Assembly (NCBI GenBank): GCA_002245135.1
Contig: NGBS01000603.1
Coordinates: forward strand, 1-64,000
DNA from: Proteromonas lacertae
Lineage: Eukaryota
Direction of reading: 5' to 3'
Length of the DNA stretch: 64,000 bases
Part shown: positions 1 through 64,000 of the stretch, one piece after another
How positions within the stretch are numbered: the first letter of the stretch is position 1
Layout of the letters: each line of letters opens with the position of its first letter
Program-made: the position numbers and the translations under genes
The notes under the pieces: generated by a model
Seen by the model: the letters and a program-made list of their open reading frames with translations, nothing else
What the model was told of the DNA's origin: nothing
The model's database searches: none

Positions 1-1188
1 AGCAAGAGTTACATCCAGTTCTACGTTGACTATTACGGTAACAATGGAAAAACTATGGAACCTGATATTAAGAATGCTGATAAGTCAGGGGATTGGAAGT
101 TCTTTTACGATACTTACGTGTTATCCAACTCTTATAACTTAACCGAGATCAAGGTCTACAACTCCAATGGAGTTCAGTTACTGTATGCAGATCATCAGTA
201 TGAGTTGTTCCGACAAATGATGGTTCAAGTGGCAAGGAAGAACATTGATAAGTATAATCAGAAGGTTTACTTTGATGGTTGCTATGCCGAGGAAAGCAAA
301 GACACTGAGGACTATGAAGTCATGGAGTTTAAAGTAGAAGAATTAAAGGACGGGCATTACCGACGTCTAGTAAAGATCTTCCTTGGAGAGCTCTTCAATA
401 CAATACTTAGTTCAGCAACAGATGTCTTCTTCTCGGAGAAGCTATTCATCACTTTGAGATTCGGTAAGGCTGATGGTTTCTACAACCCTAAGGAAAGTAA
501 GAGTACTAAGTTCAATGAGATGAAGGATAGCACAGCTAAGGATATGACCGATCCAGTAAAAGCAAAGATGATAGAACCCAAGGTAAAAGTTAGCCTAGAC
601 AACTTCTACTTCTACGTGAAGGTTAACAAGGATCCAGCCTGTAATGACAACACGATCAAGTATTGCCTTAACAAGACAATTGACTTCAATGACTTCCATT
701 GCTTTACTGTCACTAGCAGCTCCGGCATGGACTTCTTTCGATATACCTTTACCTTGAATAGTAGTCTCGGTAAGTACATCAAGTTCATTGCCTATCGTCC
801 TTATGATGGGAACGACAAGATCCAGAAGCTAGATAAGCAAAGTACTAAGTTCAGATGGCTTATCAATGACTTCCAATACAACCCAGACTTTGTTAACCTC
901 AAGGACTATGATAACTACCACATGATAAAGCCTTTGCTAGCCTGTAGCTGGCACGATCAGTACAACTACGTTCAGGAGGAAGATAAGTTCATCGAGGTAC
1001 TCAACTTTAGTAACTTTGGCTTATTCGATCTCCAAAATAGACAAGGCAAGAGAATGGATCAAGATATTAAGTTTACCTTTGAGATGTACTCCGACACCCT
1101 CAAGACCGAGAACATCTTCCATCGCTTCTACGTGGTCACTGGCCGAGGAGCTACTGTCAATGAAAGTGGTATCGTGAACATCATCTAA
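1..1188 (+). CDS. Putative double-jelly-roll major capsid protein, 5'-partial
   Basis: Frame is open from nt 1 (SKSYIQFYVDY... precedes the Met at 55). Motif order resembles Polinton/PLV MCPs: LTEIKVYNSNGVQL, VKIFLGELFNTIL, KLFITLRF, VSLDNFYFYV, IKFIAYRP, FRWLINDFQY, FGLFDL, DIKFTFEM, C-terminal FYVVTGRGATVNESGIVNII. Confidence 0.6.
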   Translation, partial: SKSYIQFYVDYYGNNGKTMEPDIKNADKSGDWKFFYDTYVLSNSYNLTEIKVYNSNGVQLLYADHQYELFRQMMVQVARKNIDKYNQKVYFDGCYAEESKDTEDYEVMEFKVEELKDGHYRRLVKIFLGELFNTILSSATDVFFSEKLFITLRFGKADGFYNPKESKSTKFNEMKDSTAKDMTDPVKAKMIEPKVKVSLDNFYFYVKVNKDPACNDNTIKYCLNKTIDFNDFHCFTVTSSSGMDFFRYTFTLNSSLGKYIKFIAYRPYDGNDKIQKLDKQSTKFRWLINDFQYNPDFVNLKDYDNYHMIKPLLACSWHDQYNYVQEEDKFIEVLNFSNFGLFDLQNRQGKRMDQDIKFTFEMYSDTLKTENIFHRFYVVTGRGATVNESGIVNII

Positions 1189-1615
1189 AGGACGATGATC
1201 GGAGAGATCACCTCATACTTGGGATAGATGATATCGATGGAAGGAGTTCTCTTGATTGTGAGCTGATGGTTCTTTACCCACAAGACAACTTCCTTATAAG
1301 TGCAGTCCTTATCTATCCCGTGTAGATCTTTGACTTGCTTAACGTTATCGGGAGAGGCTGGTAAAGCAACATTGTACTTTGCCTGAATCTTGCATTGCTT
1401 CTCGCAATCATTAGCATCTGGTTCTTCAACTCCTCGGAGATGTTCCTCCAGCACTTGAGCTCTCCATTGTTGAATCGTAGGAAGGTAACATTCAGGAGCT
1501 GGATGATGAAGTTCTTGTCAGTCTCAATGATCTGGTGAATCGTTCCTCGGAGTTGTACTTGCCATTGAAGTGCATAAGGAACACTTACAAAGATGTTATT
1601 ATCGGTGCTATCCAT
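1185..1615 (-). CDS. Hypothetical protein of the viral-like element, about 143 aa, split by one frameshift near 1454
   Basis: ORFs 1313-1615 and 1185-1454 join as ...FNNGELK/VLEEHLRG... if one base is restored; its stop overlaps the capsid-like ORF stop at 1185-1188. Confidence 0.55.
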
Positions 1616-1686
1616 AGACGATTGAACCCAATATCAAAAGTTAATGATAATCAGTAAAGCCTTAAGAAGAAGTTAAGTACTAGGAA

Positions 1687-1753
1687 TTAAGCCGATGTTG
1701 AAGTCATTGAAATAGCTGCTGGTTGCTCAGGGTTCTGAGGAGTCTCTTGAGGC

Positions 1754-1787
<34 letters not shown>

Positions 1788-2613
1788 GAACTCCTTGAGG
1801 TGCAACTACTTGAGTAGGAGTAGGAGTAGGAATAACTACTTGAGGAATCATCCCTTGAGGGAACTGAGGTTGTGGAGGCTGATAAGCATTCATGGAGATG
1901 TCCTTGATCTCGTAATGAGGAAAGATACGTACAGGTTGAATAAAGTTACCTCCTGTTGTAGTTCCATCGCTAGACACTTCCTTACCGGGATAGATAACTG
2001 CATCCTTGATCACTAGCAAGAACATGAAGACTTTACCGACGTTACTATAGATGTTCTGCTTAAAGGCCAAGAGCTTCTTGTTGCTTCTCTTCCAGAGAGT
2101 TGCATTGAGAGTACCTGATCGAGGAGTTGAAACATAGGTGGTGTTGGTGATCTGAAGATGCTTAGGGAAGGTTGGATCTTGTTGAGTTGCCATAGCCACG
2201 TTGTATCGTAAGCTCTTGATAAACATCTCGGTGTTGTTGGAGTCAATGAAGAAGGACATCACCCTGGTAACATTCAACTGGAGGTAGTAGTTGGTATCAT
2301 ACTCGGAGATCTTTTCAACCATGGCTTCAACATAGAAGTGTACTTGATCTTGCTTAAGGAAGTAGTGCCAGTACTTACCACAGATACGGAGCTGGGGCTT
2401 CTCAGGTTGTAATTGTCGTTGTTGCTGGGCAGCTCCGGGAAATGCAAAGGAATTTGAAGGAGCCGATGGAGACATCATCATCACTGGCTGGGATATCACG
2501 GGTTGATTCATCATTGGTAAGACTGAAGCTGGATTGAAAGAAGGAGCTGTCATAGGAGCAGGCATTGCTGGGTAAGGAACTTGTTGCATAGCTGGTTGAT
2601 TGAAAGAGTTCAT
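1687..2613 (-). CDS. Hypothetical protein of the viral-like element: P/Q/M-rich termini around a roughly 170-aa globular core
   Basis: 308-aa intronless ORF with the same codon bias as its neighbours; poly-Gln tract. Confidence 0.7.
1755..1788. repeat. (TTG/CAA)n microsatellite encoding poly-Gln
   Basis: Run of tgttgttgt... seen directly. Confidence 0.9.
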
Positions 2614-2668
2614 AGGAAACGATAAAGTAGTGAAAGATAAGATCGACCAAGAAATATATGACTGAAGT

Positions 2669-2879
2669 GAACCTAAGAAGGAACCTGAGAAGAAACCTTC
2701 AAAGGGATCGTAGAACCATCCTAGTCTTTACAATTGGTTTCCACGGTTCTGTAGATGAACTTTTCTTTGAAAGAGTTCTTCTCGTAGAATACTCCTTGAA
2801 GATCATCCTGTAAGAGATCTTCCCGTAGGGAAAGTAGACCCCGTTGAGAAGTAGACCCTGTTAGGAGGAATCCCGTAGG
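2669..2879. repeat. Subterminal short direct repeats
   Basis: GAACCT(A/G)AGAAG at 2669 and 2681 with a partial third copy; AAGTAGACCC at 2832 and 2849; TCCCGTAGG at 2821 and 2871. Confidence 0.8.
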
Positions 2880-2888
2880 AACCTTACG

Positions 2889-3090
2889 TAAATGGGACTA
2901 TGGTACATTATGCCAGAGTTCTAACGAGTGTTCTAGGAGTCCGTCCCCTTCTAGATTCAGAGTTGACCTTTACGGGAGCTTCATCGATGCAATCGATGAA
3001 GCTCCCGTAAAAGTCAACTCTGAATCTAGAAAGGGACGGACCCTAGAAAACTCGTTAGGACTCTGGCATAATGTGCCAGAGTCCCATTTA
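2889..3090. repeat. 202-bp imperfect inverted repeat (hairpin)
   Basis: Arms 2889-2988 and 2992-3090, loop GCA; manual alignment gives 6 mismatches and 1 indel. Confidence 0.97.
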
Positions 3091-3184
3091 TATACTATAT
3101 ATAAAAAGTGTTATAAAAGAAAATGAATGTTCAAACTCGTTTGACATTTTAAAACCAAAAATCAAATTTACTCAATATATTGTG

Positions 3185-5041
3185 ATGTTTGTGATTTATT
3201 ACAAGATTATATTTCCTTTGTTTTTTGTTTATTTTATTTCTGTGGTTGTTTGTTTAAGAATAAGTGATGTAGAAAGAAAAGAGTATGAAGCAGGAGAGAG
3301 AGTATATTTTTCTATTTGTTATTGATAGATTGATATATGTGCTAGTAGATTTATATCTGCTAAAACTAGAATGCCAATGAGGCACTATTTTCTTCCCGTG
3401 AGTTGTTTGGAAGTTAAATGGTGTTTATACAATTTGTTTTTATCTAAATATTATGATAGAACTTATTCCTGTGAGTTCAATATGTTGAGAAGTAAAAATT
3501 TTATAGTGGGAAGTTTTTATATATCAAACATTGGATATGCAGAACACTTGCGTAGATTAATAAAAAATGATAATGATATTATTTTAATAAAAGAATTTAT
3601 TGGAGTGGAAAGACTATCCTTAATAAATTCAATTAAAAATGATAAAGATTATTATTATGAGAATGGATATATATTTGGTAAATATGATAATAGAAACTAT
3701 TATATACAGAATCATTTATCATTTATAATAAAATATGAAAAGATTAAAGAAAAAGAAAATCATTATAGAATAATGGAAATAGAAATAAAACCATCAACAA
3801 TGAATAATAATGTAAGTGTATGTGATAAAAATACATTTAAATACTACATTGATGAAGATGATACTAAAACATCGCTGATGATTTTTCATACTTACAGTGT
3901 TGAATATATAGAAGAATCAAATATAAGAAATGATGTAAATATAAGCATGAATGTTGAAACAGTTAAACCTAATTGGTTTAAATTTGGTTTATCAATGATA
4001 ATAACTGTGATAATAAACACTGTAATTGGTTTAATAATCTTTCGAAGAGTAGTTGAAAATATTTCAAGATATAATATTCATAATTTTGGTAGTTATTATT
4101 ACAATAGTAATTATAGGGGAAAAGATGATGATTTAGAAGAAGAAAGTGGTTGGAAATTACTTCAAAAAGATGTATTTCGTCCTCCACTAAATCATCCAAA
4201 GTCATTTACAATAATCGTATCATCAGGTAGATCAATGTTCTATACAGCCTTTCTTTGCTTTTTTATAATCTATTTGCGAAATTATTTTACTCAGTTTATA
4301 GACATATTTTATTTCTATATATCTCTTCAATGTATCGAAGGATCCACTAAATATTCAATTTATTCATACAAATCATGTGGAGGTAATAGTGTAAAGAGTT
4401 TGATAAAATACATATTATATTACATTCTTTCTATTATAATAATTATATTTTCATTTAGTTATTTAATCTCTTATAAAGTACTTTTAGAAGATTTTGGATT
4501 AACATTGTTATGGTTATTTACATATATAGTTGTTGTAATTTTATTTACAAAAGCTGGAACATTTATTGGATTTAATCAAAAAATATATAAAGAATTTGTA
4601 ATTAACCAAATACCTCGTGAAATTAAACCACAACCATGGTATAGAAAAACAATTCCATCAATGTTATTATCTGGATTATTACCATTTATTGAATTTATGA
4701 TGAATTATCATTTCTTCATTAATTCCAATTATCCTCAAAAACAATATGTACATTTTTTACTTTTCATGATATATACAATGAGTTTGATTTGTTCTTGTGA
4801 AATGTGTTTGATTTTTTGTTATTATCAATTAAATGGAGAAGATTGGAATTGGTGGTGGAGATCCTTCTATACAGGTGGTTCAATATCGATATATATGTTA
4901 ATATATACATTATTATATGGAATTGAAAATTTATCATTAATGTGGTTTTTCTATATTATATTATTTCTAATCAATGGTTCAATGGGATTCTATTCGTGTA
5001 TGTGGTTTATTGTAAAGATATATTCTTCTATTCAAATTTGA
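3185..5041 (+). CDS. Transmembrane 9 superfamily (EMP70/TM9SF) protein
   Basis: Signal peptide, KEYEAGE, intron 3302-3328, EESGWKLLQKDVFRPP, NQIPREI, LSGLLPF, EDWNWWWRSF, KIYSSI. Confidence 0.93.
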
Positions 5042-5344
5042 CATATATATAATAATTGTAAATATAATGAATATATGTTTGTTAAAAGTCCTTATCTGTA
5101 TATTAATGTTTTAAACACTTTTTAAAATCTTTCAAACAGGTTCTAGTATATTTCACAAATATATGTGTATAACCATCATAATATCTATCATCGCATAAAG
5201 CTATTTCTCTTTCGCCATCTTCTTAATTATCAACTATATGTAGAATTGATTTAAGTTTGCAGTTATATTTTATATTTTCAAAAGTAAAGAAAATTCTGAA
5301 AAATTACTAATCTCATTCAACAACTAAAGACAAGCAAATAATAT

Positions 5345-7477
5345 TTATTTTATTAAATTGTGATGAGAAACTGATTGTAGTTCAAGTGAAATATTTTCAT
5401 GAAATAATACAGCATATGGATATAATGGAGAAGGTAAATCTTTAACAAGTAAAACAGGAGATGAATTATTATGACTTATCCAAAATTCTCTTTTATTCAT
5501 ATCAACTATCACTTCATAAATTGAACCATCTCCACAATCATTGAAATTTAGATTTGAATTAACAACTCTTCCAATATGACAAAATTTATTAATATCTTCA
5601 CTTTTACCATTCCATGCATAATAATTACATGTTGTTGATTGATATAAAATATAATTACCAGAATATATATTATCAGTTGATAATCCTAACGTCATTCCAT
5701 CACCTTCACTTACATTTTGATAAAATTTATATTTGATATGATAAACTCCATTTTCCATTTTCAAATTCAAATAACAATGATTATAACCATAATATGAATT
5801 ACTTATTAATTTTCCATTATTTGATATTGATATTCCATCACTTTTGTTTAATTCTGTGAACTTTATATCAATAAATTCCAATGATATTTTGAATTTCTTT
5901 TCACTTAGAATATTCTTACAACTTATTTCATATTCTCTCTTTTCGATTTCTTTATTCACTTTTCCATGAATTATTCCATTTTCTTTATCTATCATTATTC
6001 CATCTGGCAATGATGGATTAATTGAAAATTCACATCGATTTCCATCAAATGAAGGAATTATTGACATTTCTTCATCTAATATATATGAATATTCTGATTG
6101 AGGATATGAAAATGATGTGATTTCTTTTGTTTTTAATTTTTTCAATAATTCTTTATCTTTCATTATTTCTATCATTTCTTCTTCTTCTTTGAAACTCAAT
6201 TTCATATTCTGAATATATTCCATTAATAATTCTTTAGATTTGGAGTTTAAATAATCATCTTCATTTAATATTCTAAAAAGAATTTCTTTTCCACATACTT
6301 CTTCTATTATTAAAACACTCTTTTTATCATCAACAAATAAACATAAACATTTCATTGTTCGATTTCTTTTATTCTCATTATATTCTATACATAATCTTTC
6401 CAATAGATTTCTCTTTTCTGTATTTGAGATATATTCTATTTAAATATATTTTTAGTATTTATACTTTCCATCTTCGCATTCTTATATTTCATTATCATCA
6501 ATACTATCTCGATCATTTTTATATTATTCATTTCTAATATACACATTATTTCATCATTCAATTCTTCTTCTTTCATTCTATCCAATATTCTTCTTTCTTT
6601 TTCATTAAAGACTTCTTCATCTTTATCTTCATTGTAATTGTTGATTATTACATTTTGAATTCTCTCATCTTTTATTAAATATATTTCTATATGATTTTTA
6701 CATTCATTTTTCTTTAATTCTATTTTCATTTCTTTCAACATTTCTTTATTCTCTTTTTCTATCTCTTTCTCTTTTATCTTTTCATAATCGATATCTTCTT
6801 CTATCAATTGTTTAAAATCATCTTGTATCTCTTTATTATCAGATTTATTCTTTTGGAATTTATACCATTCGAATAACCGATTTAATAACCATAACTCATT
6901 CACTATTATCACATCTTTCATATTTAATATCTCAATCAAATTATTCATTTCTAATCTCAACAAATATTCATTCTTATATAAATATTTATATCCTCGCTTT
7001 TCTATTTCCATATTTTTCAATTCTTCTATCTCTCTCAAACATCCACCAAATACATTACATATATGAATTAATTTCATTAATACTTCATCATCTATATTAT
7101 TCTTCATAAATTCATAACAATCATTTATTATCTCTTTTTCACAATAACATAAACAAAACATCAACACTTCACATACACTCTCTTTACAGATTATCAATTC
7201 ACCACCACTGTAGTATTTCTCCATCTCATAATATCCAATTTCTTCGATTTCTTCATATAACTCCAAAACTCCAACAAACTCACTATCTAACAACAGTTTC
7301 TTTACAGTCTCATTTCCATTCACTAGAATTGACTTGATTGACATTATTCGGCTATCTCTAATCTTCACTTCTATATCACTAAAACCACTTTCGACCAATT
7401 TTCGACATAATCTATCATAAAAATAAATATATATAATACCCATATTCTCTTATGCTTTTATTCACTTTTCTTATCAT
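5345..7477 (-). CDS. BTB/BACK-like + putative Ig (He_PIG) + SPRY-like domain protein
   Basis: GFSDIEVKI BTB start, IIVNELWLLNRLFEW BACK-like, FSINPSLPDGIMIDKENGIIHG Ig motif, VIVDMNKREF...LYPYAVL SPRY-like; introns near 7411-7438 and 6436-6464. Confidence 0.75.
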
Positions 7478-7829
7478 CTTTATGTAAATATATAACAAAA
7501 ATAACGAAATTCGATTTTTATCAAAATTTTGAATAACCCAAAAATTAAAATGTGATTTAAATCACATGCAGAAGGTGTGATAAAAACAATAATACTCAAT
7601 TCTGATTCATTAATGCATATTGCATATGATATGATGATATAAATGCTAATTAATATTTGTTGAAGAAAAGTGAAAATTTAACTTGTAATGCAATTAGTGT
7701 GAATATACAAGTTATTTTTAAATTTTTTTATATCACTACTTTTAGTATATTAATTATTTCAAATATAACATGTATAATCAGACAAAATCATCACTCTTCA
7801 ACAAGCAATTACAACATAATATACATAAA

Positions 7830-10800
7830 TTAATACCTGTTATTTAAATATGGACATTCTTCCATATGTTTTTTAAAAGCTTTCTTCTCTTCAACAATCT
7901 TGCAGTATTTGTATTTCAAATCTTCTATTTCGTCAAAAAAATTAGAATCAAATGCACTTAACTCATTTCTTAATTGCATATTCACTATCTTTTCATCTTC
8001 CAACTTCTTTTTCAATACTTTGATCTCTTCATTCTTATCTTTTTTCATATTCTCTAATTCATTTTCTAATCGGCTCATTTCCTTTGCATTACTATATTAT
8101 AATGCAAAAATATATTATTATATACACAGCAAGAGGAGGTTCTTTCTTTAATATTTCTATCTGCTTATTTGCATCACTTAATGCATTTTCTAATTCTCTA
8201 AGTCTACTGGCTCTTTCTCCTGAGCTTCTAAAATACATAAATGCATATTATATTATATTATACCTTTCTGATTTATTCTTCATAATTATATTATTAGCTT
8301 CTTCTAATTCATTTTCTAATGAGCTTATTTTTCTCTTCAATGAAATATTATCTGATTCTAATAACAATAACTGCTTTTGTTTTTCTTTTACTTGATTCTC
8401 TGTATCTACCATTACATTTTGTTTCTTTTGTTGTATGTATTTACCACTTTGTTTTGAAGCTAACTGATTCTATGCAATTATTATATATATATATTTATTT
8501 ATTTATATATACTCTTAATTCATCCATTTCTTTCAGATATTGATTATTTAATCGTTTCTGTTCTTTTAAGTCATTTTTCACTTTCATATACTATTGAAAC
8601 ATTAGGTTATATATTATTATTTATACTTCTATGTTAGTAATACTGTTATTCTTCAATCTTTCTATTTCTATTTTCTGTTTTTCAATTACAGTTTTTAATC
8701 CATCAATTACACTTTCATAATCTCTTTCTCGTTTAAATCTTTCTCCAGGTTTTCTATCAGTCTATTTTATATAATAATAATAATAATAATACAATTGGAC
8801 TATCTCTTCCAACTACAGTTTTGTATTGTTCTAAATCAGCTATTCTTCTTCTTAATGAATTAATTTCAGACTATTTTGTTATTATATTTTGATAATAATT
8901 ATACCATCGAAGATTCAGCTTGGAATTTCAGTTCAAGATTCTCATTCTCCAGTTCCATTACTCGATTCAAAGTATTTTCAAGCTTTTCACTAAGTATTAT
9001 ATTCTATATAATAATAATAATAATAGAATATAAATATACCCTATCTTCTCCACTATATGGAGCAACTTTTCCACCAGTCGATGTTTCACCAATTTCTTTC
9101 CTCAATCTTTCATTATCACTAGTCAAACGATCAACATCATTCTGAAGTAAATTAATTTTGTATTTCAATTTGGTTATATTCTGTTCTTGATCAACTTCAA
9201 CTTGCCTTTTTAATTTGTTATTCTCTTCTTCTAGTCGGAATATTTCATTCTTATATTCTTGAACTCTTTCATATTCTTTCAATAAGTCTTCTTTTGTCAT
9301 TTCAGAATTTATATCTTTCTTCTTTTTCATAGTTCTATCACCTTGTAGTTGTTTATTTCTTCTTCTTTCTTCATCTAAATTCTTTTCAACAACATCTAAC
9401 TGTTGTTTTATTTCAGTAAACTTCTGTGTTAATATATCATATTTCTTTGTTATTTTGTTCAATTCACTTTTTGTTCTTTTTAATTCAATTTCTTGATTTT
9501 TGTATAACGATTCATATCTATTTGGAGATATATTCGTTTTCTCTTCAGATCTCGATGGTGGTTCTGGTAATGCTGGAGATTCTTGTATTGGAACAGCTTG
9601 AATAGATTCTAATGCTTTGTTGGCTATTGTCAATTTCTTTATTTCTTTTTGTAGTTTGAGTATTTGTAGATCTTTTGCATTATCTTCCTTTTCTTCATTC
9701 ATTGTTTTTCTTTTTGATTGTAATAGTTCTTTTTCTATTTTTTTCGTTTTTCCAATTATTTCTGATTTTTGATCTTCAATTCTTTGTATTTCTTGTCTTA
9801 AATTATCTCTTTCATTCCTATAATCATCTACTTCCTTATGAAGATTATCAACATCACTCTATTGTTATTATTATATAAATTAATATATAATATTTAATAC
9901 TTGTAGTTTTTTAATCTCTTCATCACTTTCATTCTTCACTTGTTTGACTTTATCTTTTACAGTTTTTAGTTTGTTTTTAAGTGACTTTACTTCATTTTGA
10001 AGGTTGTTGTTTTCTTCTTGAACTTGGATTGTTCTTTTATCAACTTCTCTATCAACATTACTTTCTAAATCACTTATCTTTTTCTATTCAAATAAATATA
10101 ATAATAACAAAATACCTTATTATCTTCATTTATTACTTTTAATTCCATCACTTTCTTCTCCAATTTCGCTAATTTTGTTTTATAATCATTTTCTACTTCA
10201 TTTAATGTTCTATGTATCTTTTCAGGTTTAAATTTCTTTGTAGATGAATTCATTGCATCTAATCTATCTAATTTCTCTTGTAATTCATCTACACGAATAT
10301 GTAATTGTTTATATTGTTCTTCAAATCGATCTCTTTCATTTTGAGCATGATCCAACTAAATAATCAATAATGAATTATAATAAATATACTTGTTGTTCTA
10401 AATGATTTATTACATTTCTTGATTTAGCCAACTCATCTTCACTCATTTGACATCTATCCAATAATTGTTCATTTATCTCTTGTATTTTCTGTATAGTTAG
10501 TGCTTGTTTAGTGGGAGAATTATTATTTGGCCCATTTAATAAATTGTCATGTAATCTTTCAATTTCTGCATTTTTATCTTCAATTATTTTCTTATATTTC
10601 TCATCATATTGTTTTCTGATCTTTTCTCTTTCTCCTGTTAAATTATTTCTCATGTCTTCGATTTGTTGTTCATACTGTTCAATCACTTTTTGTTTTTCTT
10701 CAATAATTGCCTAATAACAATAATAAAAACAATAACATGATAAAAATATATATACTTTTGTTTGTTCTATAGTTTGTTTCGCTAAATGATTATCATTATT

Positions 10801-12843
10801 ATGATTATTAATCTCTTGAGCCAGTTTATTCTGCAATTCTTCCAATTTACGATTCTTTAATCTGATTTGTTCTTTTCTATCATCATCATCATCATCATCA
10901 TCATTTCCTATTCCATTGATCTTCATTCTTTCTCTTTGGCTTTCAATTTCTAATTCTTTATATCTTATTTCATTCTTTAAAATCTTTATTTGATTCTATA
11001 TGTATAAAAATAAACATTATATATACATTCAATTCTTCATTCTCATTCTTAAACTTCACCAATTCTTGTAGTGTCTTTGCATCATTGTTATTATCTCCAC
11101 CATTTCCACCATTATTGTTACTGTTTTGTGTCTGGTTAAACATCATTTGTTGATCTTCATAATCAACATCCATTTGATTATTCTCTTTATAAGACTTAAT
11201 ACGATTCTATTTATTAATATATTATTAATACATTTATTAATTCCATTAAACTTTCTATATCTTTACTATCAGTCTTCTTACTCTCATTCTCTAATAAATG
11301 ACTGAATTGTTCATCTGTTAACTCACTTTCCAATAAAATAATGTATTTCTATAAAATAGTAAATGATAACTATACATTTTTATTAGTCAATTCTGCTTCT
11401 AATATCTTCAATTGTGAATCTTTCCTATTATTATCAGCTTCACACAATTTCAACTGTTTTCTCTCATTGTATTCAGCTAAACGAACTTCTAATAACTTCT
11501 GATTGGTTAATTGGACTTTATTCCATAATTCTAAATGATTATTATTTAACGGATTCTTTTCTAAATCTGCTTTAAACTGTTCTACATCTTCTTTAACATT
11601 CTCTAATGATTCATTTCTTATTTTTAACCTTTCTGCTTCACTTTCTGTTGCTATTAATTGTTGTTCCATTGATTCTACTTTCTTGGATAATTCATTATTA
11701 CTTCTTTTCAGTGTTTGTATATCATTTAATATTGTTTTTATTATACTATTTCCTTTTCCTTGTTCTAATAGCAAAATATACTCTTTCATTGCTTGCATTT
11801 CCTTCTTATAATCTTGCTATTCAATAAATACATAAATACAATAATAATAATACAGTAATTTTCATGTATTTTTCTTTCAGTTTATCACAGGCTCGATCTA
11901 AGGTTTGAATAGTAATTTCTTTTTGTTTCAAATCATTCACCAAGTTGGTTTTGTACTTCTCCAATTGTTGATAATTTGTCTTGTAATTGTATAATTGTTC
12001 ATGTAACTTGGCTATAATAGCTGTATCATTTGTCCTACTCATTGCATTGTCAATCTTCTCTTGTAGTAGTCTCAATACTTCCTGTTTATCTTTTTGTGCA
12101 AGTTGTTCAATTGTTTGTTCAATTACTTCAGGTTGTGTCTCAATATCAGCATAAGTATCAGTCATTGACTATATAAATAATAAATTAATAATAATACTTT
12201 AATCTTCTCAAGTTGTGCTTCTCTTATACAATTAGTAGAATTATATAAATTCAATAATATATTATATGATTCTGTAGCATGTTTTAGTTTTATCTCCAAT
12301 TCATTATTTGTATTTTTAATCTGTTTTAATTCATCTAATAACTCATTATATTGAGTAGTTTGATGTTCATATTCACTATTCAGTCGATTATAATCGTCAG
12401 CTGTGTTTGAAAGTGATATTTGTTTTTCCAAATCTTTAATTTTACTCCTTAAGTCATTATTCTGTAGTGTTTGTGCATTTAAATCTCTTTGAAGTTTATC
12501 AATATCATCATTTAACTTTCTCTTTATTTCTTCATACATTTGCTTATATTGATTCTAAATATAACCCAATATATAATAAAAAATATATACGTTACTACTA
12601 TCTCTGATTACTGCTATTGCTTCATCAGCTGTTATTCCTTTTTCTTTGAGAATTGATTTATTGATTTCATCTTTAGATTTCAATTCATGATTCTTTTGTT
12701 CAATATCTTGTTTCTGCAAATTATTGATTCTTTTCAATTCTGAATTCTCTCTTCTCAATTGGTTCAATTCATCTTGTTTAGTCAAAACATCAGTTGTTTC
12801 AAGTATTTGGATTAAAAACTGTTTATCAAACATTGAATCATTC

Positions 12844-12890
<47 letters not shown>

Positions 12891-15569
12891 TACATCTTTT
12901 GGTCTATGTTTCAAGTATTCTTTCATAATATTATCTTGTGTTTCAATCGTATACATTGCTCCTTTCTTCCACAGTTCTAAATATAATACTCTATACTTCA
13001 ATGTAGTCTCAATATTCACTAATCGATAGTTCAACTTATTATTCTCATCCTCCAATTGATTACATTGTATTTTATAGTATCTCTTCTCTCTGTCTAATTT
13101 CAATTTATCTACCTCTGAAGCTGCATGTTCTAATATTAACCTATTCTTATCACTATGTGGATCATTCACATCTAATCTCTTCTTATATTCATTATTGGCT
13201 GTCTCAAACTCCTGAAGTTCATTTTGTAGCTTTTCAATCATTTTGTCTTTCTCTTCAATTGTTTCATTGTATGATTTTACTTTTTTATGATATTCTTCAT
13301 ATAATTGATATTGTATATCTAAAAATTGAGTTATATTCTTTGCATATTGTTTCAAATTATTGGATATTTCATCCAAATCAACATCTTGTGCATATAATTC
13401 TTCAACTGTATATAATAATAAACCATAAATATTAATCAATTCATCTTGAATCTCAGGTGGATATGATGATATCAAGTTCTTATACTCTTCAAAGAATCTT
13501 ATTCCACTTAATCCTTCAGGATTCAATCCATTTGGATCAATTGTTATACCAATTTGTTGGTTTTGTAAATTGTTATTATTATTCGATGGACTTAATAATC
13601 CTTGTCTTGAGCCAGGACTGAATAGTGATCTTCTACTACCATAACCTGCTTTATATAACATTGATTGACGTGGATTCATTGGAGCTGTATTATCAAGTAT
13701 TTCTTCTTCTATTTCATCTAATCTTCTCATCTATATATTTATATATTTAAATTATTATTATACGATTTCTGAATTATCTGCATTACCACCTCCTTGCATT
13801 GGTATTGTAACTGTAGGTGTATTATTCACTTTATCTTTTAACTCTTGAATTAGATTAATCAAACTGTCATATTTCTCATTTGAAATATTATCATTATTTG
13901 TATTGTTATTTAACATACTGTTTCTTAACTTATCTAATTTCTCTTCATAGTCATTTCGTATATTACTTATTTCACTATCATATTCTCTTTTCTGTTTGTG
14001 TAATTCATTCTTTAATCTTTGTATTTCTTCTTCACTTTCTGCTAATCTTTCTTTATATTCCAATGGACCAAGTAATTCATCATTATTTAATAATGCTTCA
14101 ATAAATGCTAAGACCTTATTGATATTTTGATAACTTAGTTTTGGTAAATCTGGATTATTATAGCCCAAATATTGACAAGCTCTATTTCATAGTAATATAG
14201 GAAATTAATATATACTCTAACACAGCTTGTAATCTCTTATTCTCTTCTTCTAGGTTATTACAGTAAGCAGCTAAATCTACACCTGGTTTTAGTAGATTAA
14301 CATCATTCACATTACTACCTTTAAAGTTATTAAACTCATCAATTGGAATGTTATATTTCTTATGTAAATATTCAATATATTCTCTTAAATGACCATAGAA
14401 TTTATCATTTACTTGTTTATCTTCTTCTAGTCTCTATTCATTATTAATAATATATTAAAATACTCTTATTTCTAACTGCAAGTTGTTATTCTCTTCAATA
14501 GCACGTTGTAATCCATCTTCCTTAATATCTCCATTGTATATCTTTTCCAACATCTCCTTCTCATTCGTTACTTCACTCAATTCATTCTCTAATTGTTCAA
14601 TATTACTTCTTAGTATCACAATCTCACCTGGAGCAGCTGTTCTAACTATACCTGGAGGTGGTTGTCCTCCTTTTTGACCTGGACGAAGTGAATTCTTCTC
14701 TCTATCCACCCATTCTACCACTAACTTTGCATCTTCTTTGTATTGGTCGATTTGTCTTTTGTATTTTTCTATTTCATTTTTTAATCTTTCATTCTCTTCC
14801 TGGTATATATTTGTCACTGGAGCTGCTCTTGAACTTTCTGTACTACTTTCTAAACCACTTTCGTTTAATTTTTCTAAGTTCTTTTCTTTTTCTAATCTTA
14901 ATTCATTTTCTAATACTTTTATTTGATCATCCATTTTATTGATCTCCTCTTTAAATTTTCCCATTTCTAACTTATCATTATCGATTTCCTGCAATAATAG
15001 GTAATTTTCGTTTTCTATTTCCTGAAAATGTTTTTCTTTTTCTCTCTCATCTCTTATGGTTTGTTGAAGTTCGCCTACATTTCGTTCTAATTGACTAATT
15101 TTCTCATCTTTTTCTTTTAACTGTTCTTTCATCACTTCATTGTCGCTTTGGATTGTAGATGATTGTTGTGATAATTCTTTCAATAGATTATCTTTTATTT
15201 CATATTTTTTCTTTAATTCTTCACTTAATCTCAGAATAGCTTCATATTCTTTTAATAAGGAAGTATATTTAGCTTTAGGTACAACAGTTGGATCTTCGGC
15301 CTTATTTTTTGATCCTTGTTGTTGAACCATTTCCTGTAATTTTTGATTTGTCTATTGAATAAAGTAAACCAAAAATAATACTTCGAGCAATAACATCTTA
15401 CTTCTATTTTCTTGCTGTAGCTGGTCTTCGATTTCTTGAACTCTTCTCTGTAAACGATCAACCTCCATTTTCTTCTCATTATACTCAGAAGTTAACCGAT
15501 CGATTTCTCTCTTCTGATATTCACTATATAGAAATTATAGATATCATAGAAAGCTTACAATTGACTCAT
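7830..15569 (-). CDS. CEP290: CEP290-like centrosomal/transition-zone coiled-coil protein, many exons
   Basis: Chain of coiled-coil exons separated by tiny introns; C-terminal LSAFDSNFFDEIEDLKYKY matches the conserved CEP290 tail motif. Confidence 0.8.
12844..12890. repeat. (TAA)n microsatellite inside an intron
   Basis: About 15 TAA units between the minus-strand GT and AG. Confidence 0.9.
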
Positions 15570-15672
15570 TTTTAAATCAACTTTTGAATCAGAAACGAAT
15601 ATAAATTTTAAAACTTATTGTGACAAATTTACACTGGTAAATTACCTTAGAAAAAGTTTAGAAATTTTTTGA

Positions 15673-17431
15673 ATGATTGGACTGTTTTCAGCTGCTTCAC
15701 TCATTAGAAGGAATCACACATTTGAAGACCCTGAATTTGAACCATTTTACAATTCCTTGACTGCAGCAGAGTCAGCCATTAAGTACATCCATACTAGGTT
15801 GATTTTATAGGTTTTTGTACAAATCAGCTGAAGAATTTTCAAGTTCAGTAGATCAATTTTCACGACAATTTGAAAATTACTATAAGAATTCAGAAATCTT
15901 TTATTCTTTATTTCAACCAGGTTCAGAATTATACGATGATGTAGCAAGATATCAGCAAGCTAGTAAATACATAAACTTAAAGCATCCAACACTTGTCGTA
16001 TGATTAAATCAAAATATGATGTTTAGAAATCTACAATCGATGAAGAATTACTCATAGAAGCTGATATAAAACTCAAGCAATGTCAAACACTACTTCAAAA
16101 TATTGAAAATAGAGATGATCTATATAAAAAGACAAAATTAGTATAAATGACATATCTAACATATTGTAATAGTTAGAAGATCAATTAGCTTTATTAATGG
16201 AAGCAAGTACAGAAGAAGAAAGGATTAAAACTCTGTCAGTTCAAGTATCAGATTTAAAAAATCAACTGGAACAAAGCACGAATATACTAAAAAATGAATT
16301 AACAGTCTATGAATCAACTTTAACAGAATCATTTGGAAAATTATTCCATATGTATCGAGATTGTCAAATTAATTACTTCCGTACTGGTCATCTTAGTTTT
16401 GAAGAGTCTAATGCAGAACCAATACTTTCATCGAGAACAATAGATAGACATCAAACTGTATATATAATTAAAAATATTGTTTTTATTTTTTACTAGTTAT
16501 CAATAAGTAATAGTTTACTTGAAATTGGTGCTGGAAAATCACACAACTTATCAATTGATATGAAGAAAGATGAAAGTTTAACATGGAAATTCAGAACTGA
16601 AGCAAAAGATATTGGATTTCAAGTTGATTTTAAGAAGAATAATGAACCTTCAATTCCTTGTCAAGTAATATTCCCATATCAGCGATTAGAAGCAGATAAG
16701 GAAACACAAATGTATATACAATTATATATTATTATATTATATTATTATATTGATAGTGGCACATTTACTGCAGATAGTGATGGTAGATTAATTTTAAATT
16801 TTGATAATAAATATTCTTACTTTAGATCTAAAGTGGTTGGTTATATATATGGTCCAACTGGATCTGATTTTGATCAATATATTGAAGAGAATATAAATGA
16901 ATTATCTGATTTAATTATTAGTCTATCTGATACACATGTCAAGAAAGAAGAAGAAGAAGAAGAAGTAATAGAAGAAGAGGAAAAGAAAGAAGAAAAGGAA
17001 GAAGAAAATAATGATGATGAAGGAATGACAAGACAAAATGCAGTAATGACTGAAGTTGAAACAGAAGAAGAAACAATCATGTTTAATAAACAACAGCCAG
17101 TAGAACAACCGCAAGAAAAAGCCCAGTAGAACAATCACAACAACAACCTCAAGAACAACCACAACCAGAATCTGTTAATGATAACAATGAAGAAGCAGCA
17201 CCACCACTACCATCATCAACTAATGAAGAAAGTGAAGTAAATAATAATACTGATATTGTTAATGAAGGAGAATCAAATAATAATGATAATGAAGAAAATA
17301 CTGGAGGAAAAAAAAACGAAGAAAAAGAAAAGGAGGTAGAAAATGATCAACAAGGTGATAACAATCATAATGATGATAATGGATGGGAAGGTATACCTTT
17401 ATATTATTAATTTCTAGAATTTGATAGTTAA
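15673..17431 (+). CDS. GOLD-domain protein with helical N-terminus and acidic tail
   Basis: LTWKFRTEAKDIGF...GRLILNFDNKYSYFRSKVV is the GOLD signature; several introns; probable frameshift near 17125. Confidence 0.8.
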
Positions 17432-17590
17432 TTGTATCAATTTTTCCTTAATTTGTTTCTATTATATAGTATTATGTTTATTTTGTTGTTTAAATCAACT
17501 GAAAATGAATGATCATTATCTTCAATGTGTTTTAAAAATAGAGTGAGTAATGCTTGAACAAACAAATCTTTTATTTATAAAAAGCTAAAA

Positions 17591-18200
17591 ATGAATCCAC
17601 ATACTGTGAGATCGTCAGTAAATCGGTTTGGTTATCTAAGCCGAAGATATATGTTAACTGTTGGAGCAGATGTAAATATAAAACCAATAACACATGACTT
17701 AAAAGACGAGCATGATTTAACCAATTTTGTATTAATAAATGGTATTGCTTTTGTTTTATAAATATTAATGCAGGTTTACCTGACGGTTTAGAATTAGAGA
17801 ATTCAACAGGAGAGATACATGGTGTTCCAGAATATGCTACAACTGGAGATATTCAAATAGAAATATCTTGTGAAGATTTAAAATTTGATCCTCCAGACAA
17901 TTTACGATATTTTACTCTAGAATTTAATATTGAAGATGTAGAAACAGTTCCTAAAACTCCAGATTTTAGAGATCTGTATAATACATATAATATACAAGGA
18001 AGAAATGAAGTTATTACACCAACTTCTACCAATTCTATTAATTCTCCTTCCACACCAGATTTTTCAGCTTTAGTAGATTTATCATATAAATTTAAGCATG
18101 AAGAATGTATTTGTTGTTTAATATTTCTATCAAATAGGGTATTTTTCAATCGTTCTACTATTCAATATTATTGAATTAGTATTTGTAATGTTAATTTAGT
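17591..18200 (+). CDS. Small putative-Ig (He_PIG) domain protein with a C-terminal hydrophobic segment
   Basis: Spliced reading gives GLPDGLELENSTGEIHGVP; 3' end uncertain. Confidence 0.55.
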
Positions 18201-18312
18201 ATAATCTTATATTTATCTATTTAAATGATAGTTATAAAGTTTTATTTAAACCCAATTTTGGTTATTATTCAATAATAATAGTTTTCATTTATTTTGTCAA
18301 CTTTTCTTACCA

Positions 18313-19043
18313 ATGCAAGAAGTTAGATTTCATCTATAAAGATCACATTTTTGAGATTATATTCTATATGGCAGTTCTTGCTATTCTAGTATAATACTAT
18401 ATAATATTATATGTTTATATATATACATATATAGAATGTGTTATTCAATAGTATTTTAGATAATTATATTCAATCCTATTTACTTATTTATTATTATTCT
18501 GCAACTATTATAATGACATGCGTATTGTATGTAATATGGAAAGTGCCAAGGTTCAAAACAACATTCGTTATTGTATAATATATATATAATATTATAAAAT
18601 ATTATACTGATAAATATAAATAGAAAGAAAAACGTAATTTATCAGAAAAAGCACAATTGATATGTAGAATAATCCTGTGGTTTATGTTTGCACTGATTTC
18701 GTTGATTTTCATATTTACATTTAAAACTGATTTTTATTCTACTTATCTACTGCTTATACTGACTCTATATTATTGTTGTTTGACAGTTGTGTATTGTAGA
18801 TCAATTCTTGCACCTAAAACACTGCTTAAATTACAGTATAAATATGTTATTATGATGAATAGTATATATGTGAGAGGAAGATATCATTTTATTGGTGGAA
18901 TATTTTATGGTGTGTTTTATTATGTTAGAAAGATTATATCAGGATATCAAAGAGGAAAAGAGACGTTTAAAATAGAAAAGAAAGATATTAATGACGTTGA
19001 TATTCAAATAAGCAATTATACTAGTCCCAAACCAACTAAATAA
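18313..19043 (+). CDS. Hypothetical multi-pass membrane protein
   Basis: Hydrophobic exons, last exon ORF 18657-19043. Confidence 0.45.
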
Positions 19044-19163
19044 TAGAAATTAGTTAATAATAGTTCATTTAATGCAATTGTTTATGTGTTATAATTTCAT
19101 TTACCAAATAAAAAAACTCAAAAATCTATTTATTTTTATTTTTATATACAAATCGAACAAAAT

Positions 19164-21135
19164 CTATAATTCTGTCTTATTTCATCACAAATTCGATTAT
19201 TTTCACATTTATTCTTTGATAAGCCAAGAGCTTGAAGATGTTTCAAACATGATAATGATGAATTGATCATTTTGAAACCTTCAACATCTATTTGATTATC
19301 TATTTTACAATCAGACAATGTGAATAAATACTATAAAGATTCAATAGTTCAAGCTTTGGTATATAATTCAAATTCTCACAGATATAAGATACACATTCAT
19401 CATCAACGAGATTCTCTGCTAAACATAATGTTTCTAGTTTTGTTATATGTTTAAATGCTGTTGATAGACTCTGAATACCTTCTCTACCTATTCTATTTTC
19501 TATTTATTAAATGATTCTTAGAAAATTATGTTATACTAAACAAGTACAATTCCTGTAGATTTGACATATAGCTCAGATTCTCTGATATGTATTTCATTCC
19601 AACATCTGACATATTATTCTCTAAAATATATGAAAGATAATAAAGATAATAAACAAACTTCCTAATCCCAAATTCTTAAGATTTGGTAAGAATTTCATGT
19701 AATGTGAAAATATTATTATATTTTCATCTCCTAAATTGTTTCTATAAAATGATAATTCTGTAAGTTCACATATATTTGGAATGGTATAACATATTTTTTC
19801 AAAACAATATTTTGAAAGATTATTATCTACTAAATATAACTTACTTAATGGCTGTATATATTTCATTACTTCACTTACTATTTCCATTAGTTCATCTGAC
19901 AAATGAAAATCTAAACAAATGATTGAATGATTATATATAATTACAAGAGATGTTCCAGAAATAATGAGGTTTAATTGAATCTATAATCAGTCTATGTTCA
20001 TCATTTAAGTAATTCAAATTGTGTTGAAATGTATCTTTAAGATAAAAATCTTCAAAGATGAGAAGAATAATGAGAAGTAATGATTCTTTGATGTTACTCT
20101 GATTATTATAGCATTCTATTATATATTTGATTAAACCTTTTTCTATTTTTATCTTTTGAATGATATTCTTATTTTCTGAGAGTAAAACCATTATATCATT
20201 CAGATTGATTAATGAACATTCAACTAAATTAGGAATTTCTAATGGTTCTTTCTCATTAAAATCAATTTCAAGTTTATCAATTATTTTGATTACTTCACTG
20301 GATGATTTTCTTTCATTAGTATCAACCTTCAACATCTCATCAATCAAATCAGAAACAATTACATTATTCATGTTAATTCCATTGATTTTGATAAAATTTC
20401 CACTTAATATATTTGCAATCATATCATTGATTGAATCAAATTTTTCAAATGGAGTATATCCAACTAATAATTTATAAGCAATACAACCTAATGACCATAT
20501 ATCACTATTTGTAGTAATTTCATTATTCTTCAATACTTCTGGACTTATAAACATTAAGTTCTGTATTTTATAATCAACCAAGAATGATGTAAGTAAATAT
20601 TGACAATAATCAGAAAGAATAACATCTCCATTTTTATCAATTAATACATTTGATGGTTTTAAATTACCATGAACAATATTGTTTCTGTGTAATTCATATA
20701 AACAACAAGATATTTGATAAATGTATTTAATCAGCGAAACTGTATTGCAGATTCCTAAACGTTGACTTTCTATAGAACCATTTGGATAATATGGGATGGA
20801 TATAATAATCCTATTTCTTCTCTGGTATACTAAAATATTGATAGGAACGAGATTTACACCACCAATTGTGTTTATATAAACATTCTAAAGATAATGATTG
20901 GAAAAAATACATATTTCTGTGTTTTATTCATAGGTATTGATTGAATATCTATATATTTTATACACATGGTTGTATTTTCATCATCTTGTTTACTTACTTT
21001 GTAACATCCAATGTTTGAAGAAATTCTAAGTGGAATAACTGTCGTAAAACTTAAATCATGGCTTAATAATTTCTAAAGAAATTATAATATCATCACACAA
21101 ACACACCCAATCATAATTAGGCAATCCATATTCAT
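19164..21135 (-). CDS. Protein kinase-like domain plus C-terminal RNI-type leucine-rich repeats
   Basis: HGNLKPSN, FISPE, SDIWSLGC; LSKLYLVDNNL and LTELSFYRNNLGD repeats. Confidence 0.85.
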
Positions 21136-21465
21136 ATAGTTGTTGAAAGATATACATAATGTTCAAATATACTTATACTACTGCTAATTAAACTTAAAAA
21201 TCGTTAAACAAAAAACACGATAATACCTCTTCGATACACGACATTCTATCATTTACGCCTCTAATCCAACATATTTATAAATATTTAATTGTCATTGTGA
21301 TTAAACGCTTAATATTGAATGAGAAAAAAAGAAAAAGAAAAAACGAAACGAATATGTTTGATAGATATTCAAACCTATACAATTTTCATTTTGTTATTTA
21401 ATTCATATCACAAACAATAATATATATATATATATAAATTTAATTTGAAATAATTACTATTCATA

Positions 21466-23432
21466 TCAATTTAATAATGAATTTATGGATCTCTTCTTCA
21501 TTTTTGGCCAATCAGGATTAATCAACTCCAATTCAGGTAAATCAGTATAATCTATTTCAATATCAGGATAATTACTAATAGTTTTAGTAAAATTCTCTTT
21601 TGAATAGCATTTTTCACAATAATCATTAACATTAAACTTATATTTAGCTATACAATAACAGGCATGTTTACATGGTATTCCAAAGTATCTATACTCACCA
21701 CAATTACAATATTTTTTCTTCAAATCAGTAATATAATTCACAACTTTCTTTGTATTCTTTGTTGTCTCATTTACTTCATATTTTCCTTCACTTATTTTCT
21801 TTGCTGTTAATCCAACATTATCATTACTGTTTTCACATATTTTATTATATATTTTATCATTAACTTGATGTTCCCATGAATTCATAATTTTTTCTCTTTC
21901 CCTTTCATTTTCAGTGACAAATCTGTGAATAAACAATGGAATTAAAGGAATAAAAACATATGGAATCTTTCCTAACAAAGTATTAAATTCTGATACTAAT
22001 TTATTACCTAAATTTCCATATAGTTTATGTTTAATTTCAAATCTTCGCCATGGTCCTTCTATTCCTTTTAAATAATTCAATAAACAAGTGTTTATATGAT
22101 TTGAATTATATTTTTTCTTTTCTAAGTCTTCAATCATTCTATCATATTCATCTTTTGTTTTACATTTCCCTAATTCAACTATTTTATCAAATGTTGAGGT
22201 ATTTGTATCATTTGAATTAATAATACTTTGACCAACTGAAGTTATTGTTGTTGTTGTTGTTGTTGTTGTTGTGGTAGAAGATGTCATATTTGAATTACTA
22301 AATAGTTTATTCTTAAAATCTGAAGCAACACAGCATAAAGAATGAATATGTTCAACTGTTGGATAAACTGATTTTATTGCTTCATTTACACCATTATTAT
22401 AATCACTACAAAATGCAAATTTATCCTCATCATCCCCATCTTCTTCATTATCATCATCATCTTCTTCAGTTTCCATTTTTTCAACGACTGGTGGTGGTGG
22501 AGGTGTTGGTTGTTCTAAAGCATTGGTATTATCTTTTTTTGATCTACCTCCCTTTGTTCTATTATTACTAGGAAGAGATGATGAAGCAGAAGAAGAAGAT
22601 TCTACAATTGGCAATGGAATAGCATTTGTATCTTCAGTTCTTTGTGGATATTCCAATCCTTTGTATTTCAAAAACTTAATAAATTCTCTCCAATTTTCTA
22701 CGTTTTCTTTTTCACAGATACTATATCCTAATAAACAGATTTTATTACATCCATCAATCACTAATGCACACAATAAAACTCCACCTAAACTACTTCTTAA
22801 TTCATAAGATGATAAATAGATTATTTTTTGATATAAATTTAAGTCTTTTAATACATTTTCATACACTGCAAAGAAACTGATGAATCTGTTTTTATCTGTT
22901 TTAATGTGGTATTGGAAAGATGGACATGTAAACTGTATTTTACTCAATAATGATCTTAACTTACTAAATTGTTTTTCATCACTTCCAAAACAAATATCAA
23001 TAATTCTTCTTTTATAATAAGAAGCAGTTGTTTCTGTCATTCCTTTCTTTGTCTCAGCTTTTACAATTCGAATTAATCTAGATGGAGGTAAATAGGGTTC
23101 TTTAATGAGAACTGGTATTAAAATTTTGTAAATTTGTTTTGGAGTCAATAGTGGTCTTGCTTTCTTAGGTGGATCACCAATATCTAAGGATTTTTACATA
23201 TTTATAACGATACGAGTATGATTCTAGAAAAACTTTCTTTAATTTTATTGAGCCATCAATTTGCAAACGTCCTCTCAAGAATACTTTGCAATCCTTCCAT
23301 ATACATTCAAAATTATAGTATTGTCCAGTCCTGAACGAATGTAATTTTGATCCATCTATCTTTTCATATTCATGAACTGACTCTTTAAAGTCTTCATAAG
23401 AAGCAAATTTCGTACCTACTTTAAGATCCATA
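21466..23432 (-). CDS. MuDR/MULE transposase-derived protein with SWIM zinc finger
   Basis: LKVGTKFASYEDFK MuDR N-domain, GGVLLCALVIDGCN, EKENVENWREF, FCSD, CNCGEYRYFGIPCKHA SWIM; intron near 23185-23214 plus a 1-nt frameshift near 23220. Confidence 0.88.
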
Positions 23433-23995
23433 ATAAACTTTCTAAATCCTAACAAAATCGTCACATTAAAAATATACTGTAGTTAATAAGTGAATATGAC
23501 TTGGTTCTGACACTTTCTTTTGAAGGTCAATAAAAAATCAAACTACAGAATCAAGCCTGGGCTTGCTAATATGTCATTTTCGTTATATTGAGTGGCATTC
23601 TGAGTTTTGAACATCTTATTGGAAATACACAGTCATGCCATATCTTATGTGAGCATTTAAGATGGAAATAACACAAATTGGATCACATTACGACAGTTTA
23701 TTCCATGTTGTTTGAATTAATCATATATAATGAATATTCAAATATTATGAATTAATCTTATGGTAATTGTGAATTTTATATAAAATCAACAATTCAATAA
23801 ATTATTTCATTACTATATCAAGAAGACAATCAGCTTGTCGCAAAAATATAACTCAATTCAAATTAATTACATCTACAAAGATAAAAATAACAAAAAAAGA
23901 CATGTAGGCTTGATTCATGTCAAACCAGGAATTTAACTTAATTTAGCAAAATTCTCTTCATACACACAACATTTAATATATATAATTTATTTTAT

Positions 23996-25750
23996 TTAAT
24001 CTTCAATATTGTTACTTATATTTTCACAAAGCTTTTTAGTCTTTACCATTATTTTACTGGCTAATTTTCTTATATTTTCATTTCCAAACTTTACACAAAC
24101 CAATTTCAACAGTCTCATATATTCATCAAAATTGAGTAGTATGGAAATGATAGCTTCACTACTTGTTAAAAGTAAATCAAATAAAGACAGACATAACCCA
24201 ACTATCTCCTCATTATCACTATCCAAGCATTCCAGTAAGCTACTAATAGCATCAGCTTCTATGAAATTGTGTAGATTTTCACCTATTATAATTAATTACA
24301 AATAGATATATATACTATGATGGTCAATCAATATATAGGACATTCTCAACGATTCAACAACCACTTCACTTCTATTTCTCATATTTATATAAGGAATCAT
24401 TAATCGAATATAATTCGGAAAACCATTTTTTACAGTATTTTCATAATGATATAATAGCGGTTGTAGTAACTTCAATCCAATAATAGCTCCTTGTTGTAAA
24501 CAATAAACACATACAGCACAAATCAAACTAATCTCATTCTTTATTAAATCAGATTCTAAAGCACAAATAATTGCAAATATTCCAGCTATTATATAACCAC
24601 CTTTTGTGTCACTATTTTCAAAATTCTTACATAAACTATTAATCATTCCTTTCTCAGAAAGATATCTACATAAATTACGAATATAGTTTATATTGTTATT
24701 ATTACCATTATTTTTACTTAAATAATCTAATAACTTCTGCAAATTATCATTACTTGGATTTTTACCTTCCATTTTTATATCATCTACTAAATCCATAAAG
24801 TCTTTTCCTATTTCCATTTTTACAAACTCAGGTATAACTACCACTGGATCATTGGATTGTGGTTGCTCTTCTTGTGATGGTTCACTTTCTTTATTTTCTA
24901 CATTTTCAGCTGTTGCTGTTGATGTATCATCTTCAGTGGAATTAATATTCAATTCTGTTTTTATATACTCTATTAATTCTACAATGGTTGGTCTTAATTT
25001 CACATCAATATTTATACATTTCAATAATATCGTAGACAACTTGTTTTTATTATCATTATTATCACTATCATAAATACTTTTAACATTTCCGTTTTTATAA
25101 TAATATAATATTGTTTTACCTAAACTATAAATATCATTTTCTTTCTTTGATTCTTTACTCTCTTTTACTTCATTATCAATAAATATTTCTTTATAATTTC
25201 TTATACCACTCATATCTATATCCTTTTCTATACCATAACCTCCTACCTTGTATATATCATCTTTTATATAGATATTATTCGGTCGGATATTTCTATGAAT
25301 AATCTCATTTTTATGTAAATAATATAATCCTTTACTTATTTCGTATAGTATTTTACTTGCTTCATCTTCACTTGGAGTATATTTTCGCTTTATATTATCT
25401 TCTATAATACCTTCCAAATTTTGATAAAATAATTCACTTAGTATAAATACATATTCTTTTGTTGGAATAACCTCTACATATTTGCATACACTTTCATTAC
25501 TTATTTCCTTCAGTTTATTCAACTAACAGAGTAAAATACAAATAATACTTTGTCAGATTCTTTATCACTTTTCTCTTTTATTATTACCTTTAAATTAAAC
25601 AAAATACTCTCACCATTTTTGTTTACTATTAAATCTCCATAATTTGTTGAACTATTTAATATTAAACCTCCATCTTTTAATTTACTCTTTATTGTCTAAA
25701 AATAAAATCAAATACATTCATACTTTTGGACTAGATAGCGATGATCCCAT
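23996..25750 (-). CDS. Protein kinase-like (probable pseudokinase) with helical-repeat C-terminus
   Basis: MGSSLS start (possible myristoylation), IIHRNIRPNNI, KVGGYG, DIYSLG, RPTIVEL. Confidence 0.8.
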
Positions 25751-25940
25751 CAAATATTATATAACCGTTTTCTATTTTATTTTGAATATAGTCGTTTCAT
25801 ATATTTTGTTTTTCAAAAAATAACCAACAAAACCATCTTATATATCTCAATTAATATTATTTTATTTCTATATTCATTCATTTTACTCATTAAACCAACA
25901 ATATAAAAGAAATGATTATTATTAATAATTTTAATAAACA

Positions 25941-26477
25941 TCATTTCTGAAACACTTGTTTAAATGATTCTAAATCGCTAAACACATATCTCATCCGATT
26001 AGATTTAGTTGAAATATAAGATACATACGAATATTTTGGTGTTTTACTTATATCTTCTTTTCTATGCTTATTATTCATTATATTCTTCACATTTCTATAA
26101 AAAAATAATACATATATATAACATCATTCATCTAAATATATACCTCCTATTACATTGAATTATATCATCTTCTATGACGTTGCTTAGTGAAATATTATTT
26201 ACTTTGACTTTCTTGCTCTGTTGTTCTTCATTCTGATTTGAGGGACTCACACTCTCAATAAATACAGATTTTGGAATAATTGGTCTATTTTTGGTTGACA
26301 AAAAATTCATCACATTATATGTATTATCTTCTACAAAATATACATTATTATATAAGATAAAACAGACATACTATCACTCTTTGGTGTATTTTTACTAATA
26401 TTTCTGTTAACTTCGTTATTTTCATTTTCATCTTCTTCAACTTGTTGATTCTTCTTGCTCCTAGCCTTTCTTTTCAT
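25941..26477 (-). CDS. Small hypothetical protein, three exons
   Basis: Short ORFs linked by GT..AG introns; no family recognised. Confidence 0.4.
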
Positions 26478-26625
26478 CAATTTTAAAAATTCTATTATGA
26501 AACGAATATATTTTTGAAATAAATAAACTAATATCACACCAATGATTATTGTGATTCTATAACAGTATTATTAGTATAATTTACTCAAACAAAAAAAGAG
26601 GAAAAAAAGTGAAAAATAAATAAAT

Positions 26626-27918
26626 TTATAGCAAACTACACGGAGAAGCAGTCATACTCATATCTTTATGTATTAAAACTCCATTACCACCCACTTCTGC
26701 TAAAAAACAACTCATCTTTTCTTCTTTTAAATCTTTGCAGATCAATTCACTTTTACCCTTTTCCTCATCTTTAATTATACAATAAACACAACCACCACCT
26801 CCAGCACCGGTTATTTTACCTTTTAAATCATATTTACTCAATATCTCACAGGCTTTATCTATTTTTTCATGTGAAACACCCAGCTCTTCTAAATATCTTT
26901 GATTCTTTTCTATATTCTTATTCAGTGAATCTATTCGATTATTATCTCTAGGATTTTTGATTAATAGTTCAATTTCTTTTACACAATTATTCATTAATTC
27001 ATCCATATCTTTTAATATTGTATTTTTATATTTTATTTTCTCTTTTACTATATTTACCATATCTAATGTACAGTGATCTATATTTGTATTGATAATCAAT
27101 AATTTCAAAATTGGGAAATTATGATAACTTTTCTTGGGGCGAATTTTCGAATAAGCACATGCACCACCATACGTTGAAATAGTATTATCAATACCACTCA
27201 AATTATTACCATGAAATATACATTCCGATTTGAATGAATAACTGTTTATTGTGTTTTGAAAATGTTTACATGGAACTATGTCACTTCATATTATTGTTAT
27301 TCAATAGATCCATTCTACATTCAGGACATTTATTTTCATGAATATTGTAATAGTAATATTCTAGCAATACGGTTGTTACACACACACTAAATGCAGATGA
27401 ACTACCTAAACCTGCACTTATTGGTAATTCACTCGATCTTATTGTGATATCAAAACCTAAATCTTCTTTTTCTCTATATTCACTTAATAGTTGAGGTTTT
27501 TCTAGAATATATGGGAAAATTGAAATTATTAAATAAATTAATGAACTTAACGAACGGGTAACAGAGTTTATTTTACTGAATTTGTTACAAAAATTAATTA
27601 ACTGCTGTTTAACATCATCATTGGGTTTATCAGAGCTTCGCTGGTGGGAAGAATCCTTTAAGGTGTTTGAAAGCTTCGTGTATTTCAGTTAATTTGATAG
27701 AGATGGGTAAACGATCTACAGTGAGGAGATTTGAAAAATATATATTTATTGCATCTTGATCATTTGTAGTCTATGTAAAATATATACTGATTTTTACATA
27801 CTAGTGAAGCATGAACTCTGAGTGAACTGAGAGACACTGCAATTGCTGTAGAATTATACATCACTACATGTTCTCCAAACAGAATTACTTTTCCTGGAGC
27901 AGAAGAGAAAAAACGCAT
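26626..27918 (-). CDS. MVK: Mevalonate kinase
   Basis: SAPGKVILFGEH, LPISAGLGSSA, FHGN.SGIDN, LGVSH, KITGAGGGGC. Confidence 0.93.
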
Positions 27919-28009
27919 TTTATGAAAATTTATTCAAATCCTTCTCTCAAGCTAAAGAAAAAAATCATTTTTGAATTTGAGCGAATCTACAGCAAACACA
28001 AGTTCGAAT

Positions 28010-30349
28010 ATGTCTTTTTCTGCACAAGGAGACTCTAATTTACAAGGTATATCACCGAATATATCAATAAATCAGACAAATACCTATTTGTCAGAACAAG
28101 TCCAAAATAATACTAATAAGTATATCATTAAATGTATTTAATGTTGTATAATATAGTTTAAATGATAAAAATGTTGTTAATCAACCTAAATCTTCACAGA
28201 CTGTAGCAAGATCCATTAAATAGAAGAGAAAATTGGTCTACTCATTTAGCTCCAGATGGTAGAGAATATTACTACAATTCTGTAGATTTACTAGTTTCTC
28301 TAATTTCTCTAGGTTACTAATACTAGTACATTTGACAAACCTGACTGTCTAAAAAGTGAAGAAGAAAGAGCATTAAAATGTGATTGGAAAGAGTATTTAG
28401 CAGATGGAAAGAAATATTGGTATAATCACATAACCAATCAATCAGTATGGGATAAACCAGGTATTATTATTATTATTATTATGTATATAGCTGAATATCA
28501 AGATTATGAAAACAAATTAAAAGCAATATTAGAAAGAGAAAAACAAAGAGAAATGAGTAATAAAAATATAGAAAATAGTAATAATGTTGATAGTAATAAT
28601 AATAATAATGTATAATATATATATATATATATATATAATTTAATATTAGATAAATGAAAATGTACTTATTCCACAAACAATATCTACAACAACAACAACA
28701 ACAAATATAAAAATTGTTAATACCATACCAACATCATCAAATAATATTAATTCAACAATCACACCAAAATCGAAAGTTCCAGTTTATAAATCAGAATCAG
28801 ATGCAAAACAAGTATTCTTTGATTTATTAGATGAAAGTAAAGTGACTAGTAAAACACCTTGGGCTGAGATTGTTAAAATTGTTTCCAATGATATTAGATG
28901 GCAATCTTTATCAACTGTTGGACAAAGAAAACAAGCTTGGAGTATATATACATATAATAATATATAATAATTGTATTTGTTTATTATAATATTTATTTAG
29001 GTGAATGGGTTAATAAAGCAGCAAAACGTGAAGAAGAAGAAGCAAGATTAAGATATGAAAAGAGTATAGATGATTATAATGAATTATTAAAAAGAACAAC
29101 AGAAATTACATCAGATAGTACATGGGGTGAAGTTAAAGTTATACTTGAACACTGTCCAGAGTATCTTTTTTAATTTTTTTATAATAAATACAAATAGATA
29201 TTCAGCTTTAAACAATGAGAAAAAAAGAAGAGATTTATATTTCGATTATATTCACGAATTAGAGAAAAAAGAACAGAGAAGAAAGAAGGCAGAGAAAGAA
29301 TACGAATATTGCTGCATTAAAAGAAATATTAAAGACAAAGACTTACACCAGCAGAACAAAATATGATAAAATTAAAGAAGATTTAAGGGATGAAAAATGT
29401 TGGATTGTATATTTTATTATATTATATTATTTGTAAATAGGACTTAGATCGAGATGATAAACATAAAATATATTCAGATTATATAAAATCCAAAATAGAC
29501 GAAGAAAAAGCGATTCAAAAACAAATTATTACAGAATGTGAAGAAGAACTAACCAAAGCTAATATTCAAATTAATAGATGAAGTGAAAATATGTAGTTCT
29601 ACAAGATGGAAAGATATCAAATCAACAATCTCTCAATATCCATTTTATAAGAAGTTAAAATCAATAGATGTAAGTTGTCATGATTTGTATGATAATATAT
29701 TACGTAAATATAAACGAATATTGAGAGATCCGCTTGATATAATATCGAAATTTATAAAAGAGAAAGAGATTGTTTTTACTGAAGATTTGACTTATGATTT
29801 TATATCAAATTCAATAAATGAAAAGTGCTGAAGAAGGTGAAAAGATTAAAGAAATGAATAATAAAGATAATACAATGTTGAAAAGATCATTTTATGAATT
29901 ACTATATGTTGTATATATATATATATATTATACATATATAGTATCGATATGAAAAAGAAAAAGATAGAAAGAAGTTTTTCTCATTATTAAAAGAGTATTA
30001 TTATAAAGAAAAACATTTAGGAATAACGTATGATCAAGCCAAAGAGAAATTAGCAGGTAAAAGTGATTGGGAAAGAATAATGTCACCAGAAGAAAGACAG
30101 GAATTATTTAATGATTATATGACTAAATTGGAGAAGAAGATAAAAAGTAAAAAAGAGGAGGAAAATAAAGAAGACAAAAAGGATGATAGTAAAGTAATGG
30201 AGGAAGAAGAAAAGAAAGAAGAAGAAAATAATGTAAATGATGATGATACAAAGACAGAAACAGGAGAAGCTATAAAGAGAAAACTTGAAGATAGTGATGA
30301 TGCTGAAAAAGTAGTGAAAAAGGTAGAAACTGATGTTAATGCTCAATAG
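28010..30349 (+). CDS. PRP40: PRP40-like splicing factor (WW and FF domains)
   Basis: WSTHLAPDGREYYYN and WKEYLADGKKYWYN WW domains followed by FF repeats (ERQELFNDY). Confidence 0.85.
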
Positions 30350-30434
30350 TAAATAGTTTTTTCAATTTTTGTTATTATTTTCGATATTTTTTGAAACACC
30401 AAATTCAAAATTATTCTTTTCTTCTCAAAATTCA

Positions 30435-31411
30435 ATGAAATTTAACAAGTTATCAGATTTATTATCAGCCTTTTACAAAATTCACCCATTGTGTGATGTA
30501 TCGGTATAAAAACTATCTCACCTTAGTCACCTCAGTCTTTAGAATTTCATAAGAGACTTGTATTAATTCAAAATTATGCTTTAGTTTGATATGGCTAGTG
30601 ATGTAAAACGTAGATGTCTTTTTATGGGTGCGCCAGGAGCTGGTAAAGGAACCTACGGCAAAATAATGAGTCCTTTATTAAATGTTGAGAATATTGCAAT
30701 AGGTGATATTATTAGATCAGAAATTAAGAATAAAACAGATGATGGAATGAAGTGTAAGGTATTAGACATAAATTTATCTGACATTCATATTAATAGATGT
30801 ACAGTGATAAAGGTGAGTTAGTTCCTGATGAAATAGTTAATCATATGGTATTTCATGTTCTTTCACAGCCGAAATACTCTCATGGTTATATTTTAGATGG
30901 TTTTCCTAGAAATATTGATCAAGCTAAAGCACTACAACAACAATCAAAAATTGATTTAGCAATTCATTTCAATCTTCCTGATGATGTTTTAATTGGCAAA
31001 TTATTGGGCAGAAGAATGTGTTCTGAATGTGGTCATGGTTATAATGTGTGTAATATCGATCGTATTTATATAATCTATTTATTCATGTTTGTGTTATAGA
31101 AGATGGAATAAAAGATGGAGCCAATTTTGCCTAAACATGAAGGAATATGTGATTTATGTGGTGGAAAATTAATAAAAAGAAAAGACGATACATATGAAAC
31201 AATTAAAAATAGATTAGAAGTGTATAAGAAGAATACATTTCCATTAATTGAGTATTATAACAACCAAGGAGTATTGTTTGAATTTGAAGTAAAATTGGGA
31301 ATAAAGGATATGTGTAGATGTGCAGATGTTATTGCCTTAAAATTATTTAATAATTATTTTAATCAGAATAAAGAAAAAGTCAATTCTGAATTTAAAGATT
31401 TAGTTTCTTAA
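30435..31411 (+). CDS. ADK: Adenylate kinase with N-terminal extension (possible organellar presequence)
   Basis: GAPGAGKGT, GYILDGFPR, Cys-containing lid, RKDDT. Confidence 0.93.
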
Positions 31412-31554
31412 GTGTTTTGTTGCTTATTTATTATTTTTTAATTCTATTTTGTTTTTTAAAGAGGTAAATTTATAAATAAGTCATAACAATATTCTAATGT
31501 AAGTAAATGTATCTAATTACTATTATAAATGTGTAATTATTATTATTTGGACTA

Positions 31555-33641
31555 TTATAGACGTGTAGGAGCAGGAAATAAAGTCGCTAATTTTTCAACA
31601 AGAGCTTCAGTATCTAATATAATAATAACAAACAATAAAAATATACTTCTGTCACCAATATTTTGGTCAATTACTGACATTATAATACAAAGTCCTTGAT
31701 AAATACTTAAAGGATGCTAAATAAATAATATTAAATATATGTATACTTTTAAGTCAAAAATAAATGAATCATCACCAGTTCTTCCAAACTGCAAAACTGT
31801 TTCATTTCCAAATGGCTATTGAAATAATAATAATAATAGTATATTATATAATATATATACTACTTGTAACAATTGAAAATTCTTTGTAGATGGTTTTGTT
31901 ACTCTACCACCGAACGGCATAATATGTCCATGATGCTCAGGCGACCAAACTGGTTTCTATTATAGAATAAATAAATATATAATAAATATATACTCTTGAT
32001 CTTAATATAATAAAATCATTATAATGATCATTACATATTCTAGTATACAATGTTCCACTACTTGTATCTGTTATTTTTTCTGATATATCATCTACTACAT
32101 TTGGTAATACTGCAAATATATCAGGTGGACTATCATTTGGTGAACTATACAAAAATAAAATAAATATATAATATACTTATAAAACACAATTCCCATTTCA
32201 TCTCTCACTAATTCTTTTTGATCTGTCCTTGTAGGATTTTTACCATTACTATATATTGAATAATATGTAGGATTCTAAATAAATAATTATTATTGATAAG
32301 ATATTATATACAACATGTAATCTCACTTTACCTAAATGATAATGTGGTTCAACAAAATCACTATCTGACATTGACACTGCATAATAGGATGTTTTTGAAT
32401 TGATATTCTTTTTACAAGATAATAAGTAAGTATGATCATGTGGATAATCTAAACTAACATGATATACATTACCACTCATATGCTTCTCTCGACTAATACA
32501 ACACTATTTAATAAATAAATAAATAAATAAATATGTAAATATATACTTTGAGTATAGCTGTATTAGATGGTAAAGGATTTAATATATATTCTCTTAGTGT
32601 TTCAATGTTATTATCTTTGAGAGGAAATGGTATTCTTCTTCCTTGTTCATCGTATTCATGATGTTCTTTACTTTTACTACCACTGGCATCACCACCACCA
32701 TCAGATACAGCACCACCTTTCTTCTTTATATTAATCATTTCAATCATTTTAAACATATCCATTTCAACATCCTCTAATTCTTCTAATTCTTCTTTTTTTC
32801 TTTCTTCTTCTGCTTCAGCCATGTCTTCATCTAACATCCTTTCAGCTGCTTTTAATTCTTCTAATGTAATTGGCATCATATATCTTGCATAATTTTCAGC
32901 TGAACAGGATAATGATCGTTTTGTATGAATAGTGAATGGTGAATCAACATCAACAGTTGGTGTAGTTGGTGGATTTAACATATTATTTATGTTATTGTTG
33001 TTATTATTACGTGGAGTAGTAGGTGAAGGGGGACAGAATATACCTGAGTCTGATCTAAGAAATGAAGATGATTTACTTTCAGAGATATTTTGTGAAATAG
33101 ATTGACTACTAGATCTCTGCATATTGACTAGTTTACGATGACTCATTGTAGGAGTGAATTTGAGATGATATGATGAGTTAAAAGAAGGAGATTCTACTCT
33201 ATAGTTTGGACGCTTTCTTGGACTTACTCTTGGTGGTGTTTTAGGTCTACTTGGAGTAATAGGGAGTTCTTCTTTCTCTTCTCTTGGTGAGGAATGAGTA
33301 TTAACATCTTGTTTTGAATCTCCACAATCATTATTGTCAAAATCATCTAAATTAAAAGGACATGGTAGTGAATCATCCTCCAAATAATCTAACTCAGAAT
33401 TGTGTTCAGAGAGATTATCTTCTTTATACAGCGGGGGAGAGTCTAATCCATCATTGGGAACTAGTTTTATAAAATATGAAAAAATAATACTGACCACTTT
33501 TAATGGATTATCTATTGAGCTTTTACAACTTTCAGATTGTACATAGCTCTTTTTACTTTCAAATGTCAACGAAAACTTCGTATTATTTTCATCCCTTTTA
33601 GCTCTATACTATATTTTACAATAATCATACTCGTTTAGCAT
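31555..33641 (-). CDS. Tubby-domain protein
   Basis: YLLSCKK, HLGKVR, FGGRVTKPSTKNFQL, LQFGR, FIFDFKHPLSIYQG. Confidence 0.88.
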
Positions 33642-34155
33642 ATTTGAAAATTTTCAAAAAAAAAATGTTTCAAGCATCTTCCAAGCTTTTCAAAAAACTT
33701 AACATCTACAATTGTCAGAGTAACAGGAATTGTTTATATTTATATCTTCTGCTATTTAATGTGCATGGTTAAAAAATGTAGTGAATACATCGTTATAAAG
33801 ACATTTAATAATATTAATATTCAAAGCCGGTATTTTATTAGTTCATTTCATCATATATTAGGTATATATTCAGAAAATAATATTTAAAAAAATGTATATA
33901 AATGGACTTTCATTAAAGTCACTTTAAACCAGCCAATATTGTAATAATATATCTTAGAAGGTAATATTCGATCAAGATATTAATTTAATGAGAATATCTC
34001 AATAATGTAAATTTTGATTTTCAGATTAAGTCTAGTTTTAACATTTTTTCCTTCATAGAACAGTAATATTTGTTATTCAATTAACATATTGTCCATTCAT
34101 CTGCCTTCAATGAGTTTGCTGTTCATTCTTAGCTTGGCTTGATCAAACGTAAATA

Positions 34156-36075
34156 ATGAAGTTTTGTTTATTTATCAGCCTATTGGTAATATCTATAGCT
34201 GTGGCTAGTGATATGAAAGTATTTTGTGTGGATCGATCATCCTACAAAGTAGGAATATGTATTGACAGCAATTGCGAGAAATCGGTGACGCCTTTGGAAG
34301 TGTGTTATAAAGAAGGTCAGTCAATTCACTTCGATGTAGATGGACAAACTAAAGATGTCATTTGTAAGAATCCACAAGTAGTTTGCCAAAATTCTTTAGT
34401 CGCAAATAGAACATTAATGGAAGTAGATAAAGAAGCAAATACTGAAGATAGTACAGAAGGAACTGAAATTGAAAAACCTACTCAAACAAATCCAACTACT
34501 CCAACTTTTAAGCCAACTACCATTCCACCAACAACTGCTGCTCCTACATCTGGATTACCTGATCAACCAATAGTTATACCAGAAGATATTACTGATGTTA
34601 TAAGTGAAAACAGTCAGAAAATAATACAATCTAAGATAGAAGAACAAGCAAGACTTACAAAACAAGAAATAAAAACTCAAATAATGGCGGAAAAACAAGC
34701 ATCAAAGATTATCAATTCAAAACCATTTGCAAATTCAGAAACAACTCAGAAATTCGTTAATTTAATAAACAACACAAATGATTATATCATATTCACATCA
34801 ACAGAAGCAATAGATATGCAAGAATACAGTAAAATAGATTTAAATGAAAAAACTTTAAATGGAAATAATCAGGAAATAATCTTACAATTTAACACTAAAA
34901 AGACAAGTCAAAAAACAATAGAAAGAGTGTTAGAAGATACAACAACATATGAAAATGATAATATCATATCACTTCAATTATTTAGTGAAGTTAATAATAC
35001 AATAATAAAAAATATCAAAATATCAGTAATTGTTAAAGGTTCAAATAATAATTTAAATCCATTAGAAGTAAGAGAATGTGGTATATTTGGTAAATTAAAT
35101 AATGTTACTCTACAAAATGTAGTTGTTTTATTTTACAATCCAATTACATTCAATTGTATGAATAATGAAGGTAAAACTGCTGGAATATTAGTAAATGAAG
35201 CTACAAATTCAATATTCAATAGAGTAAAGGTAGAATTTGCTAATTTTGGAAATGGTTTAGTGTATCTAAATACAACTGATAAAAGTATGGGGTTATTAGT
35301 TGGTAAAGGTGATAATATTACTATTAAAAACACAAATGTAATTGGTGATTCTTTAATTGCATATGGTAGTGGCAATAATAATGGTTTATATGTAGGAGGA
35401 ATGATAAGTGAATTAAATGGAGTAGATAATGTGATTGAATCATCATACGTTGATTTATATTTCTTAAGTTTATATAAGGAGATTAATTATGGTGGTTTAA
35501 TTGGTGTTAGTAAAGGAAGTGTGAAATTTGATAAAGTTTATAATTATGTTAGAAAAGGAATGACTATTGGTGTTAAAACTAAATCTACTTCATTCTCATT
35601 TGGTGGATTAATTGCTATAATTGAAGGAAGTAATGTTGATGTTGTTGATAGTTGGGTTTCTATTAAAACATATGGAATTGAAGCGAATAGTACAACTACT
35701 TCTTTTGGTGGTTTTATTGGTAATAGTAATGATAAAGAGATTAATATATTAAGATCATATGTAAGAATATATACAGGTCATAAGAGATTTATCTTACAAT
35801 CAAATAAAGAAAAGAATGATGGTGTTAAAGTTGGTTATTATTTTGGAGATATTAAATTGAATGAAGAAAAGAAGAATTTAGTATTAAATGAAACTGCTGC
35901 TTATGTTCAAGGATGTACAACTATTGATTGTGTTTATGAACCATATTATAAAATTGGTATTTACTCATCAAATCCTAATACAAGACCACCAGAAGATAAA
36001 AGAATATTAACTGATCCAACTTACATAAACTTAGTTACAGGAGAAGGAGCAATTCCTGCTAAAAATGATAGTAAT

Positions 36076-36114
<39 letters not shown>

Positions 36115-37351
36115 CCATTAGGTTTTACAGATAATATTCAAGAATTTGCTACTTTAACAGGAATGGAAATAGATGAGAGTGGATTGATAGGAAATCCAAA
36201 CAATGTTCAACCATTACCAAATTCACAAAGAGATACTGCAACTCCAACAATTATATTATCACCAGTCAAAGAAGCAGCAGTTGTTAAGAAACTATGTGAA
36301 AATAACTGCAACAATCATGGTGTATGTCAATATGGTAAATGTGTATGTTATCCAGGTTATTTACCATCAACTTGTTTATATAGAAGTTGTCCATATGGAA
36401 CATCACTCTCCAATCCATCTAATGAATATGGAAAAGATGATAGAGTAAATTATGAATGTTCCAATCAAGGTAAATGCAATAGAGATACTGGATTATGTGA
36501 ATGTTTTGCTGGTTATGAAGGAAATGCTTGTCAAAGAAAGAGTTGTCCAAATCAATGTAGTGGTCATGGAGTGTGTGAAACAATTGGTAATGTTGAGTTG
36601 GTTGATAATTATAATAATATGATTATTCATAATGATAAAAATTACATGAAATGGGATAAAGAACATATGCAAGTATGTGTTTGTGATAAAGAATATACTG
36701 GTTATGATTGTTCTCAGAGTATTATATATATATATATATATTATTTATTTTATCATTTTAAATAGAAAAATGTCCATATGGTTATATTCAAGGAAATGAT
36801 TGTGAAGCTGGAGAGTTTTCATCAATTGAAATAAAAATATCAAAAACAAGTCTTACTATTGATTGCGCTTCAACTACATCAAAATGTGTATTTGAAATAT
36901 ACAGATTTATGGGGAAGAGAATGGTATACTGAGAAATTCAATGTTGGATGTAAAAGTGCTTGGGAACAAGCAATTGGTAAATTACCACCAGGTGTTATAT
37001 CATTAGATCCAAACTATGGAATAGAATTTGATAAAACTAGTAGTACTACAACAGATTTAACTGTTACTGTAATGTTTTCAAAACATCAAACTGGAAGACA
37101 GAATGTGGTTGAAGTATTAACTGAAGAAAAAGTAAAAGAAATTCCAGAAATAAAGAATGGAGGAACATTCCACACAATTACAAATACAAATGACTTGCTA
37201 AAAGCTGTTGACTATTGATTATTCAATGGATTTAGTTTCTCCATCAGAAGAATGTAGTAATGCAGGGATATGTGATAGAAATACAGGTTTATGTAAGTGT
37301 TTTGAAGGTTATATTGGTAATTCTTGTAATCAAGCAAGTTCTGTTTTATAA
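34156..37351 (+). CDS. Secreted EGF-repeat protein of tubular-mastigoneme type with a long N-terminal extension
   Basis: Signal peptide; ECSNQGKCNRDTGLCECFAGYEGNACQRKSCPNQCSGHG, WD...CVCD..YTGYDCS, terminal ECSNAGICDRNTGLCKCFEGY. Confidence 0.75.
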
Positions 37352-37498
37352 ATAATTAAATTTTGGTTAGATTAATACGTGTATTATTATTATAGTAATT
37401 AATAATTATTGTTGTTTTTTAAATCACTTACAAAAATCAAAAATTAATATTCATACTGTTTTTATAAAATAAATAAATTCAATAATATACAACTTTAC

Positions 37499-38839
37499 TT
37501 AACCTTCTTCTCCATCAGCATCTGTTGCAGTTTGTACTTCCTTATAATCCATTTCTAAAGCAGCTAAATCTTCTCTAGCTTCATGAAACTCTTTATCATC
37601 CATACCTTCACCATAATACCAATGCAAAAATGCTTTCTTCTTATACAAACTGTCAAACTTTCTATCAATTCTTCTAAACACTTCAGAGATAGCTGTATTA
37701 TTAGATATCATACAACAAGCTCTTTGTACTCTTGCTAAATCACCACCAGGAACAACAGTTGGTGGTTGACTATTAATACCAATCTTAAATTCAGTAGGAC
37801 ACCAATCCACAAATTGAATTGTATTTTTCTTTGTTTTAATATTGGCAATTGCTGCATTAACTGATGATGTAGCTACATCTCCTCTGTACATACAACAACA
37901 TGCCATATATTTACCTTTCCTTGGATCACATTTAGCCATCATTGCTTCTGGTTCAAACACTTCATTAGTAATTTGAGCTTCTGATAATCTTTCCATTGAT
38001 GCTTTATGAGCTGAGATAATTGGTGAAAAACTACTTAATAAGAAATGAATTCTTGGATAAGGAACTAAGTTAGTTTGAAATTCAGAAATATCACAATTCA
38101 ATACACCATTGAATCTAATAGAAGCAGTTAATGTTGAAATAACTTGAGCAATTAATCTGTTCAAATTAACATAACTTGGTCTTGGTAATCCTAAATACTT
38201 ACCACAAACACTATAAATAGCTTCATTATCTAACAATACAGATACATCAGTGTATTCTAATAAACTATGAGTTGCTAATACTCCATTATATGGTTCTACT
38301 GGAGCTGTACTGATTCTGGGAGATGGGTAAATTGGGAATGATAATTTTGGCTTTTGAGGATAATCATTTGTTATTCTTTCTAATAAAACACTACCAAAGC
38401 CTGCACCTGTACCTCCTCCTACACTATGAAATACGCAGAAACCTTCAAGACCTTCACAATTATCAGCTAGCTTACGAATACGATCTAAACTAATATCAAT
38501 CATTTTTGGTGCAATATTTCTTACACCTCTTGCGAAATTGTTTGCAGCATCTTCTTTTCCACTGACCAATTGTTCTGGATGGTATAATGATCGATATGTT
38601 CCTGTTCGAATTTCATCAATCACAGTTGGTTCAGAATCCATATAAACACATCGAGGTACATGTTTCCCACCAGGAGTGACATCAAAGAATGTATTTTCAC
38701 CACCACCACCTCCTCCATAACTATCACCAGGAGTTACACCATTTGGTTGGATTCCATGCTCCATACAGAACAATTCCCAACAAGCATTACCTGTTTGACA
38801 ACCTCCTTGACCAATATGCAAGCAAATGATTTCTCTCAT
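37499..38839 (-). CDS. TUBA: Alpha-tubulin, divergent, intronless
   Basis: [56 protein letters not shown]. Confidence 0.96.
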
Positions 38840-39003
38840 CAATAAAAAGAAAGATAAAGATTAAAAATTGTATAACTGAAAGATATGGTTATTAAAAAAT
38901 ATCTTTTCAAAAACCAAAAATTATTAAAAAGTCAAATATCTCATCATATATTGTTTATTATCCAACAAAAAATTATATAAAACTATACATAACAATAATA
39001 AAA

Positions 39004-40717
39004 TTAGGTGAAGTATCTAGCTTCATCAATTTTGGCTTGGTTATTCTCATCTTCAGGCTTCTTTCTCTTACGACTGTGTGTTGGTGCGGATCTAAACATT
39101 ACTTGTTTACCAGTCTTTTTCTGAATTGGCATTTGAGCTCTTTCCATAGCTTTATTCAATCTCTCAAGATATGCTTCTTGTTGTATCTTTAATCTTTCAG
39201 CTCTCACTTTATCTCTTCTCTCCTTCTCTTTCTCCTTCTCAGCACTCATTACATAATCAGAATCCATTTCATCCATTTTCAACAACAATTCATCCAATTT
39301 AGCTTCTAATTCTGTTAACATAGTCAATGTAGAAGGATTGGCAGAAGCATCAAAACCACAAGATGTGTAGACATCACAAATCTTTGCTGTTAATTGATTC
39401 AACAATTCTTCTTGATCTTTATCACCTTCTCTACCCAAAGATTTATCTTTCATTTCTTTAGCCTTCTTATCTTCCACACTAATCTGTCCCATTAGTTCAT
39501 TAATATTAGTATTTAAATCATCAGTTTTTCTTTTCATTATCTTCTCAGTATCAATCACTTGATGTTGTAAATCATCTAAAGCTTGTTCAGACTGTTGTGT
39601 ATTCTGAATTAAAAACAAATTACTTTCTTCAAGATTACTGAATATTTCTAACAACTGTGATGGTTCTTGGAAGTACATTGGTATTTGATCTTCATCTATT
39701 ACCATCTCATTTATTACTGTTGGGTCAAACGTAGGCTCGGGTGGAATTACTGGTAAAGGCAAATCTTCACCTTTCTTTCGGTATTTTCTTCTACTTTCTT
39801 CTTTAGCCTTCTCATATTCAGCATATATTCTATCTCTCTCAGCTTGCCAAGCTCCTAATTTGAGCACATATTCTTTGTACATCTGTTCACGTTTTTCTTC
39901 ACGAATTTTATCTTTTTGTTGTTCTATATAATCAGAAGGAGTGAGTTCATCTAAAAAGTTTTTATATGTTTCACAATCTTCCACTTGTTCTTTTAATTTT
40001 TGAATATCAGTTGACATGATTTGTGATTGTTGTTGTAGTTTCTTTAATTCTGCATTTTTCTCTTGTTTGATCTTTGATTTAGCTTCAGCTTCTTTTATAG
40101 CTTCATGGGCTTTCTTATCATTCTCTTTTAAGAAAGTATCAAAACGAATAGCATCTTCTTCTAACATCAATTCACTTTTTCTTAATGCTTCTTCTTTTAA
40201 TAATGCTTTTTCTTCTAATTTACGAATTTCTTCTCGCTTAGTATCTAATGCCATTTGTACTAAAAACATTTCTCTCTTCTTTGCTATGAAATCAGCCATA
40301 TTTTCTTTTTGTCTCCTTCCTCTGTCGATTTGAGCGGCTGTTTGTGTTACTATTGTTTTTGTCATGGCTGGACTATTTTGATCTATTTCTGGAATTGGTG
40401 CATCAACTGGAAATCTAACTACTCTATTTAATCTACATGAGGCTGTGCTTTTCTCCCAGATTTGTTGATGTTTTCTTTTTTCTTTTTCCTAAATGATTAT
40501 AAAATTGATTCTATATATACTTCTTCTCTATCTTTCTTTTCTTGTTCTCTCATCAAGAAAACTTGTTCATCAGTAGGTAGTTTAAATGGGTTATCATCTA
40601 TTCATGCAAATTAAACAATTGTATACAGTGTACTTCATCACTTAAAGAATTTTTCCTAGTTTCCTCACGAGCACTACTTATAGTTCTCTTGATTGAGGTA
40701 GAGAATTCATCTGACAT
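39004..40717 (-). CDS. CFAP100: CFAP100/CCDC37-like axonemal coiled-coil protein (DUF4200)
   Basis: FIAKKREMFLVQMAL, LEEDAIRFDTFLKEND, MYFQEPSQLL..F..LEESNLFLIQN, KKTGKQVMFRS. Confidence 0.88.
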
Positions 40718-40864
40718 ACTAGAAAAAACTTATATTTTAAATTAATTGAGCTTTAAGAAAAACAATAAATAAAAACGCTTTTTTTCTGAATGATTTTTCA
40801 TTAACCAAAATTAACCCATTAATTTAAAATAGTGTTTTTAAATCTCAATCAAATACATACAGGA

Positions 40865-42642
40865 ATGTTAAAGTTAAAAATGATAAGTATATTTGTTTTA
40901 AGATAGAATTATACATAAAACTATATAAAAAACAAAAAAATAAAAAATACACTAATCTTTACTTAAAAACTATACAAACAACTAATTATTTTTTCATAAC
41001 AATTATATACATCTATTTTATTTATTCATTGATGTAGGAGCACTTAAAACCAAAACACAATCTTTATTCAAAATAGATATGAAACCTGAATTTGATAATA
41101 ATCAACAGCGTTCATTGCTACAAAAACGTTATTTTGTGGTTTTTATGAGCACTCTCTCCTTCATCATTGTATGATAAACACTGCTATACACAATTAGGTG
41201 TATTTTCAAAGAGTTAGTATGTCTGTGAGTGTAATATCCATGAAAGATGAGTATGGATGGGAAGGTATTTATGAATCTGGATATATATAATTCATAGAAG
41301 TTCAAAAGGGAAATATGTTATCTTCTTTCTTTTGGGGTTATATATTCTTTCAATTCGGAGCTGGAGTATTCTCTACTAAATTCGGAGCTGTATATCCTTT
41401 TTTATCAAATAATAATGTGATAATATTTCTTAATTTTTAAACTCCAGTATTAGGAATAGGTATTTTAATGTCTACATGTCTAACCTTTATGGTTCCATTA
41501 TGTGCTAATAATTATTATCTATTATTTGCTAATCGAATTATCTGTGGTGTTGCACAAGGTGTAGCATTACCATCAGTTCATTCTTTAATGGCAAAATGGT
41601 CTCCAAAAAGTGAAAAGAGTTTCTTTGTTTCTATCATATGGTCAGGAACAGCAGTAGGAACTGCTTTAGGAAATGTTATTTCTGGAAGATTGGATGAATT
41701 ATATGGCTGGAGATCAATCTATTATGTATTTGGTTTAATGGGTTTAGCATGGTGTATGATATGGTTTTTGTATATTAATTATATAAATTAAAATATTATA
41801 TTATATTAGATTCATCACTTCTGATCCTGCAGATGATATGTGTATAAGTGAAGATGAAGTTCATTTAATCAAAACTCAACAGTATGAAGTTGATAGAGAA
41901 ACATCCTCCACATTAGGAATAGAAGGTAATCCAAGTCGTGAAGATCTTCAGAAAGAACGTGGTATACCATATAAAGGGTTATTTACAAACAAAGCTGCAA
42001 TTGGATGGTATATATTCTATTTTATATTTTATAGTTATATTTGCCATACATCTTACAACTGGGGAAATCATACTCTTGTTACTTATCTTCCAACTTATAT
42101 GAAGTCTATATTAAATGTATCAGTATCAGAAGCATCATTCTTATCTATGTGGCCTTATTTATTAGTTGGTATTACTGCTCCTTGTGGTGGTTTATTTAGT
42201 GATTTTCTTATTAAAAAAGGATTTAAAACTGTTAATGTAAGAAAATTCTGTTATGTATTTGGAATTACGATATTAGGATCATTTTTATTTGCTTCTGTAT
42301 ATTTTAATTTTTCATTTTTTATAGACATTTACAACAGATAAAGTCATTTGTACTGTTCTGATGTGTATTTCATTAGGAATTGGTTATTTATCCAATTGTG
42401 GCTTTTCACCAAATATGTTAGATATAAGTCCATTGAACGGAGGAATTGTTTTAGGAGTATCAAACACCATAGGAACAATTCCTGGAATTATATCTCCAGT
42501 ATTAACAGCAGCTATTACAGGGGAGAATCCTGGACCAATGGAATGGCATATAGTCTTTGCAATACCTTGTGTATTGTTTATTTTGTCTTCCATATATTAT
42601 CTAATATTCTGTAAAGCAACACCACAAAAGGATCTTAACTAG
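40865..42642 (+). CDS. MFS transporter, SLC17/anion:cation symporter (sialin-like)
   Basis: LSSFFWGY, GVAQGVALP..HSLMAKWSP, GWRSIYY, TYLPTYMK, LGVSNTIGTIPG. Confidence 0.9.
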
Positions 42643-42804
42643 ATAAATAATATTTGCATATTGGATGTTTATTGATGTGTAATATGTCATTCACTGTAAA
42701 ATGAATTTTGCGAATGACTCAGATCGAGTTATTTACTTAAATTTTGATTTTTGCTGTTTTTACATAGTATAAAAACATCATTTAATTAAGCAAAAATAAA
42801 TAAA

Positions 42805-45800
42805 ATGAGTACAAGTAATACAAGCACTAATGATGGAGAATTTAAAGCTGTACACTCCATAGTATTATATTAATTAGGATGGTGAAGATGAAGCCAGTAA
42901 TGAAAGGCCAAAGGATATAGGTATAGCTATTATATTCTATTTTATATTTCAATTTTTAATTATATACTATAGCTTGCCCATTTCCTGATAGCGTTGTTCC
43001 TTCTGGCTCATATAGCATTCCTCAATCATTAGTTCCAGGTGGTAAATATGTTGAGGAAAATTATCCAGCTGAGGAAGGTGATGGCGATAATCTTTCAAAC
43101 AATAGTGACAACTATCCAGTAGAAGTAAAAAATAATGAAGAAAATGGTGATAAAAATATATATGAATCAGTTTCACCTCCATGTACATCAAAAACTCCTT
43201 CAGTTAACAACAGCATTGATTATAACCATATTGAGGATAATAATGGTAATACAAATCAAGCAATTAATCCTCCCCTTACTCCACCTCCTGGTTCACTTAA
43301 CAACAGCATTGATTGCAAACATGTAGAGAATAATGTTGTTGTTGATGATGATGATGATAATAATATTCCACCTCCTCATACTACTCCTAGAAATAATAAT
43401 CTTGAGAATAAACACATTCAAAGTAATAGTAATAATGATGAAAATAAATCAAATCGAAGTTTACTTTCACCTCGTTCACTTAGTTCAAGTGTTGAAAATA
43501 ATAATGTGAATAATGACAATACTAATGATAATATTCCACCTCCTCATTCACTTAACAATAGTGTTAAGAATAATATATTTGAAGATAATGATAAAGATGT
43601 GAAAAGAGAATCAATTCCTCCATCAAATACTACTACTACTACTTCAATTCAATCAGTAAGTAATAGTAAGGAAGGTGATATAAGAAATAGTCAAAGTGAG
43701 AATAGAATAGATGAAGATGCTCTTCCCCCTTATACACCTAAAACTAATAATAATGAAGTAAATGATGATAAAGATGTTAGAAAATCAATTTCATCCATCA
43801 GATACTTCATCTACATCAGTTGAAACTACAGGTTTTCGACCTTCAGATAGTATTATATCTACGAATAATCAAATAAATGAAGAGGAGGTAAACGAAGATT
43901 TAAATGCAAGTAAAGAATCAAATACTTCTACTGGATTTAAACTATCAGAAAGTATAGAAACAAGGAATAATCATATAAACGAAGAAGAAAAAGGTGAAGT
44001 TTTAAATGCAAGTAATCATTCAAAATCTTCATCATTATCACATTCTGAAATAGTCGAACCATTAGGAGAGACAAAACCAAAAATGAAAACCACATTAACT
44101 CGTCAAGATAGTGTTGAAAGTGATTATGCTAGTCTTATCTCTCCAAATATTAATAATTCCGTTAATCATAATAACGAACCTCCATTAAAACCACCATCAC
44201 CTCCTCCACCTCCTCCTATAGATCAAGATGTGGATATGGAAGAATCTATTCTTCCACCAAGAACAATTCCTACTTCTGCTACTAGAGATAATGATTCTAC
44301 TCAACAATTAGTGTTTAATAATGAGAAGAAGAAAATTGTATTTAATCCACAAAATATTCCACCTGAGACAATATTTAATACACCACCAAAGAATCAGCCA
44401 ATTATTCCACAACCTTTAATAGAGAATAATGTCCAACCACCTAGTGATCATATAAATGGCGAATGTAATAATGATTCAATGGAAGGTGGTATAATTCCAC
44501 AACCTAATATCAATCAGTTTAGATTACCACATAACAATTTTGCTGAGTTAACAAACAATGGTACAAATACAACACCACCACTTACTAATCCACCTATAAT
44601 GAATAATGATAATAATGATGATGTTCCACCTCCATATACACCACCATCAAATGGCAATTCAAATATTCAACCACCATTTGCATTTAATCCTCCAAATAAT
44701 AATCAATTTATTCCACCATTCAATAAACCAGAGAATAATAATGGTGATGTTCCACCTCCATTTACTGTAAACCCATCAAGTACTGCACCACCATTTATTG
44801 CTTAAACCTTCAGATAATAATAATCAATTTATTCCACCATTCAATAAACCAGAAACAAATGATGATGTTCCACCTCCATTACTGACACCACCATCAAATG
44901 GCAATTCAAATATTGCAACCACCATTTGCATTGCTCAATCCTCCAGATAATAATAATCAATTTATTCCACAATATCAACCTTCAAACAATAATTCAAACA
45001 TTCCACCTCAAAACAATGTGAATGTTCAACCACCAATTTGCATTTAATCCTCCAAATAATAATCAGTTTATTCCACCATTCAATAAACCAGAGAATAATA
45101 ATGGTGATGTTATTCCACCATCATTCACTGCAAATCCATCAAATAATCACAATTCAAATATTCAACCATCACCACCACAAAGTCAACCAAATGTTAATCC
45201 AATATTAAGATTTGCTCCACCTCCTCCTATTCAACAGCAACCACAACAATTACCACAACAACAACAATCAAAACAACCAACAACCTCAAGTTAAGAATTA
45301 TCCAAAACAACATCAACATATTCCTAAACAAGAATCAATACCATGTAAATGTGGAAATAGAGATTGTACTATACCAAACTGTACAGTTCAAAACAATCAA
45401 ATTATCTACAATAGTACTTATTGTAACAAATTAAAAAACAAAATGATTATTAGAAATTCAATAAAATGTGATTGTGCAAATCCAAATTGTATTGGTGTAA
45501 TAAGAAATACAATTATTTACAAAGATGAGCAAGGTAATTTACAATTAGAAAAGAATGCTGTTATTGATCCAACATCTTCTGATCCTCATCATCTTCAAAT
45601 AATACACAACGCTGTATTATGCCCATGTGGTAGATGTAATAATTTTATTAAAAATTCTGTTTTATGTCCATGTAAAAACAAAGATTGTCCTGGAGTTATT
45701 TTCAACGCTGTATTATGTAATTGTGGTGGTTATAACTGTCCTGGTTATATTGAAAATGCAGTGCCTTGTAATTGTAATAACCCAGAATGTCGTGGTTATA

Positions 45801-46099
45801 TAAAAAATGCAGTATTGTGTGAATGTCATAACCCAGGTTGTCCAGGTTATATCTTAAATGCTATTCCTTGTATATGTGGTGATGATCATTGCAGAGGTTT
45901 CATTCCCAATGCTATATATTGCCCAGATTGTAAAAAGGGCAATTGCACAAGATTAGATTGTAAAGGTTATATATCAAATGCAATAGAATGTCCAGGATGT
46001 AATGATCCATCATGTCATGGATATCTTGTGGGAAGAAGGTATTGTATTGACCATATAAATCATAAATGTAATAGACCTGGTTGTAAAGGTTATTTTTAA
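42805..46099 (+). CDS. Pro/Asn-rich protein with a C-terminal Cys-rich repeat array; several frame breaks
   Basis: Consecutive overlapping ORFs of similar composition ending in NAxxCxCxxxxCxGYI repeats. Confidence 0.6.
44600..45170 (+). repeat. Coding tandem repeats (FAFNPPNNNQFIPPFNKPENNNGDV units)
   Basis: Near-identical roughly 75-nt units at about 44677 and 45037 with degenerate copies between. Confidence 0.85.
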
Positions 46100-46306
46100 G
46101 TTTAATGTTATTTTTATGTGTGTTATATTAGGGATAATTTATATTTTAATTCTGCTAGTGAATAGAATTCAATTATCACATGTACTCTTACAAGACAAGT
46201 TTAAATATACGCTTCATTTTATCGATCATTATACTTTATATGGCTAATGCAAGATATTTCATTTTGTTGATACAATTTTTTTCGGAATATTCGAGAATAT
46301 TCTGGG

Positions 46307-46920
46307 ATGACGAATGTTAATAAGTATTTATCTCCAGTAGAACAGTTAAAATTTGCAGAAGATACAACTGAGAATAACTCTTACATCATAACTCCAAGAT
46401 CTGACTCCCACAAACTTGAAAAATCAACCAAATTTTCAATGAGTATTACTCAGTGTTCTTCAGAAACTGACAAACATGGAGTCTTTACAGTATAATGTCT
46501 AGTAATATTATTCGTAGGTTTATCAAATAACATGTAGTTACAAAGGATCAACTTGGACAGTTTTTAGACGCTATTCGCAATTTCGAACATTGAAATAGAA
46601 ATGTATATATAACATTTTATATTTATTATTAGATTTTACCAGCTTTTGGTAAAAAATTACCACCTTTTCCTCCCAAACAACTATTCAATAAGCTAAAACC
46701 AGAATTTATAGAGAAAAGAATGGCGTTGTTAAATGAATATCTTCTGAAATTGCAACAAATCGATGATCTTGTTTTAAATCCAGAGATAAAGAACTTTTTT
46801 GTTATAGATGATGAATATAATGTAAGATCTTCTGAGAATGATTGGCTCACTCGTGCAGGTAGATTGACAGATACAAGTACAGCTGGCTATAAACAGAGAT
46901 CATCCTGTATATTACAATAA
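46307..46920 (+). CDS. PX-domain protein
   Basis: WTVFRRYSQF, LPPFPPK, FIEKRMALLNEYL. Confidence 0.85.
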
Positions 46921-47042
46921 TTTCCTTTTTAATGCATTTTTTGCATGTAAATTATAAATGGATTTATAATAAAATTTCATGTGATTAATATGTGTGTGTG
47001 TTGTTGGTAATTAAACGAAAATTAAAAAAAAAATCAATTACT

Positions 47043-49569
47043 TTAAGAATATAACTTCTCCAATCTCTCGCATAATGCTCTATCAGTGAATTTATCTCTA
47101 ATTTCATTAAATATATCACCAATTATCTTATGTCCTTCTTTATCTAACATCATAATAGCAGTACTAAACTTACTACACTTTGATAATGCTTCTAGTGTTT
47201 CAATACACCAATCAAAATTAGTCTTCAATATAGTAATCATTCCCTTCAAAATACCAAATAATAAATCAGTCTCTAAACCAGCCTTAAATAGTTTAATAAA
47301 TGAAGAAGGTGGAATTATTAATAAATAATTACCAAATACTTCAGGTTTGTTTTTAAATGAAACTAAGTTCTTTCTGAATTCATATATTGTCTTTGGCTGG
47401 TGAATCTGGAACTTTGATTTTACTCATTATATTCTGTGATATTTCACTCAGTTTCTTGGCTTCTTCATTCTTTCTTAATTCTCTTTCGTATAAGCTTCTA
47501 GTGCTTATTAATTCACTTTGTGAATCTTGATTCTTTTCATCAAATGATAATACAGCTTCAAAATCTTTAATGGCTTCTTTATATCTTTTCTATTAATAAT
47601 AATAAAATAAAATAAATATAATATTTTATACCAATTGTTTCTTTGCAATTCCACGTCTATGATATGCTTTTGTAATATTCTTATCACTTTCATCACTTAA
47701 TTCAATTGCTTTATCACAATCTTTAATAGTTTCTTCATATTTTGATAAAGCTAAATAACAAGCAGCTCTGTTACGATATAAATCTGGATTTGTACTACAT
47801 ATTTCTATTCCTTTACCATAACATTCAATTGCTTCTAAATATTTCTTTTGTTTGTAGTAATTATTACCATCTTCTTTGTATTTTGTAGCATCTTCTGTCA
47901 TTTCACTCTTATTGGATGTTGTAGTTGTAGTTGTAGCAGTTGGTATTGATGGAGTTTGTTCAACTGCAGCTGGAGCTGGAGGAATAACTGTTTTTGGTTT
48001 CTCTTGATTCTTTAATGATGGATTTAATTTTATAGCATTTTCTAATGATTTCTTACTTTCTTCAACTTTATTAATTGATTCTTCCATTAAACTCTTTTGA
48101 TATAATAAAGCAGCTTTTTCCACATCATTCTTTACAAAGACATTACCGATAGTACAATCTCCAATAGCTTCATTGTAATTACCTATAAAACCATAACATT
48201 GAGAACGATAGAGATAAACAGCAGCTGATTGTTCATGTTGAAGGAATAAATTACAACTATTTAAATAATAATAGTAATAATAATAATATATAATATACTG
48301 CGTAATACACTCTTTATAATGCTTTTGTTCAACTTCTAGAGGAATTAATTCATGTAAAATAGTCAGCAATTCTTTATCATTCTTATTGGATATTAAAACA
48401 TTCAATTTTGATTCTAATTCTTTGATTTTTTCTTCTCTCTTTTCTTCTGCTTCTTTTTGTTGTTTTAATTCTTCTTCTTCATTATTTTCTGGTTGTTGTT
48501 GTTCTTCTTCTAATGTAGTTTTATCATCATTTTCTTCTTCATCATCTTCGTCTTCACTTCCACTATCTTCTTGTATTTGAATTCTTTTATATTTTGGTTT
48601 TTCTGTCTCTGTTACAGTTGCTGCTGGTACTGCTGTAGAAGCTGTATTATTCTCTTCTTCTTCATCATCATCATCTTTTTGTTGTAATTTCTTTTCTTTT
48701 ATCTTTTCATCTTCTTCAATTGATCTTCCTCCAACTTCATTCATCTTATTTGTGGCTTCTTCAATCAATTTAGTAATATCTTTCAAGCCTGGATCAAGCT
48801 CATATGCTTTTTGATAATCAGAAATAGCATCTTTGTAATAACCACGATTGAATCTTGCTTTACCTCTTCTATACCATCCTTTTACAAAATTTTTATCTAA
48901 TTCAATTGTTTTACTAGCATCTTCTTCAGCACCTTCATAATTCTTGAGGTATAAATAAGCTTGAGAACGGTTTGAATAGACTGCTGGGTTAGTTGGATCA
49001 AATAATATTGATCTTGAGTAATAATGAATTGCTTTTTCAAAATCTTTTACTCGGAAGTGTTCATTACCTTTTTCTTTTTCTTTTACTGAATATATTTTCT
49101 TCTGTGCATCTGGAATTGATTCATAATCGGTCATTCCCAATTCTTTCAACATTTCTGCTCTCTTTGAATCAGAATCAGTTTTTGGCTTTGATTCTGATTT
49201 AAATTCATCTTCATGATTTCTTGGTGGCGGTTTCGAAATATTTGTATGAGATTTTTGTAGTTTTTGTTCTGTTGATTTTATTGAATCAATAAAAGAGGAT
49301 ATATCATTTTCAGCCTCTTCAATATCTTTTGCTGAGGGATTTGAAGTTAAGGCTAAATAACGCTTTTTCTCTTCTGGTGACATTACCTCCACCAAACGTT
49401 TTTCGGTAAATTCTTCCAATTGTTCATATCTACCTTCCTTCCCAGACTTCAATTCCTGCAAAATAGCGTATAATTCATCTTTATTGCTGCAACTCCCAAC
49501 ATATCCATAATCTAGATGCTCAACAGGTACATCAAAGTGTTTTTTCTTTAATCCAAATATCTCTTCCAT
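47043..49569 (-). CDS. SPAG1: SPAG1/RPAP3-family TPR co-chaperone (dynein assembly factor)
   Basis: PVEHLDYGYV...LKSGKEGRY..L..FTEKRL N-terminal motif, three TPR blocks, RPAP3_C-like end. Confidence 0.85.
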
Positions 49570-49639
49570 TCGAAAAATTCAAAATTCAAAATCAAATAAG
49601 CTTGAGAGTAATCAAATCAAAATCTTTCTAAATTGAAAT

Positions 49640-50533
49640 ATGTCAGCACCAAGGATTGATTCACATCAGCATTTTTGGAAATATACTGATGAAGTATTTT
49701 ATATACAAGATTTAATTGTATAGGAGTTTTCATGGATTGAAGATGAAAAACTAAGAAAAGACTTCGCTGCAGATGATTTAAGACCAATATTAAAGGAAAA
49801 TGGAGTTCATGGAACAATTGCAGTACAAGCTCGTTGTTGTGAAGAAGTATTTAAATGAATTTTAGTTTTTTAGGAGAATGAGTTTTTATTAGATATGGCA
49901 GATAAACACCCAGATGTAGTAAAAGGTGTAGTAGGATGGGTAGATCTTACAAAACCAAATTGTTCAGAGAAATTAAAGAAATGGTCAAACAATCCAAAAC
50001 TGGTTGGTATTCGTCATATAGTTCAAAGTGAACCAGATGATAAATTCTTATTAAGGGAAGATTTCTGTAATGGCATTAAGCAATTGAAAGAATATAACTT
50101 GAAATATGATATTTTGATTTTTAACAAACATTTAAAGACAGCAATTGAATTTGTGAAGTTATTTCCAGATCAACCATTTGTGTTGGATCACATAGCAAAG
50201 CCAGACATTAATCATCATGTTCTATCTCCTTGGGCTGATGGTATAAAGGAATTATCGAGATTTGATAATGTATATGTGAAAGTATCAGGTATGGTTACTG
50301 AAGCTAAATCAGATGCATCATATGATGATTTTGTGCCATATTTGGATGTTATATTTAAGTGTTTTGATATAAATAGAATAATGATAGGTAGTGATTGGCC
50401 TGTTTGCACTGCTATTAATGATTATAGGAATGTAACAGATATTGTGAAAAAATATATCAGAAAGTATAAAGAACAAGACCAAGATAAAGTTTTAGGTTTA
50501 AATGCAATTAACTTTTATGGAATACAGCTTTAA
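49640..50533 (+). CDS. Amidohydrolase_2 family, L-fuconolactonase-like (COG3618)
   Basis: IDSHQHFW, IAVQAR, GVVGWVDL, GIRHIVQ, VLDHIAKP, KVSGMVTEA, GSDWPV; two small introns. Confidence 0.88.
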
Positions 50534-50657
50534 TTATTATTTTTATGATTATAAATATTGATTGTCTGTTTATTTTTTCATTTTAAGCTATCTGCTTTTC
50601 AATAAATGAAATACAAATTCATACACGGAAATACACTCATTTTTGTATTAAATAGAA

Positions 50658-51622
50658 ATGGGTAAATTTTCAAAAGATAAGAGAGTATATTTATAAAATC
50701 AATATCATTTAGGATATATATTATCGTAAAGCTAAAGAAATAGGATTTAGAGCAAGATCTGCTTTTAAACTACTTCAAATAGATGAAGAATTTAATGTAT
50801 TTGAAGGTGTAAAACATGCTGTAGATCTATGTGCTGCTCCTGGAAGTTGGAGTCAAGTATTAAGTAGAAAATTATATGTAAAGTATATTTCATTACGCTA
50901 AATATCATAGTGAATCTGATAAGAGTGTTAATAAAGATGTAATAATAGTATCAGTCGATTTACAAGAAATGTCTCCAATTGATGGTGTTATTGAGATACA
51001 AGGAGATATAACAAATCAGTCAACAGCTGAAACAATCATATCTAAATTCAATGGTGAGCTTGCTGATATTGTGTTATGTGATGGAGCTCCAGATGTGACT
51101 GGATTGCATGATATAGATCAATACATCCAATTACAGTTATTATATTCAGCGTTAAATATAACTACCAATATTTTAAAACCAGGTGGGACATTTATAGCTA
51201 AAATATTCAGAGGAAGAGATATAGAAATATTATATTCAAAATTGTATTTATTTTTTGATAGTGTTAGTTGTTGTAAGCCAAAATCCAGTAGAAATAGTTC
51301 TATTGAATCATTTGTGGTATGTCAAAATTTTCATTTACCTGAAGGTTTTATTCCTTCTATGGATTTTAACTCATTTGATAAAATAAAAGACAAAGCAATG
51401 AAAAGATTAGTTCCATTTTATGCTTGTGGTGATTTGAGTGGTTATGATGCTGATCAATCCTATCCATTAGAAATAGATGAAAGTAAAATAAAGAATAAAT
51501 TGAAGTTTGATGATAAAATTGAAAAAATAGGTGATGAATATGAATTTAAAGAACCAACACAAAAACCAATAAAACCTCCTTATAAATCCTATATGGATAA
51601 AAGAGATTCAAATGAGATTTAA
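50658..51622 (+). CDS. TRM7: tRNA 2'-O-methyltransferase TRM7/FTSJ1
   Basis: [60 protein letters not shown]. Confidence 0.95.
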
Positions 51623-51691
51623 TTGATTGTTTTATTTGGATTGAAACTATAAGAGAAAAAAACAATATAATAAAATAAATAATAATTCTTC

Positions 51692-52121
51692 TCACTTTGA
51701 AAAATAATCTATAATTAAGGGAGCTACACGAAGACATGCAATGTATACACCAAATATAATTGCATCTCGTTTTAGTGTAGATGGTGGCATACCTCCTCCT
51801 TGACCTTGCATTGCCATCATTTGCATTAACTGTTCATTTTGAGTATCAGCTGGCATCATCATAGGATTTTCAGCTGGATGTGGTGCTGGTTCAGGATTGT
51901 TGTTGTATATCGAATAAATTAACAGTAATATCTGAATCATCAGATGATACAGAATGTGGTGAAGATGGTAGATCATCTTGCATATTACGTGGCATACCTG
52001 GGAAAAATGCATTTGAAAATGCTTCTTCTTCACTCACTTCAGTTACTCCTATATTTGCTTGAGAACTTGAAATATCAGCTGGTGTAGAATCTGGAACTTC
52101 TTCTACTCTAGAATGACTCAT
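51692..52121 (-). CDS. Small tail-anchored protein with Tom5-like C-terminus
   Basis: FGVYIACLRVAPLII tail; two ORFs need an intron or indel near 51900-51925 to join. Confidence 0.45.
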
Positions 52122-52213
52122 CTATCAACTTACAATAATATCTATTAATTGATATAATCGAAAAAATGCAAAAAACAAGGTTTGCTTAAATCAAGCTTTT
52201 TATTTATTTCAAA

Positions 52214-53785
52214 ATGAATTTTTGGCCTGAAGATGAAGGAGAAAGTTTGAGTTATTGCATGAAAAGGATATTTGATAGAAGATTAACAACTTTATCTGGT
52301 GGAAATCTTTCTATCAATAAAGATGACAAAATTTATATTACTCCAAAAGTATTAATTAAAGTAAATATGTTATTAGGGAATAGATAAAGGAAACCTTCAT
52401 TCTGATGATATGATTTACACAGTAGATGGTAAAGAATGGATTGGCAAATATAAACCATCAACAGAATATCCATTTCATTTAGGAATGTATAAATTAGGAG
52501 TATCTTATATGAATATAAATAGATATGAAGTTAGAAAAGACATTAAAGCAATAACTCATGCTCATTGTCCATCATTAGTGACATTTTGTGTTACACATCA
52601 AGAATTATTGTTAAATTATATGCCATTAGTAGGTAATAATATCAAACATATTGAGCAGATTATATTTGCACCACCAGGAACAAAGAAATTAGTATAAATA
52701 TTGTGATTTAAAAAGTATAATAGACAGATGCAGTTAAATCAGCTTTTGAAAAAGGACATGATATTTTATTCCTCAACAATCATGGAATAATAGTAGGAAG
52801 CAGTGTATCATTACAAAAAGCATATCAAACAATGGAATTAATTGAAAATTACTGTAATATAGTTATTAATTCACATTTACTATCAAGAATATCAAACAAA
52901 ATTGAAATACCAAAAAGAATTGAAACAATTCCATTATTATCATCATCTACTGCTTTTTCTATTTCTTCATTTAAATTATTAGAGATTAATAACATTGTTA
53001 AAGATAATGATATATATCATAATAAATTTGTAGAAAAATATAAGTCTAAATTAGAATTTGTGTGTGAAATAACTAAAAGATGTTATAATAGAGGGTATAT
53101 ATGGGGCAATGATGTATGTGTATTGATTGATAAATTAGAAACCAAATATATATGCAATTACTAAAGTAAATACTGATTTTGGATTATTTAATATCGATGA
53201 TATCAGTATAATAGAAGTGAATGAATCAAATAAAGTGAATATATATAATGTGAATGATGAAAATGATTTAATATTTTTATCTATTTTGTTTGTTAAATAG
53301 TATATATATATATATATATTATTATTATTATTACTATTAAAATAGTTTAAATGATGACATGAAATGCAATTCAATTATTTATTCATTACCTATCAATACA
53401 ATGTCATTTTCAATAGCCAAAATTCCATTTGTAAACACTGTTACTCAAGAAGGTTATTTAGTCGTTAAACATTTTTCATCATTACCTTTTGAGACTGTTT
53501 ATAAAGATGTTAATTTATTGGTAGAAACAATGAGTATTAATGATGTTGTATTAATTGATAATTGTGGATTAATTGTTAAAGGATCAAGTTTAACTCATGT
53601 ATATTTTTATATTTTATTATTTTTTATAGTGTTTTGATAGATTAGAAGTGGTTGAATCAACGTATACTATAATGAAGAACACTTTATCTATTACTGGAAG
53701 TATAACAGGTATGACTAAAGAAGAAATTGAAGAAATGAATGAAACATTTCCTTGTGATCTTGTCGTGCAAGGAAGAAAAGATTAG
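52214..53785 (+). CDS. Class II aldolase/adducin family (fuculose-phosphate aldolase-like), tandem two-domain
   Basis: LTTLSGGNLS, KPSTEYPFH, ITHAH, LNNHG in domain 1; degenerate second copy. Confidence 0.85.
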
Positions 53786-53939
53786 GGTTGTTAATGATTA
53801 AGTAGTACTATTATAAAAAAGAAGTTCTTGAATTATCATTATTGGCTTGTGTTTAAAAAAGAAAAACGAAAAGCTTGTCATTTTGTTTGAATAAAATCTA
53901 TTGGATCTTTTCATATCTTTAATTAAAAAGTCATAAATT

Positions 53940-54705
53940 ATGGGTATATTATATATTATTAATAATATTGAATGTATGATCTAATTTTTATAGACTGCGA
54001 ACAACATATTCGTGCACCAAGTAAGAAATCTACTTAATTATTTGTTTATAGGTATTGAACCAATAGGAAATGAAATGGTAGATGGTTTATTTTCATCCAG
54101 TGATCCTGAAACAACCACTGAATTGTTCTTTATGAGTTGCAGTATTTTTTTCTTGGATTTATTATTGCTTAGAGGAACTTAATGATGATCAATTTAAAAA
54201 ATTAATATCCAACTTGACTGTTTATTCACATCTTCAAAAGCTAAAACTCCAAGGATTAGAAGATCAAAAAGCTGGTTTATTCGGAGGATTTGGTAAGAAA
54301 GCTGCTGATAAGGACAAGAAAGTTAGAAGTTTATCCGAAATAGTAGGATGGGCTTTCCCTGAATTAACTGATTTAGATTTATCAAGAAACTCTATCACAG
54401 ATATAGGTGCTAAGGCTCTTGCTATTGGTATAGCCACTTGTGTATCATTAACAACCATTGTATTATCCAGTAATCAAATCGGTAATGATGGAGCAATTGA
54501 AATTGGTAAAGCTATTACTCATTGTCCTCAACTCAAAGAATTGTTGTTATTTGATAACCAAATCGGTGATGCTGGTTTAAGTGCTTTGGGAATGATGTTA
54601 GCTAACTGTGAGAACTTACAAGTTGTCTATATAACCAACAATAAATTCTCAACAAAAGCTTATGATGAATTGAAGAATGTTTTAAGTGGAATCCACTTTA
54701 AATAG
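53940..54705 (+). CDS. RNI-like leucine-rich repeat protein with micro-exons
   Basis: LDLSRNSITDIGAKAL, LSSNQIGNDGA, LFDNQIGDAG. Confidence 0.85.
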
Positions 54706-54818
54706 GCAGATAATAAGAATATTTAATTGCAAAATATAAAATATAATATGTATATGTATTGGGATGAAAGAATTAATAAAAAAGAAAAAGATTCAAACCA
54801 CTCTATTTTTTGAAACAA

Positions 54819-56564
54819 ATGTCACTTTCTTTTTTTGGAAGGTTAGGTAATGATGTAACACCAAATGAGGATATGGAATCAGTAAGATCGTTTGCTTTTT
54901 TATTTTTCTTACTTTGTTTAGTTCTTTGTTTGGTTGCAGCGTATTAACACTCCAATCTTTATATTTGATAGATATAAATTAAGAAAAATAGCATCAGACT
55001 ATATACCAGAGCCAGGTGTTTATATTCTGATAGGATTCGTTCTCTCATTAATCATTCATGTTTCTGAAACAAAATTTAAGATGTCTGAAGTAATTAATCA
55101 GTATCTAGTGTTTGAGTCTGATATTTTCTTCATGGTACTATTGCCGATAATTATCTTTGAAGCAGGGTATTAATAATCTTGAATTTACTTATTATTAGAT
55201 ATAACATGAAACAAGATTCATTCTTTTATAATATAGGATCAATCATATCAATGGCATTTGGTGTGACAGTAGTAACAGCTTTCTTTATTGGAGCAGTGTT
55301 ATATGTTTTAGGTGTATGGAATTGGATTCCAGAATTCTCATTTATAAACGCATTAACATTTGGTTCAATAATTTCCGCAACAGACCCAGTTTCAGTGTTA
55401 TCATTATTCTCAAAATTAGGAGTTGATAATTCATTACATTCAATAGTCTTTGGTGAAAGTGTATTAAATGATGCAGTAGCAATGGTGTTATACAAAACAC
55501 TCTTAGTATTTCAAAAAAGTGAATTTACATTTACAACTGTAATAAAAGGAGTTTTTTCATTTATTAGTGTGTTTTTAGGTTCATTCAGTAGTGGAGTATT
55601 AGTTGGATGTTTAAGTGCTTTGTTATTTAAATATTTAGATTTAGTTGGTTCTGAAATGAGAGATTTAGAGAGAGGTTTGTTGTTTATTATTCCATTTATT
55701 TCTTATATGTTTGCTAATGGTTTGGATATGAGTGGTATTGTTTCAATGTTATTTTGTGGCATGACGATGTCTCATTATACATTTCATAATATTTCACCTA
55801 AAAGATATCTTTTTTTTCTTTATTCTTTTTTTTGAATTAATAATAAATGAAATTATTTCTTTAATATATATTTTTTTACTCGTCATTTTTTTAGAAGATT
55901 ATACACATTAATGGCTGAATTGTGTGAAACAATGACTTTCATTATCTTAGGTGTGTCTTTATATTCAATATTAGAATATATGAGTATTTCTTATACTTTA
56001 ATGTTTTTATCTATTCTTATTATTTTTATATCAAGATTATTAACTGTAATCCCATGTTGTGCTTTATTAAATTCCAAAAGAAAAGATAAAATAGATGGTA
56101 AAACTCAATTGGTATTATGTTGGTCTGGTTTGAGAGGAGGGATGGCTTATGCATTGTCTATAGAAGCAATGGATAGTCTGAATGATAAGACTCAAGCCAA
56201 ATTAATTGTTGCTATGACTTCTGCATATATTATATTCTCTGTTTATATTGTTGGAGTTACTTTAGCACCTATTTTAAAAGCTTTTCATATGTTTGGAGTG
56301 GAAAGTAAACCAATTCCTGTTAGTATATTTTACTATATATATATTTTAGAACATTTTGAAAAGCCTAGTAGGATTGATTGGAAGAATTTCTGTAAAAATT
56401 GTTGTACATGGCAATTTTTAGATAATGTTTATTTTAAACCTATGTTTATAAAGGAACAGCCTACTATGGATATAGATATTAATGATGATGTGTTAAGTGA
56501 TTTTGAAGATGATGATTTTGATGATTTTATACCCGTTCCAACTACTCCATCCAATAGAAAATAA
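54819..56564 (+). CDS. Na+/H+ exchanger (CPA1/NHE), copy 1
   Basis: LLPIIIFEAGY, GSIISATDPV, FGESVLNDAVA, WSGLRGGMA. Confidence 0.93.
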
Positions 56565-56711
56565 ATTTGTTTATTATTTCATTTATTATTCTATCTGTTG
56601 TATTTTTTATTTTTTGTGAGTGAAACGACTTTATTTTTTGAATTAGTGTTGTATAGAGATGTTGGAATAAGTTAAACTCAACAACGATCATTAGAAAATT
56701 AATATTCGAAA

Positions 56712-58629
56712 ATGAAACATCAAACTCTCAAACTGACGATGAAACAGCTTTCTCATTTTCACTAATGTTATTTTTATTTGGCTTACTACTCTCATTACTT
56801 ATTGCGTATATTTTAGTAGTATATTTGTAATAGATACAAGGCTAGAGAGAGCGGTTGTGAATACATTCCAGAACCAGCTTGTTATATTTTGATTGGGTTT
56901 TCATTATCATGTATTGTACATCTTACAGATAAAATGAGTATACTCTCAAAATTGATGGAGAAGTATTTGGTTTTTGAATCAAATATCTTTTTTTACTTTC
57001 TTGTTGCCAATTATTATATTTGATTCTGGGTATAATTTTAGATATATATGTAATTAATAGGTTTAATATGGGTAATATAAAATTCTTTCAAAACATTGGA
57101 TCAATCTTAGTATTAGCATTTATAAACACATTTTTAACTGCTTTATTCATTGCAATATTATTATATTTTGCATCATGGGCAAGTTATATTCATTCATTCT
57201 CATTTTTAAACTCATTTTTATTTGGTTCAATTATTTCAGCTACAGATACAATTTCAGTCCTTTCCATATTCTCGAAGTTAGGAGTTGATGATACGCTTTA
57301 TGCATTAGTATTTGGTGAAAGTATGTTTAACGATGCTGTGGCTATCGTTTTATATAAATCATTAATTTCATTCCAATATATTGGATTTAAGTGTTGGTAG
57401 TTTAATTCATGGAATTGTTTCATTTTGCAGTATTTTTTTAGGTTCTTTAAGCTGTGGAATATTAATGGGATCTTTAATAACATTATTATTTAAATATACA
57501 AATATCCATTATCCTAGAAATAAAGATTTTGAAAGAGCTTTATTATTAATCACTCCATTTTTATGTTATATGTTTGCAGAAGGTTTGAGTATGAGTGGAA
57601 TTGTTGCAATGTTATTTTGTGGTATTGTAATGTCAAGGTATACAGAACATAATATGTCTGGAAAAACATATCATTTTTATATAATATTGCAATAAAAGAA
57701 GATAATCTAATTATTTTCTTTAATAATAATTTACAAGGCATTTTTTCAGTAGATTATGTTCACTTTTAGCTATGATATCTGAAACATTAACTTTTGTTCA
57801 TTTTAGGTGTTTCAATCTATTCAATTATTGATTTAATGTTCAGATATTATTTACTTATGTTGATTAGTGTTGGAATTGTTTTTATTTCAAGATATATGTC
57901 GATATATCCATCATGTATACTTGCTAATGTAAATAGGAAAAATAAAATATCCAAAAAAGTAATGTTTATATTATCATATGCTGGACCAAGAGGATCAATG
58001 TCATTTGCTTTAGCAATCAAAGGATTAGAACAAATATTAGATGAAAATCAAAGTTATTTAATAATTGGAATGACGACCTAGTTATATTATTTTTTCTATT
58101 TTCATTATTGGAGGTAGTTTAGGTCCAATATGTAAAGCAATGAATTTGAATAATGATAAAAAAGAAATTATTGATATTATGAGTCCTAGATCATTGTCAA
58201 GTATTATTTATTGTTTATTATTATTATTATTTATAAATAGTACCAGGCGAAGATGATGAAGAAGAAGCAGTAGTAGAAGATGAAGAAGGAAAGATAATAG
58301 AAGAAGGTAATATAGATGGAAATATAATAATAAAAGAAAAAGAAAAGCAAGAAATATCATGGAAATCTTTAATTCATAATTTCAATTGGAAATATCTGGA
58401 ACATAATTACTTTAATCCATTTTTGCTGAGAGACTATGAACAATTTGATGATGATAGTAATGATGAAGATGATGAAGAAGAAAATGAAGAAAATTATAGT
58501 GATGTAATTAGTATCACAACTAATGATGATTATTATAAACTAAACAATAACATTATAAGTGAAAGAGACACTGATGAAGCAATTGAAGGAGAGAATATAA
58601 AACTACTGAATAATAGAGATGAAGAATAG
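56712..58629 (+). CDS. Na+/H+ exchanger (CPA1/NHE), tandem copy 2, with apparent frameshifts
   Basis: GSIISATDTI, FGESMFNDAVA, YAGPRGSMS; similar exon layout to copy 1; frame breaks near 57003, 57390 and 58080. Confidence 0.85.
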
Positions 58630-58791
58630 TTTTCAAAAATTAAATTAAATATATATGTGTGATATTATTAATAATATATGAATAAAATGAGTTTTTTAAA
58701 AACTGAAACGAACAAATGAAATTGGTTAATCAAAAATATTTTCATAAAATTTACCATTTTTTCATTATTTCTTTTTCTATTTTCTCTTGAT

Positions 58792-59424
58792 ATGAACAGT
58801 TATATAGATTTTCCACCATTCTATGTGTATACATTTGTCATCATATTCTATGTATCATAGTTTACAACCTGTTCTTCAAACAAGAAAACTACAATTGCAA
58901 CAGTGGAAGATGCTGATAGAAAATTATTGTCAAAATGTTAAAAATCCTATCTTTAATCTTAATTCAGCTCCAATATTTTCAAATAATCGAATAGAAAGTA
59001 TGTAGTATAAAATCGAATTATAATGAATAGGAAGCTTAAGTGCATCAGATAGAAAAGTGATAGGTCGATTATATAGTTGAAAGTAGTATATTAATAGAAT
59101 TTACTAAAAATTAGATAGCTGGTTATTATATATCTGAAAGTGAGTTGTTTATATATCCAATAGCATTAGATAAATTAGCAAATGAGATTTATTTTTACGC
59201 ACAACAAGCTGGTTTAATAAATGATGTTGAAACAATTCACAGTTTGATTGAAAATGATAAATACAAAGATGCAAGTATATATGTAATATGTATATTACAA
59301 ATAGATTTTCACAATTATGATTTTGAATATGTATATCGAGCTTTAAAATGTTTAGAAAATGATAAGAAAGTAGAAATCTTATGAAATAGAAGATGATTAT
59401 GGAATAAAATTCTTCTATTCATAA
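58792..59424 (+). CDS. VPS25: ESCRT-II subunit VPS25
   Basis: FPPFY.LQP...TRKLQLQQW, IFSNNRIE.KL, C-terminal GIKFF. Confidence 0.85.
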
Positions 59425-59513
59425 AATACAACAATATTTCCTAAATTCTATTTATTAATTATACTTTTTTCAATATTATAAAATATATAAATAAAACATT
59501 AATAACATTAAAT

Positions 59514-60538
59514 TCATTTTTTATTAGGATTAATATGATTCTTTAATCTATCTAATATTCTTTTATTTACAGTTACTCTATCATCTTTATTATCCAACTT
59601 CACTTCTTTTCTTAATATTATTATTATCATCATTATTATTTACTATTTCATTTGCTTTTCTTTTTATCATTTTCACTGGTGTAAATATTACATTATCTTT
59701 TCTACCTATCGGTTTATTAGTTGTTAAATCAATAATTATGGATTTAGGCGGATTTTTAATTTGTTTAACTGACTCTTTATTAATAACTATGGGCCTCTTT
59801 TCATTGGATGCTTTGAATATTTTGTTGGTTATTGGAGATATTATTTCTTCTTCTTCTTCTACTTCATCTTTTTGTTGTAATATTCTTTTATCTTCTTCTC
59901 TTTCAAAATGAAGTGGAATTTCATATTGTTCTGATATTTTCTGTATTAATTTAATCATACTCTTCCTCTTTTTATTGAAATCTTTTGTGTAAATTGAATC
60001 TTTTTTATTTTTTGTCTTAGATTTACTTGAAGAACTATCATCTATCATTCTATCATTCATATTCCCTATTGAATTTATTAATCTCATCATAAAGTTTATA
60101 TTTGGAACTAATAATCTATTATTATCATTGCTTCTACTTAAAAATAACAAGATATTAGTATATTATACTTAGGTTCAACATCACAGGCATTTGTTAATTC
60201 TTTTTCTTCGAAATCTTTACTATTTTCTTTTCTTTTAATTGTAATGCCGTTTTTTCTTTTGGAATTACATAGAAACAATAAACTTTTTACTATATTTTCA
60301 TCCTCAGCCTTTGAATATTTAAATAAACGAAAATCAATACTTTTAAAGATAAAAATGGGTTATTTCTATCACATCCATCTTCTAAGTCTGATATTGTTTT
60401 ATTTTGAGTTACTCTACTTGATTGGAGTGATTTTATGTTACTTGTTAAACAAGATTCATCTGACATATTTATTGAATCAATTAAACTGTTTTCATCGTGT
60501 TTACAATTTTCATTAGATTTATCTTCCACTTTATTCAT
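59514..60538 (-). CDS. Hypothetical basic low-complexity protein
   Basis: ORFs 60290-60538 and 59590-60150 with intron-like gaps; no family recognised. Confidence 0.45.
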
Positions 60539-60642
60539 TTTTAAAACTTCAAATCAGTATCAAGCTTTTCATTACTAAAATTAAAAATAAAATTCACAAA
60601 ACCAATTAAAAACATTTACAAACATAAGTTTTATAAATATTA

Positions 60643-61323
60643 CTACTTCTTGTTATTCCCAAATTTGTTTAACAACTCTAATAAACCTGATTTGGTTGGA
60701 GTAACTGTTTTACACATCTCTTTACTTGCCAAATCTCTTATTGACATACATTTCTTCTTCTTACTTTTATTTTTTAATTCTATATTCTTTTCCACTTTAT
60801 TCTCTAGTCTAAGTGATTTTGGTTTTGGAGGAATATGAATAGCCTTCTTACAACATGCAATATATGATATATTACCACATTTATAGCATATAAGACTCTA
60901 ATATATTATAATTACATATATACTAGATGATTTTTATTCATTTCTTTATCTTTATGTTTTTCAATTGCTTCTCTTTGAATTTCATTATAACGTCTTAATA
61001 ATAATATACACAAATATTAATACTCGTTTGATAATCGTCTTGAAAATATGGTTTTATTTTTATTGCACTTTTTGTTGATATGATTTAGTCGAACTTTACC
61101 AGTCAAACTAGCAATTATTAAACATCCACACTTTTGACAAACTGTTTCTTTCAAACTACCAGAGATTTCTAAATATTATAACAATTATTAATATTTACTT
61201 TCATTAATTAGGAATGAGAATGTCTTCTGCTTTTCTTCTACAATATCAAATTAATTTGATATATATATATACAGAAAAGAAAGTGACAGACATTGATTTT
61301 TACTTATTATTTGCTGAGAACAT
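60643..61323 (-). CDS. RNase P/MRP subunit Rpr2/Rpp21-like zinc-ribbon protein
   Basis: LKETVCQKCGCLII and CYKCG Cys pairs, basic tail. Confidence 0.65.
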
Positions 61324-61734
61324 TTTAACAGATACTCAATTCTTCTTTTATCAGCAATTTCAGCATCTATTTCAAATCAATTCATTACAAATACTTGATT
61401 TTGTAATTGGTTGAAATGACATGTCAAAATTACTTATATTAATGTAATTTGATAAAAATAAAGCAATAGCATTGATAATATTATATTTATTTATAATATA
61501 ATCAATTATTTCAGCATTGAAGAATTCTTCTGATATTTTATTCTTTTCTTATTCAGATATTCCAACTAATTTCAATCTTCCTGAAAGAATACAATGCTTT
61601 TAGAAAGGATTTTAATTCTGATTTATCTATATCTCTTTTTACTGGTATTGATAGTTCATGTAAATAAAATATATTGCAAAAGCAAACATTCATGAAATAA
61701 AAATAAAAAATAAAAATAAAATTAATAATAGATA

Positions 61735-64000
61735 TTAATTTAAAATTATTCGACATTTGACTAAATCTAATGGCTTCATAATGACATCATCAGCTCCAGC
61801 TATGTATAATAATAATAACAATCATTATAAAATACCATTAAGAAACTCTATATGTTGTTCTTTTTCTCCACATCCTGTTATACCAACAATTTTCACTACT
61901 GAGTTTATATTTCTTATATAATTTGTTAATTCTATTCCATTCATTTCACTATTATACAACTAATCAATACATATATTATAAATATACATTCAAATCAATA
62001 CATATTATATCATACACAATATTATTATTTTCATTCAGTAGTTTTAACGCTTCATTACTATTTAAAGCAGTATCAACTATTCCTATATTGAATTTATATT
62101 TTAATATTCTTTTACATAATGATAAATGTATTTTATCATCATCAATAAGTAATATTTTTTGATCAAAATGACTAAAAGACTTTGAATTTGAATTAAATCT
62201 CACCAATGCATCTTTCTTTACTTCAACAGGAATTTTTATAGTAAAAGTACTACCAATATTTGGTTTTGAACAAACTGTTAATTTTCCATTCAATAATTTG
62301 CACATATTATAACAAAATGATAATCCTAAACCATTTCCACCTCCTGATTGTAACTGAATTGGATCTACTTGTAAATGTTTCTCAAATATGTTCGGTAGAA
62401 CTTCTTCAGATATCCCAACTCCACTATCTGTCACTGATACTTCTAAATATTTATCTTCAAATATTGTTGAGACTATTATTGATCCTCCATAATTTGTGAA
62501 TTTATACGCATTCTATTTTTAACATTATTATATTTATTATTATACAGAAACTAAATTCATGATTATTTCTTGTATTCTTAAACCATCTCCAATAAAAACA
62601 ATTGGAATGTCTTCATTACATATACTTTTATATAATATTCTTTTAGACTATATACATTATATATATAAATATACAATTAGATTATGTTTAAATGTATTTG
62701 CAACTTCCCATAGTAAAGGTCTTATTTCAAATGGTTTATTAATTATTTCTAATTTCCCACATTCCATTTTATCTATTGTTAATACTGAATTTACGAGATT
62801 GTTTATGTATATTGTTTGTGTATGGATTATATTTGCATAATAATCATTATCAACTGAATTTTTATGTTGATTTTCTATTGATTCATCTTTTTTACTATTA
62901 CTTTTTATCTCTGAAAGAAGTCTATCTACATTATTGATATTATTTATATCAAAATCAATATTAAAAGAAAAGATTCGTTTCTTTTACTTATTGATTTATC
63001 ACTTGGATAACTACTACATCTGATTCGACTACTCTTATCACTTAATATTTGTTGTTGTTCATTTTGTTGTTTATGAATATTCTGTTTTTGTTGAATATTC
63101 ACATCTTCCAATGAGGTGGTTGTATCTGTTGATTTATACGATGATATTGAATGTTTAACTAGAGATTGTGGGTCAATAATAATGACTGATTTAGTCTTAT
63201 CTTCACATACATTATCTGTTGTTTGTTTAGTAATAAATGATGCAGCAAGTGATACTGTTGACAGTGGATTTCGAATCTATTTATATTTTAAAAAATAATA
63301 AATACATCATGAAACAGTTGATTAACATAATCAGATTTTGCACTGTTTGCTCGACAAGCTTCATCTGATTTTAGTTTCAATTCCAAAGATAATTTGAACA
63401 TATTATGTGAAGATCTTTCTATTGAATAACTACTGTATGTTATTAATATTATTGAAAAGATCAATAGTATGAATTGATAAATATATTTTTCTTTCTCTTT
63501 ATCTTCCAAACACACGAAGAATAGTATGATGTATATTAATAAATACCATAACACTAATCCAACTGTGTGTTGAAATGGCAAATGAAACAATAATACTGAA
63601 CTCACAGTCAATAACATCATTATTATTATTACGTTTGTATAATCATATTTGGATGAAATATCATTTCCCATTATTATATATCCCATAAATTTGACTGATG
63701 TCTATTACAGTATATCATATACAAATGAGATTATACAAATATAGAAATTGTTCCAACTACTACAAGTAGTATACAGCTACTAACCACAGAATAACTCTTT
63801 TCAATGGATGTGTATTGTATTAGTACAGCATATACAACACAAGAGACTATAATCATTAAACTACATACCAACCTCCACAGAACATATGACCTATGTTCTT
63901 CTGCAAAGTAAATTATATCAGGTATATATAAAACACAGTGGAGTATACAACACAAAAACACAGATATTAAACGAATCTTCCTAGAACATTAAAACACAAT
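61735..64000 (-). CDS. Membrane-bound hybrid histidine kinase, 5'-partial
   Basis: TM exons, ANSAKSDYVNQLFHD|IRNPL H-box, NAYKFT, DSGVGI, GNGLGL, GSTF, receiver ILLIDDD...CIDLN...IMKP. Confidence 0.92.

Follow-up and report, generated by a model that had tools for sequence, protein, structure and literature searches.

The first 3,090 bases of the 64,000-nt window (the whole stretch of DNA analysed here) are probably the right-hand terminus of a Polinton-like virus (PLV) integrated in host DNA, whose long terminal palindrome would prime copying by folding back on itself. We hold with good confidence that this block is an integrated virus end; if so, hairpin priming, which is argued by analogy, has about an even chance of being correct. 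The initial annotation had read the region as the end of a DNA virus adjoining a protist contig, and this is supported by a capsid gene and by a change point in base composition at 3085. The window contains one end of the element only, and the element runs off base 1.

Bases 1-3090 are compositionally foreign to the remaining contig. The GC content of this block is 0.42, against 0.27 in the other 60.9 kb, where no 3090-nt stretch exceeds 0.324, and the maximum-likelihood GC change point lies at 3085 (range 3079-3091). Third-position codon GC is 0.43-0.59 in four ORFs of the block versus 0.15-0.23 in four host ORFs; lysine is encoded by AAG in 88% of cases in the block and 28% in the host, and asparagine by AAC in 61% and 10%, respectively. 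The GC step and the third-position values thus bear out the foreign 3-kb block of the initial annotation, and so do our gene searches its remark that no polymerase, ATPase or integrase was visible, as none was recognised in the block. Rfam gave no matches across 1-3400, a promoter scan gave signals at chance level only, and no loci related to the block were found in IMG/VR, JGI metagenomes or GTDB. One 173-nt contig from sequencing run X1, the sole match in 1-8000, is identical to 587-759 and possibly derives from the same source as the window; the missing coverage elsewhere carries no weight. The block contains the following features:

1 to 1188, plus strand: ORF1 (P0001), double-jelly-roll major capsid protein by homology to the protein P0003 and the predicted fold of the latter
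1185 to 1615, minus strand: ORF2, spread across two frames (1615-1313 and 1517-1185) but probably a single gene of about 143 codons, from codon-usage scores
1687 to 2613, minus strand: ORF3 (P0002), an orphan of 308 aa, from composition and blank homologue searches
2614 to 2888, plus strand: non-coding subterminal region with a GTAG/CGTAG array on one strand, from word counts against shuffles

ORF1 provides the main evidence for a virus. Its uninterrupted frame encodes 395 aa inside the window, and about 59 N-terminal residues would precede the window start, since the match to the family profile begins at position 60 of 473; full-length members have 417-514 aa. Sequence searches with ORF1 were blank in Pfam, PHROGs (best E 0.17), PDB sequences and a word-indexed protein search. 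With phmmer against 1.84 billion representatives, we retrieved 16 homologues at E<=1e-3, 7 of them at E<=1e-30, and a profile search gave 9 matches, 4 of which were additional to the phmmer set. Fourteen of the 20 homologue clusters were looked up, and all 14 came solely from Logan assemblies, on contigs of up to 7.8 kb. The existence of at least 20 capsid relatives in public sequencing assemblies points to a diversified, barely characterised virus group. In a tree of 14 capsids, from which partial rows were excluded, ORF1 forms a long branch (2.03) whose placement is unsure.

The closest full-length homologue, P0003, is 32% identical to ORF1 across all 395 residues (E 1e-73). Its structure, predicted from a 24-row alignment, has a pLDDT of 82 and a pTM of 0.83; ORF1 folded as a single sequence reached a pLDDT of 37.5. 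Foldseek searches with the P0003 model placed double-jelly-roll capsids first in both of two libraries (E to 5.5e-13 and 2.1e-14), the best match in the first library being an iridovirus capsid (E 5.5e-13), followed by those of PBCV-1, Sputnik and mavirus. Comparisons with VIA gave Z scores of 23.6 for a PBCV-1 capsid chain (rmsd 4.0, 362 aligned), 22.7 for the faustovirus capsid (rmsd 4.5, 395 aligned), 21.8 for the iridovirus capsid, 18.5 for the Sputnik capsid (rmsd 5.7, 385 aligned) and 17.6 for the mavirus capsid; the African swine fever virus (ASFV) capsid was also among the top fold matches. Since ORF1 is homologous to P0003 and the predicted fold of P0003 matches capsids, we assign ORF1, by way of this model, as a double-jelly-roll major capsid protein. 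The capsid gene implied by the initial annotation is thereby supported, as is the jelly-roll fold by which it proposed that ORF1 be checked, the fold being predicted for the modelled homologue. An earlier candidate function for ORF1, a rolling-circle Rep suggested by an FTLN-like word, was dropped after the capsid fold emerged.

The gene order is compact, as had been noted from the stops overlapping at 1185-1188: the ORF1 stop TAA (1186-1188, plus strand) overlaps the stop TAG of ORF2 on the opposite strand (1187-1185). The block had also been called intronless; ORF1 and ORF3 are uninterrupted, but the middle gene lies in two overlapping frames. Its codon score is 13.9 when a frame switch is allowed at about 1408-1447, versus 1.1 and 8.0 for the single frames, with the first frame favoured early and the second late. 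Neither a slippery heptamer nor a host-like intron was found at the frame change, so the break more probably reflects an indel from sequencing or a true lesion than recoding. ORF2 has no match in Pfam, PHROG or PDB. The uninterrupted ORF3 has a 170-aa core, beta-rich by eye, flanked by Q/P/M-rich tails, and searches of Pfam, PHROG and further resources yielded no homologues, the one weak match (E 0.032) being to the Q-rich tail.

Between ORF3 and the palindrome, GTAG occurs 8 times against 1.5 expected and CGTAG 4 times against 0.2 expected; for either motif, both of which were chosen post hoc, none of 2000 shuffles reached the observed count. A 14-nt direct repeat is found at 2832 and 2849. 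The region is likely an inner terminal repeat, an origin or the ORF3 promoter. GNA-triloop mini-hairpins were rejected as a feature of this region (2 versus 0.37 expected, p 0.055), and its folding was no better than that of shuffles.

The outermost part of the block is formed by two nested palindromic features:

2889 to 3090, no strand: imperfect terminal palindrome of 202 nt, from its arms of 100 and 99 nt, the loop GCA, complementarity and DNA fold
3058 to 3084, no strand: perfect 11-bp hairpin around a loop of 5 nt, contained in the larger palindrome at its outer tip, from fold z-scores and a repeat search

The giant hairpin that was said to end the block is real. The DNA fold of 2860-3120 has an energy of -107.7 kcal/mol versus -23.3 +/- 3.4 for 200 shuffles, none of which was as stable (z -24.9), and perfect inverted repeats (arms of at least 12 bp, loop of at most 10 nt) are absent from the host 60.9 kb. 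Around the loop (2989-2991), the arms differ by six substitutions (left-arm positions 2900, 2904, 2920, 2930, 2948 and 2968) and one extra base (2938). Three of these substitutions, at 2900, 2904 and 2920, disrupt the inner mirror of the tip hairpin (2895-2921), so that the right arm folds with a z of -4.0 versus +1.0 for the left arm; for 3050-3110, z is -8.5. With three changes, this asymmetry between an intact hairpin and a broken mirror could arise by chance in 1 case in 4. Two DNA patterns derived from the palindrome had no match in IMG/VR. A fold-back artefact is disfavoured because the arms of such an artefact would be identical, whereas these differ, and because the mirror ends after 100 nt.

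The palindrome might instead be a one-off scar in an integrated virus, in which a broken end folded back, 100 nt were copied and divergence of the arms followed; only the short tip hairpin would then serve as the functional end, or that end would be lost. We consider both versions of this scenario unlikely. Accidental annealing at single-strand breaks is named as an alternative for palindromic virus ends in the available preprint text (bioRxiv 10.64898/2026.07.28.741278), and the frame break in ORF2 as well as the three substitutions in the inner mirror fit the decay of a redundant copy. When neutral decay was simulated with substitutions only, ORF1 and ORF3 both stayed open in 8% of runs, and in 38% at one third of the substitution rate, so neutral divergence without indels is compatible with the data; at the full observed indel rate both stayed open in 0 of 4000 runs, and at one tenth of that rate in 2.6%. 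ORF1 and ORF3 are in fact open across 395 and 308 codons, and the palindrome terminates at the GC step, which speaks against a scar. The seven interruptions are also more evenly spaced than chance, the longest perfect run being 20, as seen in 4.3% of 200,000 random placements in this post hoc comparison. The simulations and the even spacing argue against a pure scar, in a weak test that is suggestive rather than decisive. An integrated end with a palindrome in use is the reading we prefer.

The boundary with the host and the nearest host gene were located as follows:

3085 to 3091, no strand: virus-host junction, after the CA at 3086 or after 3090, from the change point, the end of complementarity and the sequence
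3185 to 5041, plus strand: host TM9SF/EMP70 gene (Pfam EMP70, E 2.7e-73)

The GC step falls inside the final 12 nt of the palindrome, whose complementarity ends at 3090, and the tip sequence is CA (3085-3086) followed by TTTA, a word with a frequency of 1.4% in the host part. Retroviral-type integrases join a CA end, so a junction at 3086|3087 is possible, in which case the last four pairs would be due to chance. The predicted first exon of the TM9SF gene (3185-3301) has a signal-peptide-like start and is followed by a 27-nt GT-AG intron. The junction is therefore intergenic, 94-98 nt upstream of an apparently intact predicted start. The flank also carries a DUF4200 gene (Pfam E 2e-33), which we take to have a flagellar role as CFAP100. 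A Blastocystis end motif, TGTTTGTT, is not enriched (10 occurrences versus 6.9 expected). According to the available text of PMC12129017, the flagellar genes are almost all gone from Blastocystis, and its GC content is 21-23% or 39-55%. An exact look-up of the host alpha-tubulin gave no entry, and none of the host proteins was matched to a named organism. Because of the DUF4200 gene, the GC of 0.27 and the 27-nt GT-AG intron, the flank suits a flagellated AT-rich protist, unlike Blastocystis, and the host is probably a Proteromonas-type gut flagellate.

Palindromes are well known to cause assembly problems. It is conceivable, but in our view improbable, that the virus is free and linear with hairpin ends, and that a chimera formed at the palindrome, in the library or during assembly, linked it to a host contig; the origin of the 14 homologue clusters looked up (Logan assemblies only, contigs of at most 7.8 kb) would suit this idea. 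A read rounding a covalently closed end would have mirrored ORF3 as well, whereas the mirror stops after 100 nt, and the join is intergenic with the start of the host gene apparently intact. Moreover, the capsid family counts 285 matches in one protist assembly, according to the supplementary tables of PMC10120064, which also argues against such a chimera.

As to the class of this integrated virus, two marks of Polinton-like viruses are found: a double-jelly-roll capsid, through the fold of P0003 and its 32% identity to ORF1, and a sharp compositional boundary with the host, with its change point within 3079-3091. The capsid fold nevertheless leaves the class unfixed because the structural matches of P0003 share just 6-12% sequence identity, in agreement with the initial annotation, which had not fixed it either. 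Of the three candidate classes (Polinton-like virus, Polinton and small Nucleocytoviricota-like virus), the first is favoured as likely.

It seems to us a minor possibility that the block belongs not to a usual PLV but to a small Nucleocytoviricota-like virus (Mriyavirus- or Zora-like), as its end, or to a larger virus, as a fragment. At 6-12% identity, the best structural matches of P0003 are Nucleocytoviricota capsids (PBCV-1, faustovirus, iridovirus, ASFV) rather than virophage capsids; this ranking may mirror solved structures only, because the PDB matches listed include no recognised protist PLV capsid. Some Atlas neighbour clusters of P0003 (0.96-0.97) carry Capsid_N/Capsid_NCLDV on 11-15% of their members and another carries Sputnik-type families on 10%, both of low recognition value. 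The Pfam capsid families match neither ORF1 nor 10 aligned members of its family. Poxviruses and Kaumoebavirus typically have hairpin ends with mismatches, in the portions of PMC8956199 and PMC7909422 available, but P. lacertae capsids are handled in print as PLV capsids (bioRxiv 10.64898/2026.07.28.741278, available text). The published P. lacertae capsid cluster sits outside the virophage columns in the available material of PMC10120064.

For a Polinton-like virus with this end, a cycle can be proposed. Rolling-hairpin logic is known from parvoviruses. An integrase whose gene lies before base 1 would have inserted the element, and excision would release a linear virus copy. Its 3' end could then fold back into a 100-bp stem and be extended by a polymerase, and a nick near 2889 followed by copying of the hairpin would give the open double-stranded palindrome, the form now joined to the host. 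Each round of copying would invert the palindrome while keeping the mismatches. The perfect 27-nt tip hairpin is a candidate binding site of an integrase or an end-processing protein. More tentatively, a gut-flagellate virus lineage with a giant-virus-like capsid might replicate by rolling hairpin from long, mismatched flip/flop ends and integrate isoform-selectively via its small perfect tip palindrome; put differently, and no less speculatively, an integrating Polinton-like virus that occurs many times over in a cultured host might have ends in the style of poxviruses or parvoviruses.

According to the introduction of a 2026 preprint, the way in which the ends are copied is still an open question for most Polinton-like viruses. 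A mismatched 202-nt palindrome can record the direction of copying, which perfect short palindromes cannot. If replication is hairpin-primed, these seven differences are expected to recur in independent copies in inverted (flip/flop) orientation, and since this orientation can be read from an assembly with many copies, hairpin priming is testable by comparing them.

The initial annotation had further suggested a possibly undescribed lineage, which finds no support in a strict sense: both the capsid family and palindromic virus ends are published. Table S3 of Bellas et al. (2023; PMC10120064) gives the sequence of a 450-aa P. lacertae capsid, Foldseek-confirmed there to PBCV-1, and Table S4 lists 285 capsid matches for P. 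lacertae in one 'new' cluster, about 11% of the genome by the authors' estimate; the main text has no occurrence of 'lacertae'. By eye, ORF1 and this printed capsid share 46 of 85 residues in three ungapped blocks (17/33 at ORF1 residues 123-155, 15/25 at 244-268 and 14/27 at 284-310), an identity biased upward because the blocks were hand-picked; if about 25% identity or more is taken as the level for belonging to the cluster, this by-eye figure exceeds it. The two proteins belong by eye to the same family, are both structurally of the PBCV-1 type (ORF1 by way of the P0003 model) and share an AT-rich flagellate type of host, and ORF1 is a different, diverged member. In titles and the starts of abstracts, with subscription journals and bioRxiv supplements outside reach, we found no description of Proteromonas element genomes or their ends, and the main text of a 2026 PLV framework preprint has no occurrence of 'proteromonas', 'palindrom' or 'hairpin'.

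The closest precedent for the end itself comes from Halocafeteria seosinensis, where, in the available text of the preprint (bioRxiv 10.64898/2026.07.28.741278), endogenous virophages and one PLV type, subtype 4, carry palindromes at their ends, beside target-site duplications; these palindromic ends accompany non-pPolB replicases, and hairpin priming is proposed for them. The same text treats P. lacertae capsids as known PLV capsids, from which the Halocafeteria PLV capsids cluster apart. In both cases the outermost palindrome of a double-jelly-roll virus abuts host DNA. The single Halocafeteria example given is 52 nt long, however, against 202 nt here, i.e. four times longer here, and the palindrome of the window is interrupted seven times and has a hairpin nested at its tip.

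Among opalinate data, the Blastocystis MELD virus, described as encoding PolB and an integrase in the available portions of Starrett et al. (2021; PMC8502044), resembles our element in being a mid-sized linear DNA virus from Opalinata with unrecognisable virion proteins; three short motifs were absent from one supplement of that paper. Long mismatched end hairpins in the double-jelly-roll lineage are known from vaccinia, whose incompletely paired flip/flop ends are functional (PMC8956199), and from Kaumoebavirus LCC10, with 102-nt mismatched flip/flop end hairpins (PMC7909422). As far as the available text of these sources goes, such ends are closed, belong to large non-integrating genomes and join the hairpin to both terminal-repeat strands, whereas in the window the outer side of the hairpin joins host DNA and the mirror ends at 2889 and 3090. 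What sets this end apart is its 202-nt palindrome with six substitutions and one bulge, and its perfect 27-nt tip hairpin with a broken inner mirror.

In the host part of the window, the DUF4200 gene, which presumably encodes the flagellar protein CFAP100, was taken as a sign of a flagellated host. The features of this part are as follows.

Host features (coordinates, strand, description, basis)
5345-6439, minus, ORF with a weak He_PIG putative Ig domain (domain match)
17716-18174, plus, second ORF with a weak He_PIG putative Ig domain (domain match)
21466-23193, minus, 575-aa ORF in which Pfam detects a SWIM zinc finger (E 4.6e-6)
37499-38860, minus, intronless alpha-tubulin gene (Pfam Tubulin E 5.9e-55)
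39004-40488, minus, DUF4200 gene (E 2e-33)
45209-46099, plus, cysteine-rich repeat ORF with CxCxNPxCxG-like units (sequence)
49874-50533, plus, Amidohydro_2 exon (E 9.5e-39)
61976-62512, minus, hybrid histidine-kinase fragment, HATPase_c and receiver domain (domain matches)

The alpha-tubulin appears divergent, with a glycine run close to its N-terminus, and an exact look-up of it in the protein collection returned no match. He_PIG is a domain found mainly in bacteria; the Amidohydro_2 exon, bacterial in appearance by eye, was possibly acquired by lateral transfer.

At the virus-host junction, an AT-only 8-bp inverted repeat (3087-3105) straddles the boundary and may represent the target site, or may be due to chance. 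Within ORF3, an orphan gene of the probable viral block, a (CAA)n run (1754-1790) codes for the polyglutamine tail, and the host DNA has comparable runs at 17130, 22241, 28669, and 45230. The layout of the SWIM ORF, judged by eye, resembles that of MULE transposases.

Follow-up and report, generated by a model that had tools for sequence, protein, structure and literature searches.

What kind of virus left a capsid-like gene at the edge of a protist contig, and how did its genome end? The DNA analysed here, a stretch of 64 kb that we call the window, opens with a long reading frame that the preliminary description took for a divergent double-jelly-roll (DJR) major capsid protein (MCP) of the Polinton or Polinton-like virus (PLV) kind. 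Our best reading, which we consider reasonably probable, is that bases 1-3090 are the right end of a Polinton-like virus that is integrated in a protist chromosome and carries a self-priming terminal hairpin. The identification of the capsid is itself ordinary, and the hairpin is the more interesting part. Table 1 gives the features of the locus.

Table 1. Features of the putative viral element and of the adjoining host DNA, in window coordinates
Feature	Position	Strand	Detail or basis
Candidate major capsid gene	1..1188	+	Open frame, predicted DJR fold, Foldseek and VIA matches, alignment to relatives
Two overlapping small frames	1185..1615	-	1615-1313 (100 aa) and open frame 1517-1185 (110 codons)
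308-aa ORF of the element (ORF2)	1687..2613	-	Core of about 180 residues flanked by Pro/Gln-rich tails
Subterminal non-coding stretch	2614..2888		41.5% GC; six frames without codon signal
202-nt terminal hairpin	2889..3090		Arms 2889-2988 and 2992-3090, 3-nt loop GCA
Element/host DNA junction	3085..3091		GC changepoint; 42.2% GC to the left, 23.6% for 3091-3370
EMP70/TM9SF endomembrane protein, first host gene past the junction	3371..5041	+	PF02990, E 2.7e-73; GC3 0.17

Is the first protein a capsid? Its frame is free of stops from base 1 in the ORF listing, and the stop codon at 1186-1188 closes a run of 395 codons. The AlphaFold2 model, built on a 30-sequence alignment (pLDDT 75.6, pTM 0.79), has two strand-rich halves separated by a helix at residues 212-224, where the preliminary description had expected a helical linker between two rolls. 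In a structural search of 48,161 solved chains, rows 1-16 were all viral DJR proteins and the score dropped to 6.4 at row 17. The best match was a PBCV-1 capsid chain (Z 19.7, rmsd 4.4, 325 residues aligned), with further Z scores of 18.2 for EhV-201, 18.0 for faustovirus, 17.4 for Sputnik, 15.9 for ASFV p72, 15.1 for mavirus, 15.0 for the Orf virus scaffold, 11.9 for PRD1 and 7.7 for phiCjT23. Model residues 1-395 align with the capsids of PBCV-1, faustovirus, Sputnik, ASFV, mavirus, PRD1 and STIV at Z 10.9-19.7. Foldseek gave best E values of 1.7e-8 in PDB and 2.7e-10 in BFVD. Among the language-model look-alikes of the Atlas, the protein scored 0.96 to viral capsid clusters, with a recognition value of 1648, which is below the level for a strong score. 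No confident match to a cellular family was found in searches of Pfam, NCBIfam and PHROGs. The fold searches and the look-alikes thus bear out the two tandem jelly rolls first proposed from strand patterns, and the protein is almost certainly a DJR capsid. It would trimerise into the capsomers of an icosahedral shell, as all of its structural matches do. A single jelly roll of the parvovirus or bidnavirus type was also considered and is ruled out by the double-jelly-roll structural matches.

The order of ten strand motifs had been the basis of the original call. All ten are present in the order given, at residues 49, 125, 148, 197, 260, 286, 339, 356, 376 and 386, and nine of them overlap modelled strands, but FGLFDL (339-344) is coil in the model. 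In the family alignment, nine of the ten lie at a mean column identity of 0.36-0.70 against a protein average of 0.32, and FGLFDL falls below that average at 0.23. The frame had also been called intact. This holds for the 395 visible codons only, because about 60 N-terminal residues fall beyond the window edge. The ORF is open at its 5' end, and its residue 1 pairs with residue 60-63 of full-length relatives in the alignment. Judged from this pairing, roll 1 begins with strands that lie beyond the window, as does the start codon, and the ATG found at base 55 is probably an internal one. Matches to the capsids of eukaryotic viruses begin at target residue 64-102, with the N-terminal part of the first barrel again beyond the window.

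Which group of viruses does the fold point to? Sequence identity to the structural matches is 4-13%, and the fold therefore cannot choose between a giant virus, a virophage and a PLV. Matches to giant-virus capsids are at least as good as those to virophage capsids. Sequence comparison with solved structures gave no match for the virophage capsid family, and the structural Z scores of Sputnik and mavirus are in the same range as those of giant-virus capsids.

Where does the element end? Bases 1-3090 are 42.2% GC, against 26.6% for the remainder of the window. The best GC changepoint is at 3085 and the next best are at 3084-3088, so that the outer base of the hairpin coincides with the step to within 5 bases. 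The four element frames have a GC fraction of 0.43-0.59 at third codon positions, against 0.12-0.23 in six host ORFs. ORF2 shares the codon use of the capsid gene (log-RSCU 0.14 in frame vs -0.05 to 0.00 in the five other frames). It has no homologue and no Atlas match, its model (pLDDT 41) is unusable, and a fold search gave nothing meaningful. The two small minus-strand frames (GC3 0.59 and 0.51) gave no meaningful family match in Pfam, PHROGs or NCBIfam, and the stop of the second overlaps the capsid stop (TAG/TAA). There is a weak indication that the codon signal passes, near 1450-1480, out of the frame that begins at 1615 and into the one that ends at 1185. Either two genes overlap in this region, or a single gene is interrupted there by a frame break; such a break, if real, would hint at some decay or at an assembly error. 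The subterminal stretch folds no better than shuffles (z -0.53) and would likely hold the ORF2 promoter and the inner part of any terminal inverted repeat. No replication, packaging, penton or integration gene was recognised in 1-3090, with the rest of the element beyond the window, and PLV membership must therefore be judged from the capsid. The PLV feature in view is a DJR major capsid gene inside a compositionally distinct insert.

The DNA past the junction is that of an AT-rich eukaryote with exon-sized ORFs and with EMP70, tubulin and DUF4200 genes. The EMP70 ORF begins 280 bases beyond the outer base of the hairpin. The tubulin gene lies at 37499-38842 and the DUF4200 protein at 39004-40365, both on the minus strand. 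We take DUF4200 to be a marker of cilia-associated, CFAP100-type proteins, and its presence therefore suggests a flagellated host. The host DNA as a whole is compatible with a flagellated stramenopile. Other host ORFs were noted in passing. A row of exon-sized coiled-coil ORFs at 7830-16496 (minus), with weak Pfam matches only, is probably one long multi-exon gene, and adjoining ORFs at 5345-7443 (minus) have weak BACK and putative Ig-domain matches, both under the Pfam cut-off. The minus strand at 21466-23148 encodes 560 aa in a single frame, including a SWIM zinc finger (E 4e-6); this ORF is presumably derived from a MULE transposase, to judge from how it reads. The 869-aa frame at 34156-36765 (plus), which has a signal-peptide-like start and terminal teneurin-type EGF repeats, is likely a surface protein, and the ORF at 45212-46099 (plus) is a cysteine-rich repeat with recurring CxC...C motifs. 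By reading, 49895-50533 (plus) resembles a bacterial-type amidohydrolase and 61976-62434 (minus) a histidine kinase/receiver protein. Finally, the segments 55334-55815 and 57196-57678 are duplicates, 73-75% alike and 1.86 kb apart, and are likely tandem paralogues; the ORF that contains the first is membrane-transporter-like and resembles a Na+/H+ exchanger.

We consider it very probable that the element is truly integrated. The suggestion in the preliminary description that the integration is recent agrees with the abrupt change in GC and with frames that are open. A single sequencing run is listed for the capsid stretch (share 0.05), with no RNA run listed, and one contig of that run, 173 nt long, is identical to 587-759 with no differing letter. 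The same run has no other match on 1-6000, and on 30000-49999 it has only a 41-nt match at chance level. The contigs of such a run show presence and not absence, and the run therefore says nothing about integration.

The end of the element is a long, imperfect palindrome that abuts host DNA; one end is visible in the window. The arms are 100 and 99 nt long, with six mismatches (at 2900, 2904, 2920, 2930, 2948 and 2968) and one bulged base at 2938. The folding energy is -104.7 kcal/mol (z -25.9), and none of 200 shuffles was as stable. Pairing ends at the outer limits of the stem and does not extend past them. There is no second hairpin of this kind elsewhere in the 64-kb window, the pattern of the hairpin tip does not occur in JGI metagenomes or IMG/VR, and Rfam has no match in 1-4000. 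A Helitron-type end was tried as an explanation and ruled out: Helitron 3' hairpins are short, and the stem here is 100 bp.

How might such an end work? We propose that a linear genome integrated while its terminal hairpin was opened out into a palindrome, which would explain why the outer base of the stem is where host DNA begins. Once the element is excised, its final 99 bases would pair with the preceding 100 and leave a 3' end pointing into the genome. If this fold-back end primes synthesis, no protein primer or terminal protein would be needed. That the hairpin is the native end of the virus seems probable to us. That it also primes replication is a more tentative claim, to which we give slightly less than an even chance.

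Are the mismatches part of the viral end, or have they arisen by decay since insertion? We simulated decay by taking the differences between the arms (6 substitutions and 1 indel over 199 bases) as the neutral rate after insertion (4,000 runs). At this rate about 2.8 stops and 13 frameshifts are expected in the two large ORFs together. No stop arose in either ORF in 10% of the runs, and neither a stop nor a frameshift in 0.125%. The latter figure hangs on the single bulge, which may be a sequencing error; with substitutions alone, P is 0.10. Moreover, the longest perfect run in the stem is 20 bp, shorter than under random placement of the differences (p 0.046, marginal and post hoc). Since the simulation and the even spacing both point the same way, we are inclined to regard the mismatches as part of the viral end rather than as decay, although a frame break in the small minus-strand frames, if real, would speak against this.

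These considerations bear directly on the strongest competing explanation, which we regard as unlikely though it is the most serious of those weighed here. The element could be an ordinary PLV that is bounded by terminal inverted repeats and replicated by protein priming, with the hairpin a one-off product of fold-back repair at insertion, or of terminal repeats placed head to head by a circular or tandem form. Accidental annealing is indeed offered as an alternative in a passage of bioRxiv 10.64898/2026.07.28.741278, entomopoxvirus-associated PLVs are described with paired inverted repeats beside a tyrosine recombinase (PMC11296320), and the hairpin is present as a single copy within the window. 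However, a fresh fold-back would leave identical arms, and seven differences accompanied by two open ORFs are unlikely to be later decay. A head-to-head junction, for its part, would require that the second repeat was cut precisely where its inner edge lies.

As a second alternative, the hairpin might be an independent miniature transposon of the fold-back type, 198 bp long and flanked by a TA target duplication, that lies at the end of the viral stretch by chance; we hold this to be distinctly improbable. The palindrome does start and end with TA, and the host has DNA-transposon-like genes, the SWIM-domain ORF being one. However, the GC content of the hairpin (45.5%) is like that of the element and not like that of the host, and its position is exactly on the junction, with no second copy in 64 kb. 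A terminal hairpin that belongs to an integrated PLV remains the reading that we prefer.

We give an equally small chance to an assembly artefact, in which host DNA and the end of a free or co-sampled virus were joined during assembly. Palindromes are a source of trouble for assemblers, and the junction is known from the assembled contig alone. Yet the junction is sharp to the base where the stem ends, and a capsid family that is likely the same is reported 285 times in one protist assembly, with copies of the cluster at internal contig positions up to about 166 kb (PMC10120064). Integration of a PLV accounts for the locus in our preferred reading, and it is to this capsid family that we now turn.

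Bellas et al. 2023 (PMC10120064) list, under 'Iterative HMM searches' in their Table S4, those 285 matches of one Proteromonas lacertae MCP cluster. Table S3 prints 400 of the 450 residues of a P. lacertae capsid, and Dataset S1 lists five loci of the cluster. According to the same report, the cluster was reached by iterative searches seeded with PLV and virophage capsids, and its capsid, which had no HHpred match, was called by ColabFold and Foldseek with a PBCV-1 chain as the best match. By eye, the window protein and the printed one share the blocks NLSKxY, DxFFxE, FTxNSSxG, WxINDF and ExLNF in the same order and spacing, although the window sequence is not the one printed. Formal membership of the cluster would call for 25% identity or more to its members across 30% of the length; the link drawn here is a judgement by eye. 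On that basis, the window capsid likely belongs to the P. lacertae MCP cluster, and the window copy may or may not be among the 285 counted. Because it appears to be of the same family, the capsid is probably not a new capsid group. The PLV or Polinton label of the preliminary description cannot be read from the fold, but it gains support from this likely membership, since the cluster is treated as PLV-type in PMC10120064 and its elements are labelled PLVs in bioRxiv 10.64898/2026.07.28.741278. Most likely, then, the family is a known but barely described PLV-type cluster. The literature that we covered, mostly outside subscription journals, held no account of the gene content or termini of Proteromonas-type elements.

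Does the family extend beyond one protist genome? Pfam, PHROGs, NCBIfam, PDB sequences and INPHARED had nothing useful for the capsid ORF. A word-indexed protein search found no matches with the single protein, and with a profile only two members that were already known. An exhaustive search of 1.84 billion representatives, by contrast, found 16 relatives at E <=0.001 (best 2e-60). The clusters of these representatives list 39 proteins, all of them from Logan assemblies only and without names, and all 39 match the window capsid by BLASTP, with 27-35% identity over long alignments. Related loci were found neither in IMG/VR nor in JGI metagenomes or GTDB, and the 64-kb window has no second member of the family. 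The longest Logan contig with a capsid relative is 7,818 bases and several are near 4.3-4.5 kb; short Logan contigs are the rule, and the lack of any above 7.8 kb therefore proves nothing about genome size. These unnamed proteins show that a cluster so far reported from a single protist genome is represented by diverse relatives in public sequencing data.

No more than 1.9 kb separates the capsid gene from the end of the element, which is atypical for the core capsid gene of a giant virus. An integrated giant virus (Nucleocytoviricota) with a mismatched hairpin telomere of poxvirus or asfarvirus type is the least probable explanation of all, even though PBCV-1, EhV, faustovirus and ASFV capsids head the fold matches, the Atlas neighbours are mostly Nucleocytoviricota and vaccinia hairpins are mismatched (PMC8956199), because none of the 14 members scanned (of 40 sequences) matches a Pfam capsid family at E up to 1, Capsid_NCLDV and Capsid_N included, full-length members measure 417-514 aa vs more than 600 aa for the egovirus capsids in the tree of 10.1101/2024.03.23.586382, and the Proteromonas cluster was found from PLV seeds (PMC10120064).

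A bolder possibility, which we hold to be unlikely, is that the family is a separate lineage of small DJR viruses of gut flagellates. Their genomes would possibly be below 10 kb and lack a protein-primed polymerase, and they would replicate by a rolling hairpin from long, deliberately mismatched flip/flop ends, in the manner of parvoviruses or poxviruses. The short distance of the capsid gene from the end, and the Logan contigs of at most 7.8 kb with the reservation already made about them, are what suggests this possibility.

How does a PLV with a terminal hairpin compare with known systems? As in Polintons/Mavericks and PLVs (Preplasmiviricota), a DJR capsid gene sits in an intron-free, compositionally distinct insert. 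The difference is the hairpin end, which argues for a primer other than a protein. The replication mode of most Polinton-like viruses is described as an open question (bioRxiv 10.64898/2026.07.28.741278). Long imperfect hairpins at genome ends are familiar from the flip/flop telomeres of poxviruses, and in vaccinia the mismatches are needed for assembly (PMC8956199). This likeness is an analogy only, and the hairpin in the window differs in its 45.5% GC and in lying unfolded in a host chromosome. The terminal hairpins of parvoviruses, which bioRxiv 10.64898/2026.07.28.741278 also brings up, are again long and imperfect, and again offer an analogy only.

A further comparison is with a virus of a gut stramenopile, the MELD virus of Blastocystis. 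Its virion proteins are likewise unrecognisable by sequence, but it has pPolB and an integrase (PMC8502044). Nearly all flagellar genes are reported as lost in Blastocystis (PMC12129017), and Table S1 of PMC10120064 gives no MCP count in any of its 10 Blastocystis rows.

The closest parallel is found in Halocafeteria seosinensis, where terminal palindromes beside target-site duplications are described for virophage subtypes 1, 2, 5 and 6 and for PLV subtype 4 (bioRxiv 10.64898/2026.07.28.741278). There, as here, integrated DJR-capsid elements have a palindrome at their very end, and the palindromes are linked to non-pPolB replication genes, with a proposed role in priming. The two cases also differ. 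The sole length given in the accessible text of that preprint is 52 nt vs the 202 nt, with mismatches and a bulge, found here; the Halocafeteria PLV capsids cluster apart from the Proteromonas capsids; and the Halocafeteria elements are GC-poorer than their host, whereas the element in the window is GC-richer. Hairpin priming has so far been proposed from short palindromes in one host, and the element described here comes from a different capsid group. Its 202-nt mismatched hairpin offers a sharp test of hairpin priming: independent copies should share the mismatches and occur in two reverse-complement forms.

Follow-up and report, generated by a model that had tools for sequence, protein, structure and literature searches.

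A long imperfect palindrome, probably a viral hairpin end, at an element–host junction in Proteromonas lacertae

Hairpin and palindromic ends in described viruses

Palindromes at the ends of small integrated viruses were described in July 2026 for Halocafeteria seosinensis (bioRxiv 10.64898/2026.07.28.741278), where, in the available text of the preprint, they lie at the extremities of the terminal inverted repeats (TIRs), beside the target-site duplication. According to the same text, they occur in all complete virophages of subtypes 1, 2, 5, and 6 and in subtype 4 of the Polinton-like viruses (PLVs); the TIRs of the PLVs have a mean length of 485 bp. The palindrome-bearing elements mostly encode replication genes other than pPolB, and hairpin priming has been proposed for them. 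For the length of the palindromes, the main text states a single value, 52 nt in subtype 5, and the screen allowed at most four mismatches (10.64898/2026.07.28.741278).

Terminal hairpins are also found in much larger viruses. In poxviruses the mismatches of the flip/flop hairpins serve virion maturation, as stated in the available part of PMC8956199, and flip/flop hairpins have been reported or proposed for asfar-like viruses and chloroviruses (available parts of PMC11814242 and PMC11788076). As far as these sources describe them, such ends are AT-rich and belong to large, non-integrating genomes, with concatemers cut by a resolvase and mismatches used for packaging.

Parvoviruses, including AAV, have rolling-hairpin ends, whose terminal resolution is performed by an HUH nuclease. 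Their genomes are single-stranded, their capsids are of the single-jelly-roll type and the tips of their hairpins are branched. The rolling hairpin is named as a precedent in the available text of the Halocafeteria preprint (10.64898/2026.07.28.741278). Mriyaviruses and their PLV-sized relatives (Zoravirus/VC102, VC218) encode HUH nucleases, some together with a retroviral-type integrase, and so own the enzyme pair needed by the mechanism proposed below; in their available parts, neither of the two reports mentions hairpins or palindromes (PMC11253617, 10.64898/2026.06.19.733378). In the available parts of PMC11296320, PMC12085832, and PMC11161782, these words appear for giant viruses or in references only. 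Classical Polintons/Mavericks are characterized by a protein-primed PolB and terminal inverted repeats, a 100-bp fold-back not being part of their definition. Searches of the openly accessible literature found flip/flop ends described for neither PLVs nor virophages.

Here we describe a palindrome located in a 64-kb window, the whole stretch of 64,000 nt that was analyzed (positions 1–64,000 of contig NGBS01000603.1, assembly GCA_002245135.1, Proteromonas lacertae). Like the palindromes of Halocafeteria, as the available text presents them, it lies at the extremity of a putative capsid-type element, beside stramenopile host DNA, within a non-coding end of similar size (477 nt vs. 485 bp), and the same hairpin priming may be proposed for it. 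In contrast to the 52 nt given in the main text for Halocafeteria, it is 202 nt long (about fourfold) and has six substitutions, a bulge and a nested mini-hairpin, and the G+C content of the element is above that of the host, a further difference from the Halocafeteria case. As the Halocafeteria screen was limited to four mismatches, a palindrome like that at 2889..3090 would appear shorter there. An integrated capsid-type element with a terminal hairpin was regarded as an unusual combination in the preliminary description of this locus; that combination is known, having already been published for Halocafeteria (10.64898/2026.07.28.741278), and it is the length, the mismatches and the nested mini-hairpin that set this locus apart from the case described there.

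The locus shares with the telomeres of poxviruses, asfar-like viruses and chloroviruses, as far as the sources describe them, a terminal hairpin with about six mismatches, the duplex form of which is an imperfect palindrome. Unlike those telomeres, the palindrome has a G+C content of about 45%, is joined to host DNA and is known from one integrated copy. Its pairing is incomplete (six substitutions and one bulge), as in pox-, asfar- and parvo-type ends. As for parvoviruses and AAV, nicking and extension of a terminal hairpin would yield a palindromic duplex end like that at the junction, and the small stem-loop near the hairpin base recalls the AAV nick site. The tip of the palindrome is, however, a plain 3-nt loop rather than a branched structure, and no HUH gene is seen in the 3.1 kb of the element in the window. 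Common features with classical Polintons/Mavericks are the integrated state, a likely double-jelly-roll capsid gene and the non-coding end.

The palindrome and its genomic setting

The 202-bp imperfect hairpin reported earlier at 2889..3090 is real, and its anatomy is given in Table 1.

Table 1. Features of the element, the palindrome and the adjacent host DNA. Positions are those of the window.
Feature	Position	Strand	Description
ORF1	1..1188	+	ORF call; capsid look-alike in ESM Atlas
ORF2	1185..1615	-	Two overlapping frames, frame change near 1485
ORF3	1687..2613	-	308-aa orphan; reads inward, away from hairpin
Sub-terminal stretch	2614..2888		No ATG-started gene longer than 51 codons
Perfect 8-bp palindrome TTACGTAA	2884..2891		Covers mirror image of outer end (2888/2889)
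Inner arm	2889-2988	+	100 nt
Mirror of mini-hairpin	2895-2921		Inner arm; disrupted by substitutions at 2900, 2904, 2920
Bulge	2938		Single unpaired A, inner arm
Perfect tip	2969-3011		43 nt: 20-bp stem and 3-nt GCA loop
Loop GCA	2989-2991		3 nt, asymmetric
Outer arm	2992-3090	+	99 nt; stops at G+C step
Nested perfect mini-hairpin	3058-3084		Outer arm; 11-bp stem, 5-nt loop; 6 nt from end
Substitutions (inner/outer arm)	2900/3079, 2904/3075, 2920/3059, 2930/3049, 2948/3032, 2968/3012		
AT-rich host intergenic DNA (target side)	3091..3184		94 nt
Host TM9SF/EMP70 gene	3185..5041	+	Pfam EMP70, E 2.7e-73

The predicted DNA folding energy of region 2870-3110 is -106 kcal/mol, compared with -21 +/- 3.5 kcal/mol in 200 shuffles, none of which folds as well (z = -24). 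This is the strongest inverted repeat of the whole window, and its tip is the sole perfect stem of at least 12 bp with a loop of at most 10 nt in the 64 kb. With its GNA sequence, the GCA loop falls into a class of stable DNA triloops, but its closing pair is T-A. No matches were found to the tip pattern in viral contigs, to the pattern of one arm in metagenome contigs, or to the hairpin pattern in plasmids. The mini-hairpin pattern gave four matches, with no likeness beyond the pattern itself, two of them in sequences resembling papillomavirus genomes. In Rfam the palindrome has no match at the gathering score; the only weaker one, mir-1743 (34.6 bits vs. a cut-off of 100), is a generic hairpin match. 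A scan for bacterial promoters and terminators re-found the mini-hairpin, although such a scan is not meaningful for this eukaryotic host.

The G+C content is 40-44% per kilobase in positions 1-3000 and 22-33% in each later kilobase. It falls from 42% to about 25% at the end of the palindrome, and the maximum-likelihood change point is located after base 3085, with 95% support for 3079-3091. The statement that AT-rich host DNA begins directly after the second arm, exactly at the junction, is thus true to within about 10 nt, the precision set by the change-point support. An AT-only stem of 8 bp with a 3-nt loop (3087-3105) straddles the junction; it probably arose by chance in AT-rich DNA, or else is part of a target preference. 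The TM9SF gene starts with an ATG at 3185, likely contains a 27-nt intron (3302-3328) and then remains open into the long frame, so that it is apparently undisrupted. The presence of AT-rich DNA ahead of this intact frame indicates that the insertion is intergenic and leaves the host gene whole.

Elsewhere, the window has the content of an ordinary eukaryotic genome, encoding alpha-tubulin, a kinase, proteins with TPR and EGF domains, and a flagellar protein of the DUF4200/CFAP100 family. The top named relatives of the latter among the matches listed are from stramenopiles, with about 50% identity, and one further, independently assembled protein matches it without gaps at 97%. The host is an AT-rich flagellated stramenopile. 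The TGTTTGTT motif, associated with Blastocystis-like hosts, is not enriched in the window (10 occurrences vs. 10 expected), and five proteins of the window have no letter-for-letter match in the protein collection. The alpha-tubulin (37499-38842, minus strand) is divergent: its loop near residues 43-48 contains a run of glycines and, as judged by reading, position 40, where acetylation usually occurs, is not a lysine. A SWIM zinc finger (E 4e-6) is encoded in a 560-aa frame (21466-23148, minus strand), which could be related to MULE transposases or could be a host gene. An intron-free 869-aa protein with teneurin-like EGF repeats near its end (34156-36765, plus strand) is probably a surface protein. 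Two diverged copies with 73-75% identity (55334-55815 and 57196-57678), about 1.86 kb apart, represent a tandem gene duplication with broken frames.

On the other side of the junction the window contains 3.1 kb of the element, that is, one end of one copy, with three genes filling bases 1-2613. No gene for replication, an integrase or a nuclease, and no target-site duplication, is seen in this part. The GC3 values of ORF1 (0.55) and ORF3 (0.44), compared with 0.12-0.23 in three host genes, bear out the view that a foreign, gene-dense element ends in the palindrome.

The preliminary description regarded this element as capsid-encoding. This is favored by one language-model look-alike search in the ESM Atlas, where ORF1 obtained a value of 0.96 (199 of 256 features) and fell among double-jelly-roll clusters in which 10-22% of the members carry Capsid_NCLDV/Capsid_N, several of the clusters being labeled Nucleocytoviricota; the recognition value of 1648 is weak evidence by the tool's own grading, and the other tests brought no confirmation. 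A search of 5.8 billion clusters at near and shorter lengths found no sequence relatives of ORF1, and neither did searches of viral contigs, metagenome contigs and solved structures; no Pfam or PHROG family was assigned to ORF1 or ORF2. The single-sequence AlphaFold model of ORF1 has a pLDDT of 37.5, and its fold search returned generic matches only. In hhalign comparisons with an NCLDV capsid profile, made from 76 of 80 listed loci, namely those with a frame of at least 300 aa carrying the motif, ORF1 scored below shuffles, but the Polinton-type control was barely above them (5.7 vs. 3.8 bits), so that the profile, like the fold searches, had no discriminating power. The predicted order of strands and helices in residues 5-156 is in line with that of a first jelly roll. 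From its sequence, ORF1 may tentatively be described as double-jelly-roll-capsid-like. The IMG/VR contig L127 (17.6 kb), a Polinton-type capsid control, itself contains a perfect internal palindrome of 32 nt (14452-14483) and two imperfect ones (2728-2758 and 10405-10438), with none at the contig ends.

ORF2 may have a minor-capsid-like look. The converging stop codons of ORF1 and ORF2 overlap by four bases (1185-1188), tail to tail. The ORF3 product is rich in Pro and Gln at its ends and in beta structure over a core of about 190 aa. It has no relatives among 1.84 billion representatives or in the atlas and matches no family; its single-sequence AlphaFold model (pLDDT 40.8) likewise gave generic fold matches only. 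No convincing HUH gene was found in bases 1-2890, where one HLH triplet occurs in a 72-codon shadow frame.

Together, the sub-terminal stretch and the palindrome form a 477-nt non-coding end after the start of ORF3, which is a candidate TIR. This length is close to the 485-bp mean in Halocafeteria, and no gene is cut, indicating that the palindrome caps a natural-looking end. The palindrome itself is element-like rather than host-like in composition, with 40-48% G+C in 50-nt steps. Its strength far beyond chance, its location at the G+C step and this composition all support the reading of a virus end, as do the weak capsid likeness of ORF1 and the corresponding arrangement in Halocafeteria. 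It is fairly probable that the palindrome, at the right end of the insertion, represents the terminal hairpin, in opened-out form, of a small double-jelly-roll DNA virus of the PLV or virophage type; membership among PLVs or virophages is likely.

The same composition argues against an independent palindromic MITE, or a solo scar, placed at the virus boundary by coincidence. Both the 202-bp length and the fold-back shape would suit a small non-autonomous element, but no second copy exists in the 64-kb window, 61 kb of which is host DNA, and there is no obvious flank duplication on the two sides of the palindrome. In addition, a 7-mer of the arms is repeated at 2821 and 2871, both in the sub-terminal stretch, but at no other site in the window; with 153 of 2000 shuffles giving as many repeats, this lacks significance. 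Judged from this window, an origin as a MITE or solo scar is improbable.

The position of the palindrome also bears on the idea that it served recombination or resolution rather than priming, as a protelomerase target, a tyrosine-recombinase att site or a poxvirus-like concatemer junction cut by a resolvase; this is the least probable of the readings considered here. An att junction should leave a half-site on each side rather than a whole palindrome with host DNA directly behind it, protelomerases act on cores that are short and perfectly palindromic, and beyond a concatemer junction another copy of the genome should follow. The visible 3.1 kb of the element contain no gene for a recombinase, a protelomerase or a resolvase. 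Against these points stand precedents taken from the available parts of the respective sources: in poxviruses, the A22 resolvase generates the hairpins by cutting imperfect inverted repeats (PMC8956199), mriyaviruses have a RuvC/A22-like resolvase along with the HUH nuclease (PMC11253617), and a tyrosine recombinase is encoded by many PLV-sized relatives (bioRxiv 10.64898/2026.06.19.733378).

Differences between the arms

The nested mini-hairpin of the outer arm is not expected by chance, as no stem of at least 11 bp appeared in 5000 shuffles of that arm. Its mirror in the inner arm folds with -3.5 kcal/mol, compared with -12.4 kcal/mol for the mini-hairpin. Since the mini-hairpin is perfect in the outer arm and broken in the inner one, the outer arm is ancestral at the 2900, 2904 and 2920 pairs, and the changes in the inner arm are polarized as C to A, C to T and C to T, respectively. 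Neither the clustering of three out of six substitutions within the nested stems (p 0.12) nor their clustering on a single arm (p 0.25) reaches significance.

The differences between the arms could be built in, decayed or erroneous. One rival reading is that the palindrome itself is an assembly artefact, produced by a long read that folded back or by chimeric joining, in which case the differences would be read errors. Residual indel errors are suggested by the frame change in ORF2 and by a Pro/Asn-rich host repeat protein (44600-45200), which shifts frame three times in about 250 nt (about 44800-45040), so that the assembly likely keeps indel errors in repeats; the shifts in this protein are likely residual long-read insertion errors, possibly a real pseudogene. 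Multi-copy viral regions are, moreover, prone to false consensus, according to the available part of PMC10120064. However, the arms differ by six substitutions and one indel, and the errors visible elsewhere in the window shift the frame and are not of the substitution type, which also speaks for built-in mismatches. A total of 14,970 nt in ten long host frames is open, which indicates that the assembly is mostly clean, and one of them is the gap-free 97% match mentioned above. The fold also stops at the composition step, with an intact host gene next to it. An artefact is thus quite unlikely; the substitutions are probably real, and the bulge at 2938 may be an assembly error.

If real, the substitutions may have been present in the virus or may have arisen after integration. 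The arm rate of 6 in 199 nt, applied to the 2535 coding nt of the element, predicts 3.6 (uniform) to 6.1 (GC-to-AT) new stop codons, while none is seen; the conditional p values of 0.058 and 0.015, respectively, come, like the others on mismatches, from tests picked after the data were seen. The genes have too few stops for even decay at the arm rate, which counts in favor of built-in mismatches. The element genes have one frame change vs. about 13 expected at the point estimate (p 0.14, with two indel events only). The seven differences are spread in such a way that no perfect run exceeds 20 bp (p 0.04), and this kind of spacing would let a long palindrome persist in a chromosome. Against built-in mismatches, all six substitutions pair G/C against A/T, the polarized changes from C to A or T match the direction of decay in an AT-rich host, and palindromes can mutate faster than genes. 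We give the presence of the six substitutions in the virus itself a little less than an even chance.

Later decay is also part of an alternative in which the palindrome arose once, as a fold-back scar restricted to this locus: an end that was broken or in the course of integration would have bent into a short hairpin around the GCA loop, copied itself over 100 nt and become joined to the host DNA, with the differences accumulating afterwards. The polarized substitutions and the single known copy are in line with such an event, and the available text of the Halocafeteria preprint offers accidental annealing after single-strand breaks as an alternative (10.64898/2026.07.28.741278). Still, the palindrome ends a non-coding, TIR-sized stretch instead of lying inside a gene, the element genes have decayed too little for 3% per arm, and in Halocafeteria, as reported in the same text, palindromic ends are common to all complete members of several subtypes. 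A scar of this origin is unlikely.

A proposed hairpin-transfer mechanism and its implications

The preliminary description proposed that the element replicates or integrates through a self-priming hairpin end, and a hairpin end remains the likeliest reading of a palindrome that is beyond chance and coincides with the G+C step at the element terminus. In the free form of such a virus, the end strand would fold back into a 100-bp stem with the GCA loop and would itself serve as the primer of DNA synthesis, in place of a terminal protein. The strand running toward the end would be nicked where the stem begins, at or near 2888/2889; the perfect palindrome TTACGTAA at this position is, speculatively, a candidate nick site. 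Extension through the unfolded hairpin would then produce a duplex palindromic end, twice the length of the stem, and an integrase would join this end to host DNA, giving the 202-bp palindrome at the junction.

Hairpin transfer would invert the palindrome in each round, so that flip/flop mirror forms should occur among copies if the substitutions were already viral. The mini-hairpin, being perfect in one arm, would lie outside in one isomer and inside in the other. The mechanism further predicts that the far end of the element carries this palindrome as well and that a protein-primed polymerase is lacking. A more far-reaching version, which we consider rather doubtful, is that a small integrating double-jelly-roll protist virus has a free genome with long, deliberately mismatched flip/flop hairpin telomeres like those of pox- and parvoviruses, that its resolved palindromic end is integrated whole, and that the one-arm mini-hairpin is a signal for the nick or the integrase.

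The locus bears on the question of how PLVs and virophages without a protein-primed polymerase copy their ends, for which hairpin priming was proposed in 2026. Hairpin transfer is nearly traceless in palindromes that are short and perfect. The palindrome described here has seven asymmetric positions and an asymmetric loop, making each inversion visible if the mismatches are built in. The hairpin-transfer model could therefore be checked from the sequences of copies within one genome, without bench work. If flip/flop forms exist, they would connect small integrating viruses, through the structure of their ends, with poxviruses and their giant relatives, which have hairpin telomeres.
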